From Escherichia phage vB_EcoP_G7C, in sequence record NC_015933.1: DNA of 64,000 nucleotides. The stretch is one strand, 5' to 3'. Position 1 is the stretch's first letter, and every line of letters starts with the position of its first letter. This document shows positions 1 to 64,000 of this stretch, piece by piece. The position numbers and the translations under genes were made by a program. Under the pieces are notes generated by a model. That model ran no database searches, had not been told where the DNA came from, and saw only the letters and a list, made by a program, of their open reading frames with translations.

Positions 1-1
1 T

Positions 2-106
2 GGTAACGTACTAACAGTTAAACCAGTGGCAGAAGGTGAAGCTACTTCTGTAGTAGTTACCAACGGTACTGTCGATGTAACCATCGCTATTACTGTTGCA
101 GAGTAA
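2..106 (+). CDS. 3' end of an upstream gene; C-terminal fragment with Ig-like (Big_2-like) beta-strand character (…VKPVAEGEATSVVVTNGTVDVTIAITVAE)
   Basis: Open frame runs from the window edge to TAA at 104-106 and is followed by a rho-independent terminator; alternating hydrophobic/polar T/V-rich pattern. Confidence 0.35.
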   Translation, partial: GNVLTVKPVAEGEATSVVVTNGTVDVTIAITVAE

Positions 107-156
107 GGGTATCCCTTATTTGGGGTTATAAACCCTGAAAGGAATCCCTCTAGTTT

Positions 157-186
157 GACCTCCCTATTGAAGGGAGGTCTTTTTTT
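157..186 (+). terminator. Rho-independent terminator
   Basis: 8-bp GC-rich stem GACCTCCC/GGGAGGTC with 7-nt loop, followed by T7 run. Confidence 0.7.
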
Positions 187-211
187 GACTTAAACAAACC
201 GGAGCCAGGAA

Positions 212-400
212 ATGTATAAAGAGATTGCATTCTTCTCGTTCTTATTAGGAGGGTTAATTGGTGCAGGAATTGTAGCTATTTCTAATACCTACTTTGGTTC
301 TACTCCAAATTCTGTAACACAAACCCTCAAGCATGAATGTGAATTGAATATCCCTCGTAACCAAAACTGTGTAATGCAGTTCGTACCGGAGAAGAAATGA
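212..400 (+). CDS. Small membrane protein (one hydrophobic helix FFSFLLGGLIGAGIVAI)
   Basis: ORF track; ATG with GGAG-like upstream; overlaps next ORF as ATGA. Confidence 0.4.
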   Translation: MYKEIAFFSFLLGGLIGAGIVAISNTYFGSTPNSVTQTLKHECELNIPRNQNCVMQFVPEKK

Positions 401-582
401 AACTAACCCAGTCCCAAGCAATTTTCCTTCGCATGGTTCAAGGTGGTTCTGCCACCAGCAACCGTAATAACAAAACCGCACAGTCTCTTAAGAAGCTGGG
501 CTTAGTACAGTTCAATGCTGGTCTTGGGTGGTCATTAACCCCTACCGGTGTACTTCAACTCAACGAATTAAAAGGTAACTAA
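397..582 (+). CDS. Hypothetical protein
   Basis: ORF track; ATGA start/stop overlap with upstream ORF. Confidence 0.4.
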   Translation: MKLTQSQAIFLRMVQGGSATSNRNNKTAQSLKKLGLVQFNAGLGWSLTPTGVLQLNELKGN

Positions 583-909
583 ATGAAAACTTTAATTGCT
601 GTTGTTCTAGTAGCTCTATCAGTTCTGTCATTCGGTGCTCAAGCATCTAGTCGTGCAACCTTGTTGGAATCTGCTGCTGATTACAAAGCTAATAATGCAA
701 ACTTTGTGAATCAAGGTTACTTCATGGGCATGGTTACTATGGGTGTGGAAGCAGGAAAGAATTGTGTACCTGACGGTATAAAATTAGGGCACATTTTTGA
801 CAGAGTGGCATCTATTATTCTGTATGACCGAAAGGTTAATGCAGTAAAAGTACCATCAGACATGGTTCTGTTAGCGATTAATACAGCCTATCCCTGCGTT
901 AAATCTTAA
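583..909 (+). CDS. Secreted/periplasmic protein with N-terminal signal peptide (MKTLIAVVLVALSVLSFGAQA)
   Basis: Typical n-h-c signal peptide with AQA cleavage motif. Confidence 0.55.
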   Translation: MKTLIAVVLVALSVLSFGAQASSRATLLESAADYKANNANFVNQGYFMGMVTMGVEAGKNCVPDGIKLGHIFDRVASIILYDRKVNAVKVPSDMVLLAINTAYPCVKS

Positions 910-943
910 TTAGTAATTCCATTAACTTTAGGAGAGTAAGTAA

Positions 944-1996
944 ATGGCGAGCATTGACTCCTTGACTGTATGTAATACACGCCAAGCCCGTAACTTTATT
1001 ATCCGTGCCTTGCAAGCAGGTAACGTACCGTTCCTGACTTCATCACCAGGTATGGGTAAGTCTGCAATTATTCGTTCTATTGCAGAAGAATTTGGTATGA
1101 AGCTGATTGACCATCGTCTGTCTACTTCTGCCCCGGAAGACTTATCTGGTCTACCATTCCGTAATGGTGACCGTGCAGAGTTTATTCCATTTGCTGACTT
1201 ATTCCCTATCGAGGGTGACAAAGTACCGGATGGTTATAATGGCTGGCTCCTGTTCCTTGATGAGTTCAACTCAGCTAAGAAAGAAGTAGTGGCTGCTGCA
1301 TACAAACTAATTCTCGACCGCATGACCGGACAGAAAAAACTTCACCCTAATGTGATGATTATCTGTGCCGGTAACAAAGCTACTGACCGAGCCATAGTTA
1401 ACCCACTGGGTACTGCAATGCAGTCTCGTGTTGTCCACTTCGAAATGGAACTCGACTTCGACATCTTTGTTGAAGACGTAATGATTCCACAAGAATGGGA
1501 TGAGCGTCTGGTTGCATTCTTACATGCTAACCCTGGTTATCTGCATGACTTCGACCCCGCACATAAGAATAAAACATTCTGTTGCCCACGTACCTGGGAC
1601 TTTGTTAACAAAGACCTCAAGAACCGACCAGAAGGTGCTTTGCCTGATGAAGATTCTATCTACTATGCAGGCCACGTTACTGCTGGTAAAGCTACAGAGT
1701 TTGTTCAGTTCACTCAGGTATACAATCGTATGATTACGATTGAGAAGGTAGTAAAAGACCCGTTAGGCTGTGCACTACCGGAAGATAATAACCTGTGTTG
1801 GGCTACTGTTAACCATCTGGCTAACAAAACTACTGAAGATAACTTCGCTGATGTTCTTCAGTACATTGAACGCTTTAAAACGTTCACCCATAAGATTCTG
1901 TACTTCCGTACAGTAGGAAAAGCATTACCAGAAATTCAGGCTACCCCTGAATGGCGTAAGGCTGCTGCCAATATCTCTCGTTACATTCACGGATAA
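944..1996 (+). CDS. AAA+ ATPase, MoxR-like
   Basis: Walker A SSPGMGKS, Walker B LLFLDEFN, sensor-1 ICAGN; AGGAGA RBS 8 nt upstream of ATG. Confidence 0.85.
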   Translation: MASIDSLTVCNTRQARNFIIRALQAGNVPFLTSSPGMGKSAIIRSIAEEFGMKLIDHRLSTSAPEDLSGLPFRNGDRAEFIPFADLFPIEGDKVPDGYNGWLLFLDEFNSAKKEVVAAAYKLILDRMTGQKKLHPNVMIICAGNKATDRAIVNPLGTAMQSRVVHFEMELDFDIFVEDVMIPQEWDERLVAFLHANPGYLHDFDPAHKNKTFCCPRTWDFVNKDLKNRPEGALPDEDSIYYAGHVTAGKATEFVQFTQVYNRMITIEKVVKDPLGCALPEDNNLCWATVNHLANKTTEDNFADVLQYIERFKTFTHKILYFRTVGKALPEIQATPEWRKAAANISRYIHG

Positions 1997-1999
1997 ACT

Positions 2000-2476
2000 A
2001 TGAACTGGCATGAACTATTTGTTTATAGCAATGGTTCCCTTTACTGGAAAGTAAGTAGGGGCTGCGTAAAAGCAGGTGCCATTGCTGGTTGTTTGGATAA
2101 CAGCGGGTATTTGCGTGTTAAATGTAATAGAAAAAATCATTTAGTTCACCGCATAATTTATGAAATGGAAATTGGTCCAATTCCTGATGGTATGCAGGTA
2201 GACCATATTGACCACAATAGGCTAAATAATTACCCAAGTAATTTCCGTTTAGTAACAAACATGGTTAATAGTAAAAACCAAACCATGAGAGTAACAAATA
2301 CATCAGGTGTGACAGGAGTATACTGGCACACTCGGGATAAAATTTGGACTGCCCATATAAATGACAATGGTAAACAAATTTACTTAGGAAAATTTAACAG
2401 TAAACAAGAAGCCATTTCAGCCAGAAAGGAAGCAGAAAAATTATTGGGCTACCATATAAATCATGGGGAACCCTAA
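2000..2476 (+). CDS. HNH homing endonuclease with AP2 DNA-binding domain
   Basis: HNH core VDHIDHNRLNN; AP2-like GVTGVYWHTRDKIWTAHIN…GKFNSKQEAISARKEAE. Confidence 0.85.
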   Translation: MNWHELFVYSNGSLYWKVSRGCVKAGAIAGCLDNSGYLRVKCNRKNHLVHRIIYEMEIGPIPDGMQVDHIDHNRLNNYPSNFRLVTNMVNSKNQTMRVTNTSGVTGVYWHTRDKIWTAHINDNGKQIYLGKFNSKQEAISARKEAEKLLGYHINHGEP

Positions 2477-3651
2477 TGAATAGTATACCTACGCATACTC
2501 TCACTGATGAACGGTTAATGAGGGAGTACGATAGAATACAAGCGCAGGCATTTCTCGGACGTAGTGCAGCGTTTTTTGGTTCATTGCTGTGTAGTCTTAA
2601 GTTCTCATGGAAACGTGAGGGCTGTCCCACTGCATGTACCGACGGGATAGAACTCCATTTCAACCCAGACTTCTTTATCTGGATGTGTCCTGATGCAAGG
2701 GAAACAGTGCTAATGCACGAACTTTGGCATGTGGCATATCTGCATGGAATCCGTTGTGGAAGCCGTGATCCAGAAGTCTGGAACCAGGCATGTGACCACT
2801 TCATTAACCTTCAGTTAGAGGAAGATGGTTACAAGTTCACTGGTATCGACAAAGGCATTTGCAAAGACCCTCAATATAAAGGATGGGTCGAAGAAGACAT
2901 CTACGATGACCTGATGAAGAACCCTCAGAAAAGGCAGAAGCCGTCGGGGGGAGCTGGAGCAGGTCTTGCTGGCGACATGAAAGCTCCCTCTTCGGGGCAG
3001 TCCCAGGGTGCTGTTGTCAACAACGTAGTACGTGCAATACAAAGCCAGAAGATGGCTGGTGGAACGATGCCCGGTAAAGGTGCTGGTCGTATGGAAGAGG
3101 TTATTACCCAATTCCTTAAACCAGTGGTTCCGTGGCAGGAAGTCCTGATGAACTTCTTTACCGACATTGATGATACGCATTATACGTGGGCCAGACCCAA
3201 CCGTCGTTTCACTGACGTCTATCTACCTTCTCTGGAAGATGATGAAGGACGTTTACGACACTTAGCCTATTTTGAGGATGTATCCGGTTCTATTAGTAGT
3301 GCTGACTCTCTGCGTTTTAACTCAGAGGTTGCCTACGTTAAGAGCCAGTTCAATCCTAAGAAGATGACCCTAATTACCTTCGACGATATTATCCAAGAAG
3401 AAATAGACATCACTGAAGAAGATACTTTTGAAGAGATTAAGATTACTGGACGAGGGGGTACAAACCTTGAACCAGTGCGTGAATGGATTATTAAGAATAA
3501 GCCAACCGCTGCAATCATATTCTCTGATATGTATGTTCGCCCTATGGAAGATTTACCATTTGATATTCCTATCATCTGGTGTGTTCTGAATAATCCTAAT
3601 GCTACCGTACCTTTTGGGGAGGTAGTTCATATCCCTAAAGGAATGAAATAA
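2476..3651 (+). CDS. VWA-domain protein with N-terminal HExxH metallopeptidase-like domain (partner of the MoxR-like ATPase)
   Basis: HELWH zinc-binding-type motif near N-terminus; MIDAS-like DVSGS; start overlaps HNH stop (TAATG). Confidence 0.8.
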   Translation: MNSIPTHTLTDERLMREYDRIQAQAFLGRSAAFFGSLLCSLKFSWKREGCPTACTDGIELHFNPDFFIWMCPDARETVLMHELWHVAYLHGIRCGSRDPEVWNQACDHFINLQLEEDGYKFTGIDKGICKDPQYKGWVEEDIYDDLMKNPQKRQKPSGGAGAGLAGDMKAPSSGQSQGAVVNNVVRAIQSQKMAGGTMPGKGAGRMEEVITQFLKPVVPWQEVLMNFFTDIDDTHYTWARPNRRFTDVYLPSLEDDEGRLRHLAYFEDVSGSISSADSLRFNSEVAYVKSQFNPKKMTLITFDDIIQEEIDITEEDTFEEIKITGRGGTNLEPVREWIIKNKPTAAIIFSDMYVRPMEDLPFDIPIIWCVLNNPNATVPFGEVVHIPKGMK

Positions 3652-4157
3652 TGATTGTTAATGGTAATTCTCTATACCGTTCATCTCAATTGCTGGATGT
3701 CCCAGACCGTAAGGTATCCGAGCATGGTGTAAGCTATGGATTAGGTGAAGCTGGTTATGATATTCGTATCAAACAAGACATTACCTTCTATCGCTTATTT
3801 GGGTTAATTCCAATGGTGAAAATCGTCGATGGAAAACAAGTATCACGCCATCTCGGTAAATTCGCATTAGCTTCAGCAATTGAGAAGTTCAACATGTCAC
3901 CCTCGTGTGTAGCTATCGTTCACGATAAGTCCACATGGGCAAGACGTGCATTATCTGTGTTCAATACCGTAATAGAACCAGGATGGAAAGGGTATCTTAC
4001 CCTTGAACTGGTCTATCACGGTCGTAAGAAACTGCATATCCCGGCTGGTGCTGGGATAGCTCAAGTATTATTTCATCTGGTTCAAGAGCCTGCTAATTAC
4101 AACGGCAAGTATCAGAATCAGGAGGACAAACCAGTAGCTGCAAGAAGCAGTAAATAA
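3651..4157 (+). CDS. dcd: dCTP deaminase / dUTPase-fold enzyme
   Basis: dUTPase-superfamily motif IEPGWKGYLTLEL; 168 aa, size typical of dCTP deaminase. Confidence 0.65.
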   Translation: MIVNGNSLYRSSQLLDVPDRKVSEHGVSYGLGEAGYDIRIKQDITFYRLFGLIPMVKIVDGKQVSRHLGKFALASAIEKFNMSPSCVAIVHDKSTWARRALSVFNTVIEPGWKGYLTLELVYHGRKKLHIPAGAGIAQVLFHLVQEPANYNGKYQNQEDKPVAARSSK

Positions 4158-4166
4158 GGAAACAAC

Positions 4167-4367
4167 ATGTCTGTATTTCAAGTAACTCCTGTTGATAGTA
4201 CCCAACGTAAAACTATTGTTGCAACTAATGTAGTAGATGTAGATGAAACCCCAGCTGGTGCTGTAATCCATCTGATTGATGGGCGAACTGTAACTGTAAA
4301 AGAAAGCTATCGTTCAGTACGTGGTTACGTCCGTAAAGCTTTAGCTGCTGTCTCTGATGCAGAGTAA
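4167..4367 (+). CDS. Hypothetical protein
   Basis: ORF with AAGGAAA RBS. Confidence 0.5.
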   Translation: MSVFQVTPVDSTQRKTIVATNVVDVDETPAGAVIHLIDGRTVTVKESYRSVRGYVRKALAAVSDAE

Positions 4368-4440
4368 GTAGCTGCCTAAATAGCCCAACTATGCTGGGCT
4401 ATTTGTGAAGAAACTAACTCAACCTCACATAGGAACCATC

Positions 4441-4701
4441 ATGGAATCTTTAGCAGCAATCCTCGTTCTGTTATTTGCACTTGCTATATACCTTATCCCT
4501 ACTATTATTGCTTTTGCACGAGGCCATGCCTCTAAGTGGGGCATTGGTATACTCAATATCGTATTAGGCTGGTCTTTAGTCTTCTGGGTAGTAGCACTGA
4601 TTTGGTCACTGTCTAACAAAGGGCAGTCTCAGACTACAATCGTTAACGTTGGCAGTGGTAACCAGTACAACGTGTCTCAAACGAGCCAGTCTGATAAGTA
4701 A
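4441..4701 (+). CDS. Small membrane protein (two TM helices)
   Basis: ATG at 4441 with AGGAAC RBS (ORF-track start 4405 is GTG); hydrophobic helices LAAILVLLFALAIYLIPTIIAF and GIGILNIVLGWSLVFWVVALIW. Confidence 0.55.
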   Translation: MESLAAILVLLFALAIYLIPTIIAFARGHASKWGIGILNIVLGWSLVFWVVALIWSLSNKGQSQTTIVNVGSGNQYNVSQTSQSDK

Positions 4702-4775
4702 CTAACCTAAGCATCATTGTATAGTGGTGCTTGTGGAAGTTGCTTCCAGCTCATTACTTATCCATCTCCTAATCC

Positions 4776-4803
4776 AAGCCCACCTAACCCGTGGGCTTTT
4801 TTT
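4776..4803 (+). terminator. Rho-independent terminator
   Basis: Stem AAGCCCAC/GTGGGCTT with T7 run. Confidence 0.7.
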
Positions 4804-4824
4804 AATTATAGGTAGTAAATACTA

Positions 4825-5268
4825 ATGCGTATCCCATTCCTAAGAAAAAGGGAACGGAATCCTGTTCTTTATAATAAAGGCATAGAGGATGAGTATGAAC
4901 TCAACCGTAAGGCCCGTTCCTACGCAGCAAAATTATTCATGGGGACTAGCAACCCTAATAGATTACTGGACTTTGTTTTCGAACAAGTCTTTATCATATA
5001 CAGCTTAGCTATGTCTGCTGGTTCACAAGAAGTAAGTGATAAGGCAAGATATGCTCTCTGTATGCTCCGGAAAGAGTATGAAGCCCTCCTGTATGAAGAC
5101 TTGTACTCCTTTAAGAAAGAAACCGCTGTAGCGTGTTCTGTGGCTCTTACTGAAGGTATAGCAGTATTACAAGAACTACCTCGTAGTGAGTTTAAGCTGG
5201 TATATGCCCAGGCCAGGAGAATTACAGAAAACCGAAGTGGTATTACCAACTATCTAAGGTCATTCTAA
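4825..5268 (+). CDS. Hypothetical protein
   Basis: ORF track; coupled to thyX by TAATG overlap. Confidence 0.55.
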   Translation: MRIPFLRKRERNPVLYNKGIEDEYELNRKARSYAAKLFMGTSNPNRLLDFVFEQVFIIYSLAMSAGSQEVSDKARYALCMLRKEYEALLYEDLYSFKKETAVACSVALTEGIAVLQELPRSEFKLVYAQARRITENRSGITNYLRSF

Positions 5269-6212
5269 TGATTAAGGCAACTGTCATTGCAGATTCCGTT
5301 CATCATGTAACGGGTACTCGTATTACTACCTTTGAATTGGTTTATCCTCGATTCATTCACAGTGAGTTTATGACCCACCGTGTATTCAACCGAAATGCTT
5401 CAAGTAGTCGTGCTATCCCTACTTCTAAGTTCATAGAACAGGTTCGTAATGAACCAGTGATGCCAAGTCACTGGGGCAAGAACCAGAAAGGTATGCAGGC
5501 ATTTGAAGAATTGTCTGAAGACCAACGTAGTGATGCAACCTTTATCTGGGAACAGGCTGCATCCAGTGCTGCTACCTATGCAGAAATGCTTCGTCGTGGA
5601 CAAGTACATAAGCAGATTGTTAACCGTATTCTGGAACCATTTACGCATATCCGTGTAGTGGTAACTTCAACTAGCTGGGCTAATTTCTATGGCTTACGTG
5701 ACCATGAAGATGCTCAACCAGAGATTCGTGAACTGGCTCAAGCAATGCGTAAGGCTCATAATGAAAGTGTTCCATCTAAGCTGTCCCAAGGTGTGTGGCA
5801 TCTGCCTTATATTCGCAAGATTGATTGTATTAACGCTTACGATCATTGCAAACATCAACGAGTTACTTGTGATAAACCAAGTGATGAAGAAGTTTTAGGC
5901 TTACTGCTTAAAGTCTCTGCTGCTCGCTGTGCACGTGCCTCCTATAACAACTTTGAAGGCAAGCCATCTACTATTAGTGATGACCTTGCCCTCTTTGCTA
6001 AGTTGGTAGAGAAACAACCAATTCATGCGTCACCTACTGAGCATCAAGCTACCCCGATGGACTTCAGTACCAAGTTTGTTAACAACCAGAACCCATTAAC
6101 CTGGGAACAAGGTGTTACCTCTATGGACCGTGAAGGTAAGCTGTACTCAGGCAACTTACTGGATTTCATCCAATTCCGTAAACTAATACCCGGAGAAACA
6201 ATTACAGAATGA
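5268..6212 (+). CDS. thyX: Flavin-dependent thymidylate synthase (ThyX-like, divergent)
   Basis: ThyX-like HR…S…S.R signature in MTHRVFNRNASSSRAIP and C-terminal DAQPEIRELAQAM resembling the ThyX HAQWEIR region. Confidence 0.65.
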   Translation: MIKATVIADSVHHVTGTRITTFELVYPRFIHSEFMTHRVFNRNASSSRAIPTSKFIEQVRNEPVMPSHWGKNQKGMQAFEELSEDQRSDATFIWEQAASSAATYAEMLRRGQVHKQIVNRILEPFTHIRVVVTSTSWANFYGLRDHEDAQPEIRELAQAMRKAHNESVPSKLSQGVWHLPYIRKIDCINAYDHCKHQRVTCDKPSDEEVLGLLLKVSAARCARASYNNFEGKPSTISDDLALFAKLVEKQPIHASPTEHQATPMDFSTKFVNNQNPLTWEQGVTSMDREGKLYSGNLLDFIQFRKLIPGETITE

Positions 6213-6445
6213 AACGTTTAGCTATCCAAGCTCTATTTATAAGTATCATCCTGGTTCTGGAATTTGTATTTGCACTACATGGTGCACAGAGCCTGGAAGA
6301 GATGTTCTTCGTAGTAGCCCGTTTCTCTGCGTGTGTTCTTGGCTTGTGGTGTGTGTATTACTATGCACGAGATTACGCAGCCATTAAGGAACATGATGAT
6401 GCTAAGGAACGTCTACGACAATTCGTAGAAGAGAATCGTAAGTAA
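6209..6445 (+). CDS. Small membrane protein
   Basis: Two hydrophobic segments; ATGA overlap with thyX stop; followed by terminator. Confidence 0.5.
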   Translation: MKRLAIQALFISIILVLEFVFALHGAQSLEEMFFVVARFSACVLGLWCVYYYARDYAAIKEHDDAKERLRQFVEENRK

Positions 6446-6450
6446 ACCTA

Positions 6451-6476
6451 AGACCTCCTCCGGGAGGTCTTTTTTT
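6451..6476 (+). terminator. Rho-independent terminator
   Basis: Stem AGACCTCC/GGAGGTCT, TCCG loop, T6 run; same stem family as terminator at 157-186. Confidence 0.7.
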
Positions 6477-6504
6477 GGTTTCAATTACTGTCCCAGGAGG
6501 ACTT

Positions 6505-6729
6505 ATGGCAAGTTGGTACGCAACTATGTTGGAGAAAGATTCCAATGGACTATGCAGGGAATCCGTCGGTAGTTTTAAAAACATCTGTATAGATGGGCGT
6601 TTATGCATGATTAACGCAATAGATATTGCAGAAGAAACCCTGTCTAAAGAGTCAGGTTATGCAGGGTTTAAGCTGGAAAAACTTAATAGAGCCTGGGATT
6701 ACAGAAATCCTTTTATTTATAAAAATTAA
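6505..6729 (+). CDS. Hypothetical protein
   Basis: ATG at 6505 preceded by CAGGAGGA RBS (ORF-track start 6475 lacks RBS). Confidence 0.4.
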   Translation: MASWYATMLEKDSNGLCRESVGSFKNICIDGRLCMINAIDIAEETLSKESGYAGFKLEKLNRAWDYRNPFIYKN

Positions 6730-6738
6730 GGAAACAGT

Positions 6739-6951
6739 ATGCCTGCTAAATACCGTATCAAAGACACTCCACTAATGTGTGAGGGTGAGAAGGGTGACAT
6801 TGTATATGCCTGTATACAGGATGATTTCAATGCTGCTCTGATGTTAACCCAAATGACAAATACACTGCATGTATCAGTAACACTGGACCCTACCGGGGAC
6901 TATCCATGCTTCCCTATCCCTGCTCATAACCTGGAGCAAATCCGTGATTAA
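6739..6951 (+). CDS. Hypothetical protein
   Basis: ORF with AAGGAAACAG RBS. Confidence 0.45.
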   Translation: MPAKYRIKDTPLMCEGEKGDIVYACIQDDFNAALMLTQMTNTLHVSVTLDPTGDYPCFPIPAHNLEQIRD

Positions 6952-7258
6952 TCCTGAAGTTATTCATAGTAAAACTGGTAAGGCTGTACCACTTAGTGAT
7001 ATTGCAGTTACTGGTGATATTGCTGCTTGCCCAGCTAATATCGCCTCCCTATGTATGTGCATTGCTGCACTAGCAGAAGAACGTAAATTATGGCTGGAAC
7101 CAAGCAAAGAAATGGTACTGGCTGGCATGTCTGAACTGAATGCACTTCTGAAAGAAATGTATGACGAGGATGGACAATTAGTTGAGCCAACTGATGATCA
7201 GATTTCGGATGCTGTAGTATTCGTCCTTCAAGCAATGGCAGGTAAACGCAATGATTGA
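6944..7258 (+). CDS. Hypothetical protein
   Basis: GTG start overlapping upstream stop; ORF track. Confidence 0.4.
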   Translation: MINPEVIHSKTGKAVPLSDIAVTGDIAACPANIASLCMCIAALAEERKLWLEPSKEMVLAGMSELNALLKEMYDEDGQLVEPTDDQISDAVVFVLQAMAGKRND

Positions 7259-7391
7259 AGTATTCATCTATTTCATGGCTCTACCCTACATACTTAATGA
7301 GTTATTGGGTACATACGGTACAGCCGTAGGCATTTCTGTAGTTGTATTCAGTCTTTTCCTATAAGCAACATTTAAACTGGAGAGTAAATAA

Positions 7392-9956
7392 ATGTTAGTC
7401 GCAGATACCAATCAATCAGCCACTTCAGCGACACTGGGTGGCAAAGAAGCAATCGCTTTTGCCATCTCAGATGACCCGGCATTCTTTCATGTATTAAGTA
7501 CCTCCTTGTATAACAACCCTACTCTGGCAGTAGTCCGTGAGACTATCTGTAACAGTTGGGATGCTCATATTGAAGCAGGTAAGACTGATACTCCTATCCG
7601 TATTACTATTGATACAGACAATTTTATTACCTTCCGTGACTTCGGTAATGGGATACCAGATGAACTCATTGGTTCCATTTATGGTGTCTACGGTGCATCT
7701 ACCAAGAAGTCCAACAGTAGTGTTACTGGTGGCTTTGGTTTGGGATGTAAATCCCCATTCGCTTATACAGATAGCTTCCAGGTTACTTCATGGAACCAGG
7801 GAAAGATGTCAGTATATAACGTAGCTAAGGCTGCGATTGAGAATGATGGTAAACCGGGTATTGTTCCTATTGTTACTGGTATTCCTACTGAGGAATCTGG
7901 TCTGGAAGTTAAATTCCAGCTAGGTAAACATGATGTGAATACCTTTGTACATTACATCACGTCAATTGTATTTAACGGTGAGATTAAGGCTGAGCTTAGT
8001 ATTCCCAAACTTGTTCGTGAAGAAACAGGTAATAGTATTCAGCAGGGTAACTATACTCTACTGAATACGCTAGGTATGTCATTTGAACCAGGTTCATATG
8101 ATATGTCTGATAAATGGTATCAAGGCTATATGGGTAACAGCACCATCTTTGTTCGCTACGGTAACGTAATGTACCCAATAGTATCTAGCCCGGCTAGTGA
8201 AGAGGCTGTAGGTCTTATTCTCAACTTCATGAATATCATTGGAGCTGATAATTTAGTAGTTCAGGCTGCACCAGATACCTTAGCTATTGCCCCTAGTCGT
8301 GAAACGCTGTCTAACCAGAAGTTAACCGACGATGGTATTACTGCTCTATGCGTAGATTTAGTAGACCGTATGGAGAAAGAGATTAAGGCTAAGATTCCTG
8401 AAGCTATTAAGCAGGTTGAAGAATATGCCTCCCAATCTTCTACTCGTGACTGGGAATATCCTGCTTTCTTAAGTGCTGTTACAGACAGAACTGTTCAACG
8501 CTATATGTCCTCTAGTTTGTGGGCTAAGCAGCGTAAACATCATGTTAAGCACTGGCGTAATCTATCCAATAAGGCATTACTAGCTCGCCCTGAATATGCA
8601 GGGCTTAAAAAACTGTATAGTAAGGCTATGCGTGCTCTTAAGTGTACGCGTGAAGATAAAACATACTATCAATTCCAGGATTTAGTATATCGGCATCTGC
8701 ACTTACCTCAGCTTGCTGCTTTAAAAGCTACAGGTATTAAGTGGTCTGGTTACATAATGAACCAGGGTAGCAGTGTTGGCCTGGTAACAGGTAAACTTAC
8801 TGACTACTTTAAGATGGGCTATAACAGCCATTTGGGTATCGGTATATTCACTACCAAGAACGTTGTAGTTACAAGACGTTTATCTGACTGTGCAGACTCT
8901 TTTTCATACTTCCCTGATTACACCCAAGGTGATCTGAAGCGTACAGCTTTTGTTCACGTCGTTGGTCCTAAGAAAGGAGAAGCAGAAAAAGCTGTAGCTA
9001 AGTTCTCTGCTATGGGTTATCGGGTAATTGACCTTACTCAATACAATGAGTGGGACAAGCCAACTAACTTCCGCAGGGAACAGGCTAAGATAGCTGCTGA
9101 GAAGCGTGCTAAGACAATAGCTGCCAATAAAACCAAAGCAGGGGGTAAAACTAATGCACTGGTTTCATTGAATGCAGTACTTGGTACTACCCCTGTACGA
9201 GATAAAAGCGGTGATTTGGTATCTAAACCATACATTGACAAGGATTTTGCTGACCCAAGATTCCATGAGGAACCTAGATTCGTTGAGGTGGATCTGCCTA
9301 AGTACTACGTACCAGCCAGTCAGGTTGTTTCTGGTAGACCAGCAACTGCCAAGATTGGAACCATGTGGAAATGGTATGAATTATCCGATGAGATGAAAGC
9401 AGAAACTGTTGTCTGTCGTAATCAAATCGAAGTTAACAAAGCCAAACGTCGTGGTGCTATTCACATTGACGATATTCGTCTTAATGAATTGATGTCTGTT
9501 ATTACCAGCAAGGGATTCAAGAAGTACGCCACTGAACAACGTAACGGTGTTCTTGAGTATCTTGATTTAAATGACAAAGAATACTGTGAAATCCTCGACA
9601 TTCTTGGACTAACATTCAAACCATTACAGAGTCTGGTTCTTAAACCAGAGTACGAATGGGCATGTGACTTCCTAAGAAATCATTCAAGTAACAAAGATAA
9701 ACTGGTTGAGATGGGCCTCATTAAGTCAGTAGATGACTTGGAACCATATGTAAGGATGGTTAATCCTCGTATGCATAAGTATTTCAAAGTACTTAACGAG
9801 TACAAAGGGTTATTTAGATATAGCTGGAATGATAATGACATCCTGCAAAGCCTGGATTTGAGTAGATTAATCAAACATCTCAAGAAAAATCCAGAGGATA
9901 TTCCTGGGTTTAAGCCCCTCTACCGTAATCGTTTAAATAAACTGAAAGGTAAATAA
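7392..9956 (+). CDS. rIIA: rIIA-like protein with N-terminal GHKL/HATPase-type ATPase domain
   Basis: GHKL N-box/G-box-like motifs (NSWDAHIEAG…RDFGNGIP…GGFGLG); 854 aa; GGAGAG RBS. Confidence 0.65.
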   Translation: MLVADTNQSATSATLGGKEAIAFAISDDPAFFHVLSTSLYNNPTLAVVRETICNSWDAHIEAGKTDTPIRITIDTDNFITFRDFGNGIPDELIGSIYGVYGASTKKSNSSVTGGFGLGCKSPFAYTDSFQVTSWNQGKMSVYNVAKAAIENDGKPGIVPIVTGIPTEESGLEVKFQLGKHDVNTFVHYITSIVFNGEIKAELSIPKLVREETGNSIQQGNYTLLNTLGMSFEPGSYDMSDKWYQGYMGNSTIFVRYGNVMYPIVSSPASEEAVGLILNFMNIIGADNLVVQAAPDTLAIAPSRETLSNQKLTDDGITALCVDLVDRMEKEIKAKIPEAIKQVEEYASQSSTRDWEYPAFLSAVTDRTVQRYMSSSLWAKQRKHHVKHWRNLSNKALLARPEYAGLKKLYSKAMRALKCTREDKTYYQFQDLVYRHLHLPQLAALKATGIKWSGYIMNQGSSVGLVTGKLTDYFKMGYNSHLGIGIFTTKNVVVTRRLSDCADSFSYFPDYTQGDLKRTAFVHVVGPKKGEAEKAVAKFSAMGYRVIDLTQYNEWDKPTNFRREQAKIAAEKRAKTIAANKTKAGGKTNALVSLNAVLGTTPVRDKSGDLVSKPYIDKDFADPRFHEEPRFVEVDLPKYYVPASQVVSGRPATAKIGTMWKWYELSDEMKAETVVCRNQIEVNKAKRRGAIHIDDIRLNELMSVITSKGFKKYATEQRNGVLEYLDLNDKEYCEILDILGLTFKPLQSLVLKPEYEWACDFLRNHSSNKDKLVEMGLIKSVDDLEPYVRMVNPRMHKYFKVLNEYKGLFRYSWNDNDILQSLDLSRLIKHLKKNPEDIPGFKPLYRNRLNKLKGK

Positions 9957-9960
9957 TCTG

Positions 9961-12006
9961 ATGAAAATCGAATTGATTTCTATCATCGCACTGGCAGTTG
10001 ACAGTCGAAACCTCACACTGTGGAAGCCAGATGGCTCCACGGTTGTATATCCTCAGAGCGACCCACGGGTTGCTCGTATTGTATCTGAAGCACAGACCAA
10101 AGGTCTTGGTACTACCCAGGACCAAATAGAAGTAAACATTGCACCAGAAGTAGAGCTACGTACTGAATATCTGGAAGCAGAGAAGAACACCAACGGATTC
10201 GTTCGCTTCTTTAAGGTAGCTAAAGCTAAACTCAAAGAGTTCTTCGAAGATGGTACAGGTGTTTCACCAGCCCGTACCGTTTCAGATATTAAGCTGGGTA
10301 ATCCTACTAAGACGCTGGTATCTAAAGCTATGGATACCTTCCTGGCTGTTCAGGCTAATGAACCGGAGGTAACAGTAGCAGATGGTTACTACGACAAACG
10401 TGACAATCTGATGTGGGTTACTGGCTGGGATAAAGACCATAACCATCTTGCACTGGTTCGTTTTATTAACGACGTACTTTGTTGGAGTCATAAACATACT
10501 GATCTTACTCTTAGACAAGAATGGCCTATTGCAATTCGTGCAGTATCTGACGATGAAATGGGGGAGTTTGCTAAACAAGCTCAGAACATCAAAGGTGTAC
10601 ACGTTGTATTTACCAATCGTGGGGAAACACCACTGCCTTACGTGGAAGTAGCTAAAACTACGAACCAGGATAAGCTGGCTGCTGCTTCTGAGAAACTGGC
10701 TGCATTGGGTGCTATCAGCACCGATGATGCTAACTTCCACACTGATGTGAAGGAAGATGAAGTGGTTGTTGCTGTTACCAACAATGGGGTTATCCCTGGG
10801 GTTGAGAACCTGCAACGTCACCTGCGTCAATCTGCCAAACTGAAAGACTACAAGGGCTTTACTAAGTTCCTTGAGCGTCTGGCTCCGGTTATTAAAGACC
10901 GCCTGCACTCAGTGGAAGACCTGATGAAGTTCATGGAAACTGCTGAACTGCCTATCGCTGATGATGGCTCTATCCTGTTTCTGAAACGCCTTGAGTTCAG
11001 AGGTGAAGAAAATGGTAAACGTGTATTCGTTGACTGTCACTCGGGTAACATCCGTCAGTGGGTAGGCTGTAAAGTACAGGTACGGGAAGACCTGGTAGAC
11101 CCTGACCGTCGTCAGGACTGCTCTAATGGTCTGCACGTAGCATCCATGAGTTACATTCGTACCTTCGGTGGTAACGTAACTATCCTTGGTAAAGTAGCAC
11201 CAGAAGATGTATTTGCTGTTCCTGAGTACAACACTAATAAGATGCGTGTAGCTGCGTATCACATTATTGCTGAACTACCGGAAGAGGAACGTTGCAACGT
11301 TAACAATGGCATTTATCTGTCTAAAACAGAAGTGGGTAAGAAACTGCTTAATGATGCCATCGTTGGGAACCATAGTTCACCTACCACACTCGTTATGGTT
11401 GGTGGGCATCATGGCACTAACCTCAAATACACCAATCTCTCGTCTGGTTCTGTAGAACAGTTCCGTACAGTTGCTAATAAAGAGGCACTGAATATGGAAG
11501 AGTCACTGAATGAAGCTGTAGCTGCTGAACCAGTGAAGGCTACTGACCTTAAACCTATTGTTAATAAGGCTCCTACCGTGAAAGAACAAATCCAGGAACT
11601 GATTAAAGAGTTCCTTAACGCAACTACTCCGGAAGATAAATTAGCTGCTGCTGATTTGCTTGTGGAAATGCGAGGTAAGGCTCGTAAGCCATGGGCTGCT
11701 TTAGGTGTTGGTTCCGATGTGGTATCTAAGATTGCTGATGTGCGTAGTACTCGCATTCCTGCACCGAAAGCTGTACCAGTGAAGCAAGCTAAGGTTCATC
11801 GCTCGGCTACTGCTACTAAGGTAGCACCGTCTGGTAAACACGCTGATAACCTGCGTAGCATCCTGAACGATACGTCCTACTCTGACTATCAGAAAGGTCA
11901 TGCTCTACAAGACTATAAGCGTCATGCCAAGAAGTCATTCACTGCAATGGGTCTGACTGAAGAAGAAGCTAAGTTGGCTACCAAGCTGGCCAAGGCCGTT
12001 AAGTAA
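9961..12006 (+). CDS. rIIB: rIIB-like protein (assigned by position next to rIIA-like gene)
   Basis: 681-aa ORF immediately downstream of the rIIA-like gene; no diagnostic motif recognised, assignment by synteny only. Confidence 0.4.
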   Translation: MKIELISIIALAVDSRNLTLWKPDGSTVVYPQSDPRVARIVSEAQTKGLGTTQDQIEVNIAPEVELRTEYLEAEKNTNGFVRFFKVAKAKLKEFFEDGTGVSPARTVSDIKLGNPTKTLVSKAMDTFLAVQANEPEVTVADGYYDKRDNLMWVTGWDKDHNHLALVRFINDVLCWSHKHTDLTLRQEWPIAIRAVSDDEMGEFAKQAQNIKGVHVVFTNRGETPLPYVEVAKTTNQDKLAAASEKLAALGAISTDDANFHTDVKEDEVVVAVTNNGVIPGVENLQRHLRQSAKLKDYKGFTKFLERLAPVIKDRLHSVEDLMKFMETAELPIADDGSILFLKRLEFRGEENGKRVFVDCHSGNIRQWVGCKVQVREDLVDPDRRQDCSNGLHVASMSYIRTFGGNVTILGKVAPEDVFAVPEYNTNKMRVAAYHIIAELPEEERCNVNNGIYLSKTEVGKKLLNDAIVGNHSSPTTLVMVGGHHGTNLKYTNLSSGSVEQFRTVANKEALNMEESLNEAVAAEPVKATDLKPIVNKAPTVKEQIQELIKEFLNATTPEDKLAAADLLVEMRGKARKPWAALGVGSDVVSKIADVRSTRIPAPKAVPVKQAKVHRSATATKVAPSGKHADNLRSILNDTSYSDYQKGHALQDYKRHAKKSFTAMGLTEEEAKLATKLAKAVK

Positions 12007-12068
12007 TAGCCTGTTCAAATGCCCTCACTTATAATAAAGTGAGGGTAAATTTGAAGAGGAAGTGTACT

Positions 12069-12464
12069 ATGAGTTCTGTATACAGAGTTAATCGCAAAGC
12101 AACTGATGAAGACATCATTCGTATGAATGCTGTTGGTCTATCCCTCGCAACTATCGCTAAGACGTTGGGGGTTCACCCCACTACGGTTACTCTGCGATTG
12201 CGTTCTTTAAACATTGAACCAGCCGACACACGTCGGACGTTCATGGAGAATGTACTCCGTCCATTACCAACCCATGTGGTAGATTGGCTATCAGAGCAAG
12301 TTGGTCCTGCTTATGAGATTCGTTCATATGTAAGGGACTTGATTCTGGAGGCATATAATAATCGCCACCTTAACCAAGAGAGTGAGCATGACAAGTTCAT
12401 CCGTTTGTACGCTGGAAAACACACGGCAATGGTTTCTAAAAGCCGTACCAAATCCGACGAGTAA
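12069..12464 (+). CDS. Helix-turn-helix DNA-binding protein
   Basis: HTH-like segment NAVGLSLATIAKTLGVHPTTVTLRL; ATG at 12069 with GAGGAAG RBS (ORF-track GTG start at 12039). Confidence 0.5.
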   Translation: MSSVYRVNRKATDEDIIRMNAVGLSLATIAKTLGVHPTTVTLRLRSLNIEPADTRRTFMENVLRPLPTHVVDWLSEQVGPAYEIRSYVRDLILEAYNNRHLNQESEHDKFIRLYAGKHTAMVSKSRTKSDE

Positions 12465-12843
12465 GAACATTAGTACCCAGATTGGTTGTCATCTGGAAGA
12501 AGTAGAAGAAATGCTTCAGACCATTTATCCAAATGGTAGCTACGATGCAGAACTACTACAACGTGCACAGGATGCCATTACAAATCTGGCAAACCATATG
12601 AAGCGTAATGACGATGCCTACCGTATTGATGGTAGTACCAACTTGCTGGATGCACTAGCAGACCAGATTGTTACAGCAACTGGCGTCGGTACTTTCCTTG
12701 GGATGAATGTCCCTGGAGCATTGGCTGAAGTCAATCGCTCAAACTATTCCAAGTTCGAAGATGGAGAACCTATCTTCAACGAGAACAAGAAAGTCATGAA
12801 GGGGAAAGATTACACTCCCCCTGATTTAAAACCTTACATCTAA
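12388..12843 (+). CDS. Hypothetical protein, possibly all-alpha NTP pyrophosphohydrolase (MazG/HisE-like)
   Basis: EExxE-type motif HLEEVEEM; start uncertain (ATG 12388 gives a 77-nt out-of-frame overlap with the upstream ORF; ATG 12511 would remove the motif). Confidence 0.4.
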   Translation: MTSSSVCTLENTRQWFLKAVPNPTSKNISTQIGCHLEEVEEMLQTIYPNGSYDAELLQRAQDAITNLANHMKRNDDAYRIDGSTNLLDALADQIVTATGVGTFLGMNVPGALAEVNRSNYSKFEDGEPIFNENKKVMKGKDYTPPDLKPYI

Positions 12844-12863
12844 CCCTCTACGGAGGGTTTTTT
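12844..12863 (+). terminator. Rho-independent terminator
   Basis: Stem CCCTC/GAGGG, TACG loop, T6. Confidence 0.65.
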
Positions 12864-12876
12864 ACTGGAGATTTAA

Positions 12877-14187
12877 ATGTTTTCCAAACCTACCAAAGCC
12901 CCATTGAACCAGGGGCAAGAAGCGGTTGCGAAGGAGTTCTTCGACTTCCTGCTCGACCCTAATGCCACAGAGTTCGGAATAAGTGGACCTGGAGGAACTG
13001 GTAAGACATTCCTGATGTCGCACCTCATTGATGACACTATGCCTGCATATATGGAAACCTGTTCTCTAATGGGAACCAAGCCTCTGTATAACGAAGTTGT
13101 CATGACTGCGACCACGAACAAAGCTGCTGAAGTTCTGGCTCAAGCTACTGGACGTCCAACGTCTACCTATCATTCCTTCCAGGGACTGATTGTTAAGAAT
13201 GACTTTAAAACCGGTGAGGCTAATGTCGTACCGTCTAAGTCATTCAATATTAAGAAGAACAAGATTATCTTCGTAGATGAAGCATCCATGATTGACCGTC
13301 AGTTACTTAAGTATGCACGTGAAGGTACTCACCAGTGCAAACTGGTATTCGTAGGTGATGCTTCTCAGCTTCTGCCTGTTAAAGAGAGTAAGTCTCCAGT
13401 GTATGCTGGCAATATCCCAACACACTATCTGACTGAACAGATGCGTACCGATACACCGGAACTCAAAGCATTGCACCAGCAATTGCGTGATACGGTGGAA
13501 GGTAAGACAGGCTTCCTGCCTATTAAATGTATTCCAGGCATTATTGACTGGGTACAAGGGGAAGAGATGGAGAAACTGGTTCTCAGTCACTTCACCCAAC
13601 CCACCAATAGCCGTATTGTTGCTTACACCAATGACCAGGTTATTAATTACAATAACTACATTCGTGAAGCTAATGGCTACGTAGGTGAATACTCCATTGG
13701 TGAACAACTAGTTTCTAACTCAGCTGTTCGCTTGGGCGGGGAAGACCGTCTGTCTATCGAGCAGGACGTAAAACTCATTGACCAAGATAGCAGTACTCGC
13801 ATGATTAAGGTTACAGGCGACCTGGAACTGGAAGTCCGTGATAGTACTCTAGACCTTGGTTATGGTGGTATTGTTAGTGAAGTACCAGTTCCTACCGACC
13901 CAGACTACTTCAACCGTTTGGTTAAGTGGTTAGGTAAAGAGAAGAACTGGGAACCTTACTTCCGCCTTAAAGAAACCATTCCAGACCTGCGTGCTACTCA
14001 TGCATGTACTGTTCATAAATCACAAGGCTCTACTTACGACACAATCTTCATTGATGCAAATGACCTCTCAAGCTGTCGCCAACCTGATATGGTTGCCCGT
14101 CTGCTTTACGTCGCTGTGTCTCGTGCCCGTAAGCGAGTAGTGTTCTATGGCAATCTTGCCAGTAAGTATGGTGGTCTAACTTTCTAA
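12877..14187 (+). CDS. SF1 DNA helicase (Dda/RecD-like)
   Basis: Walker A GPGGTGKTF, Walker B IIFVDEASMI, C-terminal motif CTVHKSQGSTYD; CTGGAG RBS. Confidence 0.85.
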   Translation: MFSKPTKAPLNQGQEAVAKEFFDFLLDPNATEFGISGPGGTGKTFLMSHLIDDTMPAYMETCSLMGTKPLYNEVVMTATTNKAAEVLAQATGRPTSTYHSFQGLIVKNDFKTGEANVVPSKSFNIKKNKIIFVDEASMIDRQLLKYAREGTHQCKLVFVGDASQLLPVKESKSPVYAGNIPTHYLTEQMRTDTPELKALHQQLRDTVEGKTGFLPIKCIPGIIDWVQGEEMEKLVLSHFTQPTNSRIVAYTNDQVINYNNYIREANGYVGEYSIGEQLVSNSAVRLGGEDRLSIEQDVKLIDQDSSTRMIKVTGDLELEVRDSTLDLGYGGIVSEVPVPTDPDYFNRLVKWLGKEKNWEPYFRLKETIPDLRATHACTVHKSQGSTYDTIFIDANDLSSCRQPDMVARLLYVAVSRARKRVVFYGNLASKYGGLTF

Positions 14188-14197
14188 GGGAGGGTAT

Positions 14198-14728
14198 ATG
14201 CCTCAGATTGGTTCAGCGACTATTGGTCAGGTTGCCAATAGTAGTGAGATAGTCAAACACCTGTTCTTAGCAGAACTGGTTCGTCTTGATGGTGTGTTAA
14301 ACGGCATTATTGATAAGAATGATCGTATCAATGGCGTAGACGTATCGGCTGGATTTCTTCATCAAGGGGAGTTCTATCAGCGTTCTAACGCTACCAGACC
14401 TCCAACCTACGGTGAGCGATTAACACTTAATCCAGAACTTTGGCCTGCAATGGACAAGTATCTGAAAGCCTCCAGTCGTCTGATTATGGAAGTACACCTT
14501 GTGAACCAGACTGTATATCGTCTGGTTCGTGGTTGTATGTCCTATCAGGATGTACGTGATGCTTTACCTGAATGTCTGGTAGCACAAGACCAGACTGGTC
14601 AGTACAAAGGACTACCACGTACTCGTGAAGCTGCTTGGACTCTTGCTGGTGATGCTATGGCAATCAAACAGTATGAGAAGATTCTTCCCTCTATCGAGTA
14701 CTATGCAGCTTCACATCTGATTTTCTAA
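14198..14728 (+). CDS. Hypothetical protein
   Basis: ORF with AGGGAGGG RBS in replication module. Confidence 0.6.
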   Translation: MPQIGSATIGQVANSSEIVKHLFLAELVRLDGVLNGIIDKNDRINGVDVSAGFLHQGEFYQRSNATRPPTYGERLTLNPELWPAMDKYLKASSRLIMEVHLVNQTVYRLVRGCMSYQDVRDALPECLVAQDQTGQYKGLPRTREAAWTLAGDAMAIKQYEKILPSIEYYAASHLIF

Positions 14729-14737
14729 GGTAAAGCT

Positions 14738-17317
14738 ATGCGTTACATCACCTCTCAGGATACTGGCAAGTATCCTATTGCTATCCTCGGTCATCAAATC
14801 CGAAGGGAGGAGATGATTAAAACCTACCTGCTGCCTTATGACCTAAGCATGGAAGATTTCATCTTCCTTGAACTTCATTCTGCCCCTGGCAAGAAGAAGA
14901 CCCCTGCAAGGGAGATTAAGGAGTTCATACAGCAGGAACTACAGCAAGTACTGGATGATGCAGAGACTCAATACATTATCTGTACCGATTCTGACTACTT
15001 CAAAATACTGACTAAAGAAGCTAAAGCAGAGGCTAACCTCGGCTATGTTTGTGATTCAGTATGGGGTAAGCAGAAGGTTATCTATACACCTAGCTACAGA
15101 CAGGTCTTTTATGACCCACCTGTAGTGAAAGCCAAGATTGCTCAGGGAATGGATGCATTACTTAACCACATTCGCGGACAGTATGCTGAACCAGGGCAGG
15201 GAATCATTGAGTTTGAAGCCTACCCAGATACACCCGAAAAGATTAAAGCCTGGTTGGACCAGTTGCTTGAGATGAATAAGCCTCTGGCTATAGACATCGA
15301 ATCATTCGGTTTAAAGCACTATAACGCAGGCATAGGAACGATTACGTTCTGTTGGAGTAAGACACAAGGCATAGCCTTTAATGTGGACTACGAGCCAATT
15401 AAGGGAGCTACTGAAGCACCTTATGGGCGTATAAACAGGAATGATGTTGTTCGTAACCTGTTACGCGAGTTCTTCATTAAGTACACCCAACGGCAGATGT
15501 ATCACAACATTAGCTATGACGTGTACATACTTATCTATCAGTTATTCATGGATAACCTGATTGATACGGAAGGCTTACTACATGGCATGGAAATCATGCT
15601 ACGTAACTGGGACTGTACTAAGTTAATCACCTACCTGGCTACTAACAGTTGTGCCGGTAATCACCTTAGTCTGAAAGACCAGGCTCAGGAGTATGCTGGT
15701 AACTATGCTCAGGATGATATTAAAGACATACGTCTTATTCCTAATGAGCAACTGTTACGCTACAACCTCATTGATGGTTTGTGTACGTGGTACACCTACG
15801 AGAAGCACTGGGATACTCTCATTGCTGATGACCAACTAGATGTTTACAACAACATCTTTAAACCAGCCTGTGAAGACATTATTCAGATGCAGTTAACCGG
15901 TATGCCCATGAATATGGAAACCGTTAACCAAGTGGCTGAAGAGATGGAAACTGACAGGAACCAGGCTTTGAAAACTATTCGTGAGTCTAAGCTCATGAAG
16001 AATTTCACCCTGATGCTTCGTCAGGAATGGGTAGACGATAAGAATGCTAAGCTTAAGAAGAAGCAAGTAACATTGGCTGATTGTGACATTGAGTTTAATC
16101 CTAACTCCGGTCCTCAATTACAGAAACTGTTATTTGATTATATTGGCTTACCGGTTCTTGGTCTTACTAAGAGCAAGCAACCTGCTACTGACGGTGACAC
16201 TATTAAAGCACTGCGTACACATACGCAGAGTGAAGATGTTAAGGAACTGCTCAATGCACTTATCGACTATAAACTCGTGGATAAGATTATCACTAGTTTT
16301 ATACCAGCTTTCAGGAATGCCCAACCGGGGCCGGATGGCTGGCACTATCTGTTCGGAAACCTCAATCTGGGAGGCACAGTCTCCGGTAGGCTATCGGCTT
16401 CAGAGCCAAATCTACAAACAATTCCATCCGGTTCTAAATATGCCAAGAAGATTAAGAAATGCTTCGAAGCCCCTCCTGGCTGGATATTTTGCGGTTTGGA
16501 CTTCGCCTCGCTGGAAGACAGAATATCTGCATTGACTACCAAAGACCCCCAGAAGCTGAAGGTGTATACCGATGGCTATGATGGTCATAGTCTTCGTGCG
16601 TATGCTTACTTTGGTGAGCAGATGCCAGACATAGTAGACACAGTTGAGTCAATCAATTCTATTCAGACGAAGTACAAGCACTTGCGTAGTGATTCTAAAG
16701 CCCCAACTTTCTTGCTTACCTATGGTGGCACGTACATGGGCTTGATGAAAAACTGTGGCTTCTCAGAAGAGAAAGCTAAGACAACAGAGAAACGTTATCA
16801 CGACCTCTATGTAGTTAGTGATGCGTGGGTTCAGGCTAAGCTAGATGAAGCTGCCAAAACTGGTTATGTTACTGCTGCATTTGGTTTGAGAGTGCGTACT
16901 CCTTTACTGGCTCAGGTATTACGTGGGACATGTAAGACTCCATATGAAGCAGAAGCTGAAGGTAGGACTGCTGGTAATGCCTTGGGGCAAAGCTGGTGTC
17001 TACTGAATAACCGTGCTGGTTCAGAATTTATGCGTAAAGTCAGAGCCAGTGAGTTCAGATTAGATATACGCCCTAGTATTCACATTCATGATGCTCAGTA
17101 CTTCATGATTCGTGACAATATGGATACCTTGCAGTACACGAACAAGCACTTGGTGGAAGCCGTTAACTGGCAAGACCATCCTGATATTGCTCATCCAGAA
17201 GTTGGTTTGGGTGGGGAACTATCCTTGTTTTACCCAACGTGGGCTAACGAGATTGAGATTCCAAATCACGCTACCCCAGAAGAAGTTCATCAAATAATTC
17301 AAAAGGCATTCGCATGA
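14738..17317 (+). CDS. DNA polymerase, family A (Pol I-like) with 3'-5' exonuclease domain
   Basis: Exo motif DIESFGL; Pol motif A DFASLEDR, motif B KAPTFLLTYGG, motif C IHIHDAQYF. Confidence 0.92.
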   Translation: MRYITSQDTGKYPIAILGHQIRREEMIKTYLLPYDLSMEDFIFLELHSAPGKKKTPAREIKEFIQQELQQVLDDAETQYIICTDSDYFKILTKEAKAEANLGYVCDSVWGKQKVIYTPSYRQVFYDPPVVKAKIAQGMDALLNHIRGQYAEPGQGIIEFEAYPDTPEKIKAWLDQLLEMNKPLAIDIESFGLKHYNAGIGTITFCWSKTQGIAFNVDYEPIKGATEAPYGRINRNDVVRNLLREFFIKYTQRQMYHNISYDVYILIYQLFMDNLIDTEGLLHGMEIMLRNWDCTKLITYLATNSCAGNHLSLKDQAQEYAGNYAQDDIKDIRLIPNEQLLRYNLIDGLCTWYTYEKHWDTLIADDQLDVYNNIFKPACEDIIQMQLTGMPMNMETVNQVAEEMETDRNQALKTIRESKLMKNFTLMLRQEWVDDKNAKLKKKQVTLADCDIEFNPNSGPQLQKLLFDYIGLPVLGLTKSKQPATDGDTIKALRTHTQSEDVKELLNALIDYKLVDKIITSFIPAFRNAQPGPDGWHYLFGNLNLGGTVSGRLSASEPNLQTIPSGSKYAKKIKKCFEAPPGWIFCGLDFASLEDRISALTTKDPQKLKVYTDGYDGHSLRAYAYFGEQMPDIVDTVESINSIQTKYKHLRSDSKAPTFLLTYGGTYMGLMKNCGFSEEKAKTTEKRYHDLYVVSDAWVQAKLDEAAKTGYVTAAFGLRVRTPLLAQVLRGTCKTPYEAEAEGRTAGNALGQSWCLLNNRAGSEFMRKVRASEFRLDIRPSIHIHDAQYFMIRDNMDTLQYTNKHLVEAVNWQDHPDIAHPEVGLGGELSLFYPTWANEIEIPNHATPEEVHQIIQKAFA

Positions 17318-17619
17318 CTAAAAGTACTAAAGAAACCATCGTCAAAAAATATCATTGGATGGTGGCAGCACAGGTAATCTTCCAGCTCCCTAAAGCTGAT
17401 GATGGTTCTCTGCTTACCATGAACACAATGCTGCTCACTACCGAACCTCATGTGACCTATAAAGATTTGGCTCGTGCCAATCATTCCCTGAAAATTAGTC
17501 TGGACCAGCGTTTCGACACCTCAGTTGACCTGAAAGACATTGTTTATCTGTCTCTTAGCAACCTGGGTCTGATGTCTGAACCAGAGTTCCAGGCAAACAT
17601 GATTCCCAAGGGGGAATAA
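17314..17619 (+). CDS. Hypothetical protein
   Basis: ATGA overlap with polymerase stop. Confidence 0.55.
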   Translation: MTKSTKETIVKKYHWMVAAQVIFQLPKADDGSLLTMNTMLLTTEPHVTYKDLARANHSLKISLDQRFDTSVDLKDIVYLSLSNLGLMSEPEFQANMIPKGE

Positions 17620-18089
17620 TGACTAAGCTCTCCGGTGGCCTTAATAACTACTATGTAGTTTCAATTAAGAATCCCCAACGGAAAGAGCAAGAGCCATATC
17701 AAGCAGAGTGTGAGGATATTATCCAAGCACTGGGCATGACCTTCGATGAAGGTTGTGCCTTTAAAGCTCTATGGCGAAATGCTGCTGCCCGTATGGGTAA
17801 TGGTAAACCAGGTAATAAAGCCCTGTATGACTGTGAGAAGCTAGTTCATTACGCTAATCGTATTCTCGCTAAAGAAAGGTTAGCGGAGGAACCAGCAGTC
17901 AAAGATGTCCTTAACTCTGTGTGTAATAATTGGATTTACTCTAACGAGAAACCTCTGCTCACTAAACCATTTACGTTTATTGAGGTTATCTTCAAAGACC
18001 AGACTATCCCTATTCCAAGCACTTACCTTGCGAATAACATTGGAGCAATTCCTTGGGATAATGTACAGAAATACAGGATTACTTACTGA
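17619..18089 (+). CDS. Hypothetical protein
   Basis: TAATG overlap; GGGGGA RBS. Confidence 0.55.
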   Translation: MTKLSGGLNNYYVVSIKNPQRKEQEPYQAECEDIIQALGMTFDEGCAFKALWRNAAARMGNGKPGNKALYDCEKLVHYANRILAKERLAEEPAVKDVLNSVCNNWIYSNEKPLLTKPFTFIEVIFKDQTIPIPSTYLANNIGAIPWDNVQKYRITY

Positions 18090-18160
18090 TGAAGATAACC
18101 AACAACCATGATGTCTCACTAGCTCTGGCTGTATGGCTATTGCATGATGAGTAACTAATT

Positions 18161-18658
18161 ATGAAACAGAGGATTGCCCATGACAGGCTTTTACAGCTTG
18201 TTAGTTATGACCCTATTTCCGGAATTTTTACTCGTAGGAATACCGGAAAGGTATCCGGTTACCTAATGAAGAGTGGTTACGTTCAACTCCGTGTGGATAG
18301 TGTGTTGTACTATGGGCATATCCTTGCATGGTTCTATGTGCATGGCGTATGGCCTACGGATAGGATTGACCATAAGGACAATATACGCCATCACAACTGG
18401 ATAGATAACCTCAGAGAAGCGACCCACAAGCAGAATAACCAGAGTGCTGTTTTATCTAAAACAAACACATCTGGGTTTAAGGGTGTCTCCTTTTCAAAGA
18501 ATATGGGTAAGTACAGAGCAACTATTTGGGTTAATAGCAAACCAATTACATTAGGTTACACAGATAACCCAATAGAGGCTGCTGTTCTCTACGATGAAGC
18601 TGCTGTAACTCATTATGGTGAGTTTGCCAAAACCAACAAACAATTAGGACTGTTATGA
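18161..18658 (+). CDS. HNH homing endonuclease with AP2 domain
   Basis: HNH-type RIDHKDNIRHHNWIDNL; AP2-like GFKGVSFSKNMGKYRATIWVN…LGYTDNPIEAAVLYDEAA. Confidence 0.8.
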   Translation: MKQRIAHDRLLQLVSYDPISGIFTRRNTGKVSGYLMKSGYVQLRVDSVLYYGHILAWFYVHGVWPTDRIDHKDNIRHHNWIDNLREATHKQNNQSAVLSKTNTSGFKGVSFSKNMGKYRATIWVNSKPITLGYTDNPIEAAVLYDEAAVTHYGEFAKTNKQLGLL

Positions 18659-19635
18659 AACTTACTAACAATCATGATGTTAGTCTTGCACTAGCTGTTT
18701 GGCTTGTTACAGATGATTATGATTACGTAGACAATCCTAAGTACCTGTCTGCTACCACATTGCTTAAGCCCATTAAGCAAATCGTCATGAAGCATCGTGT
18801 AGATTTTAGTGACCAGTCAATTGATGTTATGGATTTCGTATCCACATCAATGGGTACTGGCTTACATGATTCTATCGAGAAAGCCTGGAAGCTAGGCCAT
18901 AAGACTGCATTGAAGAAGCTGGGTTATCCTCAGCGAGTAATTGATGCAGTAGTCATTAACCCAACCAAAGAAGACTTTGCTGCTAACCCTGACCTTATCC
19001 CAATCTACATTGAACAACGTGGAACCAAGCAGGTTAAGGGATGGACTATTGGTGGTAAATTCGACATCGTAACGGAAGGTCTGTTGCAAGACTTCAAGTC
19101 TACCTCAACCTATTCCTGGGTTGCTGGTTCCCGTGATGATGAACACAAGATGCAAGGCAGCTTGTACCGTTGGATTCACAACGACATCATTACTGAGGAT
19201 GTAATTCGTATTAACTACATCTTCACCGACTTCATGAAACACATGGCTAACAGCAATCCGAACTATCCTGCTAATCGTATTATGCATAAGGATATTCCGT
19301 TACTGTCTGTCGAGAAGACTGAACGTTGGGTGGAAGAGAAGATTCACTTAATCGAAAAGTACTGGGATGCACCTGAAGAGGAAATCCCCGAATGTACTGA
19401 CGAGGAGTTGTGGCGAACAGAGCCACAGTTCAAATACTTCTCTGATGCTTCTAAGGTAGATGTACCTGGAGCCAGAAGTACCAAAAACTTTGGCGATATG
19501 GCATCTGCCCGTATCTTCATGGCTGAAAAAGGTGGCAAGGGTGCTATCAAGGTTGTGGAGGGGCAGGTTAAACGCTGTTTATATTGCCCTGTCGCATCCA
19601 TTTGCAAACAAAGAGAGAGATATTTTCCATCATGA
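18655..19635 (+). CDS. PD-(D/E)xK nuclease with C-terminal Fe-S cluster cysteines (Cas4/RecB-like exonuclease)
   Basis: Motif II FDIV, motif III QDFK, QxxxY (QGSLY), four Cys including C-x2-C-x5-C at the C-terminus (CLYCPVASIC). Confidence 0.65.
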   Translation: MKLTNNHDVSLALAVWLVTDDYDYVDNPKYLSATTLLKPIKQIVMKHRVDFSDQSIDVMDFVSTSMGTGLHDSIEKAWKLGHKTALKKLGYPQRVIDAVVINPTKEDFAANPDLIPIYIEQRGTKQVKGWTIGGKFDIVTEGLLQDFKSTSTYSWVAGSRDDEHKMQGSLYRWIHNDIITEDVIRINYIFTDFMKHMANSNPNYPANRIMHKDIPLLSVEKTERWVEEKIHLIEKYWDAPEEEIPECTDEELWRTEPQFKYFSDASKVDVPGARSTKNFGDMASARIFMAEKGGKGAIKVVEGQVKRCLYCPVASICKQRERYFPS

Positions 19636-21785
19636 GCATTGACCTTACCGGAGTAGTGCATCATCCAGCGATTGAAGAAATCGTAGATGTGCTCTGCAAT
19701 AAAACCCAGAATAACGACCGGGGATTCTTCCGTGTCGAAGTAGCCTACTTCTTGGCTAAAATGGCATCCTGCATGGGTGCAACCATCGTAACTAAAGACC
19801 GTGGTGACCTGCCGGTAAACATCTACGCTATGGCGTTGGCTACATCTGGTTTCGGTAAAGGTCACTCGGTAAATATCATTGAAGACGGGTTCATGACTGG
19901 CTTCCGTAAACGTTTTATGGAAGACACCATGCCCGTCATTGCAAATGACCGTTTATGGAAGATTGCTAACGAACGTGCTGCTCGTCAGGGTACAGACCAG
20001 AATGATGAGTTCGATAAAGTTGAAGCAGAGTATAAGCGTGCTGGGGCATTCCCATTCACATTCGACTCTGGTACAGCACCTGCTGTAAAACAGCTTCGTC
20101 ACAAGCTGCTTATGGCTGGTTGTGGTGCTATTAACTTACAGATTGATGAGATTGGTTCCAACCTCATTGCCAACGTTGAAGTTCTTAACCTGTTCCTTGA
20201 GTTGTATGACCAGGGGAAAGTAAAACAGAAGTTAACCAAGAACACTGCTGAAAGTATTCGTGGTGAAGAACTGGATGGTAAAACTCCTGCTAACCTGCTG
20301 CTGTTCGGTACTCCGAGTAAGTTGCTGGATGGTGGGCAGACTGAAGACCAGTTCTATGACTTCCTCGATACAGGATATGCACGTCGTTGTCTGTTTGCCA
20401 TTGGGCACTTAGACAAGCGAGCGCATGCAACGATGACTCCGGAAGAAATCTACCATAACCTGATTAAGCAGGATAACGTTCAGTCTCTTGGTAAGTGGGC
20501 TAACCACTTCCATAGTCTGGCTGACCCAAACCTGTTTGGCTTTAAGATGATTGTGGAAGATGCAGTGGGTATTGCTCTGATTGCTTACAAAATTGATTGT
20601 GAGAAACAAGCAGAAGCTATGGCTGACCACGAAGAAATTCGTAAGGCTGAAATCTCCCACCGTTACTTCAAGGCTCTTAAGCTGGCAGGTGCACTGGCGT
20701 TTGTTGACCAGAGTTCATTCATTGAGATGTCTCACCTTAAACAAGCAATCCTGCTCGTAGAAGAATCCGGAGCAGCATTCCAGGGTATTCTCAATCGTGA
20801 GAAAGCCTATGTGAAGCTGGCTAAGTACATTGCCTCTGTGGGCAAAGAGGTTACTCATGCTGACTTGCTGGAGTCATTACCATTCTATAAGAGTGGTAAT
20901 GCAGCTCGTAATGAGATGATGACTCTTGCTACAGCATGGGGTTACAAACAGCACATCATTATTAAGAAGACCTTCAATGAAGGCATTGAGTTCTTCCGTG
21001 GAGAGACTCTGAAAGAGACTGACACCAATGAGATGATAGTGGCATATAGTGATAGCTTTGCTTATGACTATGTTGGTGAACGTGTACCGTTTGACCAGCT
21101 ACATGTATTAACCCAAGCTCCCGGTATGCACTGGGTAAACCATCACATGAAGAATGGGCATCGTTCTGAAGAGAACGTTATTCCAGGATTTAACATGATT
21201 GTTATTGACTGTGATGGTGGAGTACCTCTGCATACGTGCCATGAACTGATGAAGGAATATAAGTTCATGACCTATACCACTAAGCGTCATACCGATGAAG
21301 AGAACCGCTTCCGTCTGATTATTCCAATGAACTATGAGTTACACCTTGATACTGAGGAATACAAAGAGTTCATGAATAACGTTATGGCTTGGCTACCATT
21401 CGAAACGGATGAGTCTGCTAACCAACGAGCCAAGAAGTGGATGTCCTGTGAGACTGGTTCCTATCATTACAACCTTGATGCGAATCTGTTGGATGTACGT
21501 GACTTTATTCCTCGTACCAGTAAGAACGAGCAGTTCCAGAACCAGATGAAGGAAGTACAGTCGTTGGATAATCTGGAGCGTTGGTTCGCTGGTCGTATTG
21601 CCTCCGGTAATCGTAATAATCAAATGATTAAGTACGCACTGGCATTAGTAGACAGTGGTTGGGACTTTGCTCAAGTACAGCAAGCCGTCTACTCATTCAA
21701 TAAGAAACTGGCTAATCCATTACCAGATGATGAATTGAATTCAACCGTAATGGTCACCGTGGCTAAACGCTTCGCTGGCAAGTAA
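19632..21785 (+). CDS. Putative DNA primase / replication initiation protein
   Basis: Large ORF between nuclease and ATPase/SSB genes; ATG at 19632 overlaps upstream stop (ATGA); function assigned by position in an N4-like replication module, no unambiguous motif. Confidence 0.5.
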   Translation: MSIDLTGVVHHPAIEEIVDVLCNKTQNNDRGFFRVEVAYFLAKMASCMGATIVTKDRGDLPVNIYAMALATSGFGKGHSVNIIEDGFMTGFRKRFMEDTMPVIANDRLWKIANERAARQGTDQNDEFDKVEAEYKRAGAFPFTFDSGTAPAVKQLRHKLLMAGCGAINLQIDEIGSNLIANVEVLNLFLELYDQGKVKQKLTKNTAESIRGEELDGKTPANLLLFGTPSKLLDGGQTEDQFYDFLDTGYARRCLFAIGHLDKRAHATMTPEEIYHNLIKQDNVQSLGKWANHFHSLADPNLFGFKMIVEDAVGIALIAYKIDCEKQAEAMADHEEIRKAEISHRYFKALKLAGALAFVDQSSFIEMSHLKQAILLVEESGAAFQGILNREKAYVKLAKYIASVGKEVTHADLLESLPFYKSGNAARNEMMTLATAWGYKQHIIIKKTFNEGIEFFRGETLKETDTNEMIVAYSDSFAYDYVGERVPFDQLHVLTQAPGMHWVNHHMKNGHRSEENVIPGFNMIVIDCDGGVPLHTCHELMKEYKFMTYTTKRHTDEENRFRLIIPMNYELHLDTEEYKEFMNNVMAWLPFETDESANQRAKKWMSCETGSYHYNLDANLLDVRDFIPRTSKNEQFQNQMKEVQSLDNLERWFAGRIASGNRNNQMIKYALALVDSGWDFAQVQQAVYSFNKKLANPLPDDELNSTVMVTVAKRFAGK

Positions 21786-21841
21786 GCAAACAGGAGTCTT
21801 TCTTTGGTTTGAAGGACTCCTAAACTAAACGAGGAAAAATA

Positions 21842-22594
21842 ATGTCCGAAGAAATCTCCAATGATATGAACACTCAGCTAATCCTGATTGCAGGATTCTC
21901 AGCGAGTGGTAAATCAGCATCACTGCGTAATATCCGGAACCAGGAACGCTGGCTGTATTTGAATACAGAAGCGGGTAAGCGTCTGCCTTTCCGTAATAAG
22001 TTCAACACCTATAACATCGAAGACCCATATCAGATTTGGGAAGCATTTGATGTTGCATCTCCGGGTGGTGAAATGGCAGACGATGTTGATGGTATCATTA
22101 TCGACTCTGCTACCTTCATGATGGACATGTTGGAATCTCAGTATGTATTGCCATCTGCTAATACCCAGAAAGCCTGGGGAGACTTTGCACAGTTCTTTAA
22201 AATACTGCTGCAACAGAAAGTCGTTAAGTTTGGTAAGCCAGTAATCATTACTGCTCATGCCAAAGATGAACTTGACGAAGCTGCTGGTGTGATGAAAACA
22301 TTCATCCCGGTTAAGGGTTCACTGAAGAACAATGGCCTTGAGGCTTACTTCTCTACAGTGGTTTATGCAGAACGTGTAGACATTAAAGAGCTGGAGAAGT
22401 ATGGCAACAAGATGCTTGATATTACGGAAGAAGAACGTGACTTAGGCTATAAGCACGTATTCCAGACTCGTCCAACCAAGAAGTCTGTTGGTAAACGACT
22501 TCGCTCACCAATGGGTATGTTTGATAAGTCGCAGACTTATATTGATAATGATGCCCAAAAACTCTTAGACCATCTGGCTGAATACTACGCTTAA
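21842..22594 (+). CDS. P-loop ATPase, RecA-like fold (Sak4/AAA_24-like recombination or replication protein)
   Basis: Walker A AGFSASGKS, Walker B GIIIDSATF; GAGGAAAAA RBS. Confidence 0.55.
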   Translation: MSEEISNDMNTQLILIAGFSASGKSASLRNIRNQERWLYLNTEAGKRLPFRNKFNTYNIEDPYQIWEAFDVASPGGEMADDVDGIIIDSATFMMDMLESQYVLPSANTQKAWGDFAQFFKILLQQKVVKFGKPVIITAHAKDELDEAAGVMKTFIPVKGSLKNNGLEAYFSTVVYAERVDIKELEKYGNKMLDITEEERDLGYKHVFQTRPTKKSVGKRLRSPMGMFDKSQTYIDNDAQKLLDHLAEYYA

Positions 22595-22634
22595 GCGTTT
22601 GCCTGGTTGTTAATCACTTATTAGGAAAAATATT

Positions 22635-23438
22635 ATGTCACTGTTCAGTAACTTGAAAGAAAAGACCAAAAACGTTGAAGCTGTAAAAGACTCCCTTGGT
22701 GGTGGTGGCTTCGGTGCAAAAGAATCCGATATCTACACCGGTACTGTAAAAGTAGCTTATGTAGGTAAAGCTGACTCTGGTGCAGACTGGATGCAGTTAA
22801 TCATTGAAAACCTGAAAGGTTCTGACGGCAATGATGCTGGTGAGTTCCGTGCTCAGGTGTACTTTACTTCTGGTAATGCTAAAGGCAATAAGCCAACTTA
22901 CGAGAAGAATGGTAAAGAGTACTTCCTGCCTGGTTACACTGTCATTAATGACATGATGCTGATGGCTACTGGTTGTGAACTGCCAGATGCAGACTTCGAA
23001 GAGAAGATTGTTAAAGTCTATGACTTCGATCTGAAAGCTGAAACCAATAAATCTGTCATGGTTCCAGTTGACCTGGTTGGTCAGACTGTTACCTTCGCTC
23101 TGGAAAAGGTTCTGGAAGCTAAGCAGGTTAAAGGTGACAACGGTTACGTTGACTCCGGTGAAACCCGTGAAGTAAACGAGATTCAGAAAGTGTTTCACCC
23201 GGAACTGCTGGTCACAGTCGTCGAGGCTCAGGAAGCAGAGAAGGCTGAGAAAGAACTGACCCCAGAACTGGCTGTATTCTACGGAGCATGGCTGGAAAAG
23301 AACAAAGGTAAAACCCGTGATAAGACCAAGGGTTCTGCTGGTGGTAATGGTAAAGGTGGCTTGCCTCCTAAACCAGGTGCAGGTGCTGGCACGGGTACTA
23401 CTCCAGCTGGTGGTAAATCTCTGTTCGGTAAGCGTTAA
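22635..23438 (+). CDS. Putative single-stranded DNA-binding protein (by position), Gly-rich termini
   Basis: 267-aa ORF with AGGAAAAA RBS; Gly-rich C-terminal tail; assignment by synteny. Confidence 0.45.
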   Translation: MSLFSNLKEKTKNVEAVKDSLGGGGFGAKESDIYTGTVKVAYVGKADSGADWMQLIIENLKGSDGNDAGEFRAQVYFTSGNAKGNKPTYEKNGKEYFLPGYTVINDMMLMATGCELPDADFEEKIVKVYDFDLKAETNKSVMVPVDLVGQTVTFALEKVLEAKQVKGDNGYVDSGETREVNEIQKVFHPELLVTVVEAQEAEKAEKELTPELAVFYGAWLEKNKGKTRDKTKGSAGGNGKGGLPPKPGAGAGTGTTPAGGKSLFGKR

Positions 23439-23992
23439 TGAAAATCCCAATTGTCGGTGCAGACATTAGCCTCCGCAATTGGGGATTAGCTCGTGGGATG
23501 CTGGACATTGAGTCCGGCGTCTTCGAGCAGGTCGAACTTAAACTGGTTCAAACTGAAGTTGACCACAACAAACAAGTTCGAACCAACTCCAAAGATATAC
23601 AAGCTGCCCATGATTTGTTTCTTGGTTGTGAGGAATGGTTACGGTCTGCTAAAGCAGTATTCGTAGAAGTACCAGTAGGCTCTCAGTCTGCTAATGGAAT
23701 GAAGTCCTATGGTGTATGCGTAGGATTAATTGGTGCATTCCGTGCATTGGGTTGTCCAATCTTTGAAGTATCCCCAATTGAAAACAAACTTGCACTGGTC
23801 GGCGATAAAACTGCATCAAAAGACACGATGATTCGTGCTGCTCATGCCATCTATCCTGAAGCCAACTGGCTCACGGATAGTAAAGGTAAACTTCTGAATA
23901 AGAATGAGCACTTAGCTGATGCAATCGGTGCAATCCACGCTGGTGTAAATCTCCCAGCTTTCCAGAATCTCATTAAATTAATAAAGGCATAA
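23438..23992 (+). CDS. RuvC-like Holliday junction resolvase
   Basis: N-terminal IVGADISLRNWGLA resembles the RuvC catalytic-Asp strand; C-terminal HLADAIGAIHAG resembles the RuvC D..A.A motif. Confidence 0.5.
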   Translation: MKIPIVGADISLRNWGLARGMLDIESGVFEQVELKLVQTEVDHNKQVRTNSKDIQAAHDLFLGCEEWLRSAKAVFVEVPVGSQSANGMKSYGVCVGLIGAFRALGCPIFEVSPIENKLALVGDKTASKDTMIRAAHAIYPEANWLTDSKGKLLNKNEHLADAIGAIHAGVNLPAFQNLIKLIKA

Positions 23993-23993
23993 T

Positions 23994-24443
23994 ATGCAAA
24001 TCGTTCTGAACCAGTCTGAAGTAGAAGCTGCTATTGAAGCTTATGTAAATGAACAGGTTAATCTTGCCGGGGACATTAATATCCTGGTGAATGCAGATGG
24101 TACTGCCACCATTGGCATCAATGAAGAGGCCGGTCATAGTGATGACACTCCCCCCGTGGTAGAGAAGAGGACTCGTCGTTCTCGTAAGAATCCACAAGAA
24201 GCCAAACACCGTCCGGTAGAACCAGAACCAGTTGTTGGGGATGAAACTGAAGAAGAGGTAAAGGAAGAAGAAACCCAGACCTCTACTGGTGGTGTGAACG
24301 AGAGTTCTACGCCGGAACCTGAAGAAGCAGTAGCTGAACCAGAAGCACAAGAAGAAGTTGTGCAGGAGGAAGTTAAGGCAGAAGAACCAGCAGAGAAACC
24401 TGCTGCGAAGCCTTCACTGTTCGCTGGCCTAAAACGTAGTTAA
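23994..24443 (+). CDS. Acidic Pro/Glu-rich protein
   Basis: C-terminal half is E/P/V-rich low complexity. Confidence 0.5.
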   Translation: MQIVLNQSEVEAAIEAYVNEQVNLAGDINILVNADGTATIGINEEAGHSDDTPPVVEKRTRRSRKNPQEAKHRPVEPEPVVGDETEEEVKEEETQTSTGGVNESSTPEPEEAVAEPEAQEEVVQEEVKAEEPAEKPAAKPSLFAGLKRS

Positions 24444-24674
24444 TCTGGTAGGTGGCTCAGAAGCTGCTGCTAGGTGTGGTAGTGTTTATAGTACTGATGC
24501 TACTACTGGTCAGGATTATAGACGTGTCGGCTCCATACATAGCTTTTATCATCACTGTCATTATCCTGTGGAAATGCAGTGGTAAACACGGTGGTGACAA
24601 GCCGCCAGAATAACAACAACCGAGCCAGAGAGTTTTAATACTCTCCGAAGCTCTCTGGTTCATCTGAGGTATTT

Positions 24675-25172
24675 ATGAGCAAGCCATTAGGATACTGGAA
24701 TAAACCTGCCCATGAACTCGCTGTAGTACATTCTCCCGATGATGCCAATGCAAAGGATGGATACATCAGTATTAAACGTCATGGGGTGAGGGTATTTCTG
24801 CACAACTGGATTTGGGAATACTATAATGGACCAATCCCGGATGGGTATGAAGTTGACCACATCAATGGAATCCCAACTGATTGTCGACTTATTAATATGA
24901 GACTGGTGTCCCATATGATTAACTGTCGCAATCGTCGCAAAAGAATTGACAATACATCCGGCGCTACCGGTGTGTATAGACAATGGAAGAAGACTAATGA
25001 ATATTGGACTGCTGCTTGGAATGACCCGCATACAGGTAAGCTACGAACTAAAAGCTTCAACATTGGTGTTCTTGGGGATAGCGAAGCCAAAGATGCTGCT
25101 ATAGCATACCGGGCTACTATAGAAGCAGACCTGGTAAAGAATCACAACTACACCTTACGCCATGGAAGATAA
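24675..25172 (+). CDS. HNH homing endonuclease with AP2 domain
   Basis: HNH-type VDHINGIPTDCRLINMRLVSHMINCRN; AP2-like GATGVYRQWKKTNEYWTAAWNDPHTGKLRTKSF. Confidence 0.8.
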   Translation: MSKPLGYWNKPAHELAVVHSPDDANAKDGYISIKRHGVRVFLHNWIWEYYNGPIPDGYEVDHINGIPTDCRLINMRLVSHMINCRNRRKRIDNTSGATGVYRQWKKTNEYWTAAWNDPHTGKLRTKSFNIGVLGDSEAKDAAIAYRATIEADLVKNHNYTLRHGR

Positions 25173-25207
25173 ACTCTCCCCAGTCCATTGGTTCAACCGA
25201 GGCTGAT

Positions 25208-25378
25208 ATGAACAAATTTACTATTCACTGGCTCAATGGAAAGGTTAGTTCTTTCATGGGTGGAGAACCTGCTGAAGGAAACAAAGCATTCCACATTGAT
25301 TCAGAAGGCTGCAAAATCTTAATACCTTATGCTTGGTATAAAGGTGGTGAAGTTGAAGCATTGAAAAAGAGTAGTTAA
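25208..25378 (+). CDS. Small hypothetical protein (56 aa)
   Basis: ATG with GAGG RBS; below the ORF-track size cut-off. Confidence 0.35.
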   Translation: MNKFTIHWLNGKVSSFMGGEPAEGNKAFHIDSEGCKILIPYAWYKGGEVEALKKSS

Positions 25379-26629
25379 TATCGTGAAGGGTTCTGTTAGA
25401 ATCCTTTGAGATAGGAACTCCTATCATAACCTTTCTTAACTTAATCTTTGCCGTATGGCACTGACGCTAGGGGTGGCCCCCCATCCGTCAGACAGACTAT
25501 TTTAAGAACCGGTTATCTCAGAAAATGTAAAGCAACATTCGGGTTAATCAATGGCCTCTCCTATAGGGGCCATTTCTGAATCTTAGGCTATATCCCAAAG
25601 GTTAGTATCTTTGGGATAAGGCTTCAGATCCCTTATCAAACTAACGCTCATGTTGAGCACAACATTAACCAATAATGTCGGATAGTTCGTTACGCTATTC
25701 ATCCAGCATCGAGTTGTTAGGTCTTACATGCAACATAGGGTAATGGGAGGATTCGTCCCCTCCCTCCTATTATGAACCAATTCGTGAGAACTCTTATCTT
25801 GGCTACCGGGAAAGGAGTGAAAAATGTTCGTAAACTACTCCCCAATTAGGTTCAACTCCTAAGCCAGGGTAAGTGTTCTCACTAATTGGAAAAATTAAGA
25901 CGGGTCTGGTGAAGTAGATGGGGTTCGATTCCCTCCGGTGGAGTAATCCACTAGCGTGCTTGGTGCACGAATAAGACTTAATACTGGTGGTTCGATTCCA
26001 TCCCCCGTTACCCGAAGTCGCCAGGTACTTATGGCAAACGGGTAGTAACGAACTAGTCATTCGTCAAACGCCCACCCAATTATGAGTCAGCAAGAACGCC
26101 TTCACTTAAACTTAAACAAAAAAGCTTAACGCAATAATTATGTAGGGGTATGTAAGGATTGCGAAGAAGGAGCCAGTTAGAGCCTGGCATGGCTCACCTA
26201 TTGCATTACCAAGCCACTAGGCAAGTACTGTTAAGCAGTATACACGTTATGAGCCTCCTGGGGGCTAGTGGAAGTTGCCAACATCAACGAGATGTCCTGT
26301 GTTGTCTCTGAGGCTGCTTGGTAGTGCATTCTAATCAGCAGTAACATAGTCCTGATTGCATAGCACTCTAAAGACAACACTGGTAAGACAGTCCAGTGGC
26401 TGCTAATGTATTGTTATTCCCCTCGACGGGAATTTCGCTAGTGAAGGTAACACTTAAAAATCCAAACCCACGTCTTACTACTATCGGGCTATCAACCCAC
26501 GGTCGCTTAACCCTGTAGTGATAGTAGTTTGACGGCCTGCCTCGTTGACTGCGTTAAAGTCACTAAGTCCCTCGGAGCCGTCACTCTGGGGGACTTTTTT
26601 ATTTGAGAACTACTTATTGGACGATTCAT
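25379..26629 (+). ncRNA. ORF-poor structured RNA island with tRNA-like T-arm motifs; candidate ncRNA or degenerate tRNA cluster
   Basis: No ORF of 60 aa or more on the plus strand; two exact GGTTCGATTCC T-arm 11-mers (25922-25932, 25989-25999) each with a pairing T-stem; several perfect 6-10 bp stem-loops; ends at a terminator. Confidence 0.4.
26567..26600 (+). terminator. Rho-independent terminator closing the RNA island
   Basis: GC-rich stem GTCCC…GGGGAC followed by T6. Confidence 0.55.
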
Positions 26630-26771
26630 ATGATTGACCTAATCTTAACCCCGTATGCCTATGAGGTAACGGATAACCGTGGACGTAAGTCTTTGGTATT
26701 TGCAGGTAGCGTAGCCTATAACAACGCAGTCATGTTTAAATACAAACTTAAACCACTCTATGAGGCTAATA

Positions 26772-26909
26772 ATGGAATTTGATGATTTAGATTTTGAAGC
26801 TATCGAAAGGGCGAACCAGGAGAAACTGGAACAGGCTAATCGTGAAGCTGAAGAGTTAGAAAACGCTAAAGGCAACAACGATTGCACGAGTGGTGGTTGC
26901 ACCATTTAG
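26772..26909 (+). CDS. Small acidic protein (45 aa)
   Basis: ATG with GAGG RBS; overlaps a weaker 50-aa ORF at 26630-26782. Confidence 0.3.
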   Translation: MEFDDLDFEAIERANQEKLEQANREAEELENAKGNNDCTSGGCTI

Positions 26910-26990
26910 CAAACAGGTATATGGTAGTTTTTACCGAAAGGTACTGAACTACCCGACATGTGGTAAGGCTCGAGAAGCCAAAACAAAATA

Positions 26991-27013
26991 AGCCCTCCTA
27001 GTGAGGGCTTTTC
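26991..27013 (+). terminator. Terminator-like hairpin
   Basis: Stem AGCCCTC/GAGGGCT followed by TTTT. Confidence 0.5.
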
Positions 27014-27033
27014 CATATCTGTAGGAAACTATT

Positions 27034-27264
27034 ATGACGCAAGTATCTATTACCTCTGTTGTTCGTGAAGCCATTCTCAACAATACTGTTCGTACATATT
27101 CGTTCGATGAAATCGCAGAGAAGCTAGGAGTAACCCGTTACGTGGCTAAGAAACTCTACTTCACTTTCCTGTGGTTCCCTACGGAAGAAACATTACGGAA
27201 GATTAAAGAAACTGGTAAATTTCCAAGTGAAGGACGCAAGCCTAAAATGTGGAAAACACCCTAG
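27034..27264 (+). CDS. Small HTH DNA-binding protein (76 aa)
   Basis: AGGAAA RBS 7 nt upstream; HTH-like YSFDEIAEKLGVTRYVAKKLY; bracketed by terminators. Confidence 0.5.
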   Translation: MTQVSITSVVREAILNNTVRTYSFDEIAEKLGVTRYVAKKLYFTFLWFPTEETLRKIKETGKFPSEGRKPKMWKTP

Positions 27265-27276
27265 CTTCTAAAAGCA

Positions 27277-27298
27277 AAGCCCCTCTTTTGAGGGGCTT
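27277..27298. terminator. Bidirectional rho-independent terminator between convergent units
   Basis: Perfect 9-bp stem AAGCCCCTC/GAGGGGCTT with TTTT loop, A-run upstream and T-run downstream. Confidence 0.75.
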
Positions 27299-27305
27299 TC
27301 TCATT

Positions 27306-30300
27306 TTAGTTTACTAAGTTCATCCAAGGGTTTAGGTTGTGAGCACGAAGCCCCTGACCAAAGCCCCATGAGTAATCCAGACTACCCTTAGCAGCAATAC
27401 TAAAGATGTTGTCCTGAATAGGTAAGCCAACGTTACCAAACATGGTAGGAGTTGGAGCCAGCATCGCCATTGCTGCATGTACTGGGTTATTGCGAATCAT
27501 GGACACTGCAACCTTAGCTGAACGAATCTTAAAGTTGTAGAACCACATTAAACCAACGCTTTCCATATACCCACGGAAACGGCCCGGCAGACGGTCATAG
27601 TTAATGAACTCTTCGGTTACACGTCCCAGTGCTTCTTCACGAGTCTTACCTTTACGCTGGGTCAATTCATCATAGATGATTGCTTTAGCGATAAAGTCAG
27701 AGTACTCAACCGTCTTCTGGATACCCTGGAACAGAGCAGTATCCTTAGTGATAAGTGCATAACGACCAGCAGCACGTACAGACTTAGGTAACTTATCCGC
27801 CAGCTTTTCCATGTATTCGTGAAGTTTACCTTCAGTAATCAGGATGTCATCACGACCAATACCAGCATCTGCAATTGAAGAGAACTCACCAGCTTCTATC
27901 AGAGGCCAGATACTCATACGCTTATGGCTATCAGTAATGGACTGAATCTCAGCCTTAAGTTTACGAATCTGGTTCGGGTTAGTAGCTGCACGTAATTCTG
28001 CTTCTGCATCTACCTGACGTAAACGAGATTTAAGGTATTGGTTAATCTCAGCAGTCTTCCGTGGAATGCTCTTAGCAATGTTCTTAACCGGTACACCACG
28101 AGCAACCATCTGGTAAAGGTTAGCCAAAAAGTTAACAACAGGTACGACTACTGACTTAACTACAATCAGAGTCTTAGCATCTTTAACTAAATTTTGAACC
28201 AGGTTCTCACCACCCATTAAGTACTTATAGGCACGGTTACCGGCTAAACCCAGAATAGCTTTTTTAAAAGTATTAAGCGTTTCCGGGGACCAACGAGAAT
28301 TACCAGACCAAGCATCACCAATCGAAGCTGCACGATAGCCAAGTGCATCATTCAGCATGTCACGACGTACCCACAGTTCACCCTCACCAAACAGTTTTTC
28401 TGCTTTCCGTCGAGTTTCACTGTTCATCAGCTTAAGAGCATCAGCAGTTACTGGGTCCAGTTTAGAACCAAAAAGGTTCACGTACTGGGACTTATTAGCA
28501 GCAGACATCTTAATGTCTTCCTTGTACATGCTATACAGGTTCTCAATCAGCATATCATTGAAACGCTGAGCCTTAGCTTCTTCCACCTGACGTCCACGCC
28601 ATACACCAATTGCACGGGCAAGATGATTTTCACCTTCAATATGCTTCAGCATATTAGGGTTAATTGATTGCTCATAAGCAACCACATCACCTTTAGCATT
28701 ATATACAGGCAGCAGTGGTTCATTACCACGTTCACCACGAGCTAGTGCTTTAGCGATACGGTCTACAGAAGGCTTGTCAGTAATACGACCAGCTACCATG
28801 GAACCCATAGTAAAGCCTGTACCGAGGTCTACACCACCAGCAGTATTACGAACGTTCTGTAGAATACCTTGTGAGAACGGAGCCTGTGCCTGTACTGGGG
28901 CAAAGTAGTAGCTACGTGCCAGACCTCGGTTAGCAGAGCTACCTTGATAAGTACCCAGACGAACATAGGACTTCTCTATCAAATCACCAAACTCGCTATC
29001 TTCAGCAACAACCAGACTAACACCCTGTTTAGTCTCACTAGGGATATACCCTTTGTACTGGTTCAGGGTTGCACGCATATCAGACTTGGCTTTAGCCATT
29101 TCATCTTTACGCTGCCCAACCAGGTAAGAAGTAGCAAAGTCCATTCCCTCAACTTCTGTCTGAGCCAGTGAAGATAACATCTCACGGTCGGACTTGTTCA
29201 TTGCTTCCAGTGCATACAGGGTAATAAGTTTATCCAGTTGAGCTACATCTACAATAGAACGAGTAGTCTTACGTTCACCCAGCATACGAGAGATTGCAGT
29301 AGCATTACGCAGCAAGTTTTTACCGACTGTGCCATTAATCATGTACTGAGCCAGTTGCTTAGATTTACGGTTAATCAGAGGCCAGTTACGACCAGCTTGT
29401 TTCTGCAAATCTGCTTCCAGCTTATTCACTTCACGGTCAACAATCTTCTGGTCTGAAAGCAGGTCACGAATTTCAGCCAGAGACATGGTGTCACGCAGGA
29501 CAGCTAAGTCAGTTTTACCCATACCAGTGTACATTGCTTTCCACTCATCCTTAGTCAGCTTACGGCTGAACTTAGATGCGATAGTGGTAGGCAGGTGTTC
29601 ACGGAACTGCTGACGGTCAGCCTGCACCTGTGCACGGACTGCTTTAATCAAATCGTATACAGAAGCATTGCTCTTAGTACGACCGGTTAAATCATTAACC
29701 AGGTCATGGAAAGGTTGCCATACTTTACCCTGGTTCATTGCAACCATAACGCCTTCAGCTACGTTTGCACCATTCTTCTCTGTAGCAATAGCAGCCATTA
29801 GTTGTGCAGCATGAGCAGCACCTTTGACCAATGGGTTCTTGGTATTAGCTGCAACTTCACGAGCACTTTCTAAAACACGAGTAGACAGTACATCAATAGA
29901 GTCCACCAAATACTGGTTAGCACGGTCAATAGCATTACCACTAGGAGTAGCAACGGAATCATAGAATGACTGTGCATTTAGGCTAGTCTGCATGATTGTT
30001 TGAGCCAGTGCATCCATACCTTCCTGTACGTTGGTAGCTTTGGTATCACCTGCTACACGAGCATTCAGACTAGCCATTGCAGCAGTACCAATGTTAGTCA
30101 GCATTGCATCAACGGTATTCCCAGATTTCTTATCTGCTTTCATAACAGGAATGTTAGCCAGTACGTTACGTACCTCTTCACTTACCATTGCCAGACCAAC
30201 AAAGGTAGGCAGTATTGAAGAACGACCCTGTGCATCAAACTCAATATTGTTAGCACCCATGATGGTATCGAACTTCTGCTGTGCATAGTAACGGTCAGCA

Positions 30301-33300
30301 GGGTTAGTACTATCTGGGTCAGTCATGAATGATTCAACAGTCAGGTTCTTAGTAACGTGTGCATAGTATTCCTGTGCACGAGAAAGAGCAGCCGGACTAA
30401 TAGCAGCTTCAGTAGCGAGTGCAGCAACAATGTTAGTAAAGAGACGCTGCTCCTGCATATTCATAGTGAAGCCATGAGCCTGAACATCACGGGTTACTTT
30501 AGTTGCGTGCTTTTTCGCATCAGAGAACTTACCTTCACGGATTACTTGCTGTACTGGTTCTGAACCAATGTAGTTAGTAATCAGCTTATCAAATGTCTGT
30601 CCTAACTCTTCCAGACGGGTATTGTCACCATATGCTTTGTTATGGAACAAAGTAGTATCTTTGGCTACAGCAGCAGTAGGAGCCTGCCCACGCATAACAA
30701 CTGAAGAGTTAAACAGTAAGCCAGAGAACATATCATCAGCATTAGCAGGTGCTTCTTCACGACCAAATACCAGTCGCTTGATTGCTTCATATACAGACTG
30801 AATCATAACTTTCAGTGCTGTGGTCTTCTTCTGCTTACTAATTAGCTCCTGGTTAGTTAAACCCCATGCCATGTACTCATTTAATGCAGCAGCTTTAGCT
30901 ATTGCTGGTTCAATATAGCCATTAGACAAGTAGCCGTTAATGGTATAGAGGGCATCGGCATATGCTTCACGTACTTCCGGAGATTCATCCTTAACATCCA
31001 GAGCAAGGAACTGGTTCATCAGGTCTTCGATATTCTGGACTGCTTCGTTAGGAGTACCCTCATAGTGAGCCAGTACAGATTCAAAAGTAGAAGCATGTAC
31101 CAATTCATGAACCAGAGTCTCTAAGGAAGGGGTGACTAAGTAGATGGTCTTATCATCAAAGTTAGTCCAGCCGTATGTATTACCTGCTTCGGCAGCTTCA
31201 ATATCTTCTGGTGCTGGACGGGTAATGTTCTTCTCAATAGCGTAAGCATCCAATTGAGCAGGAGTACCGTAAACAACCTTGTAGTCTTTAGCAGCAAGGG
31301 ATTTCTGTACTTCTTTCAATACTGCTTGCTGTTCAGGAGACATTTCTTTAGCCAGCTTAGTGATAGCAGTATTAGACAACAGACGTACACCAGACTTAAG
31401 TACACGACCAACTTGTTCCATTGCTGGCACTTCTTTAACAGGTGCTTCTTTCACTGGTTCTGCTTTAGCAGCACGTACTGCATCACGACGCTTGTTTAAT
31501 TCAGCATCGAACAGTTCGTTCAGCTTAGCTACTTGCTGGTCTACAGTCAGACCTTCCAGAGAAATTTTACCGTTGTTCACATATGGAGCACCTACAGCAG
31601 CCATCTGGTCAACAGTAGTCTGTACTTGGTTCATTACTTTGTGGCGAATATCTACACCCAGAGCAATGTTTCGCAAGTTACGCTCAATGAGGTTAACACC
31701 GGAATTCTTAATCATATCAATCTTATACTGCCTGTCCCCTTCAACACGACTGATATGAGAAAGCTGTTCAAAATCTAAAGCGGAACGGGCAATGTCATCA
31801 ATTGTCTTATCCGACAACTTATCAAAGTCTACGTTCTTCATGAACTTAGAGAAGGAGTCATACACGTTCTTAATAGGGTTGCCCTGCCAAGAAGTATATA
31901 CAGCCTCGTTAGCTTTACGACTTGCATCAGTGATGTCACTGATACCAATGTTCATACCATCAAAGATTTTCAGGGTATTCTTAGGAGCACCTTTCATAGT
32001 AGAAAGGGTCTGCATCATCATGCCATCACCAGTACCAATGGTCATAAACGGAATACCTGCAACACCTGCTTGTGAAGGAGCATAGATGCTCATTGGCACA
32101 CGCATACGGTCATCTAAGTTGGTAGCCAGTACTTGGTTAGCAACGTCAGTACTCTCACTGCCAGCAAGGTAGAAAGTCTGTGAGCCAGTCTCAATCATTG
32201 GGGCCAGTGGAGATAATGATTCCTGGATTTCATTCAGTTCTTTCTGTGTTAAGAAATCACCCTTCTTCCAGGTTGGGTCTTTTTCTTTTTCTGCTAGCTT
32301 AGTCTGTACTGCTTGTTGGAACATATCCTGCAATACCAGAGACTGAATCTGAGTAGCCTTCTGCAAGTTCTCAGTAGAGTACATCAGACCTTCACCAACA
32401 GTATTACGGATACCGGTACGCATTGGTTCAACGAACAAATGGAGCATGTTCTCTTGTAAGTTCTTCAGAGCATTACCGGATACGGTAAATTTCTGAGGGT
32501 TTAACTTACCAGTCAGAGCACCATCTACTTCCTTAATAAATAACTTACCTTTGCGCTTAGCTGGAATTTTACCAGTCAGTGCTTCCATAGAAGTAAGGAA
32601 AGTATCCAGCATAGCCTGAGCATCAGCCTCAGACGCAGCCTCCTTACCAAACATTGCCATAGCCGGGGAAATGCTAGGGTCAGCAGCACGTGCTTGCAGA
32701 ACGTCGCTGAAGCGTTCGTAGATGGTGTCAGTAATTGCACCGACTATATTACCAGCAATACCACGTGCACCAGCACCATAGATGGTAATGGTAAGCGGGT
32801 TTTTAGCGATACCACGTTTCAGGTCCAGAGTACCATCTTCATTCAGGTTAAAGTCTTTAATGAACAGGTCCATTAACTTCTGGAGATGATTTATCTGGTT
32901 TATAACTGGAACGTTGTTACGGTAAGTAGTACGTAACGCATTCAGTGCTTGTTGCAGACCATTGGTAGATGCTTCATACAAGTCAACATTATCGTCGATA
33001 GAACAATGTTCGTTCATCGTTTTACCAGCACGACCGAAGAACAAACCACCTTTGGCAGTATTCTTAATCCAGTCTGGGGTGAACTTACCACCAGTCATTA
33101 ATACCATTGCGTTGATTGGGCCGTTGGTTACACCATCAGCTTCAACGTACAGAGGGGTAGTAAAATTAGCACGGTCATCACTGTTCAGGTAACGGGCATA
33201 TTCCATCAGGGCCATGAGAGCTACGAAGGATTTGTTATCACCCAGAGAGGTTTTCAGAATATCTACTGCATCAGTAGGTAAATAACCAGACTTATCAAAC

Positions 33301-36300
33301 TCAACCATCATATCAACAGCAGGTTTCAAATTACCTTCCAGAGCTTTGGTCAGATTTTCAGACATAGCTTCACGGGACATTTTATGTACCTTGATGCCCA
33401 ATGCCTGAGCCAGACCTAACTGGAAGTCAGAGAATGCTTGGCTGTTTTCATTACTCAAGTCGATAGTGGAGAAGGTTGGCAGAATTGCTTCACGAACCAG
33501 TTTACTGGATTGTGGGTTATTCTTACCAAGCATCTGCATACGACCTACACGGGTCATGTTGTAACCGTAGTGAATGGGGGTATCCAAACCATTCTCTTGT
33601 TCTTTTAGCTGATTAATTAAACCGAACAAAGAATCATATGCCATAGATACCGATAAGTTCTTACCTTCCAGAGATTTGGCAGTGTTTTCATTCAGCAAAT
33701 CAGGATTAAGAGAACCAGCACCCATCAGTTCCAGAATGCCGTCTCGGCCTAATGCTTCATAGAAGTTAACCATCGGCATGTGTACACGGAACTCCGTAGC
33801 CTGTTCAGCTTTCAAAGCAGCTTTCTGTTCCGGGGTATTCCTAACAGCAGGGTTACGTAACTGAGTTTGAGCCACGGAAGGAATGTCATCACCGAAGTAC
33901 GTTTTCTCTTCCGGATTTACCAGCACAGCTTCCTCAATTGCTGTAGGGAAATTATTAATAGGGTCTTTATCTGCCAACTTATTAATAGTGTACAGACCAA
34001 TAGTCTTATTAGAGTCCGGGTCAATCTCAGACACATCCAGCATAGTCTCAGTAACTGCACCCATCTCGATGAGGGAAGACAGAATCTCTGTAGCCATTGC
34101 CGCTGGAATACCCTTGGTATAACCCAGTGGTGCATTAGGGTTACGGTTTAAACCCCAGTAGGATTCAATCTTTTGAGCCAGTGAGTTAGTAGCCTCAACC
34201 AGAGTCTGGGCATTCTCAAACTCAGTCAGAATACTTTCTGGTAACAGAGATGCATCTACACCAGTAATAGCAGCCACGTCTTTCATGTCTTTAATGGCAG
34301 CATTCTGTGTAGCAGTCAGTCGCCATTGCAGACCGGCAAGTACAGCAGTCTCTAACAACTGATCATTGAACTTAAAGGTATCTCCATCTTTCTCTACGAT
34401 GTTAAGTAACTTACCACTTACCCAACGGTTAGCTTCAGTACCTTCTGCAAAACGTTTACCAACGTTCTTATTAGCAAGGAACTTAGCCAGTCGTTTAGAC
34501 AGAGTAGCCTTCAGAGTTTCCCCAAAGTCCATCAAGTCTTGATAGCGTTCTAACACATCACCTGCGAGAACGTTATTTTCTTTTTGAGTGAATGCTTCAA
34601 AGCGAGCAGCAGAAGACAGTGCTTTCTTGATATCAGCCAAAGGAGATTCAGAACCAATGGTACGGGACTTAGGTTCTTCCGGTAGGGTAAATGCCTTCAG
34701 GAACTGGTTCGGTGTCTTCTCATTGTTATAGACAGGGAACACTGCTTCCATTCCAGAAAGAGGTTTGCCACCCACTGTATAGTCTGCTTTCAGCTGAGCC
34801 AGTGATACCTCATCTTCCTCCACGTTGTTAGTGTTAAGACCAGAGGTATCTACACCAACCAGAATATGTGCATTATTGGCTTCAACGAAAGATTGAACAG
34901 TATTGAATTGTTCAGCAGTCAGTTTCTGATCATCGAACAGCTGTAAGGACACAAACGGTTGTTCGCTGCCTTTATAGAACATAGAGCGAATAGCACCTGT
35001 ATCCAGAGACATATCACGATAACCATCATGACCAAATACATCGGACAGGCTGATATGGTCGCCATTAGAGCCAACCACAGTACCATCAGCAAACAGCCAT
35101 GGACTCTCTCTACGATCACCATACTTATTAAGAGTTTCCTGTGAAATAGTATTTTCTTTCACATAAGCATCTCTTTCAGATTCGGTAGGTTGCTCGATGG
35201 TATCCTCATTAGTAAGGGTAGCATCATCTACAACCGGGCTAGCCTTTTCAGACTTAGGTACTTTCTCTTCCTGTACAGGTGTAACTTCTGGCTGGGAGAA
35301 TGTATTACGTACATAGTTCATAAAATCATTACGTGCTTGGGAAGGGGAAGACCATACTTCCCGTGTGCTACGTAAACTAAAGATTCGACCTTCAGGAGTC
35401 ATTACGTAAGGTACATTTGTTTTACCGTACTTAAATGAAGTGAGTACATCTGACTTACCAGTAACAGTGCTTTCCCCTGGAATGACAATAGTCTTACCAC
35501 CAGTAGAAGGAACAGCACGAACACCCTCAATATCCTTACCAAGAGAAATATACTCTTTACCGTTGTAATCAAAGTACTGACCTATCTGCATATAGGTAGC
35601 TTGTTGCTTACCAGTAAACTCAGCAGTTTTCATCTCCGGGCCGTTAGGTACAGACGTACTTTCAGACTTAGGCTTAGATACTTTCTCTGGTTCTGACTTA
35701 GACTCTACAGTGTTAGGGGCAGTCTCTTTTGCTTCGACTGGTGCAGTTTTTGACTGTACAGTAATGGCTGGTTCCTGTGTTTTTACAGGTGTTTCATCAA
35801 CCTGATTCACTGGTTCATTAGTCTGTTGGGACTGAGTGGCATTAAGACCACCTTGACGGAACTCTTTAACTACCTGGGCAGCTGGCTTGTTCAGACGTGA
35901 ATCCAACGAGGTAACTTTCACATGAGAAACATTAAGCTCCGGGTAAGCCGTAGCAAGTGCATTAGCAATATCAGCTACGGTTTTGGCCTCCAGTGCTACT
36001 TGCTGGGCAAACTTAACAGACTTGGTATCATAAGGATTAACACCGAGGCCAGTACGACTACGTACCCATTCACGGGTAGGCGTGAGAGCCTGATAATGAA
36101 CAGACTTATTCTTATCCGCATTCCCCGAAATCAGATGCTCATTCAACGCTCCGACCTTATTCTGCATGTGCTGGGCGAACTTCATAAAATCGCTCAGATA
36201 AGCGGAAGCCAAATCGAAGTTACCAGAGTTATACGCAGAACGAATGCGTTTCGCATGTTGCAACGCAGAGTACTGTCCTTCATTAGAACGAGACTCGTCG

Positions 36301-38552
36301 GTTTTAATCTGTTTACTAACAATGTCTTGAGGACGTAAGCCCAGTTCTTCTGCTTTAGCATCATACTCACGTGCACCCTGTAACAGAGCAGCAGCTGATT
36401 GCAGGGCAGCACGTTGACGATTATTCAGTGTAATCTTACCTTCACTTGCGTGCTTCAGAACCATGTTCACTGAATCTGCATCCAGTACTTCTGGAGACAC
36501 ATCAGCAGCCATAGCAATGTTGTTTGCTTGGGCTTGATTAGCTTCTTCAGTAGCTTTCAGTTTACCTGCTTCAGCTTGTTCCTGAATCATGGAATGGATG
36601 GCACGGAATGCACGAAGTACTTTAGGGGTATTCTGTATGTTAGCCATCAGGCCGGAGAACTGGTCTACGATTGCAGCAGCAGGAGAACCTTGTTCCAGAT
36701 TAGCCAGAGCACCTGGGTCACGGTTAATGAAGCTATCCATAGACATGATGTTGTCATACATCTGGATTGCAGCTTCCATTTGAACGTCAGGGTCTTCAGC
36801 AGTATTAACCAAGTCAGCCATCTTCTGAATAGCTTCCACACGGTTAGTGGAACCAGAAACAGCTTCACGGATTACTGGGTTGGCTTGTTCCAATTCTACT
36901 GGGTCAAACTTCATTGCCTGAGTCAAGTCAGCAGCATACTGGGTAGCAGCAGCTTTCTCTTCTGGAGTGATATCCATTGCATCTACTGCTTCCTGTACGG
37001 TTGCCTGTGCTTGTTCTGCCTGAGCAACAGCTTCCTGTGCAGCAGCATTAACCGTAGCATCGGCTACAGGGGATGCTTGTTCATTACGCTTAGCAACTTC
37101 TTCCCCACGTTGAACCAGGATGTTAGTAAGAGGAGATGCAGCTTTTGCTAATGTTTTACCAACCAGAGAAGCACCAGCCAGAGTGGTACGAAGAGCAGGT
37201 CCAGCAGCAGCACCGGCAGCTTTAACAGTTGCACCAGGAGCCTGAGCAACACCAGCACTACCGAAGCCATAGAGTGCACCAAGACCCGCTTGCTCACCGA
37301 CACCTTTGAGGGTATCTCGGGATGCATCAACATTTTCCTTGATTGCACGGTTCTGTGCGAACTGACCAAAGCCTGATTGAGTACCCTCTTCAAAAGTCTG
37401 AGCACCAAGGTTAGTAAGAGCTGCCCCAGCAGAACCAACCCTCATGGGGTTAAGTTCAAACTTAGATACTAACGGACCCATAGCAGCAGCAACTGGGGCA
37501 GTTAAGGCAGCAGCAATGATACCCGTTTCAGATGCAGTCTGACGACGTGCTTCATCAGGAGATAAACCATCAGCAATATGTTGTTGGTAAACAGGAGACT
37601 TACTTGCCAGTTCTGGATGGGACATCTTCATGATTTCAGAAGCAGTCTGTTGGTATGCACCCCCGGCTTCCATGCCACCGATTGCAATAGCAGGTGCAGC
37701 AACACGACCAGTAGACAATGCAACCTGTGCAGGACGTGAACCCAACCCAGCAGCTAAGGTAATACCCTTAACAGCTTTATCACCACCTACCATTACTTTA
37801 CCGAGTGCAGATACACCACGAATAAGTGGACCACCAGTAAAGAGGGAACCGACACCCTCACTCAGTCCATCTGAGGCAGCCATACCATTATCAAGTGTGT
37901 TAGCAACAGAGTCGAAAGCATCACGACCAATACGAGACAGGGAGGCAACCAAATCACTCTCCCCGTTTTTGATGTCCTGTTCATAGAGTTTCTGGTTCTT
38001 TTGAGCAGAAATCTGGTTCTGATTCTGAACAACTTTACGGGTAGCATTCAGTGCATCAGACTGTAGATTGTGTACGCCTTCATTCAGCCAATCCATCCCG
38101 GAAGCAATGGTTGCCCCGGCATTATCATTGACCAGACCTGCGCCAAGAGCAGCAATGCCCCCAAGGGTATTAGCAACACCAAGACCAACACCAGAAAGAG
38201 TATCGCCAAATGCTTCTGCGTTAGTACGCTGTTTAGATAAGTCCTGACGTACAGCATCCGCAGCATTAGCTCGGCTATTAAGAATCTGTAAACCTTGCTC
38301 ATTACCGTACTTATTAATGATTTCTAATGGGGAGGCTTGAGTGAAGTCTGCCTGAAGTGAACCTGGTTCGAATGCACCGATTCCAAGATTACCTACTCGT
38401 CCAGTCTGGAGAGTGTAAGCATTCTCTGGGGTTAATTGGAAAGGGCTTTGCCCTTGTGCAGCTTGCTTCTGAGAGGTTGCAGTAGAGACATCGACTTGCT
38501 TAGCATTAGTGATGCTGTCTGCGAAACCTGCCAGACGGTCAAATGTTGACAT
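27306..38552 (-). CDS. Virion-encapsidated RNA polymerase (N4 vRNAP-like giant protein, about 3748 aa)
   Basis: Single 11.2-kb ORF; T7-like RNAP motifs in the central region: motif A YVEADGVTNGP, motif B KRGIAKNPLTITIYGAG, motif C KIFDGMNIG; ATG at 38552 has AGGAAA RBS (ORF-track TTG at 38570). Confidence 0.9.
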   Translation of the reverse strand: MSTFDRLAGFADSITNAKQVDVSTATSQKQAAQGQSPFQLTPENAYTLQTGRVGNLGIGAFEPGSLQADFTQASPLEIINKYGNEQGLQILNSRANAADAVRQDLSKQRTNAEAFGDTLSGVGLGVANTLGGIAALGAGLVNDNAGATIASGMDWLNEGVHNLQSDALNATRKVVQNQNQISAQKNQKLYEQDIKNGESDLVASLSRIGRDAFDSVANTLDNGMAASDGLSEGVGSLFTGGPLIRGVSALGKVMVGGDKAVKGITLAAGLGSRPAQVALSTGRVAAPAIAIGGMEAGGAYQQTASEIMKMSHPELASKSPVYQQHIADGLSPDEARRQTASETGIIAAALTAPVAAAMGPLVSKFELNPMRVGSAGAALTNLGAQTFEEGTQSGFGQFAQNRAIKENVDASRDTLKGVGEQAGLGALYGFGSAGVAQAPGATVKAAGAAAGPALRTTLAGASLVGKTLAKAASPLTNILVQRGEEVAKRNEQASPVADATVNAAAQEAVAQAEQAQATVQEAVDAMDITPEEKAAATQYAADLTQAMKFDPVELEQANPVIREAVSGSTNRVEAIQKMADLVNTAEDPDVQMEAAIQMYDNIMSMDSFINRDPGALANLEQGSPAAAIVDQFSGLMANIQNTPKVLRAFRAIHSMIQEQAEAGKLKATEEANQAQANNIAMAADVSPEVLDADSVNMVLKHASEGKITLNNRQRAALQSAAALLQGAREYDAKAEELGLRPQDIVSKQIKTDESRSNEGQYSALQHAKRIRSAYNSGNFDLASAYLSDFMKFAQHMQNKVGALNEHLISGNADKNKSVHYQALTPTREWVRSRTGLGVNPYDTKSVKFAQQVALEAKTVADIANALATAYPELNVSHVKVTSLDSRLNKPAAQVVKEFRQGGLNATQSQQTNEPVNQVDETPVKTQEPAITVQSKTAPVEAKETAPNTVESKSEPEKVSKPKSESTSVPNGPEMKTAEFTGKQQATYMQIGQYFDYNGKEYISLGKDIEGVRAVPSTGGKTIVIPGESTVTGKSDVLTSFKYGKTNVPYVMTPEGRIFSLRSTREVWSSPSQARNDFMNYVRNTFSQPEVTPVQEEKVPKSEKASPVVDDATLTNEDTIEQPTESERDAYVKENTISQETLNKYGDRRESPWLFADGTVVGSNGDHISLSDVFGHDGYRDMSLDTGAIRSMFYKGSEQPFVSLQLFDDQKLTAEQFNTVQSFVEANNAHILVGVDTSGLNTNNVEEDEVSLAQLKADYTVGGKPLSGMEAVFPVYNNEKTPNQFLKAFTLPEEPKSRTIGSESPLADIKKALSSAARFEAFTQKENNVLAGDVLERYQDLMDFGETLKATLSKRLAKFLANKNVGKRFAEGTEANRWVSGKLLNIVEKDGDTFKFNDQLLETAVLAGLQWRLTATQNAAIKDMKDVAAITGVDASLLPESILTEFENAQTLVEATNSLAQKIESYWGLNRNPNAPLGYTKGIPAAMATEILSSLIEMGAVTETMLDVSEIDPDSNKTIGLYTINKLADKDPINNFPTAIEEAVLVNPEEKTYFGDDIPSVAQTQLRNPAVRNTPEQKAALKAEQATEFRVHMPMVNFYEALGRDGILELMGAGSLNPDLLNENTAKSLEGKNLSVSMAYDSLFGLINQLKEQENGLDTPIHYGYNMTRVGRMQMLGKNNPQSSKLVREAILPTFSTIDLSNENSQAFSDFQLGLAQALGIKVHKMSREAMSENLTKALEGNLKPAVDMMVEFDKSGYLPTDAVDILKTSLGDNKSFVALMALMEYARYLNSDDRANFTTPLYVEADGVTNGPINAMVLMTGGKFTPDWIKNTAKGGLFFGRAGKTMNEHCSIDDNVDLYEASTNGLQQALNALRTTYRNNVPVINQINHLQKLMDLFIKDFNLNEDGTLDLKRGIAKNPLTITIYGAGARGIAGNIVGAITDTIYERFSDVLQARAADPSISPAMAMFGKEAASEADAQAMLDTFLTSMEALTGKIPAKRKGKLFIKEVDGALTGKLNPQKFTVSGNALKNLQENMLHLFVEPMRTGIRNTVGEGLMYSTENLQKATQIQSLVLQDMFQQAVQTKLAEKEKDPTWKKGDFLTQKELNEIQESLSPLAPMIETGSQTFYLAGSESTDVANQVLATNLDDRMRVPMSIYAPSQAGVAGIPFMTIGTGDGMMMQTLSTMKGAPKNTLKIFDGMNIGISDITDASRKANEAVYTSWQGNPIKNVYDSFSKFMKNVDFDKLSDKTIDDIARSALDFEQLSHISRVEGDRQYKIDMIKNSGVNLIERNLRNIALGVDIRHKVMNQVQTTVDQMAAVGAPYVNNGKISLEGLTVDQQVAKLNELFDAELNKRRDAVRAAKAEPVKEAPVKEVPAMEQVGRVLKSGVRLLSNTAITKLAKEMSPEQQAVLKEVQKSLAAKDYKVVYGTPAQLDAYAIEKNITRPAPEDIEAAEAGNTYGWTNFDDKTIYLVTPSLETLVHELVHASTFESVLAHYEGTPNEAVQNIEDLMNQFLALDVKDESPEVREAYADALYTINGYLSNGYIEPAIAKAAALNEYMAWGLTNQELISKQKKTTALKVMIQSVYEAIKRLVFGREEAPANADDMFSGLLFNSSVVMRGQAPTAAVAKDTTLFHNKAYGDNTRLEELGQTFDKLITNYIGSEPVQQVIREGKFSDAKKHATKVTRDVQAHGFTMNMQEQRLFTNIVAALATEAAISPAALSRAQEYYAHVTKNLTVESFMTDPDSTNPADRYYAQQKFDTIMGANNIEFDAQGRSSILPTFVGLAMVSEEVRNVLANIPVMKADKKSGNTVDAMLTNIGTAAMASLNARVAGDTKATNVQEGMDALAQTIMQTSLNAQSFYDSVATPSGNAIDRANQYLVDSIDVLSTRVLESAREVAANTKNPLVKGAAHAAQLMAAIATEKNGANVAEGVMVAMNQGKVWQPFHDLVNDLTGRTKSNASVYDLIKAVRAQVQADRQQFREHLPTTIASKFSRKLTKDEWKAMYTGMGKTDLAVLRDTMSLAEIRDLLSDQKIVDREVNKLEADLQKQAGRNWPLINRKSKQLAQYMINGTVGKNLLRNATAISRMLGERKTTRSIVDVAQLDKLITLYALEAMNKSDREMLSSLAQTEVEGMDFATSYLVGQRKDEMAKAKSDMRATLNQYKGYIPSETKQGVSLVVAEDSEFGDLIEKSYVRLGTYQGSSANRGLARSYYFAPVQAQAPFSQGILQNVRNTAGGVDLGTGFTMGSMVAGRITDKPSVDRIAKALARGERGNEPLLPVYNAKGDVVAYEQSINPNMLKHIEGENHLARAIGVWRGRQVEEAKAQRFNDMLIENLYSMYKEDIKMSAANKSQYVNLFGSKLDPVTADALKLMNSETRRKAEKLFGEGELWVRRDMLNDALGYRAASIGDAWSGNSRWSPETLNTFKKAILGLAGNRAYKYLMGGENLVQNLVKDAKTLIVVKSVVVPVVNFLANLYQMVARGVPVKNIAKSIPRKTAEINQYLKSRLRQVDAEAELRAATNPNQIRKLKAEIQSITDSHKRMSIWPLIEAGEFSSIADAGIGRDDILITEGKLHEYMEKLADKLPKSVRAAGRYALITKDTALFQGIQKTVEYSDFIAKAIIYDELTQRKGKTREEALGRVTEEFINYDRLPGRFRGYMESVGLMWFYNFKIRSAKVAVSMIRNNPVHAAMAMLAPTPTMFGNVGLPIQDNIFSIAAKGSLDYSWGFGQGLRAHNLNPWMNLVN

Positions 38553-38625
38553 AGCATGTTTCCTGTTCAAACTTATATCGTATATAGGTAACTTACTCTA
38601 CAGTAAGCCAGTTAAAGAAAAAAGC

Positions 38626-38650
38626 CCCGTAGGGCTTTTATTAGTATTAC
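38626..38650. terminator. Bidirectional terminator-like hairpin upstream of the vRNAP gene
   Basis: Stem AGCCC/GGGCT flanked by A-run and T-run. Confidence 0.5.
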
Positions 38651-40611
38651 CGATTTTGTCTGGGTTGCATATACTCAGGCAGTCCTTGTGCCTGACGTAA
38701 GTACCGTGCAGCACGTTCTTCATCTTCCTTGGCTCGTGCCCTGTCCACACTAGCCTGTGACCGAAAACCTCTTGGAGCCAGGTTAGCTGGGTCAGCCTGT
38801 ACTTGTGCCTGTGCAGCTTGGAGCATTGCAGCAGCTTTAGTAACAGCCTCCTGTCGTGCAGGTAACAGTGCAGTAAGACCAGTTTGCCCGGTGTTAATCT
38901 TATTCTGGGTATTTGCCAGTGCAGCTACAGCAGCATCATACGCAGTCTGTGCTGCCTGAATATTCTGCATAGCTTGAGCACGACCTAGGTTACGAACACT
39001 ACCTTCCAGTGGTTCTCCACGTTTCACACCCTCAATTAACTGTTCTACCTGACGGTCATTAAGACGCATACCATTACCGGCTTCATTGGTAATGAATGGG
39101 TTAACTGCATCAATAGCACGGCTAATATAACCTTCCGGTACACCGGTCTGTGCACGTTGCATAACAGCAGCAGCCATAGCAGGTGACATATTCCCACGTT
39201 GGGAAATATCGTTCAGTCGGTTCAGTACCCAGTTACGGTCAGCACCTTTAAAATCACCTTCCAACAGACGGTTAGCAATCTCACCTACTGGGGTATTATC
39301 AGTGACAGTACCGAGGAAGTCTGTGTTAAGACTACCGGTGTTATCCTGCATGGAACGTGTACCAATCATACCCTGAGCCAGAGTAGATACTGCCTGATTA
39401 CCTTGATTATTCTGAACCATAGCTAGTGGGTCAGCCCCTACTTCAGCTTGGGCAATAACAGGTTTAATCTCTTCCCATGTCATATCCTTATAAGCACCTG
39501 GGGTAGAGTTAGGCAGAGCAGCCCAAGTATCTTTAAGGTTACCGTTCTTACGAGCCTCGAAGATAGCCTTACCAATCTTATCCTGGTTCTCAGGAGAAAG
39601 GGGCTGGCTTTGCCAATCTGAACCAAGAACTTTAGGAGCGAAGTCTTTCAGGGTAGCTTGGTTAATCTGGAATGCTCCAACAGGTGAAGCACCCTGATTC
39701 GACTTCATACCATCCTGGTGTTTAATTACATCACCAATACTCATTTGAGTAATAGGAGTAGATGTACCAGCAAACTGGTAGGTAACATCGTAAGGGGAAC
39801 CCTGACGTGTACCAGCAGTACCCGGAGCAGACGTAGCACCAACATTGTTACCGTAAACACCCGGGTATGCTCGTGCAAGCATTTCCTGCAAACGTGCCTG
39901 GGCAACCGGAGACAGGTTCTTACTATATGCTTCTGCCAATAGACGGGCATCATTAGGGTTCTCAGCACCACGGGTAATCTGTGACATTACACCCATAGCT
40001 GCCTGACTATCGGCATCATTACGCTGAGCAACACCTAAATCAAAACGGTTCTGTGCCTGATTAATAGCCTGACCACTTTGGCCTTGAAGACGGCTCAGCA
40101 TGTCCAATTGCTGGTCAGCAGGGAGTGCAGACAATGCATCACGGGTCTGACTTAATGCAGCATTAATACGGTTCTGGTCACCTGACTGGTATGCCTCAGA
40201 CAGTAAACGGATAGCAGGGGAAGCATTATCTAATGCAGTGTTAGTATCCTGTAAACGACCAAAGCGATACGCATTGTAGTCATTGGTTCCCTGCTGACCT
40301 TGTTGAGTCAACAGTGTACCTGCTCTCTCATCCAGGTTTTGAAGGGTACGCTGGTTTATCAATGAACGGTCAACCCCCTGAAATAATGCACCAGATGCCA
40401 AAGCATTACGGTACTCAGTAGGGTCTTGGTACTGCATAGCATTCATCATGACGGCATTGCCAGCCTCCTGCTTGGCAGCGTTCTGGAAATTACCCAGTGC
40501 ATCACTTAAGCCGGAGGTGGCGTTACCAATCATGCTGCCAAATGTGCGAATGCTGTCACCAACTCCAGAAAAGTTAGGTGCATCAACATTACGCCATGTA
40601 ATTTGAGCCAT
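38647..40611 (-). CDS. Virion internal/structural protein, Q/N/A-rich
   Basis: 654-aa ORF with TAGGAAACC RBS; Gln/Asn/Ala-rich composition; directly upstream of vRNAP in the late operon. Confidence 0.7.
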   Translation of the reverse strand: MAQITWRNVDAPNFSGVGDSIRTFGSMIGNATSGLSDALGNFQNAAKQEAGNAVMMNAMQYQDPTEYRNALASGALFQGVDRSLINQRTLQNLDERAGTLLTQQGQQGTNDYNAYRFGRLQDTNTALDNASPAIRLLSEAYQSGDQNRINAALSQTRDALSALPADQQLDMLSRLQGQSGQAINQAQNRFDLGVAQRNDADSQAAMGVMSQITRGAENPNDARLLAEAYSKNLSPVAQARLQEMLARAYPGVYGNNVGATSAPGTAGTRQGSPYDVTYQFAGTSTPITQMSIGDVIKHQDGMKSNQGASPVGAFQINQATLKDFAPKVLGSDWQSQPLSPENQDKIGKAIFEARKNGNLKDTWAALPNSTPGAYKDMTWEEIKPVIAQAEVGADPLAMVQNNQGNQAVSTLAQGMIGTRSMQDNTGSLNTDFLGTVTDNTPVGEIANRLLEGDFKGADRNWVLNRLNDISQRGNMSPAMAAAVMQRAQTGVPEGYISRAIDAVNPFITNEAGNGMRLNDRQVEQLIEGVKRGEPLEGSVRNLGRAQAMQNIQAAQTAYDAAVAALANTQNKINTGQTGLTALLPARQEAVTKAAAMLQAAQAQVQADPANLAPRGFRSQASVDRARAKEDEERAARYLRQAQGLPEYMQPRQNR

Positions 40612-40623
40612 GATGGTTTCCTA

Positions 40624-41085
40624 TTAACGAGTAAGTTTATTAGCTGCAATGTAAGCATCAGCTGAAGACTGGTCACGGTTCTCTGCTGTAGCACGGCTAC
40701 GAGCACGGTCTTCCAGTGCAGTGTTATAAGACTTAATCTGATTATTCAGGTTAGTGTTAGTAACGCTCTTAGCAAAGTTCAACTGGTTTTTGGCTAACTT
40801 GTTAGCCTGGAAACCACCATAGATATTGGCTAAGGAACCAAGTGCATCAAGTCCTAGTTGGAAGGTAGGAATATTCATGCCTAATTGGTCAGTCAAGCCT
40901 GAATCATTACCTGAGCCAAACAAAGAACTATCCAAACTACCATTTAAAAAATCCATGCCAACTGTTTGTCCGGGCCGATAATTCATTGCCGGAGTACTAA
41001 AGTTTTGCTTCTGGTTGTTACCAGATAACCAGGACAAAGCCCCTGGCTGAAGGGTTTGGTTGCCTGTAAAGAATGACAAATCCAT
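40624..41085 (-). CDS. Virion protein (hypothetical)
   Basis: ATG at 41085 with AGGAGA RBS (ORF-track TTG at 41106). Confidence 0.6.
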   Translation of the reverse strand: MDLSFFTGNQTLQPGALSWLSGNNQKQNFSTPAMNYRPGQTVGMDFLNGSLDSSLFGSGNDSGLTDQLGMNIPTFQLGLDALGSLANIYGGFQANKLAKNQLNFAKSVTNTNLNNQIKSYNTALEDRARSRATAENRDQSSADAYIAANKLTR

Positions 41086-41098
41086 GGGGATTCTCCTG

Positions 41099-43750
41099 TT
41101 AAACAAGGTCAGTATTAAGAGTCATATCAGAGTAGCTGCCAATCATGTTTAAGGACATGTCAGCTATATCCGAACCAGTCATAAGAGTACGTGAGAGGAA
41201 AGAATCCAACGACTCCAATGACACAAATTGCATAGGGTCAATTACACCCTGCCCAGCAGTACCAAACATTTCTTCATACTGCTTATTGATTGCCATCATA
41301 TCAGTATTGTACTGCTGCATTACATTCTCTGCTTTCTGAATAGTAGCAGCCGTAGATGCATTAATATACTGGCTAATACCATTACCTACTGAACTGGTAA
41401 GCTGCATAATGTTCTGAGCATTCATCATTTCACCGGCTAAGGTAGATAAGGATGTACCAGTAGACATAGCAGTACCAACGTTCATAGCCACCATTGAAGC
41501 AATAGCAGCAATGATAAAACCTAGCTTATCACCAAACAGAGAAGTGGATACTTTAGTGACAATAGATATCATAATCATTGCAGCAATGGCGTTTGCTACA
41601 GCACCTACTATTACAGCAGCTAATCCAACAAAACCTAGCGATGCACCAACTGCACCATAAGCCCCAAGAATACCTGCACCACCAGCACTACCAGCACCCA
41701 TAGTAAATACGGATATAACGACAGCAACTACAACAACCACAATCTTAAAGGCAGAGGACTGATACCACTTTTTCTTAACCTTTTTATATGAGTTCATTAC
41801 TAAGTAAGAGCAGGCAGTAGATAACTGAGTGCTACGAACTAGTGACATTGAACGATAGATGTTGGTGTGCAGGGGAATAATGAATCCACTCTCTTCTGCA
41901 TCACCCATTGCTTCAGCAACATCAATATTTACTGACTTATTTTTATATACCTTGTTGCTATGATGAAGGCCCAATACCCTAAGTTTACGGTAGGTATTAT
42001 TACCATCCTGCCAAAGCAACTCATATTCTTGCATAGTATAAAACGTAGGGGTAACTTCCAGCTTTTTGCTAGCACCAGCACGCATGTTCTTACGGGTAAG
42101 GGTTATATCCCCTGCATATCTGGCTCGAAGTTGTCCTTGTTTAGCACCAGCCCATGCTTCACCGGAATGGGTAGTTTCAAATACGTAGTTCCAACTAATA
42201 GTCATATCATACTTATAATGCTTACTACTATGCACCCTAAACTCCCGCTTAGGTATAACAGGGTATTCTGGCAGCGGTGGAGGTGTTCCAACAATTTGGC
42301 CTTCATGCCTGTCCCACCATTCCTCATATGCATCTACTGCATCGTTTGCTGCCTGATAACCTGCAATCACTGCTTCCAGTGTAGGGTAGGTTGGATCAGG
42401 TGGAAATGCTTCAGTAGCCATCTGAAAGAAACGGTAGATGTATTCCTTAGCAGTATCTTCTGGAGTATTAAGAGATACACCGAATGTGCCATAGATGTAT
42501 TGAATATCGCCTATGTCATCATTCTTCTTAAGCTCAGTCACTACTTTATCTAGCTTACCACCAGTAGCTTTATAGAGTGCCTTCTTACAGTGGGGGTAGA
42601 TTGTGTCATTCTCTACCCATTGCTTATCATTCCTGATTGGAATAAATGGATAGAATCGGTTATCAGTAGCCTCAGTTTCAAACAGTGAATCGAGTGTAGC
42701 GTTACCTGAGTTCTTCTTATAGATAAGCATCTTAGGTGTACCAACAGCAGTCATCTCAGTGTCAGTACGAGTAGTCTGGGATGAGTACTTACGAACCAGT
42801 GTCTCTGTGGTCGTGGTGATTGTATCGGTGCGAGTAACACCACCACCTAAATTAACTACATTAGTGGTTACAGTAGTACTGGATTGAACCTCACCAAACT
42901 TTCTATGAGTCATTACCCTGTCAGATACAACTACAGTTACATCATCAGGTTTCTCAGTGAACCCTCTACGGTAAACCTTAACGTAAGAGTTCCAGTTATC
43001 CACACTTGGTACAGTAACAGTACTGTCTTCATATGGTCTACCATCAGAGTAAACAGAATGAGTCTGTATAGTCTTAGTAAGATTGGTTGTGTTAGCCGTC
43101 GTATTACTTGAGATGGTAGTCCATAACAGAGTAGACGGTAAGTCATTTTCGCTGTTATAGACAGTAGTCGGACCTACTACCGGTGGATTGGTAGCCGGGG
43201 ACTTATAGAACGTGTAATCAGCATAGAGATACAAAGCACCTGGTTCAAAGTTAGTAGGTGTGAATGTAATGGGGGAACCTCCATCTAAGGAGGTCATAGT
43301 GATTACATTAGTATCTTCATCAATGTCTATGTCGAATCGTTCCATGATTCGACTTGGGGCATTCTCATAAAGATACTGATCACACCATTGCTCAAAGTCA
43401 GCAAAGCCAATCTCTGCTGCCTGAACATAGACAGATTCTCCAGCAGGTGGAGTAATTTGACCCTCTATAACAGTAGGGTCAATCTTAGCCAGTACACCTA
43501 ATGAAGCCCCTGCCATACCAACTTCTGAATCATAGTGGTTCTTGCTCCAGCTAGAGAACAGTCGCATACGTATACCAGGCCCCTTCAGATAACTATCAGA
43601 GATAGTGTCTGCCATAGTGAATCCTGTATCAGCAACAATCTTACCGATGACTACAGTCTTCATATAGTTTGGACGTTTGTGTATATCCCCTGCCATGTTA
43701 TAGACAGAGGATGCTACGTATACTTTGGTCTTACTACTGAATAAGCCCAT
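41099..43750 (-). CDS. Large virion protein with long Gly/Ala-rich multi-helix hydrophobic region (candidate ejection/channel protein)
   Basis: 883 aa; roughly 150-aa stretch of consecutive hydrophobic G/A/V/I-rich segments (IVVVVVAVVISVF…AAVIVGAVANAIAAMIMISIV…FIIAAIASMVAMNVG). Confidence 0.75.
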   Translation of the reverse strand: MGLFSSKTKVYVASSVYNMAGDIHKRPNYMKTVVIGKIVADTGFTMADTISDSYLKGPGIRMRLFSSWSKNHYDSEVGMAGASLGVLAKIDPTVIEGQITPPAGESVYVQAAEIGFADFEQWCDQYLYENAPSRIMERFDIDIDEDTNVITMTSLDGGSPITFTPTNFEPGALYLYADYTFYKSPATNPPVVGPTTVYNSENDLPSTLLWTTISSNTTANTTNLTKTIQTHSVYSDGRPYEDSTVTVPSVDNWNSYVKVYRRGFTEKPDDVTVVVSDRVMTHRKFGEVQSSTTVTTNVVNLGGGVTRTDTITTTTETLVRKYSSQTTRTDTEMTAVGTPKMLIYKKNSGNATLDSLFETEATDNRFYPFIPIRNDKQWVENDTIYPHCKKALYKATGGKLDKVVTELKKNDDIGDIQYIYGTFGVSLNTPEDTAKEYIYRFFQMATEAFPPDPTYPTLEAVIAGYQAANDAVDAYEEWWDRHEGQIVGTPPPLPEYPVIPKREFRVHSSKHYKYDMTISWNYVFETTHSGEAWAGAKQGQLRARYAGDITLTRKNMRAGASKKLEVTPTFYTMQEYELLWQDGNNTYRKLRVLGLHHSNKVYKNKSVNIDVAEAMGDAEESGFIIPLHTNIYRSMSLVRSTQLSTACSYLVMNSYKKVKKKWYQSSAFKIVVVVVAVVISVFTMGAGSAGGAGILGAYGAVGASLGFVGLAAVIVGAVANAIAAMIMISIVTKVSTSLFGDKLGFIIAAIASMVAMNVGTAMSTGTSLSTLAGEMMNAQNIMQLTSSVGNGISQYINASTAATIQKAENVMQQYNTDMMAINKQYEEMFGTAGQGVIDPMQFVSLESLDSFLSRTLMTGSDIADMSLNMIGSYSDMTLNTDLV

Positions 43751-43751
43751 A

Positions 43752-44588
43752 TTAATTCAGCCCGTTGTTAATCTTCAGCTTGGACAAAATGGTATCAAGA
43801 CTTGCGTTAGTGAAACCATTAGGCGGGTTCAAGCCTTCATCAATAGTCTTCTGTGTAATCCATGCATCAGTAAACAACTTAGATGCTTTAACTTCTGCAT
43901 CACGTTGGTAAGAAGTAATCTGTTGAGAGTACAACTCTTTCTGCTTACCTACGGAACCCCTAACTGCTGCACCGTCTGTACGAGTATCCAACGTCTGTGC
44001 ACGTTGTGCCTCAGTCTGCTCAGTAATCAGTTTAAGCTGTTGAGGTAACATCTGGTTAGCATTAAACAATGCAGCACAGTATGTTTCAGACTCAGTAGCA
44101 ATCTTCATCTTAGTGAGGGCATATTCACTCTTAGCAGACAGTGCCTGAATCTTAGCCAGCACATACTGAGCTTTAGAAGTAGCCAATGTAACACGAGCAG
44201 TGACTGCCTGAATCTGTGCCATAGCAGCAGCCCAGTATGCTTGGTCACGACCAAGTAAGAACTGAACAGCATTACTCATGCACGATTCCATCATGGCAAT
44301 ATAGGCTTTGGTGTATTCACCACCTGTAATACGGTTAGCTTTAAACTCAGCTTTAAGGTGATTGTGAGCAGATTCCATTAATGCATCAAACGTACCACTG
44401 CCCCCCACTTCACGGGTAGTAAGTGATTCATTTGTTACTTTGCTAATAGCATCAAAGATTGGAGAACTATCCCCACCAGGGATATCCCATTCGGGACCAG
44501 ACATATCAATATCAGGGAGGGTAAAGTCATCACCCTTAGTTAACTCTTCAAGGAGTCGGTTAGCTTCTACCTCAGCAGAACAAGACAT
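43752..44588 (-). CDS. Virion structural protein (hypothetical)
   Basis: ORF in late operon; ATG at 44588 is 6 nt after AGAGGA. Confidence 0.65.
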
Positions 44589-44664
44589 AATCATTCCTCT
44601 TGGTTCAAAAAGAAACGGCCCACGGAGTTACCCCAGTGAGCCGTGTTGAACTGTAGCTTATACG

Positions 44665-45306
44665 TTAATCGTTCAGGCTACCAGCAGCAATCTGTGCTTG
44701 AGCCAGTTGAGCCAATTCTGCTTCAGTCAGCGGAGGCAATACTTCAATGGAGAACTCACGTGCTTCTGTTGCACGGATATCCGGTAAGCCATTCTTACCT
44801 TTACGAGTCGTAATGTTGATGAACTTACGCTCTTTAAGGAACTCGTAGATACAGTACGGAATATGATAACCATTATCGGTCACTTCACCGAATGGAACAA
44901 ACTTACGTACAGTACCCATATATTCGTTAGCTACGGTGATAATCTCACCCGGCAGGTCTTTCTTCTTAGGGTCAAGGTTCTGGATACGTACACGAATCAG
45001 TCGAGTCTGTTCTGCACGAATCTTCTGACCCAGGGTCATCTTCTTAACACCAGCTTCCTGTTTTTCACCCAAAGGATTAACAGCAGCTTCTTTTACTTCT
45101 GGTTCATCTTTTGCTTGTGCAGCTTCAATCTTCTCACGGAGTTTCTCAACGGAGATGTTGTTAGAGAACTTAATATTCATCAACGTTGCACGTTGCTTAA
45201 GAACTTCAAGTTCGCTAGGCATTGCAATATCGTTAACGGTATCTTCGTTGCCCTGTACGTCCAGTTCTACGCCAGTGGTCGGTTTATCGTTAATGCTCAT
45301 GTTCAT
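44665..45306 (-). CDS. Virion structural protein (hypothetical)
   Basis: CAGGAAAT RBS; immediately downstream of the capsid gene. Confidence 0.65.
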   Translation of the reverse strand: MNMSINDKPTTGVELDVQGNEDTVNDIAMPSELEVLKQRATLMNIKFSNNISVEKLREKIEAAQAKDEPEVKEAAVNPLGEKQEAGVKKMTLGQKIRAEQTRLIRVRIQNLDPKKKDLPGEIITVANEYMGTVRKFVPFGEVTDNGYHIPYCIYEFLKERKFINITTRKGKNGLPDIRATEAREFSIEVLPPLTEAELAQLAQAQIAAGSLND

Positions 45307-45373
45307 ATTTCCTGTGGTTCAACTAGTTTTATTAAGAGGGGGACACTAGTCCCCCTTATTTTATTTAGGACTA

Positions 45374-46576
45374 TTACAGAGGAGCAACAGTCTTAATCAG
45401 AGCCAGACGTTCTGGACGTTTAACCAGAATACCGTAGTACCACTTGATGGAACTGAAACCAGTCTCGCCATACGGGTCATTACGGTCAGCAGTTTCTCGA
45501 CCAGGCATCTTAGTCATGATGGAGAACTTAACAGACTTACCATCAGTCTGGAAACCAATGGTAGAGAAGGAGTCATCACCAACTACCAGCATCGGGAACA
45601 CGTCATAGTGTTCTTCGCCACTAACCATAGAAGAACGGTAACCTGGGTTAGTAGAGACTTGTGCACCAGCACCTGCCCAATGCAGCATCTCAGGAACCTG
45701 GATAATACGGAACTTGTCGATACAACCAATTTCACCATTCATCAGAGTACCAGCGTCAGCATAGTGCTGAACCTCAATGAATGCTTTGTTACCGAACAGG
45801 TCTTTCATCGCTTTCAGTTCTGGAACTAGTTCAGAACCAACGTACATTACACGAGTACCGCCAAGTACTTTGGTATCGGTAAGTTTAGAACCAGTGATGA
45901 TAGTAGTCTGAGTCGGAGTACGGTTCTCAGTAAGAATCTGGTCAAGACGCATCAGGTTCTTATAAGAAACTACAGACGGGGTAGCACCTTCACCCGTGAT
46001 GGTAGCATCGGAAGTAGCAGCACCTGCATACAGTACAGTACCAGCAGCAGCCAACAGGTCTTTCTGGAGAACAGCTTCAGTCAGCTGTACAGCACCGTTC
46101 ATCAGTTCACGAGACAGGTGTTCTTTCAGTTGGTCATCAGAATCAAAGTCCAGGGACTCTTGAGTAAATTCGTAGAAGAAACCGAACTTATGAATGGAAC
46201 CTTCACGAGACAGACGGGTAAAGCCTACACGGTTAACACGACCACCGTTCTCTGTCAGCAGAGGCAGTTTAGAAGTGATGTTACCAACGTCTCGGGAAGA
46301 ACCATACAGGTTACCATTAACGATGGTAGCACCATTAGCATCAATACCCTGGTCGTTGATGTTCTTATCGTCAAGCAGTGGAACGTACTCATACACCTTA
46401 ACAGTCTTACCGTAGTTCTTCGGCATGTTAATAGTGTTAGCCAGTGGCATGAAGTACTGGTCTTTACGGGACTGAATAATAGCTTTCTTCAGCCAGTAAT
46501 AGGTATTCATCTGGTCGGAACCAGCACCATCAATGCTAGATTTCTGGCCGTCAATTGGGGCGTTATAGTTTAACAT
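45374..46576 (-). CDS. Major capsid protein (by size and position)
   Basis: 400-aa ORF with CAGGAA RBS located between scaffold-like acidic protein and portal, as in N4-like gene order; no motif-level confirmation. Confidence 0.65.
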
Positions 46577-46592
46577 ATCATCTTATTCCTGT

Positions 46593-47813
46593 TTAAAGAC
46601 TACCCGGTACTGGGAGTTTAGCGAAATCTTCATCACTCATTGCGAGTGGGTTTACAATAGGTGTTGCTTTACGTGTAGCAGCCCGATTAAGGGAAGCTGC
46701 TTTAGCTTGCTCACTGTTAGCCAGAGTCTGCTTAGGTTGTGCTACACGCACTACCGGCTGAACCACTGGCTTAACTGCTTGTACCGGTTCTGGCTTAGCC
46801 GCTCGGTTAAATGCCCCTTGCTGTGTAAGGAGGTTACCGACGTGGTTATAAGCCTGAATGAACGGAGTACCTACCGGAATCTGGCCTAACATTTGAAGAC
46901 GGTTCACTTCGTTTGCAATGGTGTCATAAATACCATTCTCACGTTGTTCGTGAATAGTCTGAAGTAGGCCACGATTCTGGTAAAGAGCTTCTTTACTGGC
47001 AGCATCCCATGTCGAGCCGATAACACCTAATGTAGCTTGTCCTTCTTGAGTAGACTTTAAGTCGTCAATTTCGGTTGCAAAATCTGCTTCGGTGTCGGTA
47101 ACACGGTGATTGCCACCCTGGTAGTTAATTTCTTCATCTGGGTTAAAGTCCAGAGGATCTGTACCAGAGTCTTTGAGCAACTTCTTAATGGCTTCAGGAT
47201 TCTTTTTATCCAGGTCAATAAGGAAAGAAAGTTTATCCTCATCCATTAAACCGTTGTTCTGTAACATCAGCATTACCTTACGGTAAGGCTTTAGTTCTTG
47301 CATCTTGCGAGTATAGTTAGCACCCATCTGCATCAGGCTAATGGCCTCCTCCGGTGAACGGGGAGTAATCACTTTGCCGTTAGCTTTAAAAGGAGCCATC
47401 AACTTCTCGTAACCTTCTTTATAGTTGAAGTCAGCAGGCAGACCTTCAGACTGTTTGCCTTCTTCTTTCTGTTCCTGGCCTGGTTCAGTAGTAGAAGGTT
47501 CAGCTTTAGTAATCGGCTCGCCGTTACTATCAACTTCTGTGTCAACAACTTTATCATCAACTTTATCAGAAGTTAAAGAATTTGCTGAATCTTCTTCATC
47601 TGGTTCGGCTTCAGGGGAGGTTTCTTCGGTTGGTAGGTCTTCAACAGCAGGGGTGTCAACTTCTTCTTCAGGAGTCTGTACGCCGTTGGTTTCTGGGTTG
47701 TTCTGAGTGGAAGTATCTTCCTCAGCGATAATTGCTGGGGCTTCCATATTCAGAATCTCATCATCCGACATTGCGAGAATGTCGGAAGCTGTGGTTGCAG
47801 CTTCCGTAGTCAT
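46593..47813 (-). CDS. Scaffolding-like protein with highly acidic N-terminal region
   Basis: N-terminal ~100 aa rich in E/D/T/P; GGAGAT RBS; position between portal and capsid. Confidence 0.6.
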   Translation of the reverse strand: MTTEAATTASDILAMSDDEILNMEAPAIIAEEDTSTQNNPETNGVQTPEEEVDTPAVEDLPTEETSPEAEPDEEDSANSLTSDKVDDKVVDTEVDSNGEPITKAEPSTTEPGQEQKEEGKQSEGLPADFNYKEGYEKLMAPFKANGKVITPRSPEEAISLMQMGANYTRKMQELKPYRKVMLMLQNNGLMDEDKLSFLIDLDKKNPEAIKKLLKDSGTDPLDFNPDEEINYQGGNHRVTDTEADFATEIDDLKSTQEGQATLGVIGSTWDAASKEALYQNRGLLQTIHEQRENGIYDTIANEVNRLQMLGQIPVGTPFIQAYNHVGNLLTQQGAFNRAAKPEPVQAVKPVVQPVVRVAQPKQTLANSEQAKAASLNRAATRKATPIVNPLAMSDEDFAKLPVPGSL

Positions 47814-47832
47814 AGGAAATATCTCCGGTTAA

Positions 47833-48177
47833 TTATTCGTCTTCAGGTTCAGCACGAACTGCGTCGAGTTCTTCTTCTACCTGTAGAATAACGTCAGCTT
47901 CGTTTTCGCCCATACGAATGGCAAGATCAAGCCAACGACGTAAGTGACCAGCAGCTTGAGCCATGTTCAATGCATCTGCACGGTTATTGGGTTCAAGCAG
48001 TGGGTCACCAGACTCTTGCACGTAACGTGCACAATCTTCCGTACAGAACTGGCGAAGAATTACTTTACGGAACAGTGGATTCTCCAGAAGTTTACGTACA
48101 TCTTCTGCATGTGCAACTGCACCTTTAGCAGCTTCCAGTCGATGTTCCAGTCCAGCGATTGTTGATTCTTTACTCAT
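47833..48177 (-). CDS. Hypothetical protein (head assembly region)
   Basis: ORF track, late operon. Confidence 0.55.
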   Translation of the reverse strand: MSKESTIAGLEHRLEAAKGAVAHAEDVRKLLENPLFRKVILRQFCTEDCARYVQESGDPLLEPNNRADALNMAQAAGHLRRWLDLAIRMGENEADVILQVEEELDAVRAEPEDE

Positions 48178-48190
48178 GTGAAGGTCTGCC

Positions 48191-50476
48191 TTACAGGTTC
48201 ATGCCAAGAGCCGATGCTGGGTCTTGGCTAGGGTCATAGTATTGGGAACTAAGTGAATAAGCTGGGTTTTGTTGAGCAGCTAAATCACGTTCTGGTATAG
48301 AGATCCCATCAGTCAAAGTATTATATCCAACAGCTGCAGATATGTTGGGGGTAGTTTCCCCTTCTTTAATAGGTGTTGTCAATGCCTTAGTTATCTGAAG
48401 GTTCTGGTTTCCTTGGGATTGTGCTTTTTGTTTTTCCATATCACGAGCATGTTTAGTACCAGATTCCTGTTCCAGATAATCCAGGTCTTTAAGGTCACCA
48501 CTAGAAGCAGCCTCTTTAGCTTTAGCCATATTGAGTGCAATCTTGCTTTGTAACTCTTCATTCTCAAGCTGTGCTTTCTGAATTGCCAACTGCTTAAGCT
48601 GTTCTTCCATAGGGTCTGGCTGTGGTTGCCAGGTACGTAACTCATGAGCCAGGTCAGGCATACGTTTAAGTTCTGCAATCTTAGCTACGAGAGATAACGT
48701 AATAGTTTGGTCAACCGTATTACCCAATGTTTGAACCATGAAGCTCAGGTCTTGAGATTTCTGGTCTTGAGATTTCTGGTTATCAATTTCAGCAGTATTA
48801 ATATCAACCTCAATGTCGAAATTACCTTTAAGGTCTTCACGGTTAATCTCTACATACTGCTCGTTAGTAATACGTACTACTTCTTTCTCAGATAAAAACA
48901 CAGCATTCATTGCACAAATCTTAGTACCAATGTCTGCCATACCCTTAGCTAATCGACGAAGGATTGCCATCTCACGTTTGGATGCTGCATCAAGTGCACC
49001 ACGAATACCGGCAGCCACTTCTCCGTAAGCTGAACCAGTTACACCACCGGAGAATGCTTTAACACCAGTTAGTGATTCAGCTTCCTGGTTTTGCATCTGG
49101 GTCATTATTATTGCCGACTGAGGTAACTCAGGGAACTTATGCTCCATAATGGCCTGACTAGGGTTACCCTGCATTGGGTTATATTCATAGTCTTGTCCAT
49201 CGTCATATCGACGACGGTTCAGTGTATCCAGCATTCCTTTAGGGTAACCACGTTGTCCATTTGCACTTCGACCTAACAGGTCAATCATCCCTCGCATAGT
49301 TGCACCAAGAATTGCTTGGTTATCCCCCAACAGTTCAGCATCAGCTTCGCCAAAGAGTTCACGTTTACGTGGCATATAAGGAACAACTACTAAAGGTAAT
49401 TTACCGTCAGGGAATGGGTTCCTCTCCATGCGAATAAGGGTAGAACCAATCCAGGTAGCAACAATAGGTTCCAGAGAACCATCATCATTAATGTCGTAAA
49501 ATCCCCAGTACTCATAAGCAACAACCTTCTTACGAAGTGCATCCTTAAACTGGAAGTCACTAGGAGTTTTACTTTCATGGTCTGGGTCAGTCATAGGACT
49601 GGAACTTTCCCAGTCAATCTTATCTAAATTGTGATAACGGTCCTTATTCTTCATGAGGTCTGCTTTGCATGTCTCAAAAGAGATAACTGCATACAGAGCC
49701 TTATCCAAATCACCATTACAGCTTGGGTCGATAACTACGTTATTAGGGTTAAGCATTTCAACAGTAGGTCTGTTAACCAGTGCCTTCTCTACTTCTACTT
49801 CAGTAACTCCTGTCTGGATTGCATAGGTAGCTTCTCCAGTTTCATTGAAGTAGTTAACAGCTTCTTTAATATCTTCCGGCATTGTTTCATCATACTCACG
49901 AGAATTCTCTGCCTGAAGCTGTAAAGCCTGTTGGAGAACATCTGCCTGTTCCTGGTTCTCAATTGGATACAACTGGAAGACTGGTGTTTCTGTTTTAATC
50001 TTAACAGTCTTACGTTCCCAACCAATACGAGCAATACCAGTACCGTCATCTACAACACTGTGTACGTAATCATCTACTAATTTCACTTTATTAAGCTGGG
50101 TACGAAATTGGTAGTTAAGAACTAATTCATTCTGACGTGCAGCTAATTCATCTTCAAAAGTAACCGGAGTTACTTTAAAGAGTTTATTAGACGAGAGGAA
50201 CGGTTCAGATAATGGAGCATATCGCCACTCTGCCTGACGGCGAACCAGTCTGGGTTGGACTTGAGATCGGCCTTTAACCTTTGGGGGTTTAGCCTTACCT
50301 TTGACTTCCATCAGGTCATTCCACTCACGTATCTGAGCCATAATCGCATCGTGAGCAGGTTTAGCCGATTCCAAATCACCCTTCAGTAATTGGATACTTG
50401 GTTCCTTCTTCCAGTCCGTTAACTTCTCTGATTGAGCCGGGTCTGGTAAAGGCTTAAAAGTGTCTTGGTGTTCCAT
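48191..50476 (-). CDS. Portal protein (by size and position)
   Basis: 761-aa ORF downstream of the lysis cassette and upstream of head genes; AGGA RBS; contains an in-frame 15-bp tandem duplication. Confidence 0.7.
48750..48779. repeat. Perfect 15-bp tandem duplication (TCTTGAGATTTCTGG x2) inside the portal gene
   Basis: Two adjacent identical 15-mers; in-frame, encoding [10 protein letters not shown]. Confidence 0.9.
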
Positions 50477-50484
50477 AGTTAATC

Positions 50485-50985
50485 CTATTCAAAAAGTTTA
50501 CGGTCAGCCTGAATTTGTTTACCCAACTCAATTAGTTGGTTGTCACGGAGTCTAACAGTTGCCCGGAGTTCTTCAACCAAACGTCTGCCTTCTTCAAGAC
50601 TGTTGTCGAGTCTGGCTGCATGGCTTGCAAGACTTCTGCACTCAAGGGTTCCGGCTTCGGCTTGACGTTTATATACCGATGCTCGTCTTTCAGACTGTTG
50701 CATCCGGCTGTCGTAATCACTACTAACGCGAGCAAGCTCGCTTGCGTAATTACTCTCAGCCGTCTGCAACCGGGAAGTGAGTAACCCGACTTCATAACTA
50801 TGGTTTCTTTGGAGAGCATTGTATTTGTCCTGTAGTTCTTGCGTTGCCTTCTGATCTTCAACCTTTTGGGCATCCCACTTCTTTTGAACAGTAGACTGTC
50901 CATTGGAATTACCCCAAAAGTAAATGGTGGCCCCGAGGACCACCACCAGAAGATAAGGCCAACCTTTAGAGATTAGCATCTTCAT
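50485..50985 (-). CDS. i-spanin (Rz-like): N-terminal TM anchor plus periplasmic coiled coil
   Basis: ATG at 50985 with TGGAGG RBS; TM segment [17 protein letters not shown]; remainder charged, helical, Q/E/R-rich. Confidence 0.7.
50532..50819 (-). CDS. o-spanin (Rz1-like lipoprotein) embedded in the i-spanin gene in another frame
   Basis: Signal peptide with lipobox-like …[14 protein letters not shown]; short Pro-containing mature part; entirely inside 50485-50985; start could be 50819 or 50795. Confidence 0.55.
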   Translation of the reverse strand: MLSKETIVMKSGYSLPGCRRLRVITQASLLALVVITTAGCNSLKDEHRYINVKPKPEPLSAEVLQAMQPDSTTVLKKADVWLKNSGQLLDSVTTN

Positions 50986-51601
50986 TACATGCCTCCAGTG
51001 GTACATTACCGATTCGGTTAGCTACCCAACCATACGTAAAGTCTGGCATGTTCAATGAGGTGTAGTGGTTCAATTGTTTAGCATCAAGCAACTTAATCAT
51101 TACCTGACATGCTGCAACTTTGCCTCGTTTTTTCTGCAATGCTTTATATGCATTAACAGTACCTGCACCGACTTTACCATCAACTTGTACTTTAGGGTAG
51201 TCTTTGCCATTACGGGACATTTCATTAAGAGATTGCTGCAACCACTTAGCTGGTCTGGTTACACCGGTATTAACACCAGCATCAACCAGTTTGTATGTTA
51301 CAGCAGGAGATATATCAGCGAAGGCTACGAAGTTAGGTTTAATAACGTAGTCATCAATGTATATCTCAGCAGCCATCTCTTTCGATAAACCTTTCATGGA
51401 ACCATCCCAACCATACTCAGTAGCCAGAACTTCTTGGTGAGACTTAGCTACTGAATGGGTAATACCATGATTAGTTTCCCCACCTGGGTCACGAGGATTG
51501 TTTACGTACCCTCCTTCCATATAGAACACTGCCCCCAGAATAGCAGCGATAACTCCTCCCACTGCACCCCCTTTTGCAGCAAGTTTCTGTTTAGCTTTCA
51601 T
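50966..51601 (-). CDS. Endolysin: GH108-family N-acetylmuramidase with N-terminal signal-anchor (SAR-like) segment
   Basis: GH108 signature EGGYVNNPRDPGGETNHGIT; N-terminal Gly/Ala-rich hydrophobic stretch GGAVGGVIAAILGAVF; AAGGAAG RBS. Confidence 0.85.
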   Translation of the reverse strand: MKAKQKLAAKGGAVGGVIAAILGAVFYMEGGYVNNPRDPGGETNHGITHSVAKSHQEVLATEYGWDGSMKGLSKEMAAEIYIDDYVIKPNFVAFADISPAVTYKLVDAGVNTGVTRPAKWLQQSLNEMSRNGKDYPKVQVDGKVGAGTVNAYKALQKKRGKVAACQVMIKLLDAKQLNHYTSLNMPDFTYGWVANRIGNVPLEACNEDANL

Positions 51602-51851
51602 GAGAATCTTCCTTTGGATGGAATCGTATTAGTCTGCCCACAATATTTAAAGCAAACAGTGCGATTGTAATACTGGAACCATGTGGAATATCTTCAAGGA
51701 TGTGACGTGGTAGTCCTGTTAGCATTGGTTGGATAATATCTACTGTAGAAAACAGAATTAATCCAAATGCACTAATCTGAACAGATGCCCACTTCCAGGA
51801 CTTCTTCCAGTTAGGAACTAGCCCTATTTTTCTTTTTAGCTTGTGAACCAT
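51591..51851 (-). CDS. Holin candidate (two TM helices)
   Basis: ATG at 51851 with GGGAGAT RBS; hydrophobic helices ISAFGLILFSTVDII and ITIALFALNIVG; immediately upstream of endolysin. Confidence 0.5.
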   Translation of the reverse strand: MVHKLKRKIGLVPNWKKSWKWASVQISAFGLILFSTVDIIQPMLTGLPRHILEDIPHGSSITIALFALNIVGRLIRFHPKEDSHES

Positions 51852-52168
51852 GCGAATATCTCCCGTCTTGCAGCAGCCAATACACCAATAATTGCACCTG
51901 CCCCAGCCCACACCCACTTACCAAAAATTCCAGCACCTGCAACCTTATGTTTAATGGTGATGAACTCTTCGATGGTAGGTTCAGACTTAGTGATGCTCTC
52001 CTCTACCCGTCTAAGTCGGGTACTAAGATCACCCATAGACTCGCTTAGCTTTTTAATAGACTCTTCCATTTTCTCCCTATCCCTCGATTCACGAGTTTGG
52101 TTTTCGAAAATGTTTCTCAGTCTCTCTTCAAGTCTGGCTAGAGTTACGTTATCTGGTTCATTTCCCAT
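51836..52168 (-). CDS. Coiled-coil protein with C-terminal Gly-rich TM anchor (holin/antiholin-like or tail-associated)
   Basis: Charged helical N-terminal region, C-terminal GAGIFGKWVWAGAGAIIGVLAAA. Confidence 0.45.
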   Translation of the reverse strand: MGNEPDNVTLARLEERLRNIFENQTRESRDREKMEESIKKLSESMGDLSTRLRRVEESITKSEPTIEEFITIKHKVAGAGIFGKWVWAGAGAIIGVLAAARREIFAWFTS

Positions 52169-52240
52169 AGGGATTTTCTCAGGTTAGTTAAGTCGTAATT
52201 GACTGAAACAGTCTACATAAAGGTTTGATTGGGGTACAAC

Positions 52241-52264
52241 AAAAAAGCCCCTCCCTCATGGGCT
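52241..52264 (-). terminator. Rho-independent terminator (minus strand)
   Basis: Stem AGCCC/GGGCT; on the minus strand followed by T6. Confidence 0.55.
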
Positions 52265-52290
52265 TCGAAGATTAAATACTTTTTCTGATG

Positions 52291-52316
52291 ATAAAAATAA
52301 CCCCGCCGAAGCGGGG
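52291..52316 (-). terminator. Terminator/attenuator hairpin downstream of the 851-aa tailspike gene
   Basis: 16-nt hairpin CCCCGC-CGAA-GCGGGG followed on the minus strand by a T-rich run; near-identical copy at 54927-54943. Confidence 0.55.
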
Positions 52317-52344
52317 CATAATTTTAGTTAACTGCTATGCCAGA

Positions 52345-54900
52345 TTAGCCCACATTACCAATAGTCATGCTGTACTCAAGAGTAAATAACTGACTAGAAG
52401 CAGACGGGTTATATAATCCTACATAACCAGAGGTAGCTACAGTAGTAGAGAATGCAGACGTAGTTGCCGTGCCATCATCTGACTCTACAGTAAAGGTATG
52501 AGCACCAGTAGAGGAGGAAGTATATTCCCATACTTTAAAGCCTTTATCTTCACGAGTAGTATCACCAAATACTACCCAGTCAGTTGGGTTAGCATTGTTG
52601 AACGTACCGATGCACATATTACCTGCAGCATTCACACCGACTAACACACCAACATTAGTAAGTGGGTTATAGTTAAGTGCAATATAGGTGTTTTTCTTAA
52701 GACCTCTCGGTACAGCCAGATAACCTACAGATGCACCATTATAAAGGTGAGAGTCTGCGGTTTTACTGAACTGAGTACCAGACAAAACTTCACCAAATAC
52801 ACCATAGTCATTGGCGTTAGACTGCTTCATTACTGGAGCAGGACGGGTCATGTTAGGTTCTTTGCTAAGACGAACCATCGGCAGCTTAACCCCATCCGTT
52901 TTGTAAGAACCAAACTTCAGCATAGGGAAGTAAGCATCAGTAGGACTACCATCAATGATATAACGGATAAAGTTCAAACCTTTACGTAATCGCCCCATAT
53001 AGGTAGTAAGGGTTTTGCCACCCCCAAAGTAACTCATGGCAGTCTTGCCATTAAGCACGGTGCGGTAGGCATTAATTTGAGTATTACGTTCTTGGTATTC
53101 ACCGGACTCAAACAATGCTTTGCCCACAGGAGACTCAACACGGATGTTGTGGGATTGCCCAACAACGGCAGCATTAGTCCATGGTTCTAGAAGGGATACA
53201 GTCATACCTTCTTCTTCACACCATACCATTGTGGTCATGGTTACATTTTCATTAGTTACACACTTAGACAGAAAACGGAATACGTTCAGAGCAGGAGCAC
53301 CAGATACAGGTACATACTGTGGTGCATAGTGAGTACCGGAAGGATACCCTACACAATCCCAATAGTTTTCTACAGCAGCCTGAGTGAGCATATCCCCCGG
53401 TCTAACACGACGACAGTACTTATTACCAAGGGTCTGCATATACATCGCATTACCCATAGCCATTTGTCCAAGTTCTTGTGGGTGAGTAGTATCCCAGGTT
53501 CCATCCTTCTTAACATAGTAGTAGTACCCAGTTTGCTCATTGCGGCTACTTGCACTAGTCAGATTTGGTCCCAAGTTAAAATACTCAACACCTAGTTTAT
53601 CTGCCATGTACTTCTTAGTACTAAGCTCAAATGCCATACGTACTGAGTCATTATCGTTGACTGTTACAATACCAACGGCACAACCGTAGCCCCATGCTTT
53701 ACGAACAAACTTGTCAATCTGGTCACGGTAGGTAGCGATACTAGCACTACTGTCATTCCAACCCATTGCAAGGATACATACACGAGGAGCTTCTGCACCA
53801 TAGCGTGTGTTACCGAAGAACCCACGGTCGAAGTTACGATAACCCCAACCGTCGGATAACTTCTTACCAGATACGGAACAGTTAGCTGATTGGTAAATAG
53901 TTTCACCACTACGACGAGACTGTGTGAGCAACAAGCCATTCATCCAGTGTTCAGTCCATGAGTGGGAACCCCCAGATAAAGAATGATTGTATGTACTTGG
54001 GGCATCTAAGTCACCATCTGAGTTAGTTGGCGGAGAACTCCAATCCTGTTTACCCCATGCACCATCAGTAATGGAATCGCCAATGATACCGATACGACAA
54101 AATGTCTGGTCACGGAATGCACAGTATATTTCGTCATTAACGGTTTTATTGTTACCATTCATTGAAGCAGCAATGTCAAACGTATGGTCCTTTGCATACC
54201 ACTGGTTTTTAACAATAAGTTTGCCTTCCCCAACAAACTTACGGACATCATCATCGGGTAGTAAGTTACAACGAATGGTAACACCATTAGGGATAAAGAT
54301 TTTACCGGGGAAAGCATAAGCAGCTGCACGGTTATCCGTAGTAGTATTAACAACAATACCAGGAACATCATATACGGAAGTAGAACCAACAGGAGGAATT
54401 AGACCATTGTTTAATTCTTGTCGTATTAATTCATCATTAGCAATAACCCATGCAGTGGGAGAAATACCACCTGCACTAACCGGGGTAGAGTTAAGTGGTA
54501 CGCTCTTGGGTAACCCACCAGCCCAGCGATACTGCGTGCCATTATGAGTAAGCAATTCATTCTTGGTCTGTATAACTGAGCCAGAAGTAAACGTATCCGG
54601 TAAAGTTACATATTCTTTGCGAGTAACAGCTAATGCACCTAAGTCCACGCTACCAGCAGAGTGAACTAATACACCAGCAGGACTAAGGCTTATAGCAGTA
54701 ACACCTGAACCAATGTTAGCAGGTAAGGAATAAGCACGCTGTGTCCCTTTGTCGTAGATGACTTTGTAACCACTTAGTACAGCACCCACTGAGAAGTAAA
54801 CAACCTCAGATTGTTTAACCCCAAAGTGACGTGCTATTGCTTGTTTATTGGTTAGGATTCCTGTTGAACCCTTACCGCCTTGTGAGAACATTTCGTTCAT
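52345..54900 (-). CDS. Tailspike with SGNH/GDSL esterase domain (candidate surface-polysaccharide deacetylase)
   Basis: GDSL block RIGIIGDSITDGAWG (Ser at nt 54073-54081); N-terminal ~160 aa similar to an internal domain of the upstream 1063-aa tailspike; AAGAGG RBS. Confidence 0.85.
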   Translation of the reverse strand: MNEMFSQGGKGSTGILTNKQAIARHFGVKQSEVVYFSVGAVLSGYKVIYDKGTQRAYSLPANIGSGVTAISLSPAGVLVHSAGSVDLGALAVTRKEYVTLPDTFTSGSVIQTKNELLTHNGTQYRWAGGLPKSVPLNSTPVSAGGISPTAWVIANDELIRQELNNGLIPPVGSTSVYDVPGIVVNTTTDNRAAAYAFPGKIFIPNGVTIRCNLLPDDDVRKFVGEGKLIVKNQWYAKDHTFDIAASMNGNNKTVNDEIYCAFRDQTFCRIGIIGDSITDGAWGKQDWSSPPTNSDGDLDAPSTYNHSLSGGSHSWTEHWMNGLLLTQSRRSGETIYQSANCSVSGKKLSDGWGYRNFDRGFFGNTRYGAEAPRVCILAMGWNDSSASIATYRDQIDKFVRKAWGYGCAVGIVTVNDNDSVRMAFELSTKKYMADKLGVEYFNLGPNLTSASSRNEQTGYYYYVKKDGTWDTTHPQELGQMAMGNAMYMQTLGNKYCRRVRPGDMLTQAAVENYWDCVGYPSGTHYAPQYVPVSGAPALNVFRFLSKCVTNENVTMTTMVWCEEEGMTVSLLEPWTNAAVVGQSHNIRVESPVGKALFESGEYQERNTQINAYRTVLNGKTAMSYFGGGKTLTTYMGRLRKGLNFIRYIIDGSPTDAYFPMLKFGSYKTDGVKLPMVRLSKEPNMTRPAPVMKQSNANDYGVFGEVLSGTQFSKTADSHLYNGASVGYLAVPRGLKKNTYIALNYNPLTNVGVLVGVNAAGNMCIGTFNNANPTDWVVFGDTTREDKGFKVWEYTSSSTGAHTFTVESDDGTATTSAFSTTVATSGYVGLYNPSASSQLFTLEYSMTIGNVG

Positions 54901-54926
54901 ATAAACCTCTTTGTTTTTCTAAGAAA

Positions 54927-54943
54927 CCCCGCCGAAGCGGGGG
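54927..54943 (-). promoter_or_regulatory. Intergenic hairpin between the two tailspike genes (attenuator or processing site)
   Basis: CCCCGC-CGAA-GCGGGGG, same hairpin as 52301-52316. Confidence 0.5.
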
Positions 54944-54947
54944 TATT

Positions 54948-57900
54948 CTACCTGATAATGAACTTACCGAGGCTCATATCATTTATCAGAGTTGCAACTA
55001 TGTTTGCCAGTTGGGTGGTTGTTAACGTGTTCACATCACCACCACGCAACTGTCCGGCGTTTGTGAATGGGAACTGCTGAGGCTGAGCGCTATTGTAAAA
55101 CTGGTTCCCCTCTTCATACCGAGAAGACGGCGTAGAAGTGTAAAGGATTCCTTTAGTAGTCGCAGGAACAGAACAATTCACGATGTTTACATGACCAGCG
55201 ATGCCAACGCACTCGATAGGGCGATCAACAGTACCAAACGGTTGAACACCAACCAGGCGATGCACGTTCAAGCTCTGAGCTGCCTGCGCGTACAGATAAG
55301 AACTAGGCTGCCCGTTAACACCTCTGATGTTCCAGTTGTCTACTTCAATGTGTCGGGCATTATGAATCTGACAGATTGCTTGACCGTCTGCATCAGGAAA
55401 TGCACCAACAATACGCACGTTCTTCATAGTGATATCGGAAGTAGCTGTTGCGTTCAACCCGCAGTTAATCATAACAGCTTTAGAACCAGATTGTGTGCAG
55501 TGGATTGTCAGCCCGTCGAATTCAATATCGCCTAGATTTACTGTGTGAGAGGAGCCATCCTTACGCAAAAAGAATACAGCCCAATCTGTGTGTCCTGTTA
55601 TTAAGATATTACTAAATCGCAGGCGTGTGCAGACTACCGGATAATATCGACAGAGGATTGGCTGTGAACAATTCTTGATTGTGATGTTGTCATACGTGAC
55701 ATCACTGGAACCCTCAATCGCAATACCCGCATTACATGCTTCAATGTAAGCACCGGTCACACTTCCGTTGGTGAAGTTTGCGCGGATGCCATGCGATTCA
55801 CAGTTCTTAATTGTTACGTTGCTAATGTTGACGCGAGTAATTGCAGTACCATTACCACCACCAACGCCAGTAACCAAATCTTCAGACTGAAGACGCAAAC
55901 CGTTACCGCCGGACCCATTAATACTAATATCATGAATCATCACATTAAGCGTGCGACCGGGACGTGCTGAAGTCATAAACACAGAAGATGCCCATGTGTC
56001 TCTAGTACGGATATGATGTATATGTGCTTCTGTTGCGTTCCCAACAATAATCGCCATGCCCTGACGGTTGCTGCCGTCCGGCTGTTGGATTTCTCCCCGC
56101 CCACAATCGTGAGAATACAAGTTGTTTGCAAGCGCCCATCTTCCATAATCCATTGTTACGTTACTGTTCCATGCCCCCTGCAATTCACACCCAGAAAGCT
56201 CAAGCGTACCAGCAGATTGCATAGCCAACCCAACGCCAGGGTCAAATGACGCATCCTGTCGGTAGAAATCAAAAAGGAAGTTACCGACAATGCGGATGTC
56301 ATAAGGGGTATAGTCATATTCATTGTTTGTATCATTCCATGTTCTCGGTGAACGCAGCCAGAACTGACGTGAATCTACCGTCACTTTCGGTAATAGCGGT
56401 TTGAGGTGAATATCCCCCTGGATGGTGAATATACCCTCAACTGTAACCGGTGAATAGCCAATGTAAATATTACCTGCCTTTGGTAGTAGGCGTGAAAGCT
56501 GCGCATCGTTCTGCGCAATCTTCCAGCCAGTGATCACTTCGTTGAAGAACGAAGCCGGATATAGCTCGTGAGCGCCGTTAATGACGGTCTGGTCGAAACT
56601 GGTGACTGTCACAGATGACGTAAGCGCGGAACCCAACATCATCAGATTGCCACTCACCCTGACAAACAGTACTCCTGACGGAATAACATCACCGACAGAC
56701 AACGAACGGTTATTTTCTGTTGGGAAGCACGAACCACCGTAAAAACCTGATGGTATGTTGGTGGTAAAACTATTGTATTCTACCCAGGCGTTTGCCGATA
56801 CTCCGCCAGTATTTATCGGCGTAGAGTTAGCCCCCACTGTTTTTGGTAAGGTTCCACCCCAGGCGTAGCACTGACCAGCAGCAACATGCCATACGACATC
56901 TAATTTGCTAGTAACTGTTGCACCCTCCTCAAAACTACCATCAACAAGCGTTAAGCCAGCCTCTGCAAGACTACGACGCCATAGTTCTCTGGTATTTCGC
57001 TGTTGGTAGGAATCCAGCAGAGTAACAGTAATATTTCCGGGGGAATAAGTTAACTGCCCATTGGAGACAGCGTTGATGTAAACATTAGTAGGTAGAGTGG
57101 GTAACCCATAAATGTGTTGTGTAACTACATCATAAATTACCTTCTTACCATTAAGTACCTGAGTAGTATCCGTACTAAGGATTACTTCAGAATCTTTTAC
57201 GTTAGCTGCACGAGCCACTTCCTGAATAGTGTGGTCTGTTATTTCAAGTACCTTAGCTTCCCCGCCCAACTGAACAATAAGACGATCATTCGTAGCCAAG
57301 GGTTCAGTAAGAAGGATTCGGTTATTGTCTGAGTCAATCGTATAGGAGTTATTAGTTAACCCTTTATGGAAACGTAAACCATTCTTGTATACAGCAGGTA
57401 CAGCCTGGAAAGTGAAAGGAATATCAATTACCTGCTCCCCACCAACAGCAGCACCATGATTGTACAACCAGTTAATAGTTACCCAGTCGGATACGTTAGG
57501 GTTATCCGGTGTAGCAGGAACACCTGTACGCATAACAACAACAAAGTCACCCTGCTCCAGTGGAGTAGTAAACTTAATCTCAAAAGCTACTGGGTCATAC
57601 TCAAAATCGTAACCCTCAGTCTGCCAATCACCATTAACAATCATAAATGGTGCACCAGCCGTTTCATCAGGGATACGAATGGTAGTCTCACCTCCATTAG
57701 CTGAACCAGAATTATAAATCCAGGGGATGTAGCCACCATCGTTAGATTTATCAGCACCAGTATCCGAACCGGTAGTAGCTACCTTAACCCACGAACCAGT
57801 TGCAGTAGTATCGTCTGGTAGGATACCGGTACGGTCACCCTCTACGTACAAGTAGTCAGTAACCTGACGGTCACCAGCAGGAGTCTTGTCATAGATACGA

Positions 57901-58139
57901 GCAAAGGAGGCCTTAGTAGTTAACGCCTTAAGCTCTGCCTCAGACTGTACACCTAGAACCATTCCATACTGGTTCAGGAAATCATAGATAAGTTTTAGGT
58001 TACCCAGGTTACAGTAGACAGTACGAACCACATGGTAAGCATTACCGAGTAGTGCATCTACCATTGGGTCGTTGGATTTATTCTGGCAGTAAGGATTGGA
58101 CCAATCCTGATTTGCATCGAAGGGGGTATGTGCGTTCAT
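54948..58139 (-). CDS. Tailspike/tail fibre with tandem N-terminal particle-binding domains and C-terminal right-handed beta-helix (depolymerase-like)
   Basis: ATG at 58139 is 6 nt after GAGG (ORF-track ATG 58145 lacks spacing); two repeated N-terminal modules (IPWIYNSGSANGGETTIRIP / INWLYNHGAAVGGEQVIDIP); C-terminal beta-helix-like repeats (NVTIKNCESHGIRANFTNG…TYDNITIKNCS). Confidence 0.85.
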   Translation of the reverse strand: MNAHTPFDANQDWSNPYCQNKSNDPMVDALLGNAYHVVRTVYCNLGNLKLIYDFLNQYGMVLGVQSEAELKALTTKASFARIYDKTPAGDRQVTDYLYVEGDRTGILPDDTTATGSWVKVATTGSDTGADKSNDGGYIPWIYNSGSANGGETTIRIPDETAGAPFMIVNGDWQTEGYDFEYDPVAFEIKFTTPLEQGDFVVVMRTGVPATPDNPNVSDWVTINWLYNHGAAVGGEQVIDIPFTFQAVPAVYKNGLRFHKGLTNNSYTIDSDNNRILLTEPLATNDRLIVQLGGEAKVLEITDHTIQEVARAANVKDSEVILSTDTTQVLNGKKVIYDVVTQHIYGLPTLPTNVYINAVSNGQLTYSPGNITVTLLDSYQQRNTRELWRRSLAEAGLTLVDGSFEEGATVTSKLDVVWHVAAGQCYAWGGTLPKTVGANSTPINTGGVSANAWVEYNSFTTNIPSGFYGGSCFPTENNRSLSVGDVIPSGVLFVRVSGNLMMLGSALTSSVTVTSFDQTVINGAHELYPASFFNEVITGWKIAQNDAQLSRLLPKAGNIYIGYSPVTVEGIFTIQGDIHLKPLLPKVTVDSRQFWLRSPRTWNDTNNEYDYTPYDIRIVGNFLFDFYRQDASFDPGVGLAMQSAGTLELSGCELQGAWNSNVTMDYGRWALANNLYSHDCGRGEIQQPDGSNRQGMAIIVGNATEAHIHHIRTRDTWASSVFMTSARPGRTLNVMIHDISINGSGGNGLRLQSEDLVTGVGGGNGTAITRVNISNVTIKNCESHGIRANFTNGSVTGAYIEACNAGIAIEGSSDVTYDNITIKNCSQPILCRYYPVVCTRLRFSNILITGHTDWAVFFLRKDGSSHTVNLGDIEFDGLTIHCTQSGSKAVMINCGLNATATSDITMKNVRIVGAFPDADGQAICQIHNARHIEVDNWNIRGVNGQPSSYLYAQAAQSLNVHRLVGVQPFGTVDRPIECVGIAGHVNIVNCSVPATTKGILYTSTPSSRYEEGNQFYNSAQPQQFPFTNAGQLRGGDVNTLTTTQLANIVATLINDMSLGKFIIR

Positions 58140-58846
58140 CGCCATCCTCGTTGTTCAAATTTAGTTTCGGTAATTGAAATACTTCCATTAGCCAGGTCGT
58201 AATCAACAACCTCACCACAGATGCTTTCATACGTTTGCAGATACTCTGCTGCTTTAGCGTTAGCTTCAGGTGTATTCAAACCAGTGTGGTAACGATAACC
58301 CACCCAGTTATGAAGTGCCGTCATTAGCGTATCAGCTAAATCAACTTCCTGTTCTTCATCACCCGTAAGAACTGGGTGCTTAGCTTGATACGTTACGTTA
58401 AGTGCCTCGAAGTGTCGAGGTCGCATACACTGAATAGTATCAGGCCGTGGGGTGAAAATAGCATGGGGGTCTGAGTCGTCGTTCAGTCTACGTCGATTCC
58501 CCGAGTTATCAAACACATTTAAGATTTTAATAACATCATCCTGGAAAGGTTTCATGAACCCATCCATGATGTACGGATATTGGACCTCAAGAGTAGGCTT
58601 AGTAAATTTGGAGTAAGCATATTTGGATTGAAGAGGATAATCAGTACGCCCTTCCTTCATCTCCACAATGCAGCTATTTGTCTTAAGAGGGAAACGACTA
58701 TGCAGTCGTACCAGTCCTTCATTAATAGCAGCCAGTATCTCCGGCTTACTATCTGGTTCAATATCTAGTCTGTCATCCGTGACTGCACCAGTACCTTTTA
58801 AGGTACTTAGTGCTAAGCCACGGTATACTTCCGATAATTTCTGCAT
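58136..58846 (-). CDS. Virion structural protein (hypothetical)
   Basis: GAGGAA RBS; stop overlaps tailspike start (ATGA). Confidence 0.65.
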   Translation of the reverse strand: MQKLSEVYRGLALSTLKGTGAVTDDRLDIEPDSKPEILAAINEGLVRLHSRFPLKTNSCIVEMKEGRTDYPLQSKYAYSKFTKPTLEVQYPYIMDGFMKPFQDDVIKILNVFDNSGNRRRLNDDSDPHAIFTPRPDTIQCMRPRHFEALNVTYQAKHPVLTGDEEQEVDLADTLMTALHNWVGYRYHTGLNTPEANAKAAEYLQTYESICGEVVDYDLANGSISITETKFEQRGWR

Positions 58847-58852
58847 GGTTCC

Positions 58853-60442
58853 TCACACAATGTATGAACGTAGTGGGTTAACACTATCTTCTTCTTCCTC
58901 ATCCCACATTGGGTCACCCTTGTTATCCACCAAAGTCATACCTGCTTGTGGTTTCCAAGGATTGAGATAACCCAGCATGGAGATAGTATCAATACAGTCA
59001 TCCTTACCTTTAATCCCATTAATGGTAGCTAGTTTAATCTGGCCCATGAAAAGACCCATAATAGTTGTATCTCTCAACTCTTCCGGGAAGTACATCTTAC
59101 CAGCTTTGAACCATGGAACTACCAGGTTAAAACGTGACAGTTTAGAGGTTACAGGACGGATGCCTGGCTTACCACCCTCAGAAGATGCAAAGTTAAAGAA
59201 GACATTACGGTTAATCATTTCTTTCTGAAGGAGTGATATGAATCCACCTTGCTGTCCTGTAATTTCGACACCAACGTTTTGTGGTTGGTATTCCTGAACC
59301 AGACGGAACAAGTCGTCAAAGTTTTTATCCATAAGCTGACGATTAGCCACACCGTCAACCCAGAACCAATCTCCATTAGAACTGTAAGCCCAAACTGATA
59401 TGACGCTGTAGTCACTGGTCTGTTTCTCCGAAGTAGCAAAGTCTGTTGTAATGTAATAGTTGTAGCAGGACTTCATCCTTAACAGTTGTTGCCTGCTGTA
59501 CCACTTAATCTCACTATCCTGAACAAGACGTTCATCTTCAGAACTAATACGAAGCATAAGTTCCTGGTAGAAACCAGCCAGCTTACCGGTCTTAACTGCC
59601 ATATCGTATTGGGCTTTGATATAGTCATACGAGAAACGGTCATCCCATGCACCCTGAAACTCTTCTCTACTACATGGGAACTTCTCGCACACAGGCCATA
59701 CGTTGACATCCCATGCACCGGACTCAACTGCTTCAATGATGATGTCTTCCTTATTAAAGGGAGTACCATTGAAGATTACTTTACGGCGTGTTGGGTCAAG
59801 AGCATGGTTCACACCTTTATAGACAGTATCCTTAATAGCTTCCATGCTTGTCTTAGAGTTAGCATCACCATCACTAATCAAGTCATCCAGTACGCATAGT
59901 GTCGGACGTTTACCATATATCTTCGTACCACGAAGACCTGTCTTAGCACCAAATAACTTAACACCCAGACGATGACCTTCTGCATTACGGAACTCTAACA
60001 GGTTATCTGTAAAAATAGCTTCGGGTATCCACTGCTGAAGGAACTCACTATTCTTGTATCGGAACTCAATGTTCTTACGTGCAGACTTAGCACCGTTATC
60101 CATTGAGTCAGATACGTAAATCATTCCTTCTACTTTACCAAGACTTGGTAAATGCCCAAACACTGCCAAGAACAAAGTAAAGTATTCCATGAACACAGCA
60201 GTCTTACCTGCACCACGGAAACACAGGTTAACTACATACTGATTCGGGGTAATCATCTTATCCAACATCTTCAGGTGAACTGGGGGTGTTTTGTTGGATT
60301 CACCCTCTTTACCATTAACCAACTTAATAAAGTTGGCAAAGGTAAGAGCAAACTGACTAGGAACATAGTTAGATGAATTAAGGTGGGAGTAATCCACCTG
60401 GTCTAGCCATTCATCTAGTTCCTGTTTAATTAACTCAGACAT
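58853..60442 (-). CDS. Terminase large subunit
   Basis: N-terminal ATPase with Walker A-like CFRGAGKTAV; C-terminal nuclease-like region; ATG 60442 with AGGA RBS (ORF-track GTG at 60463). Confidence 0.8.
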   Translation of the reverse strand: MSELIKQELDEWLDQVDYSHLNSSNYVPSQFALTFANFIKLVNGKEGESNKTPPVHLKMLDKMITPNQYVVNLCFRGAGKTAVFMEYFTLFLAVFGHLPSLGKVEGMIYVSDSMDNGAKSARKNIEFRYKNSEFLQQWIPEAIFTDNLLEFRNAEGHRLGVKLFGAKTGLRGTKIYGKRPTLCVLDDLISDGDANSKTSMEAIKDTVYKGVNHALDPTRRKVIFNGTPFNKEDIIIEAVESGAWDVNVWPVCEKFPCSREEFQGAWDDRFSYDYIKAQYDMAVKTGKLAGFYQELMLRISSEDERLVQDSEIKWYSRQQLLRMKSCYNYYITTDFATSEKQTSDYSVISVWAYSSNGDWFWVDGVANRQLMDKNFDDLFRLVQEYQPQNVGVEITGQQGGFISLLQKEMINRNVFFNFASSEGGKPGIRPVTSKLSRFNLVVPWFKAGKMYFPEELRDTTIMGLFMGQIKLATINGIKGKDDCIDTISMLGYLNPWKPQAGMTLVDNKGDPMWDEEEEDSVNPLRSYIV

Positions 60443-61124
60443 CTGTAATGTCCTCATCTGCACGTACTAGTTTAGAACCAGCAATCTCTTTAGTAGGTAC
60501 ACCACTATTGATTGCATTAATTTGCTGTTCAGCCAATGCAGCAAGCGTTGCCTTGAGGTCAGTCAACCCAGAGTTTTCTCTTAAGTCCAGATTGATATTC
60601 GTTACCTGATCTTTCGGTTTAGCTAAGTGGGTAAGGATAGAGTTAGCTGCATCACATCTTACCTTCTCACTTACCGCTGTAGTCATCAGTTCAACCTGAA
60701 CATTGATTGCCTTCTGATAGTTGTCTTGGTTCACAATCCACACCGGAACCAAACTTTGTTCCATGATGAGGTTAACTAACTTACCTCTGTGATAAGCAGA
60801 TACGTAAGCACTAATATCTTTCTCACTGGTTCCTCGAGCTACAAGTTCTGCTTGTCGGTTAGGAAATGTTTTGAAGTAGGCTTCCTTATTTGAGTAGCCC
60901 ATGTGTTTGTAAGTCACATACTGAACTGCATTCATGTAGTCCTGCGTCTTAAACTTACCCTCTTTCATAACACCAGAGTAAGAGATGAAGTTTTCACGAA
61001 ATGCTTCAGCAACCAGTTGGTCTTGGGTTATGTTGTTAATCGTGTCTACCAACTCCTGGCTTACACTGTTCTTGAAGTTAGCAGGTAAGGCATTAATGAT
61101 TTGCTGCTTAGTTAGCTCTCTCAT
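60435..61124 (-). CDS. Putative terminase small subunit / DNA-packaging protein (by position)
   Basis: 229-aa ORF immediately upstream of and overlapping the large terminase gene; first gene of the minus-strand operon. Confidence 0.4.
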   Translation of the reverse strand: MRELTKQQIINALPANFKNSVSQELVDTINNITQDQLVAEAFRENFISYSGVMKEGKFKTQDYMNAVQYVTYKHMGYSNKEAYFKTFPNRQAELVARGTSEKDISAYVSAYHRGKLVNLIMEQSLVPVWIVNQDNYQKAINVQVELMTTAVSEKVRCDAANSILTHLAKPKDQVTNINLDLRENSGLTDLKATLAALAEQQINAINSGVPTKEIAGSKLVRADEDITDV

Positions 61125-61295
61125 ACTTATCTCTCTACAAAGTTATGTCTATTAACGAAGATTCTTTTCTTGGGGTGAGATACCCCTTGAAGAAACTCTA
61201 ACACACAGTTACACTTTAGTCATGATATAGAAAAAGTTCATGATACTAAATAGTATGTAATGTTCCGATGACCCTATTCCCAAAAGGAGTAACCT
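61125..61295. promoter_or_regulatory. Divergent intergenic region likely carrying promoters for the minus-strand late operon and plus-strand small genes
   Basis: 170-bp AT-rich gap between divergently oriented ORFs; direct repeat TCATGATA x2; -10-like TATGTAAT. Confidence 0.3.
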
Positions 61296-61586
61296 TTGAG
61301 AATCTATATGAGAGTCATCGACTCTAAAGACGAATACTCAGAGATAGACCATACCAAAGCTGGCTTTATGGCTGGTGACATAATCCTTACCCATGACGAA
61401 GATACATTCCATGAGTTATCTGGAATGATGCTATTAGAGAACCGTCCTGGTATTACCATCTTAGAACCGCAAGAAACTTACTCTTTAGAAAAGTCTATTC
61501 CATCTCTTGTGTTCTTCACAAAATTACCTCATAGTGTCTCCATCAAACGAAGCAAAGATAGCGTTCGGATGACGGTGATGATGTGA
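61296..61586 (+). CDS. Hypothetical protein
   Basis: TTG start 6 nt after AAAGGAG RBS (next ATG is 19 nt from the RBS). Confidence 0.45.
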   Translation: MRIYMRVIDSKDEYSEIDHTKAGFMAGDIILTHDEDTFHELSGMMLLENRPGITILEPQETYSLEKSIPSLVFFTKLPHSVSIKRSKDSVRMTVMM

Positions 61587-61735
61587 TTAGTCATACCGCC
61601 TAGTAGACAGTGGCGGTACTCGTAAAGAGTTAATAACTTCTACAGTCAGGGTTCCCCGGCTCCTTTCCTACTCCGTAGGTCTAACGGTACATAAGTACCT
61701 AGGGGGGTGAACTGACCCGTGATTGAAAACGGTAA

Positions 61736-61771
61736 GGGGTAGGGTCGAGAGGCTCTACCCCATTTCTTTTT
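61736..61771 (+). terminator. Rho-independent terminator
   Basis: 7-bp stem GGGGTAG/CTACCCC followed by a T-rich run. Confidence 0.55.
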
Positions 61772-61787
61772 CTGGAGGCATGCAATT

Positions 61788-62186
61788 ATGAGCATCTACG
61801 CTTTTGATATTGATATTACTGGAGTACTCCGTAAACAGGAACCCTATTACCTTGGGGAACCAGAAGTAGTAAGTAAGTTCACTGCCCCGTCACAATCAGT
61901 ATTCTTACCAGATTGCGAAGAGTCCCATGAAATAATTGGTTCTCTTTTCTTATCCAATCTTCAACTTAACACTGAGATACTTACTGAACCAAGGGTGTAT
62001 GACCTTACCTATTATGATGGGTTTAACGAGTTCTTCCCCGGCATACGCTTCTATAAGATAGATGGTTGGGAATTGATAGCTGACCATAACGTCTTTAATA
62101 AGACACTTTCCATTTACTTCAGATCTATCCCTAAAGGAAGGAAAATCAATCATGAAATTCATAATGACCATCCCCAGTTTTGTTGA
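61788..62186 (+). CDS. Hypothetical protein
   Basis: CTGGAGG RBS. Confidence 0.5.
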   Translation: MSIYAFDIDITGVLRKQEPYYLGEPEVVSKFTAPSQSVFLPDCEESHEIIGSLFLSNLQLNTEILTEPRVYDLTYYDGFNEFFPGIRFYKIDGWELIADHNVFNKTLSIYFRSIPKGRKINHEIHNDHPQFC

Positions 62187-62466
62187 GGGGGAATCTATGT
62201 ACACAACTGACTTCTCTTTAGAAGAGGTCATGAACAGCAACCCCCAGCAAGTAATCCTGGTTCCTACCTTAGAGAATTATCACGAAGTAAGGGGTCAACT
62301 CTTCTTAGCAGGCAATGACCGTAAGGTTGTATGCATTATCCCACCTTCTGTCTATACCAACTATAACGCTAATGACCCCATACCGTACATGCTGGTATCC
62401 GATGAATACCAATGGGGGAGTCGTTACGAGAATGGTGAATATCATTACTACTATGTAAGGAAGTAG
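62152..62466 (+). CDS. Hypothetical protein
   Basis: AGGAAGGA RBS; 35-nt overlap with upstream ORF. Confidence 0.45.
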   Translation: MKFIMTIPSFVEGESMYTTDFSLEEVMNSNPQQVILVPTLENYHEVRGQLFLAGNDRKVVCIIPPSVYTNYNANDPIPYMLVSDEYQWGSRYENGEYHYYYVRK

Positions 62467-62469
62467 GGT

Positions 62470-62781
62470 ATGCACCTGTACTGCCTGATTAGCTATGCCA
62501 CTACCTGTTATCTATCCCCGTATACAATGGATAATATTCTGGCAGGTAAGGGGAGTGCTGCCACCATCCTATATGAACCAAGTGAAGAAGCAGAAGTATT
62601 CCTAGGTACTTGCTTAATACTGGGGCAACCTATCCAATTCATTAAGATAGTGGATTCTGTGGAAATACCGGAGCACACCTGTGTGTACATACTGTCTGAT
62701 AAAGAGCCTATGGTAGCTACTACTCTTACAGGTAGACTCATTACCCTTTACCCTTCCTCCTATTTAACTGCTTATAAGTGA
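62470..62781 (+). CDS. Hypothetical protein
   Basis: AAGGAAG RBS. Confidence 0.45.
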   Translation: MHLYCLISYATTCYLSPYTMDNILAGKGSAATILYEPSEEAEVFLGTCLILGQPIQFIKIVDSVEIPEHTCVYILSDKEPMVATTLTGRLITLYPSSYLTAYK

Positions 62782-62984
62782 GATAGCTATAATATTTTTG
62801 CATGTCAAAATTGTGATAGCTATGTATGGCTGTAGTGGTGTGACAGGGGCTACACCCTTACACGTTAACTACCCCCCCGGTATGTTGACTCATGGGTGTA
62901 CTACCCTACCCCACCTTACACCTTACACGTTGCTCCGCAACTTATGGACATGTCGTCCTATCATCAACTATTGGAGCTATCATC

Positions 62985-63308
62985 ATGACTACTACCGCTA
63001 CTGTACGTATGACCGCAGGAACTCTGCTGGGTACTGTTAACTCTGCTGCTACTACTGTTGCAGATTCATTCGGTGCTGCTACTAAAGCAGTTGGTATGCT
63101 TAATTCTTACGTAGCTACTATGGCAAAGAAACAAGCCATTCGTACTAAATTAGAAATGCATACTTTCGAAAACAAATTAGCTGAAGAAACAGCTATGAAC
63201 GAGACTATGCGTAAGAAAAGTATCGAAGAATTCTGCAAAGACCCAGAAAACGCTCGTATCTACAACGCAGAATATTCAAGAATAATTGACATCCTGTCCC
63301 AGGACTAA
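62985..63308 (+). CDS. Hypothetical protein (T/A-rich N-terminus, charged helical C-terminus)
   Basis: ATG at 62985 with TGGAGC RBS (ORF-track start 62892 lacks RBS). Confidence 0.45.
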   Translation: MTTTATVRMTAGTLLGTVNSAATTVADSFGAATKAVGMLNSYVATMAKKQAIRTKLEMHTFENKLAEETAMNETMRKKSIEEFCKDPENARIYNAEYSRIIDILSQD

Positions 63309-63311
63309 CCA

Positions 63312-63333
63312 AAAATCCCCAGAAATGGGGATT
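63312..63333. terminator. Hairpin with GAAA tetraloop (terminator-like)
   Basis: Perfect 9-bp stem AAATCCCCA/TGGGGATTT with GAAA loop. Confidence 0.4.
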
Positions 63334-63430
63334 TAAAACCTAAACGCTCCGCGTTGTTTCGAAGACAACTCCGGTGAACTACTGCAAGGCTAAACCCATA
63401 GGAGGCTCTTCGAGCCCCTTTTAAGGGCAT

Positions 63431-63445
63431 TAGATAGATAGATAG
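63431..63445. repeat. Short tandem repeat (TAGA)3TAG
   Basis: tagatagatagatag in an intergenic region. Confidence 0.8.
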
Positions 63446-63481
63446 TCAGTTCTGTATAAAAAGATAAAAGAGATACCTACT

Positions 63482-63628
63482 ATGAGCAAACTAAAAAACG
63501 CATTCATGCTGATTGTCAGTGTCCTTGCACTTGTTGCTATGGTTTCCGTATACATTGGAAAACCTCTGGTAAACACTGACTATGGTAATGGTCAGAAAGT
63601 AAAATCCATCCTGCTAATGGATAAGTAA
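63482..63628 (+). CDS. Small membrane protein (48 aa, one TM helix)
   Basis: ATG with AAGAG upstream; FMLIVSVLALVAMVSVYI hydrophobic helix. Confidence 0.35.
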   Translation: MSKLKNAFMLIVSVLALVAMVSVYIGKPLVNTDYGNGQKVKSILLMDK

Positions 63629-63682
63629 AAACTGGGCTGTTCCACAGCTTACGGATACATTTCAACCAATTAGGAGACATCC

Positions 63683-63898
63683 ATGCACGCAGAAAATATC
63701 CGTATAATTGAGAATTGCTTCAGCGATAAACCAGTAGACCTCAGCAATGCAAGAAGGTCTACAGATAAAGAATACAGAGAGTTTCTCTCCTTACTCGATG
63801 AATACCGTATGCAAGGGCATGTTGAGTTACATGCCTATCTGCATAACTCAGGCTACTTCATGGATAAACTGGAAGCTGAAACAGGCTGTCCATTCTAA
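63683..63898 (+). CDS. Hypothetical protein
   Basis: TAGGAGA RBS 6 nt upstream of ATG. Confidence 0.5.
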   Translation: MHAENIRIIENCFSDKPVDLSNARRSTDKEYREFLSLLDEYRMQGHVELHAYLHNSGYFMDKLEAETGCPF

Positions 63899-64000
63899 GT
63901 AAACCATTCCCTCTTAGGAGGGAATTAGCCATCTTTAGATAGTTCAACTAGAAAGATAGCTATTCGCAGAAGATGCGAAGCAGCATCTACTTTAAGATAA

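What the first reader, a model, noticed from the sequence alone, without database searches (positions are those of the whole stretch)
25379..26629. 1.25-kb ORF-poor island packed with stem-loops and two canonical tRNA T-arm motifs
In a genome otherwise about 95% coding, this stretch has no credible long ORF. It carries two exact copies of GGTTCGATTCC, the tRNA T-stem/T-loop signature, 67 nt apart (25922-25932 and 25989-25999), each with a complementary T-stem (TGGGG/CCCTC and GGTGG/CCATC). It also has perfect hairpins with 6-10 bp stems (25465-25492, 25549-25575, 25590-25617) that are not followed by T-runs. It sits at the junction of the convergent early and late transcription units and ends at a terminator at about 26567-26600. 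I could not fold a canonical cloverleaf around either T-arm by hand, so these may be atypical or degenerate tRNAs, tRNA-like decoys, or a long structured ncRNA.
Basis: seen in the sequence. Interest (0 to 1): 0.75.

Follow-up and report, generated by a model that had tools for sequence, protein, structure and literature searches.

The report
Phage island of tRNA-like small RNAs
The two tRNA "T-arm" motifs belong to a single ~112-nt tRNA-mimicking RNA, next to a second tRNA-like RNA, in a gene-poor island of an N4-type coliphage; both RNAs are conserved by compensatory mutations across unrelated phage families yet are missed by tRNA finders and absent from Rfam, and what they do is unknown.

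Summary
GGTTCGATTCC occurs exactly twice (25922-32, 25989-99; 0.01 expected by chance), the hairpins and the terminator are real, and 25173-27305 is the window's largest ORF-free gap.

The window is a Gamaleyavirus (G7C/PhAPEC-type N4-like phage). The island is that genus's tRNA-gene region, but here ARAGORN finds no tRNA. The tRNA-Ile of relatives has been swapped, cassette-precisely, for an unrelated 125-nt block.

The two T-arms are not two degenerate tRNAs. Both belong to one RNA, element B (25899-26013). It has an acceptor-like stem with a T-arm beside it, enclosing a second T-arm, a closed acceptor-like hairpin and a D-arm-like hairpin. Across 25 copies, 97.7% of cells pair and 22 of 26 pairs show compensatory changes. 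The copies come from N4-like podoviruses, T4-like myoviruses and metagenomes, always in tRNA clusters.

Element A (25777-25889) is a ~25-bp covarying stem with an almost invariant tRNA-like head. N4, Klebsiella and Salmonella N4-like phages, and Yersinia T4-like phages share it.

Neither is in Rfam or in E. coli genomes. The closest analogues are T4 RNAC and bacterial YrlA. Function is inferred only; I favour processed tRNA mimics acting as decoys. This is a new variant of a known kind.

The parts
25899..26013 (+). Element B: a tRNA-like RNA of about 112 nt that contains both GGTTCGATTCC motifs. Parts: P1 acceptor-like stem 25899-25904 / 26004-26009; stemless D-like motif C-TGGT-GAA-GTA-GA 25906-25918; T-arm 1 25919-25935; P4, a closed acceptor-like hairpin with GUAA loop, 25937-25952; P5, a D-arm-like hairpin with UUGGU loop, 25955-25969; linker with GACTTAATA 25970-25985; T-arm 2 25986-26002; tail A-CCC 26010-26013.
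   Evidence: RNAalifold on a plain MAFFT alignment recovers T1, P4, P5 and T2, with 17 of 21 pairs compensatory. On the CM alignment of 25 copies, 97.7% of cells pair, 22 of 26 pairs show double changes, 0 of 500 shuffles reach this, and slid controls give 42-60%. Members score 76-146 bits against 35 bits or less for ordinary tRNAs in about 1.4 Mb of tRNA-rich phage DNA. Alignment printed; coordinates.
25777..25889 (+). Element A: long-stem tRNA-like RNA. Parts: 27-position basal plus acceptor-like helix 25777-25803 / 25863-25889; U-A plus a 9-nt connector in place of a D-arm; hairpin GGAGTG...TACTCC 25814-25841 with a 16-nt loop; T-arm TTAGG-TTCAACT-CCTAA 25846-25862.
   Evidence: Homologues occur in N4, the Klebsiella phages Pylas and KpCHEMY26, Salmonella FSL SP-058/076, the Yersinia T4-like phages TG1 and phiR1-RT, and Shigella Moonfish. 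On a nearly gapless MAFFT alignment, 90% of cells pair, 12 pairs show double changes, and slid controls give 38-49%. CM R2 scores members at 101-142 bits.
25380..25775 (+). Block M1: conserved structured noncoding module that starts right after the stop codon of the 56-aa ORF. Hairpins at 25386-25406, 25461-25491, 25550-25574, 25591-25618, 25615-25637, and a G+C-rich 3' hairpin at 25745-25764.
   Evidence: 97-100% identical across 13 Gamaleyavirus islands in 25375-25475 and 25525-25650, which is higher than the flanking ORFs. Pieces are about 82% identical to intergenic DNA of more than 100 phiEco32-like podoviruses, with compensatory changes in two hairpins seen by eye.
26012..26202 (+). Block C: noncoding block found only in Gamaleyaviruses, 96-100% conserved. 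Its structure is not established.
   Evidence: Single-sequence fold gives z = -1.8 only.
26203..26327 (+). Block D: 125-nt segment found only in this phage, closed by a 12-bp stem (26203-26214 / 26316-26327). It occupies exactly the slot where relatives carry tRNA-Ile(AAT).
   Evidence: Junction comparison with F22 and Mimir124. No homologue among the phage records except a weak 60-nt match in Erwinia N4-like phages. Fold z = -0.4.
26337..26404 (+). Element E1: 68-nt three-way-junction fold. A closing stem AGCAG/CUGCU encloses two hairpins.
   Evidence: Shared with N4 (77%) and with Klebsiella N4-like phages (about 91%). The RNAalifold consensus has compensatory changes, for example CACTGG/CCAGTG against TATTGG/CCAATA.
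26565..26604 (+). Intrinsic-terminator-like hairpin (13 pairs) followed by a T-run. It closes the island on the + strand.
   Evidence: Annotated as a terminator at the homologous place in PhAPEC5 and PhAPEC7.
24675..25172 (+). Context: HNH_3 + AP2 homing-endonuclease ORF, inserted relative to related phages just upstream of the island.
   Evidence: Pfam HNH_3 E = 3e-17 and AP2 E = 2e-6. Absent from F22, PhAPEC5, UE-S5a and Mimir124 at this position.

Best explanation
**What it is (shown).** The island is the tRNA-gene region of a Gamaleyavirus. In this phage it has lost every canonical tRNA gene but keeps a chain of small structured-RNA modules on the + strand.

The two GGTTCGATTCC motifs are the two T-arms of one RNA, element B. 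It is built like two nested tRNA 'top halves':
- **Open module:** a 6-bp acceptor-like stem (P1). Its 3' strand follows T-arm 2 after one always-unpaired C. Its 5' strand is followed by a conserved stemless D-like motif (UGGU...GUA). It ends in a discriminator-like A plus CC(C).
- **Closed module, enclosed by the open one:** T-arm 1, then one C, then an acceptor-like hairpin closed by a GUAA loop, then two nucleotides, then a D-arm-like hairpin with a UUGGU loop.
- **No anticodon arm.** Only the 3' half of one survives, as the invariant linker GACUUAAUA.

Element A, 9 nt upstream, is a second tRNA-like RNA. It has an almost invariant head (T-arm plus hairpin, no D-arm) on a covarying stem of about 25 bp.

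**How it most likely works (inferred).** The modules are transcribed with the + strand unit that ends at the 26565-26596 terminator. Host tRNA-maturation enzymes then cut them out: RNase P at the 5' side of the acceptor-like stems, 3' trimming and possibly CCA addition, and perhaps RNase III on the long stem of A. They accumulate as stable tRNA mimics, like T4 RNAC. They lack an anticodon arm but keep acceptor, T-arm and D-like loop features. They are also accessory and move horizontally. I therefore think they act by occupying a host or defence factor that recognises the acceptor/T-arm/elbow of tRNA (decoy or sponge), not by decoding.
For: **Identity and context**
- The window is a Gamaleyavirus, and relatives annotate tRNA genes in the homologous stretch.
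- ARAGORN finds no tRNA in the window.
- tRNA-Ile is replaced cassette-precisely by block D.

**Structure of B**
- An unbiased RNAalifold run recovers four helices.
- 22 of 26 pairs show double compensatory changes, 97.7% of cells pair, and both controls fail to reach this.
- P1 has nine different complementary sequence versions. Its position is anchored independently by T-arm 2 and by the X motif.
- Frequent G-U pairs would be C-A mismatches on the other strand, so the fold is specific to the + strand.

**Specificity**
- Ordinary tRNAs and tRNA pairs score 35 bits or less against 76 bits or more for members.

**tRNA-like handling**
- All copies lie in phage tRNA clusters. B starts 3-4 nt after the CCA end of tRNA-Met in PEi20, CkP1 and L148, and about 6 nt after tRNA-Tyr in L154, where its tail is ACCA.
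- T4 tRNAs are likewise made as dimers with spacers under 5 nt, cut by RNase P, and given CCA afterwards (PMC11143913).

**Structure of A:**

**Selection**
- The noncoding blocks are more conserved than the neighbouring ORFs.

**Accessory and mobile**
- Only 26 of the 68 records matching the block B+C query cover at least 80% of it (that is, include B).
- Among Gamaleyaviruses, A occurs only in this phage and in Moonfish.
- Both elements are shared with T4-like phages at 78-83% identity.
- Neither is present in 5,426 E. coli genomes.

**Precedents**
- T4 RNAC and RNAD are stable RNAs from the tRNA cluster (PMC3014915; PMC9697503).
- The YrlA tRNA-like domain has the same order of T-arm, closed acceptor stem-loop and D-arm. 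It is modified by TruB and DusA, and the M. smegmatis YrlA is cut by RNase P and receives CCA (PMC4201824).
Against: - There is no expression, processing or modification data for these elements in any phage. Transcription, RNase P or RNase III cleavage, CCA addition and stability are all inferred.
- The acceptor-like stem of B has 6 pairs plus a conserved mismatch, not the 7 pairs that favour RNase P. The YrlA authors give the lack of a 7-bp stem as the likely reason some YrlAs are not cleaved.
- The single-sequence fold energy of B is unremarkable (z = -0.97).
- The CM-derived alignment leans towards the modelled structure, and all high-scoring members were in the training set.
- No partner protein or target is identified, so a decoy role is only one of several possibilities.
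- The sequences are related, so shuffle statistics overstate significance.
Confidence: 0.6

Rival explanations
1. Neutral relics. The T-arms and hairpins are decaying remains of tandem tRNA genes in a tRNA island that is losing its genes, with no present function.
For: - The parts of B clearly derive from tRNAs. The linker GACTTARTA is the 3' anticodon-stem plus variable-loop string of ordinary tRNAs, for example tRNA-Phe in L172.
- T-arm 1 plus the next 7 nt are 22/22 identical to the 3' end of a tRNA in L025.
- The arrangement (T-arm, acceptor 3' strand, acceptor 5' strand, D-arm, T-arm) is what the junction of two tandem tRNAs would leave behind.
- The island gains and loses tRNA genes between relatives.
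Against: - Decay does not produce compensatory double changes in 22 of 26 pairs, nor invariant loops.
- It would not keep the same architecture in N4-like phages, T4-like phages and divergent metagenomic copies.
- It would not leave noncoding blocks more conserved than the adjacent ORFs.
- A tRNA origin is likely. Neutrality is not.
Confidence: 0.05
2. Cis-acting processing 'punctuation'. The tRNA-like folds and long stems exist only as RNase P and RNase III cleavage sites. These separate and stabilise the mRNAs and tRNAs of the polycistronic + strand transcript. The excised pieces have no role of their own.
For: - Tight tRNA-like spacing next to real tRNAs.
- The position between ORF blocks, upstream of a terminator.
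- The 'constant basal stem / variable head' cassettes at the same slot in relatives look like a shared processing stem.
- RNase P is known to cut tRNA-like structures in mRNAs and other RNAs (PMC11143913).
Against: - A cleavage signal would not need two nested tRNA-like modules, or an almost invariant 60-nt head that is conserved between podoviruses and myoviruses.
- The elements are accessory: present in some members of a genus and absent from close relatives with the same flanking genes.
- They are kept in a phage that has no tRNAs left to process.
- This explanation does not exclude a trans-acting role.
Confidence: 0.22
3. Unusual but functional decoding tRNA. For example, the first T-arm (5-bp stem, 7-nt loop UUCGAUU) serves as an anticodon arm reading UCG, with a giant variable region.
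For: - An acceptor-like stem followed by A-CC(C/A).
- A canonical T-arm next to it.
- A 5-bp/7-nt hairpin roughly where an anticodon arm would lie.
- Non-canonical tRNAs do exist (PMC5389517, listed).
Against: - ARAGORN rejects all 25 copies, and the Rfam tRNA model gives no hit even at E <= 10.
- The loop is invariant and matches the T-loop consensus, with U at position 37 where tRNAs carry a purine.
- There is no D-stem, there are about 50 nt between that arm and the T-arm, and position 7/66 is always mismatched.
Confidence: 0.03
4. Small protein-coding genes. The island encodes several short proteins, as annotated in Mimir124 (nine 'hypothetical proteins'), including the 85-aa minus-strand ORF 25803-26060.
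For: PHANOTATE-based annotation of Mimir124. ORFs of 30-85 aa can be drawn on both strands.
Against: - The 85-aa frame is broken by single-base indels in Mimir124 and U1G. It also runs into element A, which most relatives lack.
- Variation follows base-pairing, not codon position.
- Most other records leave the T-arm block unannotated (feature column 'none'), and several annotate only a few short hypothetical ORFs plus tRNAs across the island.
- Pfam gives no hits for the small flanking ORFs.
Confidence: 0.03
5. DNA-level element. The hairpins act in single-stranded DNA, as N4-type virion-RNA-polymerase hairpin promoters, a replication origin, or recombination or homing sites.
For: - From general knowledge, N4 virion RNA polymerase uses DNA hairpin promoters.
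- A homing endonuclease gene sits 200 nt upstream.
- The region is a recombination mosaic.
Against: - G-U pairs are frequent and conserved in the helices (17, 13, 21 and 14 of 25 sequences at four positions). These are C-A mismatches on the other strand and weak in DNA.
- The motifs are RNA T-loops in tRNA clusters.
- From general knowledge, N4 early promoters lie at the genome left end and have 3-nt loops, unlike these.
- Mosaicism explains how the modules spread. It does not explain why their folds are conserved.
Confidence: 0.04

Closest known systems
Bacteriophage T4 RNAC (species 1 RNA) and RNAD (species 2 RNA): small stable RNAs encoded in the T4 tRNA cluster
   Same: - They are encoded inside a lytic coliphage tRNA cluster, directly next to tRNA genes.
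- RNAC folds into a terminal stem with a canonical T-arm (CCGGG-UUCGAAU-CCCGG) placed directly 5' of the 3' strand, plus non-canonical other arms (z = -4.6).
- Function is unknown (PMC3014915; PMC9697503).
- T4-like phages carry elements A or B in the same clusters as RNAC or RNAD homologues. VR5 has B plus rnaD, TG1 has A plus rnaC, and PEi20 has B plus a partial rnaC-like 3' domain.
   Different: - There is no detectable sequence or profile homology. BLAST matches only the T-loop, the B model scores RNAC at 17 bits against 76 bits or more for members, and the A model does not hit it at E <= 0.05.
- RNAC has one T-arm. B has two, plus a closed acceptor-like hairpin.
- RNAD has no T-arm.
YrlA, the bacterial and phage Y RNA with a tRNA-like domain (partner of Rsr/Ro60); Chen et al. 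2014, PMC4201824
   Same: - The inner module of B has the YrlA domain order: T-arm, closed acceptor-like stem-loop, then a D-arm-like hairpin with GG in the loop.
- Element A shares the overall Y-RNA look: a long stem formed by the 5' and 3' ends, carrying a tRNA-like head.
- The authors note that dimeric tRNAs resemble YrlA, which fits the likely origin of B.
   Different: - The GNCGAAN0-1G Ro60-binding motif is absent from the window's element B on inspection (noted).
- No rsr gene is known in E. coli K-12 (general knowledge), and none is listed among the features flanking the island in the related phage records I viewed.
- Rfam gives no Y RNA or YrlA hit even at E <= 10.
- B adds a second, open module (P1 plus T-arm 2) that YrlA lacks.
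tRNA-like domain of tmRNA
   Same: The topology of B's outer module matches: acceptor stem with a free 3' end, a T-arm directly 5' of its 3' strand, a reduced D-region without a stem, and the rest of the molecule inserted where the anticodon arm would be.
   Different: - B has no tag reading frame and no pseudoknots, and is 112 nt rather than about 360 nt.
- ARAGORN finds no tmRNA.
- Rfam tmRNA matches only 13 nt of T-loop, at 7-11 bits against a gathering score of 47.
Canonical phage-encoded tRNAs, such as the tRNA-Ile(AAT) of related Gamaleyaviruses
   Same: Same genomic niche and strand, same T-arm consensus, acceptor-like stem followed by A-CC, and tRNA-like spacing to neighbours.
   Different: No anticodon arm and no D-stem in the outer module, 112 nt long, two T-arms, and rejected by ARAGORN and by the Rfam tRNA model.

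Membership tests
Canonical tRNA (Rfam RF00005; ARAGORN cloverleaf) | T-arm: 5-bp stem, 7-nt loop with the consensus UUCRANY, closing G-C pair | tested here: met
   Three such hairpins at 25846-62, 25919-35 and 25986-26002. The loops are invariant across the family.
Canonical tRNA (Rfam RF00005; ARAGORN cloverleaf) | 7-bp acceptor stem contiguous with the T-stem, then discriminator and CCA | tested here: inconclusive
   B has 6 covarying pairs plus a conserved mismatch at the 7/66-equivalent position. The tail is A-CCC here, ACC in JZBo1 and ACCA in L154. A has 7 pairs, but the helix continues for about 18 more.
Canonical tRNA (Rfam RF00005; ARAGORN cloverleaf) | Anticodon arm (5-bp stem, 7-nt loop with U33 and a purine at 37) and a D-arm with a stem | tested here: not met
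   B keeps only the 3' half of an anticodon stem, and its outer D-region has no stem. A has a 16-18-nt loop and a 9-nt connector in place of a D-arm.
Canonical tRNA (Rfam RF00005; ARAGORN cloverleaf) | Recognition by tRNA detectors | tested here: not met
   ARAGORN finds none in the window and none at any of the copies in the loci I scanned. Rfam gives no tRNA hit at gathering score or at E <= 10.
tmRNA | tRNA-like domain plus a tag-peptide reading frame and pseudoknots; detected by ARAGORN or Rfam RF00023 | tested here: not met
   ARAGORN finds no tmRNA. RF00023 matches 13 nt only, at 7-11 bits against a gathering score of 47.
YrlA / bacterial Y RNA | tRNA-like domain in the order T-arm, closed acceptor-like stem-loop, D-arm | tested here: met
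   Inner module of B: T-arm 1, P4 and P5, all covarying. The order is as described in PMC4201824.
YrlA / bacterial Y RNA | Long terminal stem carrying the Ro60-binding site (GNCGAAN0-1G motif on the 5' strand) | tested here: not met
   The motif is absent from the window's element B on inspection (noted; sequences). Rfam gives no Y RNA or YrlA hit at E <= 10.
YrlA / bacterial Y RNA | Encoded next to an rsr (Ro60/TROVE) gene | not tested
   No TROVE product is listed among the annotated features flanking the island in F22, PhAPEC5, UE-S5a and Mimir124. I did not scan all window ORFs for a TROVE domain.
T4 RNAC (species 1 RNA) family | Small RNA gene inside a phage tRNA cluster, with a terminal stem and a 3' T-arm | tested here: met
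T4 RNAC (species 1 RNA) family | Sequence or profile homology to T4 rnaC | tested here: not met
   BLAST matches only the T-loop. R1 gives 17.4 bits. R2 gives no hit at E <= 0.05.
T4 RNAC (species 1 RNA) family | Accumulates as a stable processed RNA in infected cells | not testable with these tools
   No expression data for this phage or its relatives turned up in the literature searches.
Intrinsic (Rho-independent) terminator | G+C-rich hairpin followed by a T-run | tested here: met
   26565-26596 (13 pairs, 7 G-C) followed by TTTTTATTT.

The most novel reading that the evidence does not exclude
Elements A and B (and, by analogy, T4 RNAC) are a class of phage-encoded tRNA mimics with trans-acting function. 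In this reading, B's 'double-elbow' RNA titrates or misdirects a host factor that recognises the acceptor/T-arm/elbow of tRNA. That factor could be a tRNA-directed immune nuclease or toxin, or a tRNA-maturation or decay enzyme. The RNAs would thereby protect phage translation. They would spread between unrelated lytic phages as exchangeable cassettes, on shared processing stems, within tRNA islands.
Probability: 0.18. Interest if true: 0.85.

Novelty: new variant of a known kind. Interest (0 to 1): 0.66.

Why it matters
- **An old open question becomes testable.** Phage tRNA clusters have been known for 50 years to make 'extra' stable RNAs (T4 species 1 and 2) whose function is still unknown. 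This island shows such RNAs are not a T4 oddity. At least two further families, both covariation-supported, circulate among N4-like, T4-like and other coliphages. They are invisible to tRNA finders and absent from Rfam.
- **A natural experiment.** This phage keeps them while having lost all canonical tRNAs, which separates their role from codon supply.
- **A distinctive architecture.** Element B is a YrlA-type closed tRNA-like module nested inside an open acceptor/T-arm module. That gives concrete hypotheses about which tRNA-binding machinery it engages.
- **Experimentally tractable.** The work can be done in E. coli phages, including N4 itself for element A.
- **Practical consequences.** Genome annotations of these therapeutic-candidate phages currently fill the region with spurious small ORFs or 'tRNA-Undet' calls.

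Tried and rejected
1. **Hand-folding each T-arm into its own cloverleaf.** No 5' acceptor partner exists for T-arm 1 upstream. Its 3' neighbour pairs downstream instead (P4).
2. **Single-sequence thermodynamics.** Uninformative for B (z = -0.97), C (z = -1.8) and D (z = -0.4). The signal is comparative, not energetic.
3. **Direct homology to T4 rnaC or rnaD.** Rejected.
4. **Mutual exclusivity of B and rnaC in T4-like phages.** Rejected, because PEi20 has both.
5. **The generic pattern GGTTCGATTCCNTCCGG in IMG/VR.** It mostly returned ordinary tRNAs. The result was useful only as a negative set for the covariance model.
6. **The paper on 10,006 candidate viral structured RNAs.** Its 'rnaC' text hits are the program RNAcode, and it says nothing specific to these elements.
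7. **A shared upstream ORF between this phage and phiEco32-like phages for block M1.** No protein similarity.
8. **Host origin.** No match to A or B in 5,426 E. coli genomes.
9. **Literature on transcription of this region in N4-like phages.** Nothing found.
10. **Block D.** No homologues, so no comparative test was possible.
Full report
**1. The observation.**

- GGTTCGATTCC occurs at 25922-25932 and 25989-25999 on the + strand and nowhere else in the 64-kb window. Dinucleotide-preserving shuffles expect 0.01 copies.
- Both copies are flanked by complementary T-stems.
- A stricter scan for T-arm-like hairpins finds a third one at 25846-25862. All three lie within 160 nt on the + strand, and there are no others in the island.
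- The hairpins at about 25461-25491, 25550-25574 and 25591-25618 are real. So is the terminator at 26565-26596.
- 25173-27305 is the longest stretch of the window with no ORF of 100 aa or more, three times the next longest.
- One detail is off. The convergence point of the two transcription units is the bidirectional terminator at 27276-27299, next to the 3,754-aa virion RNA polymerase gene. That is about 700 nt beyond the island.

**2. What the region is.**

The window is a Gamaleyavirus, a G7C/PhAPEC5-type N4-like coliphage. In N4 and its relatives this stretch, between the gp46/gp47 homologues and gp48, is where the tRNA genes sit.
- ARAGORN finds a tRNA-Ile(AAT) in F22, PhAPEC5, UE-S5a and Mimir124, but no tRNA at all in the window.
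- Rfam finds nothing at gathering thresholds in the whole window. With lax thresholds it finds nothing in the island beyond a 13-nt match to the tmRNA T-loop.
- Block-by-block comparison shows a mosaic:
  - M1, 25380-25775
  - A, 25777-25889
  - B, 25899-26013
  - C, 26012-26202
  - D, 26203-26327
  - E and the terminator, 26331-26604
- Block D occupies exactly the slot of tRNA-Ile in relatives. The junctions are shared on both sides.
- An HNH_3+AP2 homing endonuclease gene (24675-25172) is inserted just upstream relative to all relatives examined.

**3. Element B: both T-arm motifs belong to one RNA.**

*Distribution.*
- The block carrying the two motifs is 95-98% identical in about 26 Gamaleyaviruses.
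- It is also about 80% identical to unannotated DNA in T4-like myoviruses: Dhakavirus VR5/VR25, Kanagawavirus PEi20, Karamvirus CkP1.
- It is 75% identical in the Klebsiella N4-like phage JZBo1.
- In those phages it lies inside tRNA clusters. For example, in VR5 it sits between tRNA-Met and tRNA-Arg. In PEi20, CkP1 and a metagenomic T4-like contig it starts 3-4 nt after the CCA end of tRNA-Met.
- One metagenome scan, using the linker plus second T-arm as the pattern, added three much more divergent versions (L154/L164, L162/L163, L165).

*Structure.*
- RNAalifold on a plain MAFFT alignment of 20 distinct copies recovered both T-arms and both internal hairpins without guidance. 17 of 21 pairs showed compensatory change.
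- I then built a covariance model with the full hand-derived structure and used it to re-align 25 copies.
- On that alignment 97.7% of cells form standard pairs and 22 of 26 pairs have changes on both sides. No shuffle out of 500 reaches the observed values. Sliding the 3' partners by 1-3 columns drops pairing to 42-60%.
- That alignment is fitted to the model, which is a caveat. However, the terminal stem P1 does not depend on the alignment. Its 3' strand always begins one nucleotide after T-arm 2, and its 5' strand always ends one nucleotide before a conserved single-stranded motif.
- P1 exists in nine different complementary versions: GACGGG/CCCGTT, GGTGGG/CCCACT, ATGGCG/CGCTAT, ACAGCG/CGCTGT, ACGGCG/CGCTGT, GGCAAG/CTTGCC, TATAGT/GCTATA, GAAGGT/ACCTTC and CTAGGT/ACCTAG.
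- G-U pairs are frequent at several positions, so the fold is specific to the + strand transcript.

*Specificity.*
- The model separates the family cleanly from ordinary tRNAs. Members score 76-146 bits. The best of hundreds of tRNAs and tRNA pairs in about 1.4 Mb of tRNA-rich phage DNA scores 35 bits.
- All members were in the training alignment, so the gap shows distinctness rather than predictive power.

**4. Anatomy of element B** (window coordinates).

| Part | Coordinates | Sequence / note |
|---|---|---|
| P1, 5' strand | 25899-25904 | GACGGG |
| Unpaired nucleotide | 25905 | |
| X motif | 25906-25918 | C-TGGT-GAA-GTA-GA; family consensus N-TGGT-NNN-GTA-NA |
| T-arm 1 | 25919-25935 | |
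| Unpaired C | 25936 | |
| P4 | 25937-25952 | GGTGGA-GTAA-TCCACT |
| Two nucleotides | 25953-25954 | AG |
| P5 | 25955-25969 | CGTGC-TTGGT-GCACG |
| Linker | 25970-25985 | contains invariant GACTTARTA |
| T-arm 2 | 25986-26002 | |
| Always-unpaired C | 26003 | |
| P1, 3' strand | 26004-26009 | CCCGTT |
| Tail | 26010-26013 | A-CCC |

The position opposite C26003 is U, A or C in all 25 copies and never G.

Read against tRNA, this gives two 'top halves'.
- **Outer, open module.** P1 acts as the acceptor stem, T-arm 2 stacks on it, and X is a stemless D-region. The module has a free 3' end that looks like discriminator plus CC. The tail is ACCA in L154.
- **Inner, closed module.** P4 acts as an acceptor stem closed by a loop. 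T-arm 1 runs into its 5' strand. After two nucleotides (the equivalent of positions 8-9), P5 follows as a D-arm with GG in its loop.
- **Linker.** It is the same string that forms the 3' anticodon stem plus variable loop of ordinary tRNAs, for example tRNA-Phe in L172.
- **Origin.** T-arm 1 plus the next 7 nt are identical to the 3' end of a tRNA in L025. The most economical origin is a tandem tRNA pair that lost its anticodon arms and re-paired its acceptor strands crosswise. That origin is an inference.

**5. Element A.**

*Distribution.*
- The 108 nt between M1 and B are absent from most Gamaleyaviruses. Only Shigella phage Moonfish has them, at 99% identity.
- They are 83-90% identical to unannotated DNA in N4 itself (just 5' of tRNA-Pro), in the Klebsiella phages Pylas and KpCHEMY26, in Salmonella FSL SP-058/076, and in the Yersinia T4-like phages TG1 and phiR1-RT.

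*Structure.*
- On a nearly gapless MAFFT alignment I tested an explicit structure. It has a 27-position terminal helix (25777-25803 / 25863-25889), a hairpin (25814-25841) and a T-arm (25846-25862).
- 90% of cells pair, against 38-49% when slid. 12 pairs show changes on both sides, nearly all of them in the terminal helix.
- The 60-nt head is almost invariant from podoviruses to myoviruses.
- The seven pairs next to the T-arm, followed on the 5' side by U-A, look like an acceptor stem with positions 8-9. A 9-nt connector replaces the D-arm, and the 'anticodon' hairpin has a 16-18-nt loop.
- The covariance model for A scores members at 101-142 bits.

*A shared basal stem with different heads.*
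- The A model's weak hits revealed something further. At the same slot, other Gamaleyaviruses and JZBo1 carry the very basal stem that the Klebsiella and Salmonella versions of A use (CCTATCAATGAGTACA...TGTACTCTTTGATAGTTTTCGTAAG). Their heads are unrelated.
- This looks like a constant stem presenting exchangeable heads. Such a stem might be a shared processing site, perhaps for RNase III. That is conjecture.

**6. The rest of the island.**
- **M1.** It is 97-100% conserved among 13 Gamaleyavirus islands over long stretches, more than the flanking ORFs. Parts of it recur, with compensatory changes seen by eye, in the intergenic DNA of more than 100 phiEco32-like podoviruses.
- **E1 (26337-26404).** A 68-nt three-way junction shared with N4 and Klebsiella N4-like phages, with compensatory changes.
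- **C.** Restricted to Gamaleyaviruses and highly conserved, but without demonstrable structure.
- **D.** Unique to this phage and closed by a 12-bp stem.
- **Protein coding.** It does not explain the conservation. The one sizeable frame, 85 aa on the minus strand, is broken by indels in Mimir124 and U1G and depends on the A/B junction that most relatives lack.

**7. Mechanism.**

*Shown:* these are + strand, covariation-supported, tRNA-derived folds. They lie in tRNA clusters, are spaced like tRNAs, move horizontally, are accessory, occur only in phages (no match in 5,426 E. coli genomes), and are kept in a phage without tRNAs.

*Inferred:*
- They are transcribed with the + strand unit that ends at 26565-26596.
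- They are released by the host tRNA-processing machinery.
- They persist as stable RNAs.

*Precedents:*
- T4 makes dimeric tRNA precursors with spacers under 5 nt. RNase P cuts them, and they receive CCA after transcription (PMC11143913).
- T4 RNAC and RNAD are stable RNAs from the tRNA cluster, and their function is still unknown.
- YrlA RNAs carry the same module order (T-arm, closed acceptor stem-loop, D-arm). They are modified by TruB and DusA, and in one species are cut by RNase P and given CCA (PMC4201824).

*My view.* A and B keep exactly the features that proteins and RNAs use to recognise tRNA shape (acceptor/T-arm stack, T-loop, GG-containing D-like loops). They have lost the anticodon arm. 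I therefore favour a mimic or decoy role over decoding. Their patchy distribution makes me favour a trans-acting role over a pure cleavage signal. These are preferences, not results.

**8. Comparison with known families.**

The elements fail the tests for canonical tRNA (no anticodon arm; rejected by ARAGORN and Rfam). They also fail for tmRNA (no tag, no pseudoknots) and for YrlA as a family (no Ro60-binding motif seen, no Rfam hit, no known Rsr partner). They show no homology to T4 rnaC. They work like, or at least look like, a combination of these:
- an RNAC-like niche;
- a YrlA-like inner module;
- a tmRNA-TLD-like outer topology.

I found no description of these RNAs in the literature searched. 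The nearest traces are 'tRNA-Undet' or 'tRNA-OTHER' calls in some records and the six tRNA genes in KP8, of which only four could be identified (PMC6950046).

**9. Verdict.**

The finding is real and more interesting than a pair of degenerate tRNAs. It exposes at least two unannotated families of tRNA-like RNAs that circulate among unrelated lytic enterobacterial phages. Two more structured modules have partial support (M1, from compensatory changes seen by eye; E1, from an RNAalifold consensus). One family has an unusual nested double-module architecture. Function is unknown and all mechanistic steps remain to be tested. I rate it a new variant of a known kind (phage and bacterial tRNA-like small RNAs), with interest about 0.66.

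Noticed in passing
window 24675-25172: An HNH_3 + AP2-domain homing endonuclease ORF (165 aa) is inserted here relative to F22, PhAPEC5, UE-S5a and Mimir124. It sits between the gp47-like ORF region and the small ORF that precedes the island.
   Followed up: partly
window 25380-25775; L173 1475-1715 (NJ01); L174 1073-1295 (SU7): Block M1 is itself a conserved structured noncoding module. It is shared in pieces (about 82%) with more than 100 phiEco32-like podoviruses, always starting right after the stop codon of a small, non-homologous ORF. The window version carries an extra insert of about 205 nt and a near-duplicate of one hairpin.
   Followed up: partly
L001 1297-1383; L142 1248-1358; L140 795-905; L003 1296-1390; L139 1579-1672: 'Constant stem / variable head' cassettes. 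The same basal stem of about 17 bp used by the Klebsiella and Salmonella versions of element A carries three unrelated heads in other Gamaleyaviruses and JZBo1, at the slot where the window has element A.
   Followed up: partly
L001 1290-1795 (phage F22): Two further unannotated elements with T-arms. One has a perfect 7-bp acceptor stem (TACCAGT/ACTGGTA) followed by A-CCA but is about 125 nt long. The other has a T-arm followed by CTATG, an extra hairpin and a 9-bp basal stem. ARAGORN calls neither.
   Followed up: no
window 26203-26327: Block D replaces the tRNA-Ile(AAT) gene of relatives with cassette precision. It is closed by a 12-bp stem and has no homologue in the phage collection apart from a weak 60-nt match in the Erwinia N4-like phages phiEaP8 and Fifi051.
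   Followed up: partly
window 26337-26404; L007 2510-2580; L139 2413-2480: A 68-nt three-way-junction fold (E1). It lies directly downstream of the tRNA-Ile slot and is conserved, with compensatory changes, in N4, Gamaleyaviruses and the Klebsiella N4-like phages KP8 and JZBo1.
   Followed up: partly
window 26776-26889: The window lacks the gp48 homologue (381-nt CDS) that relatives carry between the terminator and the gp49-like gene. About 357 nt of F22 are replaced by about 114 nt here. Pharokka-style annotation of Mimir124 labels that gene and the next one 'anti-CRISPR protein'.
   Followed up: no
L170 12323-12431; L155 3312-3465; L158 831-1007; L133 8219-8324; L134 8748-8853: Other metagenomic and phage loci give 30-33-bit hits to the element B model, with lengths of about 106-177 nt, and are not called as tRNAs. 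L155, L158 and L170 share a different conserved 5' part (GTCGCTC...AGTGGGTTAA). They may be further families of T-arm-bearing RNAs.
   Followed up: no
L001 2110-2185, L004 2077-2151 and relatives: The tRNA-Ile of Gamaleyaviruses has the anticodon AAT. From general knowledge this anticodon is rare in bacteria. UE-S5a also has an adjacent 'tRNA-???' with a 2-base anticodon loop call (L003 2395-2470).
   Followed up: no
L011 (IMGVR_UViG_2597490320_000001, 72,917 bp): This IMG/VR contig is identical to the window across elements A and B and is probably the source phage. No record in the GenBank phage collection covers block D, so the phage appears to be absent from that collection.
   Followed up: no

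Follow-up and report, generated by a model that had tools for sequence, protein, structure and literature searches.

The window analysed here, a 64,000-nt stretch of Escherichia phage vB_EcoP_G7C (NC_015933.1), derives from an N4-like phage of the genus Gamaleyavirus: positions 25300-27400 match Escherichia and Shigella phages of the genus at 84-95% identity, and a minus-strand ORF at 27306-38570 (3754 aa) encodes the virion RNA polymerase. Between the rightward genes and this convergent polymerase gene lies an ORF-poor region of about 1.9 kb (roughly 25400-27300), which in relatives holds tRNA genes (tRNA-Ile in Gamaleyaviruses; Asn, Ser, Thr and Pro in N4). The element described below sits in this region, that is, within the tRNA region of N4-like phages, on the plus strand, which is also the strand of the flanking genes. 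It is overlapped by a minus-strand ORF of 85 aa (25803-26060), for which we reject a coding role because in most homologues the reading frame is disrupted. Just upstream of the RNA region, a plus-strand ORF of 165 aa (24675-25172) carries HNH_3 endonuclease and AP2 domains. At its other end, a bidirectional terminator-like hairpin (AAAGCCCCTC TTTT GAGGGGCTTT, 27276-27299, both strands) stands between the rightward genes and the end of the polymerase gene and accounts for weak Rfam matches to sRNAs and leaders at that position. Note that the deposited annotation of phage Mimir124 (L002, 900-2310) packs the entire RNA region with short ORFs of hypothetical status, in either direction, including one across the element; such calls are probably spurious, the underlying genes being structured RNAs.

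The 11-mer GGTTCGATTCC occurs exactly twice in the 64 kb, at 25922-25932 and 25989-25999, both times on the plus strand. Given that dinucleotide shuffles lead us to expect 0.01 matches and that none of 100 shuffles yielded two, these T-arm motifs are real rather than chance occurrences. Each copy falls within a T-arm-like hairpin with the loop TTCGATT, in line with the tandem T-arm motifs reported by a first-pass annotation of this DNA, and both loops conform to the TTCRANY consensus. The strings said to follow the two T-arms, CGGTGGA-G and CCCCGTT-A, can likewise be read directly from the sequence. The same annotation held that the matching acceptor strands were absent, and it is true that neither T-arm has a complementary strand about 70 nt upstream; however, partners do exist elsewhere, in a nested arrangement. 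The one pairing it had considered available, GATGGGG (25917-25923) with CCCCGTT (26003-26009), has to give way to these other, conserved partners. Across 15 homologues, it leaves 81% of cells paired, a value reached by 29 of 500 shuffles, and it shows one compensatory pair along with one position that is unpaired in 9 of the 15 sequences. We consequently rejected the 94-nt fold built on it as not conserved and no better than shuffles on those homologues. Since CCCGTT and GGTGGA each have a conserved partner, the unit measures 112 nt instead. A third T-arm, at 25847-25861, belongs to a separate element upstream.

RNAalifold, run on a MAFFT alignment of the 15 homologues (A2) without structural input from us, recovers five helices, namely an outer acceptor-like stem (P1), a first T-arm, a closed hairpin, a D-like hairpin and a second T-arm, with compensatory changes in 14 of 26 pairs. 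Counting pairs on A2 for these five helices plus a candidate 3-bp helix (29 pairs altogether), we find 99.1% of cells paired, compared to 39-59% in controls where partners were slid by 1-3 columns. In this count, fourteen pairs have changed on both sides. None of 500 shuffles attains the observed value on four of five measures, while 28 of 500 attain the observed count of further pair types. An extended alignment (A5) brings the total to 20 sequences, drawn from coliphages and Klebsiella phages of the N4-like group, from T4-like phages, from three phages of Streptomyces and from a single metagenomic virus. Here pairing holds in 98.3% of cells, with compensatory changes at 18 of 26 pairs; since A5 was fitted to the covariance model, its counts lean towards the structure. 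The folding energy of the element as a single sequence is unexceptional (z-scores of -1.9 and -1.1). When scored with model R1, members reach 107-128 bits and distant members 35-49 bits, with tRNAs and T4 rnaC at 25 bits or below. The element is a structured, conserved and covarying RNA that constitutes a discrete family, its structure being shown by comparative analysis.

Table 1. Parts of the nested tRNA-like RNA in the G7C window (positions of the 64,000-nt stretch).
Feature	Position	Strand	Remarks
Whole nested double tRNA-like RNA, 112 nt	25899-26010	+	Up to discriminator-like A26010; model match of this exact span, 127.8 bits, E 1e-37
P1 5' strand GACGGG, outer acceptor-like stem	25899-25904	+	Pairs with CCCGTT 26004-26009
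GG, 2 nt after P1	25908-25909	+	Invariant in the 15-sequence alignment A2
Single-stranded GTAGAT	25914-25919	+	Invariant in A2; nearly invariant in the enterobacterial clade
T-arm 1: stem 25920-25923/25931-25934, loop TTCGATT 25924-25930	25920-25934	+	RNAalifold; T25919 x C25935 unpaired
Closed acceptor-like hairpin: GGTGGA 25937-25942/TCCACT 25947-25952, loop GTAA 25943-25946	25937-25952	+	Covariation
D-like hairpin: CGTGC/GCACG, loop TTGGT 25960-25964	25955-25969	+	Loop GG invariant in A2
Linker where an anticodon arm would be	25970-25985	+	No conserved helix predicted (RNAalifold)
T-arm 2: stem GGTGG 25986-25990/CCATC 25998-26002, loop TTCGATT 25991-25997	25986-26002	+	Covariation
P1 3' strand CCCGTT (26004-26009) and discriminator-like A26010	26004-26010	+	CCC next, not CCA

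Read from 5' to 3', the element consists of an acceptor 5' strand, a GG, a T-arm, an acceptor 3' strand, a short loop, a further acceptor 5' strand, a D-arm, a linker, a second T-arm and a final acceptor 3' strand (Table 1). The six pairs of P1, which appear in single-sequence folds as well, have 99% of cells paired and show compensatory changes in five cases out of six. Beside them, T25905 stands opposite C26003 as a conserved mismatch of the 7:66 type. P1, taken as 6 bp plus this mismatch, adjoins T-arm 2 directly, as an acceptor stem adjoins its 5-bp T-stem, and both covary; T-arm 2 itself is paired in 100% of cells and has two pairs with compensatory changes. In T-arm 1 the second pair changes from G-C to C-G or U-A among homologues. 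The closed acceptor-like hairpin is compensatory at all six pairs in A5, with a stem of 5-7 bp and a loop of 3-8 nt. Here C25936 faces A25953 without pairing, so that GGTGGA is simply CGGTGGA minus its unpaired first C. The stem of the D-like hairpin (25955-25959 with 25965-25969) has compensatory changes in three of its five pairs, and the TAGC that precedes it resembles tRNA positions 8-11 as judged by eye. No anticodon arm (5-bp stem, 7-nt loop) separates D-arm and T-arm in the consensus structure; the 16-nt linker found there varies in length by 2 nt and includes a CTTA (25977-25980) that is invariant in the enterobacterial clade.

Besides the helices, several single-stranded positions are invariant in the 15 sequences of A2: the GG after P1, GTAGAT, TAG, the GG of the TTGGT loop, and CTTA. 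PhAPEC5 (L031), which was added in A5, has ATAGAT in place of GTAGAT. The GG after P1, which in the Streptomyces and L128 members lies 2-4 nt from that stem, is a candidate partner of a T-loop. The first three nucleotides of GTAGAT, GTA at 25914-25916, may pair with TAC at 25982-25984, a candidate 3-bp helix that is 100% paired in A2 with changes on one side only. The 3' flank was read in 12 members and additionally in L021, L028-L030, L128 and YDN12; in none of these is a CCA encoded after the discriminator-like base. Within the window, CCCGTT has a possible alternative partner in an AACGGG some 30 nt further downstream, which is missing from other clades.

Does this RNA belong to a class that is already catalogued? 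A standard cloverleaf, which according to the first-pass annotation would have told against its reading, is not detected by dedicated software: ARAGORN calls no tRNA or tmRNA gene in the whole 64-kb window, nor a tmRNA tag reading frame. The Rfam tRNA model has no match on a 271-nt stretch even at E-values up to 10, and a search of Rfam 15 at the same threshold gives no family match beyond a 13-nt T-loop aligned to tmRNA at 7-11 bits (gathering score 47). Nor does any Rfam hit reach its gathering threshold. With both ARAGORN and Rfam negative, we reject a standard or unusual tRNA, a tmRNA and any Rfam family. Two independent tRNA genes fare no better. GACGGGT and CGGTGGA are not complementary, and neither are TCCACTA and CCCCGTT; covariation instead backs the crosswise pairing, and because the acceptor strands pair outer with outer and inner with inner, two separate tRNAs cannot form. 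Among the three options put forward earlier, a composite tRNA-like structure or mimicry, as opposed to standard tRNA genes, is supported by these results, but tRNA fragments are not, since compensatory changes preserve each of the five helices in phage families that are unrelated to one another.

By blastn, the segment 25884-26020 is conserved at 90-98% in most Gamaleyaviruses and at about 73% in one Klebsiella N4-like phage, and a core at 25914-26004 is about 80% identical in T4-like phages of three genera (VR5/VR25, PEi20/26, CkP1, KLB31). The element lies between tRNA-Met and tRNA-Arg in VR5, starts 3 nt past the CCA of tRNA-Met in PEi20, and is found between two protein genes in both CkP1 and the Streptomyces phage YDN12. 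Family-specific motif scans of IMG/VR recovered enterobacterial phages only, adding two more Klebsiella-phage-like variants. A generic scan of IMG/VR and metagenomes, in which two T-loops were required to lie 51-69 nt apart before the covariance model was applied, yielded two or three further clades among the matches listed: YDN12 (42 bits), viral contig L128 (49 bits) and possibly L244 (44 bits). In YDN12 and two relatives the element occupies an intergenic position, and the surrounding 7 kb or so contain no tRNA genes. Most matches of the generic scan that score 30-38 bits are indistinguishable from dimeric tRNAs, given that model R2 assigns about 32 bits to L051, a true tandem tRNA dimer, and they were not counted. 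A long GC-rich hairpin abuts the 5' end of the YDN12 copy (L178, 4863-4919); it has a weak Rfam match to 'F6 sRNA' (37 bits, below the gathering score) and may be a terminator or a processing stem.

In bacteria, blastn returned no match in 5,426 complete E. coli genomes (E 1e-3), so that there is no host tRNA being mimicked, and no member was present in 26 bacterial genome loci sampled by the family motif; a host origin was rejected on both counts. Distribution among phages is patchy. SP5M, a close relative, and most YDN12-like phages are without the element, and two isolates have lesions in T-arm 1 (a stem mismatch in Mimir124, a 1-nt deletion in U1G). Given these lesions and the absence from close relatives, the element is either dispensable or useful under certain conditions. 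As to neighbours, the L128 copy stands next to an HNH-like gene, being flanked by an ORF similar to annotated HNH endonucleases, and a Pfam comparison across loci found nothing shared among neighbouring proteins apart from HNH endonucleases, present near two loci; these might be connected with the mobility of RNA cassettes. Horizontal transfer of the element as a cassette is suggested by three observations together: N4-like and T4-like copies are about 80% identical, the distribution is patchy, and HNH genes lie nearby.

A search of the literature on the element itself, on the T4 species 1 and 2 RNAs and on tRNA-like RNAs of N4-like phages yielded no account of this RNA. In design, however, the element has relatives. 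Its inner module presents a T stem-loop, an acceptor-like stem-loop and a D stem-loop in the order of the tRNA-like domain of the bacterial Y RNA YrlA, with covarying helices at 25920-25934, 25937-25952 and 25955-25969 as well as the T-loop and the D-loop GG. In YrlA, the acceptor-like stem-loop of this domain is closed by a loop of variable length, and the T-loop can serve as docking site for the D-loop GG. TruB and DusA modify YrlA, and the M. smegmatis RNA is cleaved by RNase P and gains CCA (Chen et al. 2014, PMC4201824). An origin of YrlA from dimeric tRNA transcripts has been proposed (bioRxiv 10.1101/312249), and this model fits the element closely. Both RNAs are without a decoding anticodon. 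They differ in that the element has no long Ro60-binding stem, its ends forming a tRNA-type acceptor stem beside the second T-arm. The Ro60 (Rsr) motif GNCGAA(N)G is absent from P1 and its 5' flank by direct reading, none of the four neighbouring ORFs contains a TROVE/Ro60 domain, and no Ro60/TROVE annotation occurs in the stretches of relatives that we covered (about 3-5 kb for N4-like and T4-like phages, 10 kb for YDN12).

T4 species 1 (rnaC) and species 2 (rnaD), which are annotated only as small stable RNAs, are also non-tRNA RNAs in the T-even tRNA cluster, and it is the tRNA cluster that the element occupies in the T4-like phages VR5, PEi20 and CkP1. By eye, rnaC shares with it a terminal T-arm with acceptor-like pairing before and after, but has one T-arm and long unrelated internal hairpins. 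Homology between the two, suspected from a common 'ACTTAATA + T-arm' string, was rejected: rnaC scores 15.3 bits with the covariance model, which is tRNA noise (T4 tRNA-Thr scores 19.7), and blastn finds no T4 match. With regard to dimeric tRNA precursors and permuted tRNA genes, the segment order of the element is that of two adjacent tRNAs; the difference lies in its acceptor strands, which pair crosswise, and in the missing parts (both anticodon arms and the first D-arm). The tRNA-like domain of tmRNA, mascRNA, the vtRNAs of MHV68 and the 3' tRNA-like structures of plant viruses are all non-decoding acceptor/T-arm mimics and substrates of tRNA processing. To our knowledge, none of them contains two nested T-arms. 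The kind of molecule, a tRNA mimic, is already known, whereas the RNA family is new, and is related in design to YrlA.

What might such a molecule be for? We think it fairly likely that the locus is a gene for a small, stable, non-decoding tRNA mimic, which would have arisen from a tRNA dimer, mature in the manner of a tRNA and serve as a decoy or adaptor. The 6-bp outer stem and T-arm 2 stand together as they do in the acceptor/T-arm half of a tRNA, and a second, circularly permuted tRNA-like domain is nested inside. Imagine a dimeric tRNA transcript as the ancestor: T-arm 1 and the acceptor 3' strand that follows it would come from the first tRNA, and the 5' acceptor strand, the D-arm and T-arm 2 from the second. 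The element would presumably be transcribed together with the phage tRNA cluster and be freed by RNase P at the 5' end of P1, as a tRNA is; its 3' end would then be trimmed, and a host enzyme may add CCA. To a factor that recognises tRNAs, the mature RNA might present an acceptor end together with one tRNA 'elbow' or two, each a T-loop with a GG cap. It could then be a decoy or an adaptor, directed for example at a host defence that targets tRNAs or at an enzyme that processes or modifies tRNA.

There are a number of other scenarios that might explain the same structure. One is that the fold acts in cis as a kind of punctuation, recruiting RNase P and 3' enzymes to cut a polycistronic transcript at the junctions of adjacent tRNAs or mRNAs, with the excised RNA having no function of its own. 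The placement of the element is compatible with this, between tRNAs in VR5 and PEi20 and between protein genes in YDN12 and CkP1, and so is the make-up of the N4-like region around it, where modules flanked by stems follow one another. However, a single acceptor/T-arm minihelix would suffice for RNase P, yet T-arm 1 and both inner hairpins, closed and D-like, are conserved, as are the single-stranded GG, GTAGAT and CTTA. Because conservation extends to the inner domain and to these motifs, we argue that the folded product is under selection and regard mere punctuation as unlikely. Alternatively, RNase P might also cut in the loop of the closed hairpin, so that two paired pieces, each with CCA on its 3' end, would make up a two-ended and possibly chargeable complex, open to aminoacylation or to modification at the CCA. 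A cut in that loop has been reported for YrlA of M. smegmatis, and the inner hairpin, if its C x A position is included, spans seven positions beside the T-arm, after which G25943 follows as a 'discriminator'. Against this, the inner hairpin ranges from 5 to 7 bp with loops unconstrained at 3-8 nt, and no identity element for aminoacylation is conserved, G3:U70 being present only in some T4-like members; we consider such a complex quite improbable.

Of similarly low, if not slightly lower, probability is the notion that the element has no function at all, either as the decaying relic of two adjacent tRNA genes or as a chance composite left by recombination in a tRNA hot spot. The region is indeed a mosaic in which relatives swap tRNA-like cassettes, T-arm 1 is damaged in some isolates, and close relatives differ in whether they carry the element. 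If decay were under way, though, we would not expect compensatory changes to keep five helices across N4-like, T4-like and Streptomyces phages, and the strands that two separate tRNAs would need (5' strand with GGTGGA, TCCACT with CCCGTT) are not complementary. Least credible of all, and in our view highly improbable, are explanations that do not invoke RNA: an 85-aa protein, an integrase attachment site with a tRNA 3' end, or the target of a homing endonuclease. Although an ORF does overlap the element, Mimir124 has a hypothetical protein annotated there, and an HNH gene lies upstream, the frame is interrupted in most homologues and substitutions compensate one another within helices; moreover, blastn finds no match in the 5,426 complete E. 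coli genomes, and the annotations of the stretches covered in relatives list no integrase.

Returning to the stable tRNA mimic as our preferred reading, one may speculate further that the element is the first representative of a phage RNA family that is undescribed and moves horizontally; its members would be nested double tRNA mimics and living intermediates between dimeric tRNAs and Y RNAs. With two elbows and one or two acceptor ends, they might serve as decoys or adaptors that neutralise a host factor reading the shape of tRNA rather than its anticodon, for instance a nuclease involved in defence or a toxin modifying the CCA end. We put this forward tentatively, as a possibility that we consider rather less likely than not. 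Phage tRNA clusters are increasingly regarded as counter-defence loci, with the amplification of tRNA-Tyr against Septu as an example (PMC13096335). The element adds an RNA family, backed by covariation, to phage groups that are well studied (coliphages of the N4-like and T4-like types, Streptomyces phages); annotation pipelines overlook it or overlay it with small ORFs that are spurious. In architecture it corresponds to the intermediate that the 'dimeric tRNA to Y RNA' model would predict, a model which therefore becomes testable, and it offers a defined 112-nt substrate with which to ask what host or phage proteins read tRNA shape during infection.

The element is not the only structured RNA in its region. 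Directly upstream, a second conserved RNA (25778-25888, plus strand) is closed by a stem of about 25 bp (25778-25804/25862-25888) and encloses an internal hairpin (25814-25819/25836-25841) as well as the third T-arm, whose stem is formed by 25847-25850 and 25858-25861 around the loop TTCAACT. It has ten compensatory pairs and is kept in N4-like phages of the N4 type and of Salmonella (SP-076, SP-058) and Klebsiella (KpCHEMY26). In some records it adjoins and, by 5 nt, overlaps a 'tRNA-Undet' call; in outline it is Y-RNA-like, and it is possibly a substrate of RNase III. Further upstream, a plus-strand hairpin conserved in SP5M (GGGAGG-ATTCGTC-CCCTCCC, 25745-25764) has a 7-nt loop like that of a T-arm, albeit of atypical sequence. 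Downstream, a segment of about 125 nt on the plus strand (26202-26327) has a closing stem of 13 bp, in which GCATTACCAAGCC pairs with GGCTGCTTGGTAGTGC at the 3' end, and a fold z-score of only -1.9; this segment stands where relatives such as SP5M carry two tRNA-type genes (tRNA-??? and tRNA-Ile). In SP5M (L001, 1212-1283 and 1287-1409), as in VLCpiP4a and PhAPEC7, that slot holds other non-canonical tRNA-like cassettes. Each combines an acceptor stem of 7 bp with a T-arm, encodes A-CCA with the junction string AATT after it, and lacks both a normal D-arm and a normal anticodon arm; ARAGORN calls none of them. The recurrence of CCAATT/AATTGG at module boundaries suggests that cassettes are shuffled.

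More widely, the generic scans turned up at least 120 loci each with T-loops 51-69 nt apart, closer than two tRNAs allow. At many of these, among the matches listed (L032-L263), a normal tRNA is followed by a tRNA-like element of about 60 nt, often with CAGCAA, so non-canonical tRNA-like RNAs appear to be common in phage tRNA clusters. Three metagenomic contigs with tRNA clusters (L240, about 1150-1330, minus strand; L244, about 980-1165, minus strand; L250, about 2535-2720, plus strand) display a chain of modules made up of a T-arm, a closed acceptor-like hairpin, a canonical D-arm, a short linker, a T-arm, a closed hairpin, a D-arm and an anticodon arm, the loop of the latter being CTGTCAC in two of the three. 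These chains look like tandem permuted tRNA-like units and are arranged differently from the element, since the strand after their second T-arm pairs downstream.

What the first reader, a model, noticed from the sequence alone, without database searches (positions are those of the whole stretch)
27306..38552. Giant virion RNA polymerase gene occupying 11.2 kb
A single ORF of about 3748 aa carries T7-like single-subunit RNAP motifs A, B and C in its central part. Only the N4-like giant virion RNA polymerase has this combination. The product is longer than the roughly 3500 aa I recall for N4 itself, so the flanking N- and C-terminal regions may contain lineage-specific insertions. A bidirectional terminator hairpin (38626-38650) sits upstream, suggesting the gene is transcribed separately from the preceding virion gene.
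Basis: partly seen in the sequence, partly recalled or inferred. Interest (0 to 1): 0.5.

Follow-up and report, generated by a model that had tools for sequence, protein, structure and literature searches.

The report
Phage G7C giant virion RNA polymerase
This 11.2-kb gene is the already annotated, virion-packaged giant RNA polymerase of the N4-like coliphage G7C. Its roughly 250 extra residues over N4 are two small domains inserted in the flexible tether between the membrane-anchoring part and the polymerase part, which is a modest curiosity and not a new kind of system.

Summary
One minus-strand ORF (27306-38552, ATG at 38552) encodes 3748 aa. The product is identical to GenBank YP_004782180.1, "virion RNA polymerase" of Escherichia phage vB_EcoP_G7C. 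It aligns end to end with full-length N4 vRNAP (PDB 11gp/9pnq, E=0). Identity to N4 is 61% in the N-terminal domain, 69% in the polymerase domain and 68% in the C-terminal domain. All catalytic residues are kept: R1671, D1806, K1917, Y1925, D2198.

The extra length lies neither in the N-terminal nor in the C-terminal domain. It lies in the N4 "low-complexity linker" (N4 residues 907-1006), which here spans aa 902-1265 and holds two folded modules.
- **Module A (aa 971-1088)** was found elsewhere only in the vRNAP of Shigella phage B2, a different subfamily. It sits at the same site at 75% identity, while the rest of the two proteins share about 25%.
- **Module B (aa 1139-1258)** occurs in about half of the related Gamaleyavirus vRNAPs. 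It also occurs in giant "polyvalent" injected proteins of other phages and plasmids. It has no Pfam family and no confident structural relative.

Both modules are under purifying selection; their function is unknown. The upstream hairpin is real (38620-38639) and conserved down to N4, but separate transcription is unproven. The gene is already known, so interest is low.

The parts
27306..38552 (-). Complete vRNAP (gp50) coding sequence, 3748 aa plus the stop codon at 27306-27308.
   Evidence: define the ORF. It is identical to YP_004782180.1 of phage G7C and matches N4 vRNAP at E=0.
35850..38552 (-). N-terminal domain (aa 1-901), homologous to the N4 N-terminal domain, which is reported to bind membrane and act in ejection.
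   Evidence: It is 61% identical to N4 residues 1-906. The role of the N4 domain is taken from PMC13434306.
34758..35849 (-). Expanded linker between the N-terminal domain and the polymerase domain (aa 902-1265). Low-complexity segments rich in Pro, Glu, Lys, Thr, Ser and Gln flank two folded inserts. N4 has only about 100 aa here.
   Evidence: map the indels, one search gives the composition, and one search gives the N4 linker as residues 907-1006.
35289..35642 (-). Module A (aa 971-1088), a basic (pI 9.2), cysteine-free domain predicted to be beta-rich with one C-terminal helix. It is an orphan domain.
   Evidence: It is absent from E20, Bas96, APEC7 and N4. The only relative found is in the Shigella phage B2 vRNAP at the same position, at 75% aa and 76.6% nt identity. 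dN/dS is 0.12. It has no family match.
34779..35138 (-). Module B (aa 1139-1258), an acidic alpha/beta domain with the invariant pattern SPWL..DG..GDH...R...Q. It belongs to an undescribed family found in polyvalent injected proteins.
31470..34757 (-). T7-like single-subunit RNA polymerase domain (aa 1266-2361), equivalent to N4 mini-vRNAP.
   Evidence: It matches 3q0a, 3c2p and 2po4 at E=0 and about 1650 bits. Pfam vRNAP_dom_2, vRNAP_plug, N4_RNAP_helical and vRNAP_dom all hit. It is 69% identical to N4.
33135..33137 (-). Motif A catalytic Asp, D1806, equivalent to N4 mini-vRNAP D559.
   Evidence: The list of catalytic residues is quoted in PMC2784036.
31959..31961 (-). Motif C catalytic Asp, D2198, equivalent to N4 mini-vRNAP D951.
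27309..31412 (-). C-terminal domain (aa 2381-3748), homologous to the N4 C-terminal domain, which autoinhibits the polymerase and is required for encapsidation.
   Evidence: It is 68% identical to N4 residues 2124-3500. The roles in N4 come from PMC13434306, PMC13492108 and PMC4496689.
31095..31109 (-). HELVH (HExxH) motif at aa 2482-2486, in the region predicted to be a zincin-like metallopeptidase.
   Evidence: locate the motif. The metallopeptidase prediction for N4-like vRNAPs is from Iyer et al. 2017, PMC5512222.
38620..38639 (.). Hairpin between the gp51 homologue and the vRNAP gene, with the features of a bidirectional intrinsic terminator.
   Evidence: It is conserved in E20, Bas96, APEC7 and N4 and is annotated as a terminator in PhAPEC7.
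27276..27299 (.). Hairpin AAAGCCCCTC-TTTT-GAGGGGCTTT, 7 nt past the vRNAP stop, where the minus-strand late genes converge with plus-strand genes.
   Evidence: Terminators are annotated on both strands at the same place in PhAPEC7 and SP5M.
38647..41106 (-). Context: the homologues of N4 gp51 (654 aa) and gp52 (160 aa) lie immediately upstream. In N4 these are the other two ejection proteins.
   Evidence: Searches give the ORFs. The roles come from PMC13434306.

Best explanation
The ORF is gene 50 of the N4-like coliphage vB_EcoP_G7C (Gamaleyavirus, Schitoviridae). It encodes the virion-encapsidated RNA polymerase.

By homology with N4, a few copies are packaged in the capsid and expelled ahead of the DNA together with gp51 and gp52. 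The N-terminal domain anchors the protein at the inner membrane and ejection channel. The central T7-like polymerase domain transcribes the early genes from the incoming DNA. The C-terminal domain autoinhibits the polymerase until promoter DNA binds, and it is needed for packaging.

Shown here: the identity of the protein, the domain order, conservation of all catalytic residues, and gene order.

The protein is 248 aa longer than N4 because the flexible tether between the N-terminal domain and the polymerase has grown from about 100 to about 364 aa. It has taken in two small (about 120 aa), cysteine-free, independently folded modules separated by low-complexity spacers.

Inferred: the tether is a permissive slot where domain cassettes are gained and lost by recombination between co-infecting phages. 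Modules A and B are extra 'beads on the string' that travel into the cell with the polymerase and end up in the cytoplasm next to the DNA entry site. My best guess (about 55-60%) is that at least module B is a cargo or effector domain, in the sense of the polyvalent proteins, that acts on a host or nucleic-acid target early in infection. Its activity is unknown.
For: **Identity.** The sequence matches G7C YP_004782180.1 exactly. Full-length N4 vRNAP structures match at E=0 in two collinear stretches. PHROG 2206 matches over aa 25-3747. Four N4-specific Pfam domains hit. R1671, K1917, Y1925, D1806 and D2198 align with N4 R424, K670, Y678, D559 and D951. The HExxH motif is at aa 2482. The gp52-gp51-gp50 gene order matches N4. 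The nearest genomes are Gamaleyaviruses at 87-93% nt identity.

**Location of the extra length.** All indels of 10 aa or more relative to N4 fall at aa 962-1265. The N4 linker is residues 907-1006 and is unresolved and flexible.

**Modularity.** E20 and Bas96 have module B but not A; APEC7 and N4 have neither. Module B is in 27 of the phage records. Module A was found only in Shigella phage B2 (Humphriesvirinae), at the same position and at 75% identity, against about 25% for the rest of the protein. B2's own closest relatives, at 95% aa identity, lack it.

**The modules are real domains.** dN/dS is 0.12 for A and 0.09 for B, against 0.105 for the polymerase domain. Module B models at pLDDT 94.

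**Link to polyvalent proteins.** Module B homologues at 29-68% identity sit in proteins of 1169-3675 aa that also carry SLT, ResIII/helicase, methyltransferase, ddrB-ParB, LPD22/38/39, InPase or TrwC relaxase domains. Two of these lie in late or virion gene regions of temperate phages. One homologue is a stand-alone 166-aa protein. N4-like vRNAPs are already classed as polyvalent proteins with variable add-on domains.

**Packaging.** The B2 vRNAP, which carries module A, was detected in purified virions by mass spectrometry.
Against: Nothing argues against the identity.

The effector reading of the modules has several weaknesses.
- No catalytic or binding function could be assigned.
- Module A could not be modelled (pLDDT 36 from a single sequence) and has only one known relative.
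- N4 and many Gamaleyaviruses do without both modules, so they are dispensable for core vRNAP function.

The rarity of module A is measured on collections that evidently lack G7C itself (one search finds no match above the 90-95% identity band). The protein databases represent the G7C vRNAP cluster only by a 334-aa fragment. The null results are therefore weak evidence.

The window does not appear to contain the early hairpin promoters, so promoter specificity was not examined.
Confidence: 0.95

Rival explanations
1. Modules A and B have no activity of their own. They are passive spacer domains that lengthen or stiffen the tether between the membrane-anchored N-terminal domain and the polymerase.
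For: Both lie inside a linker that in N4 is pure low-complexity sequence. Both are dispensable in relatives. No enzymatic fold was recognised.
Against: Module B keeps eight invariant, mostly polar residues (S, P, L, G, D, H, R, Q) across 18 proteins that share only 25-68% identity. It recurs in unrelated polyvalent proteins and as a stand-alone 166-aa protein, which would not be expected of a spacer. Both modules evolve under purifying selection as strong as that on the polymerase domain. Module A was kept at 75% identity in two phages whose vRNAPs otherwise share about 25%.
Confidence: 0.35
2. The extra segments are selfish elements (inteins or homing-endonuclease insertions) or an assembly artefact, and are not part of the mature protein.
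For: G7C-type phages do carry mobile insertions (a group I intron and an intron-like element) in other essential polymerase genes, g16 and g39. A likely HNH-type ORF lies at 24675-25172 (recognised from its sequence only).
Against: The frame is uninterrupted. No HN[C/S/T] intein junction occurs in aa 900-1300, and the modules contain no cysteine. No intein or endonuclease family matches. The inserts sit in a disordered linker, not in a conserved catalytic motif. Module B is present in 27 independently sequenced phage records and module A in an independent isolate at the same site. The sequence is identical to the GenBank G7C protein.
Confidence: 0.02
3. The upstream hairpin is an attenuator or RNA-stabilising element within one late gp52-gp51-gp50 transcript, not the boundary of a separate transcription unit. 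Partial termination there would lower vRNAP expression relative to gp51.
For: The consensus scan found no sigma-70-type promoter between the hairpin and the ATG. The stem is short (8 bp, 4 G-C pairs). vRNAP is needed in only about 4 copies per virion in N4, whereas the periplasmic tunnel built by gp51 is decameric.
Against: A TATAAG element and the surrounding GATATAAGTTTG are conserved from G7C-type phages to N4, 24-29 nt upstream of the ATG, while flanking bases diverge. N4 late promoters depend on the N4SSB activator, so a weak -35 would be expected and the consensus scan could miss such a promoter.
Confidence: 0.45

Closest known systems
Escherichia phage N4 gp50, virion RNA polymerase (YP_950528.1; PDB 2po4, 3c2p, 3q0a for mini-vRNAP; 9pnq, 11gp for full length)
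   Same: The order of N-terminal domain, linker, polymerase domain and C-terminal domain is the same, and identity is 61%, 69% and 68% in the three domains. All catalytic residues, the N4-specific plug and helical modules and the HExxH motif are shared. The upstream gp52-gp51 genes and the upstream hairpin are also shared.
   Different: The linker is about 364 aa instead of about 100 aa and holds two folded modules that N4 lacks. There is one cysteine (C1850), whereas N4 has none.
vRNAPs of other Gamaleyaviruses (E20, Bas96, PhAPEC5, pSb-1, St11Ph5; PhAPEC7, SP5M)
   Same: They share 93-94% aa identity outside the linker and the same genome position.
   Different: They fall into two length classes: about 3600 aa with module B only, and about 3450 aa with neither module. 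None of those in the collection carries module A.
Shigella phage B2 gp30 vRNAP (Ithacavirus, Humphriesvirinae; 3741 aa)
   Same: It has module A at the same position (aa 966-1083) inside the same kind of low-complexity linker, at 75% aa identity. The protein is present in virions by mass spectrometry.
   Different: The rest of the protein is only about 25-28% identical. It has no module B, and its closest relatives lack module A.
Polyvalent proteins of phages and conjugative elements (Iyer et al. 2017), including N4-like vRNAPs fused to ART, lysozyme or PBECR domains, and DarB-like giant injected proteins
   Same: They are giant multidomain proteins delivered with the invading DNA, with shuffled accessory domains. 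Module B is shared with such proteins, which carry SLT, helicase, methyltransferase, ParB, LPD22/38/39 and relaxase domains.
   Different: Neither module matches any Pfam LPD, PBECR or other family. Use of the linker between the N-terminal domain and the polymerase as the insertion site is not mentioned in the papers I could read.
T7 RNA polymerase and other single-subunit RNAPs
   Same: The palm, fingers and thumb core and motifs T/DxxGR, A, B and C are shared.
   Different: The polymerase is embedded in a 3748-aa virion protein, and it is expected to recognise hairpin-form promoters on single-stranded template, as N4 vRNAP does (not tested here).

Membership tests
N4-type virion RNA polymerase (Schitoviridae gp50, PHROG 2206) | A single giant polypeptide (about 2800-3800 aa) with a central T7-like single-subunit RNAP domain. 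| tested here: met
   It is 3748 aa, within the published range of 2842-3820 aa. Mini-vRNAP structures match aa 1265-2362 at E=0.
N4-type virion RNA polymerase (Schitoviridae gp50, PHROG 2206) | Motifs T/DxxGR, A, B and C with the catalytic residues R424, D559, K670, Y678 and D951 (mini-vRNAP numbering). | tested here: met
   R1671, D1806, K1917, Y1925 and D2198 are all conserved in the alignment with N4. The residue list is from PMC2784036.
N4-type virion RNA polymerase (Schitoviridae gp50, PHROG 2206) | N4-specific structural modules (plug insertion, helical domain) and homologous N- and C-terminal domains. | tested here: met
   Pfam vRNAP_plug, N4_RNAP_helical, vRNAP_dom and vRNAP_dom_2 all hit. 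Residues 1-965 and 1257-3747 align with N4 1-969 and 998-3499.
N4-type virion RNA polymerase (Schitoviridae gp50, PHROG 2206) | The gene lies in the late virion operon next to the genes for ejection proteins gp51 and gp52. | tested here: met
   ORFs of 654 aa and 160 aa lie directly upstream on the same strand. They are annotated as gp51-like in relatives, and the order is the same in N4.
N4-type virion RNA polymerase (Schitoviridae gp50, PHROG 2206) | No cysteine residues, a property noted for N4 and the roseophage vRNAPs. | tested here: not met
   There is one Cys in 3748 aa (C1850, TGT). N4, E20, APEC7 and B2 have none. This is a descriptive property and not a strict criterion, so it does not affect membership.
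N4-type virion RNA polymerase (Schitoviridae gp50, PHROG 2206) | Packaged in the virion, injected, and able to transcribe early genes from hairpin promoters in a rifampicin-resistant manner. | not testable with these tools
   This needs experiments. The window does not appear to include the left-end early promoter region. Supporting evidence from relatives only: the B2 vRNAP was found in virions by mass spectrometry, and N4 has been studied biochemically.
Polyvalent proteins (Iyer et al. 2017) | A large multidomain protein delivered with invading DNA, sharing shuffled domains with other such proteins; N4-like RNAP fused to an HExxH metallopeptidase-like region. | tested here: met
   HELVH is at aa 2482. 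Module B is shared with proteins carrying SLT, helicase, methyltransferase, ParB, LPD and relaxase domains. Peptidase activity was not tested.
Intein or homing-endonuclease insertion (considered for modules A and B) | A Cys/Ser/Thr nucleophile at the N-terminal junction, a His-Asn plus Cys/Ser/Thr C-terminal junction, Hint or endonuclease motifs, and insertion in a conserved site of the host protein. | tested here: not met
   There is no HN[CST] in aa 900-1300 and no Cys in the modules. No Pfam, PHROG or NCBIfam hit was found. The inserts lie in a low-complexity linker.
PD-(D/E)xK / endonuclease-like fold (considered for module B) | An alpha-beta-beta-beta-alpha-beta core with conserved acidic and Lys residues on strands 2 and 3, and a significant structural match. 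| tested here: inconclusive

The most novel reading that the evidence does not exclude
The tether between the N-terminal domain and the polymerase domain of schitovirus vRNAPs may be a dedicated cargo slot. On this reading, small cysteine-free domains that can pass the roughly 22-30 Å ejection channel are swapped in and out by recombination between co-infecting phages, even across subfamilies (G7C and B2). Modules A and B would be injected effectors that act at the DNA entry site before any phage gene is expressed. Module B would be a new small enzyme or binding family, for example anti-restriction or anti-defence, shared with DarB-like polyvalent proteins. Module A would be an orphan effector specific to Escherichia/Shigella hosts.
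Probability: 0.25. Interest if true: 0.55.

Novelty: already known. Interest (0 to 1): 0.2.

Why it matters
As a gene call it adds nothing: it is the annotated vRNAP of the type Gamaleyavirus. The useful by-product is a natural series of otherwise near-identical vRNAPs with 0, 1 or 2 folded domains in the tether that the 2026 N4 cryo-EM papers describe as a disordered 100-residue linker.

That series bears on two open questions. The first is how a roughly 400-kDa protein threads through a channel about 22-30 Å wide ('beads on a string'). The second is whether vRNAPs carry pre-made effectors into the cell. Module B also marks an uncatalogued, well-folding domain family (about 120 aa) of polyvalent injected proteins. 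It could be tested directly for anti-defence activity.

Tried and rejected
- **Word-indexed protein searches** with module A and module B returned nothing. This is uninformative, because the G7C vRNAP cluster is represented in that database by a 334-aa fragment.
- **Single-sequence AlphaFold2** of the whole insert region failed (pLDDT 36).
- **Module A searches** found only phage B2. I tried Pfam at E<=10, PHROGs and NCBIfam, E. coli genomes, and IMG/VR, JGI metagenomes and GTDB genomes by peptide patterns. The one IMG/VR hit (L007) is a chance 15-aa match inside a protein whose sequence shows a GGGH motif typical of DHH/DHHA1 phosphoesterases (read by eye, no family search run).
- **A weak resemblance of module A** aa 22-61 to single FG-GAP-type propeller blades (6-14 bits per repeat, significant only when summed over repeats) is treated as a lead, not as homology.
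- **Intein, assembly-artefact and internal-duplication explanations** were rejected.
- **N4-type early hairpin promoters:** one repeat scan of 61000-64000 showed nothing that I recognised as such. I dropped this line because the early region seems to lie outside the window.
- **Alignment A1** was too divergent to seed a locus scan. The closer alignment A5 recovered only Gamaleyavirus contigs.
Full report
**1. The observation**

The window holds one very long minus-strand ORF, listed as 27306..38570 from the first TTG. The in-frame ATG at 38552 follows AGGAAA and gives MSTFDRLAGFADS.... This aligns with residue 1 of N4 vRNAP, so the product is 3748 aa with its stop at 27306-27308.

**2. What it is**

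An exact-sequence look-up shows the protein is identical to AEL79661.1 / YP_004782180.1, "virion RNA polymerase [Escherichia phage vB_EcoP_G7C]", from a 72,917-bp record. The window is therefore phage G7C, the type Gamaleyavirus. Independent evidence agrees.
- The 2025-26 full-length N4 vRNAP structures (11gp, 9pnq and others; 3500 aa) match at E=0 in two collinear stretches: query 1-965 with N4 1-969, and query 1257-3747 with N4 998-3499. The mini-vRNAP crystal structures match aa 1265-2362 at about 1650 bits.
- Pfam finds N4_RNAP_helical, vRNAP_dom, vRNAP_dom_2 and vRNAP_plug.
- PHROG 2206 "virion RNA polymerase" covers aa 25-3747.
- The nearest genomes in the phage collection are Gamaleyaviruses at 87-93% nt identity. 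G7C itself is evidently not in that collection.

In a pairwise alignment with N4 gp50, the catalytic residues listed for N4 (R424, K670, Y678, D559, D951; quoted in PMC2784036) are all conserved, as R1671, K1917, Y1925, D1806 and D2198. Identity to N4 is 61% in the N-terminal domain, 69% in the polymerase domain and 68% in the C-terminal domain. The HExxH motif that Iyer et al. assign to a zincin-like peptidase region of N4-like vRNAPs is present as HELVH at aa 2482. The gp51 and gp52 homologues lie directly upstream, as in N4. The length is within the published range for vRNAPs of 2842-3820 aa.

**3. Where the extra length is**

Every indel of 10 aa or more relative to N4 falls between aa 962 and 1265. 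This is inside the segment that in N4 (residues 907-1006) is a roughly 100-aa low-complexity linker between the N-terminal domain and the polymerase. That linker is unresolved by cryo-EM and is proposed to tether the polymerase to the membrane-bound N-terminal domain (PMC13434306, PMC13492108). Here the linker spans aa 902-1265.

Alignment with three close relatives resolves two independent inserts.
- Module A (core aa 971-1088) is absent from E20, Bas96, PhAPEC7 and N4.
- Module B (core aa 1139-1258) is present in E20 and Bas96 but absent from PhAPEC7 and N4.

The segments between them are rich in Pro, Glu, Lys, Thr, Ser and Gln.

**4. Module A**

tblastn against 50,697 phage records finds a single relative, the vRNAP (gp30) of Shigella phage B2. 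B2 belongs to another subfamily (Humphriesvirinae, Ithacavirus). The module sits at the same place there (aa 966-1083), within the same kind of linker, at 75% aa and 76.6% nt identity. The rest of the two proteins share only 25-28%. B2's nearest relatives, such as FSL SP-058 at 95% aa identity, lack about 146 aa there. Module A is therefore an insertion in both lineages, which is best explained by horizontal exchange of a domain cassette between schitoviruses of Escherichia/Shigella.

Between G7C and B2, dN/dS is 0.12 (dS 1.2), so module A is a selected protein domain. It is basic (pI 9.2), has no cysteine, and is predicted at low confidence to be beta-rich with a C-terminal helix. It matches no Pfam, PHROG or NCBIfam family. 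Nothing was found in E. coli genomes, IMG/VR, JGI metagenomes or GTDB genomes by the pattern scans. The B2 vRNAP is present in purified virions by mass spectrometry (PMC11654681).

A caveat applies. The collections appear to lack G7C and perhaps its closest kin, and the clustered protein databases represent this protein only by a fragment. "Only one relative" is therefore a lower bound.

**5. Module B**

Module B occurs in 27 phage records, all Gamaleyavirus vRNAPs, and in 6 IMG/VR contigs of the same type. An exhaustive HMMER search of 1.84 billion cluster representatives gave 20 hits to this module. Most are very large proteins whose other domains are typical of polyvalent injected proteins.
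- P0003 (3675 aa, 60% identity in the module) carries SLT, ResIII/helicase, methyltransferase and LPD39 domains.
- P0004 (3253 aa, 57% identity) carries methyltransferase, ddrB-ParB and LPD39 domains.
- Others carry LPD38, LPD22, InPase or a TrwC relaxase.
- A Vibrio plasmid protein annotated as LPD7 domain-containing also matches.

P0003 and P0004 lie in the late or virion regions of temperate phages, next to tail-fibre, lysis, integrase and P22-type Ant/Arc genes. P0012 is a distant vRNAP (23-27% identity overall) that carries module B (37% identity) directly in front of its polymerase domain. P0011 is a stand-alone 166-aa version.

Eighteen sequences align with invariant S, P, L, G, D, H, R and Q residues, in the pattern SPWL..DG...GDH...TGAIR...Q.LT. 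All are acidic. With this alignment AlphaFold2 gives a confident alpha/beta model (pLDDT 94, pTM 0.88).

**6. How it most likely works**

*Shown:* the identity of the protein, its domain order, its catalytic residues, the position and modular distribution of the inserts, their purifying selection, and module B's membership of the polyvalent-protein domain pool.

*From established N4 work:* about four copies are packaged. The protein is ejected with gp51 and gp52. The N-terminal domain associates with the membrane and channel. The polymerase transcribes early genes and helps pull in the DNA. The C-terminal domain autoinhibits the polymerase.

*Inferred:* the tether tolerates, and repeatedly acquires, small domains of about 13 kDa that can pass as extra beads on the string. 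Once the N-terminal domain is anchored, these domains would sit in the cytoplasm beside the DNA entry site. I favour a cargo or effector role for module B at least (about 55-60%) over a purely passive spacer (about 35%). The reasons are its conserved polar residues, its stand-alone form and its recurrence in other injected giants. No activity can be named.

Inteins, homing elements and artefacts are excluded.

**7. The hairpin and transcription**

The hairpin lies at 38620-38639 (8-bp stem, TACG loop, with an A-run and a T-run on either side). It begins 8 nt after the stop of the gp51 homologue. It is identical in E20, Bas96 and PhAPEC7 and almost identical in N4, and ARNold calls it a terminator in PhAPEC7. 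A second hairpin of the same kind follows the vRNAP stop at 27276-27299.

Between the upstream hairpin and the ATG the consensus scan finds no promoter. However, GATATAAGTTTG is conserved down to N4 while neighbouring bases diverge. Because N4 late promoters depend on an activator, a late promoter with TATAAG as its -10 element is plausible but unproven. Read-through attenuation is an equally viable reading.

**8. Comparison, novelty and verdict**

The gene is a bona fide, already annotated member of the N4-type vRNAP family. The idea that vRNAPs are polyvalent proteins with variable add-on domains dates from 2017. In the papers I could read, I did not find three things described:
- that the add-ons in G7C-type phages occupy the linker between the N-terminal domain and the polymerase;
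- that one of them has been exchanged with a Humphriesvirinae phage;
- that the other belongs to an uncatalogued polyvalent-protein domain family.

These are modest, descriptive additions. Novelty: already known. Interest: 0.2.

Noticed in passing
window 33003-33005 (aa 1850 of the vRNAP): The G7C vRNAP has exactly one cysteine (TGT) in 3748 residues. N4, E20, PhAPEC7 and B2 vRNAPs have none; N4 has Arg and E20 has His (CAT) at this site. The absence of cysteine has been proposed to matter for passage into the host (PMC2784036).
   Followed up: partly
window 38576-38587, minus strand (about 24-35 nt upstream of the vRNAP ATG): GATATAAGTTTG, which contains a TATAAG -10-like hexamer, is conserved between G7C-type phages and N4, while the sequence between it and the hairpin diverges. 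It may be an N4SSB-dependent late promoter. The consensus scan did not call it.
   Followed up: partly
window 25400-26600: This stretch of about 1.2 kb has no ORF longer than about 85 aa, no tRNA (ARAGORN) and no Rfam family at gathering score. It is 90-95% conserved in pieces among Gamaleyaviruses. Relatives (SP5M, E20, F22, Moonfish, APEC7) annotate a tRNA-Ile here. In the window most of that tRNA is missing: the SP5M segment that holds it is replaced by about 118 unrelated bases at about 26203-26320.
   Followed up: partly
window 25920-25945 and 25988-26010: Two motifs that resemble a tRNA T-arm (GGGGTTCGATTCCCTCC and GTGGTTCGATTCCATCCC) lie about 68 nt apart in the non-coding stretch. ARAGORN and Rfam do not call a tRNA there. 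They may be tRNA remnants or tRNA-like elements.
   Followed up: no
window 24675-25172 (+): This 165-aa ORF has a sequence (…EVDHINGIPTDCRLINMRLVSHMINCRNRR… followed by an AP2-like TGATGVYRQW… stretch) that looks like an HNH plus AP2 homing endonuclease. I recognised it by eye only and ran no family search.
   Followed up: no
window 25173-27305 compared with relatives (L014, L015): The region between the middle genes and the vRNAP stop is a mosaic. In Mimir124, Moonfish and 24-32N it carries ORFs annotated as anti-CRISPR or Thoeris anti-defence 2-like proteins. G7C has a different, shorter gene set here, for example the 76-aa ORF at 27034-27264.
   Followed up: no
vRNAP aa 992-1031 (window about 35460-35579): Part of module A (QYFDYNGKEYISLGKDIEGVRAVPSTGGKTIVIPGESTV) resembles single repeats of FG-GAP_2-type propeller proteins with Por secretion tails (P0021, P0022). 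Each repeat scores only 6-14 bits, and the match is significant only when summed over repeats.
   Followed up: partly
L008 6001-6501 (metagenome contig, protein P0011): A stand-alone 166-aa homologue of module B lies between a DNA_pol_B_exo2 gene and a ParB_N/HTH_ParB gene, just upstream of a Prok_Ub / E2 / JAB / ThiF cassette. The setting resembles a mobile element or phage.
   Followed up: no
databases: G7C itself is missing from the 'phages' collection: the best match to its own vRNAP gene is about 93%. In the clustered protein collection, the cluster holding the G7C vRNAP is represented by a 334-aa fragment. This explains why the word-indexed searches with modules A and B returned nothing.
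   Followed up: yes
Shigella phage pSb-1 record (H24/H25): The pSb-1 vRNAP is annotated as three adjacent ORFs in GenBank. PMC10654107 also notes this. It is probably due to sequencing or gene-calling errors and not a truly split gene.
   Followed up: no
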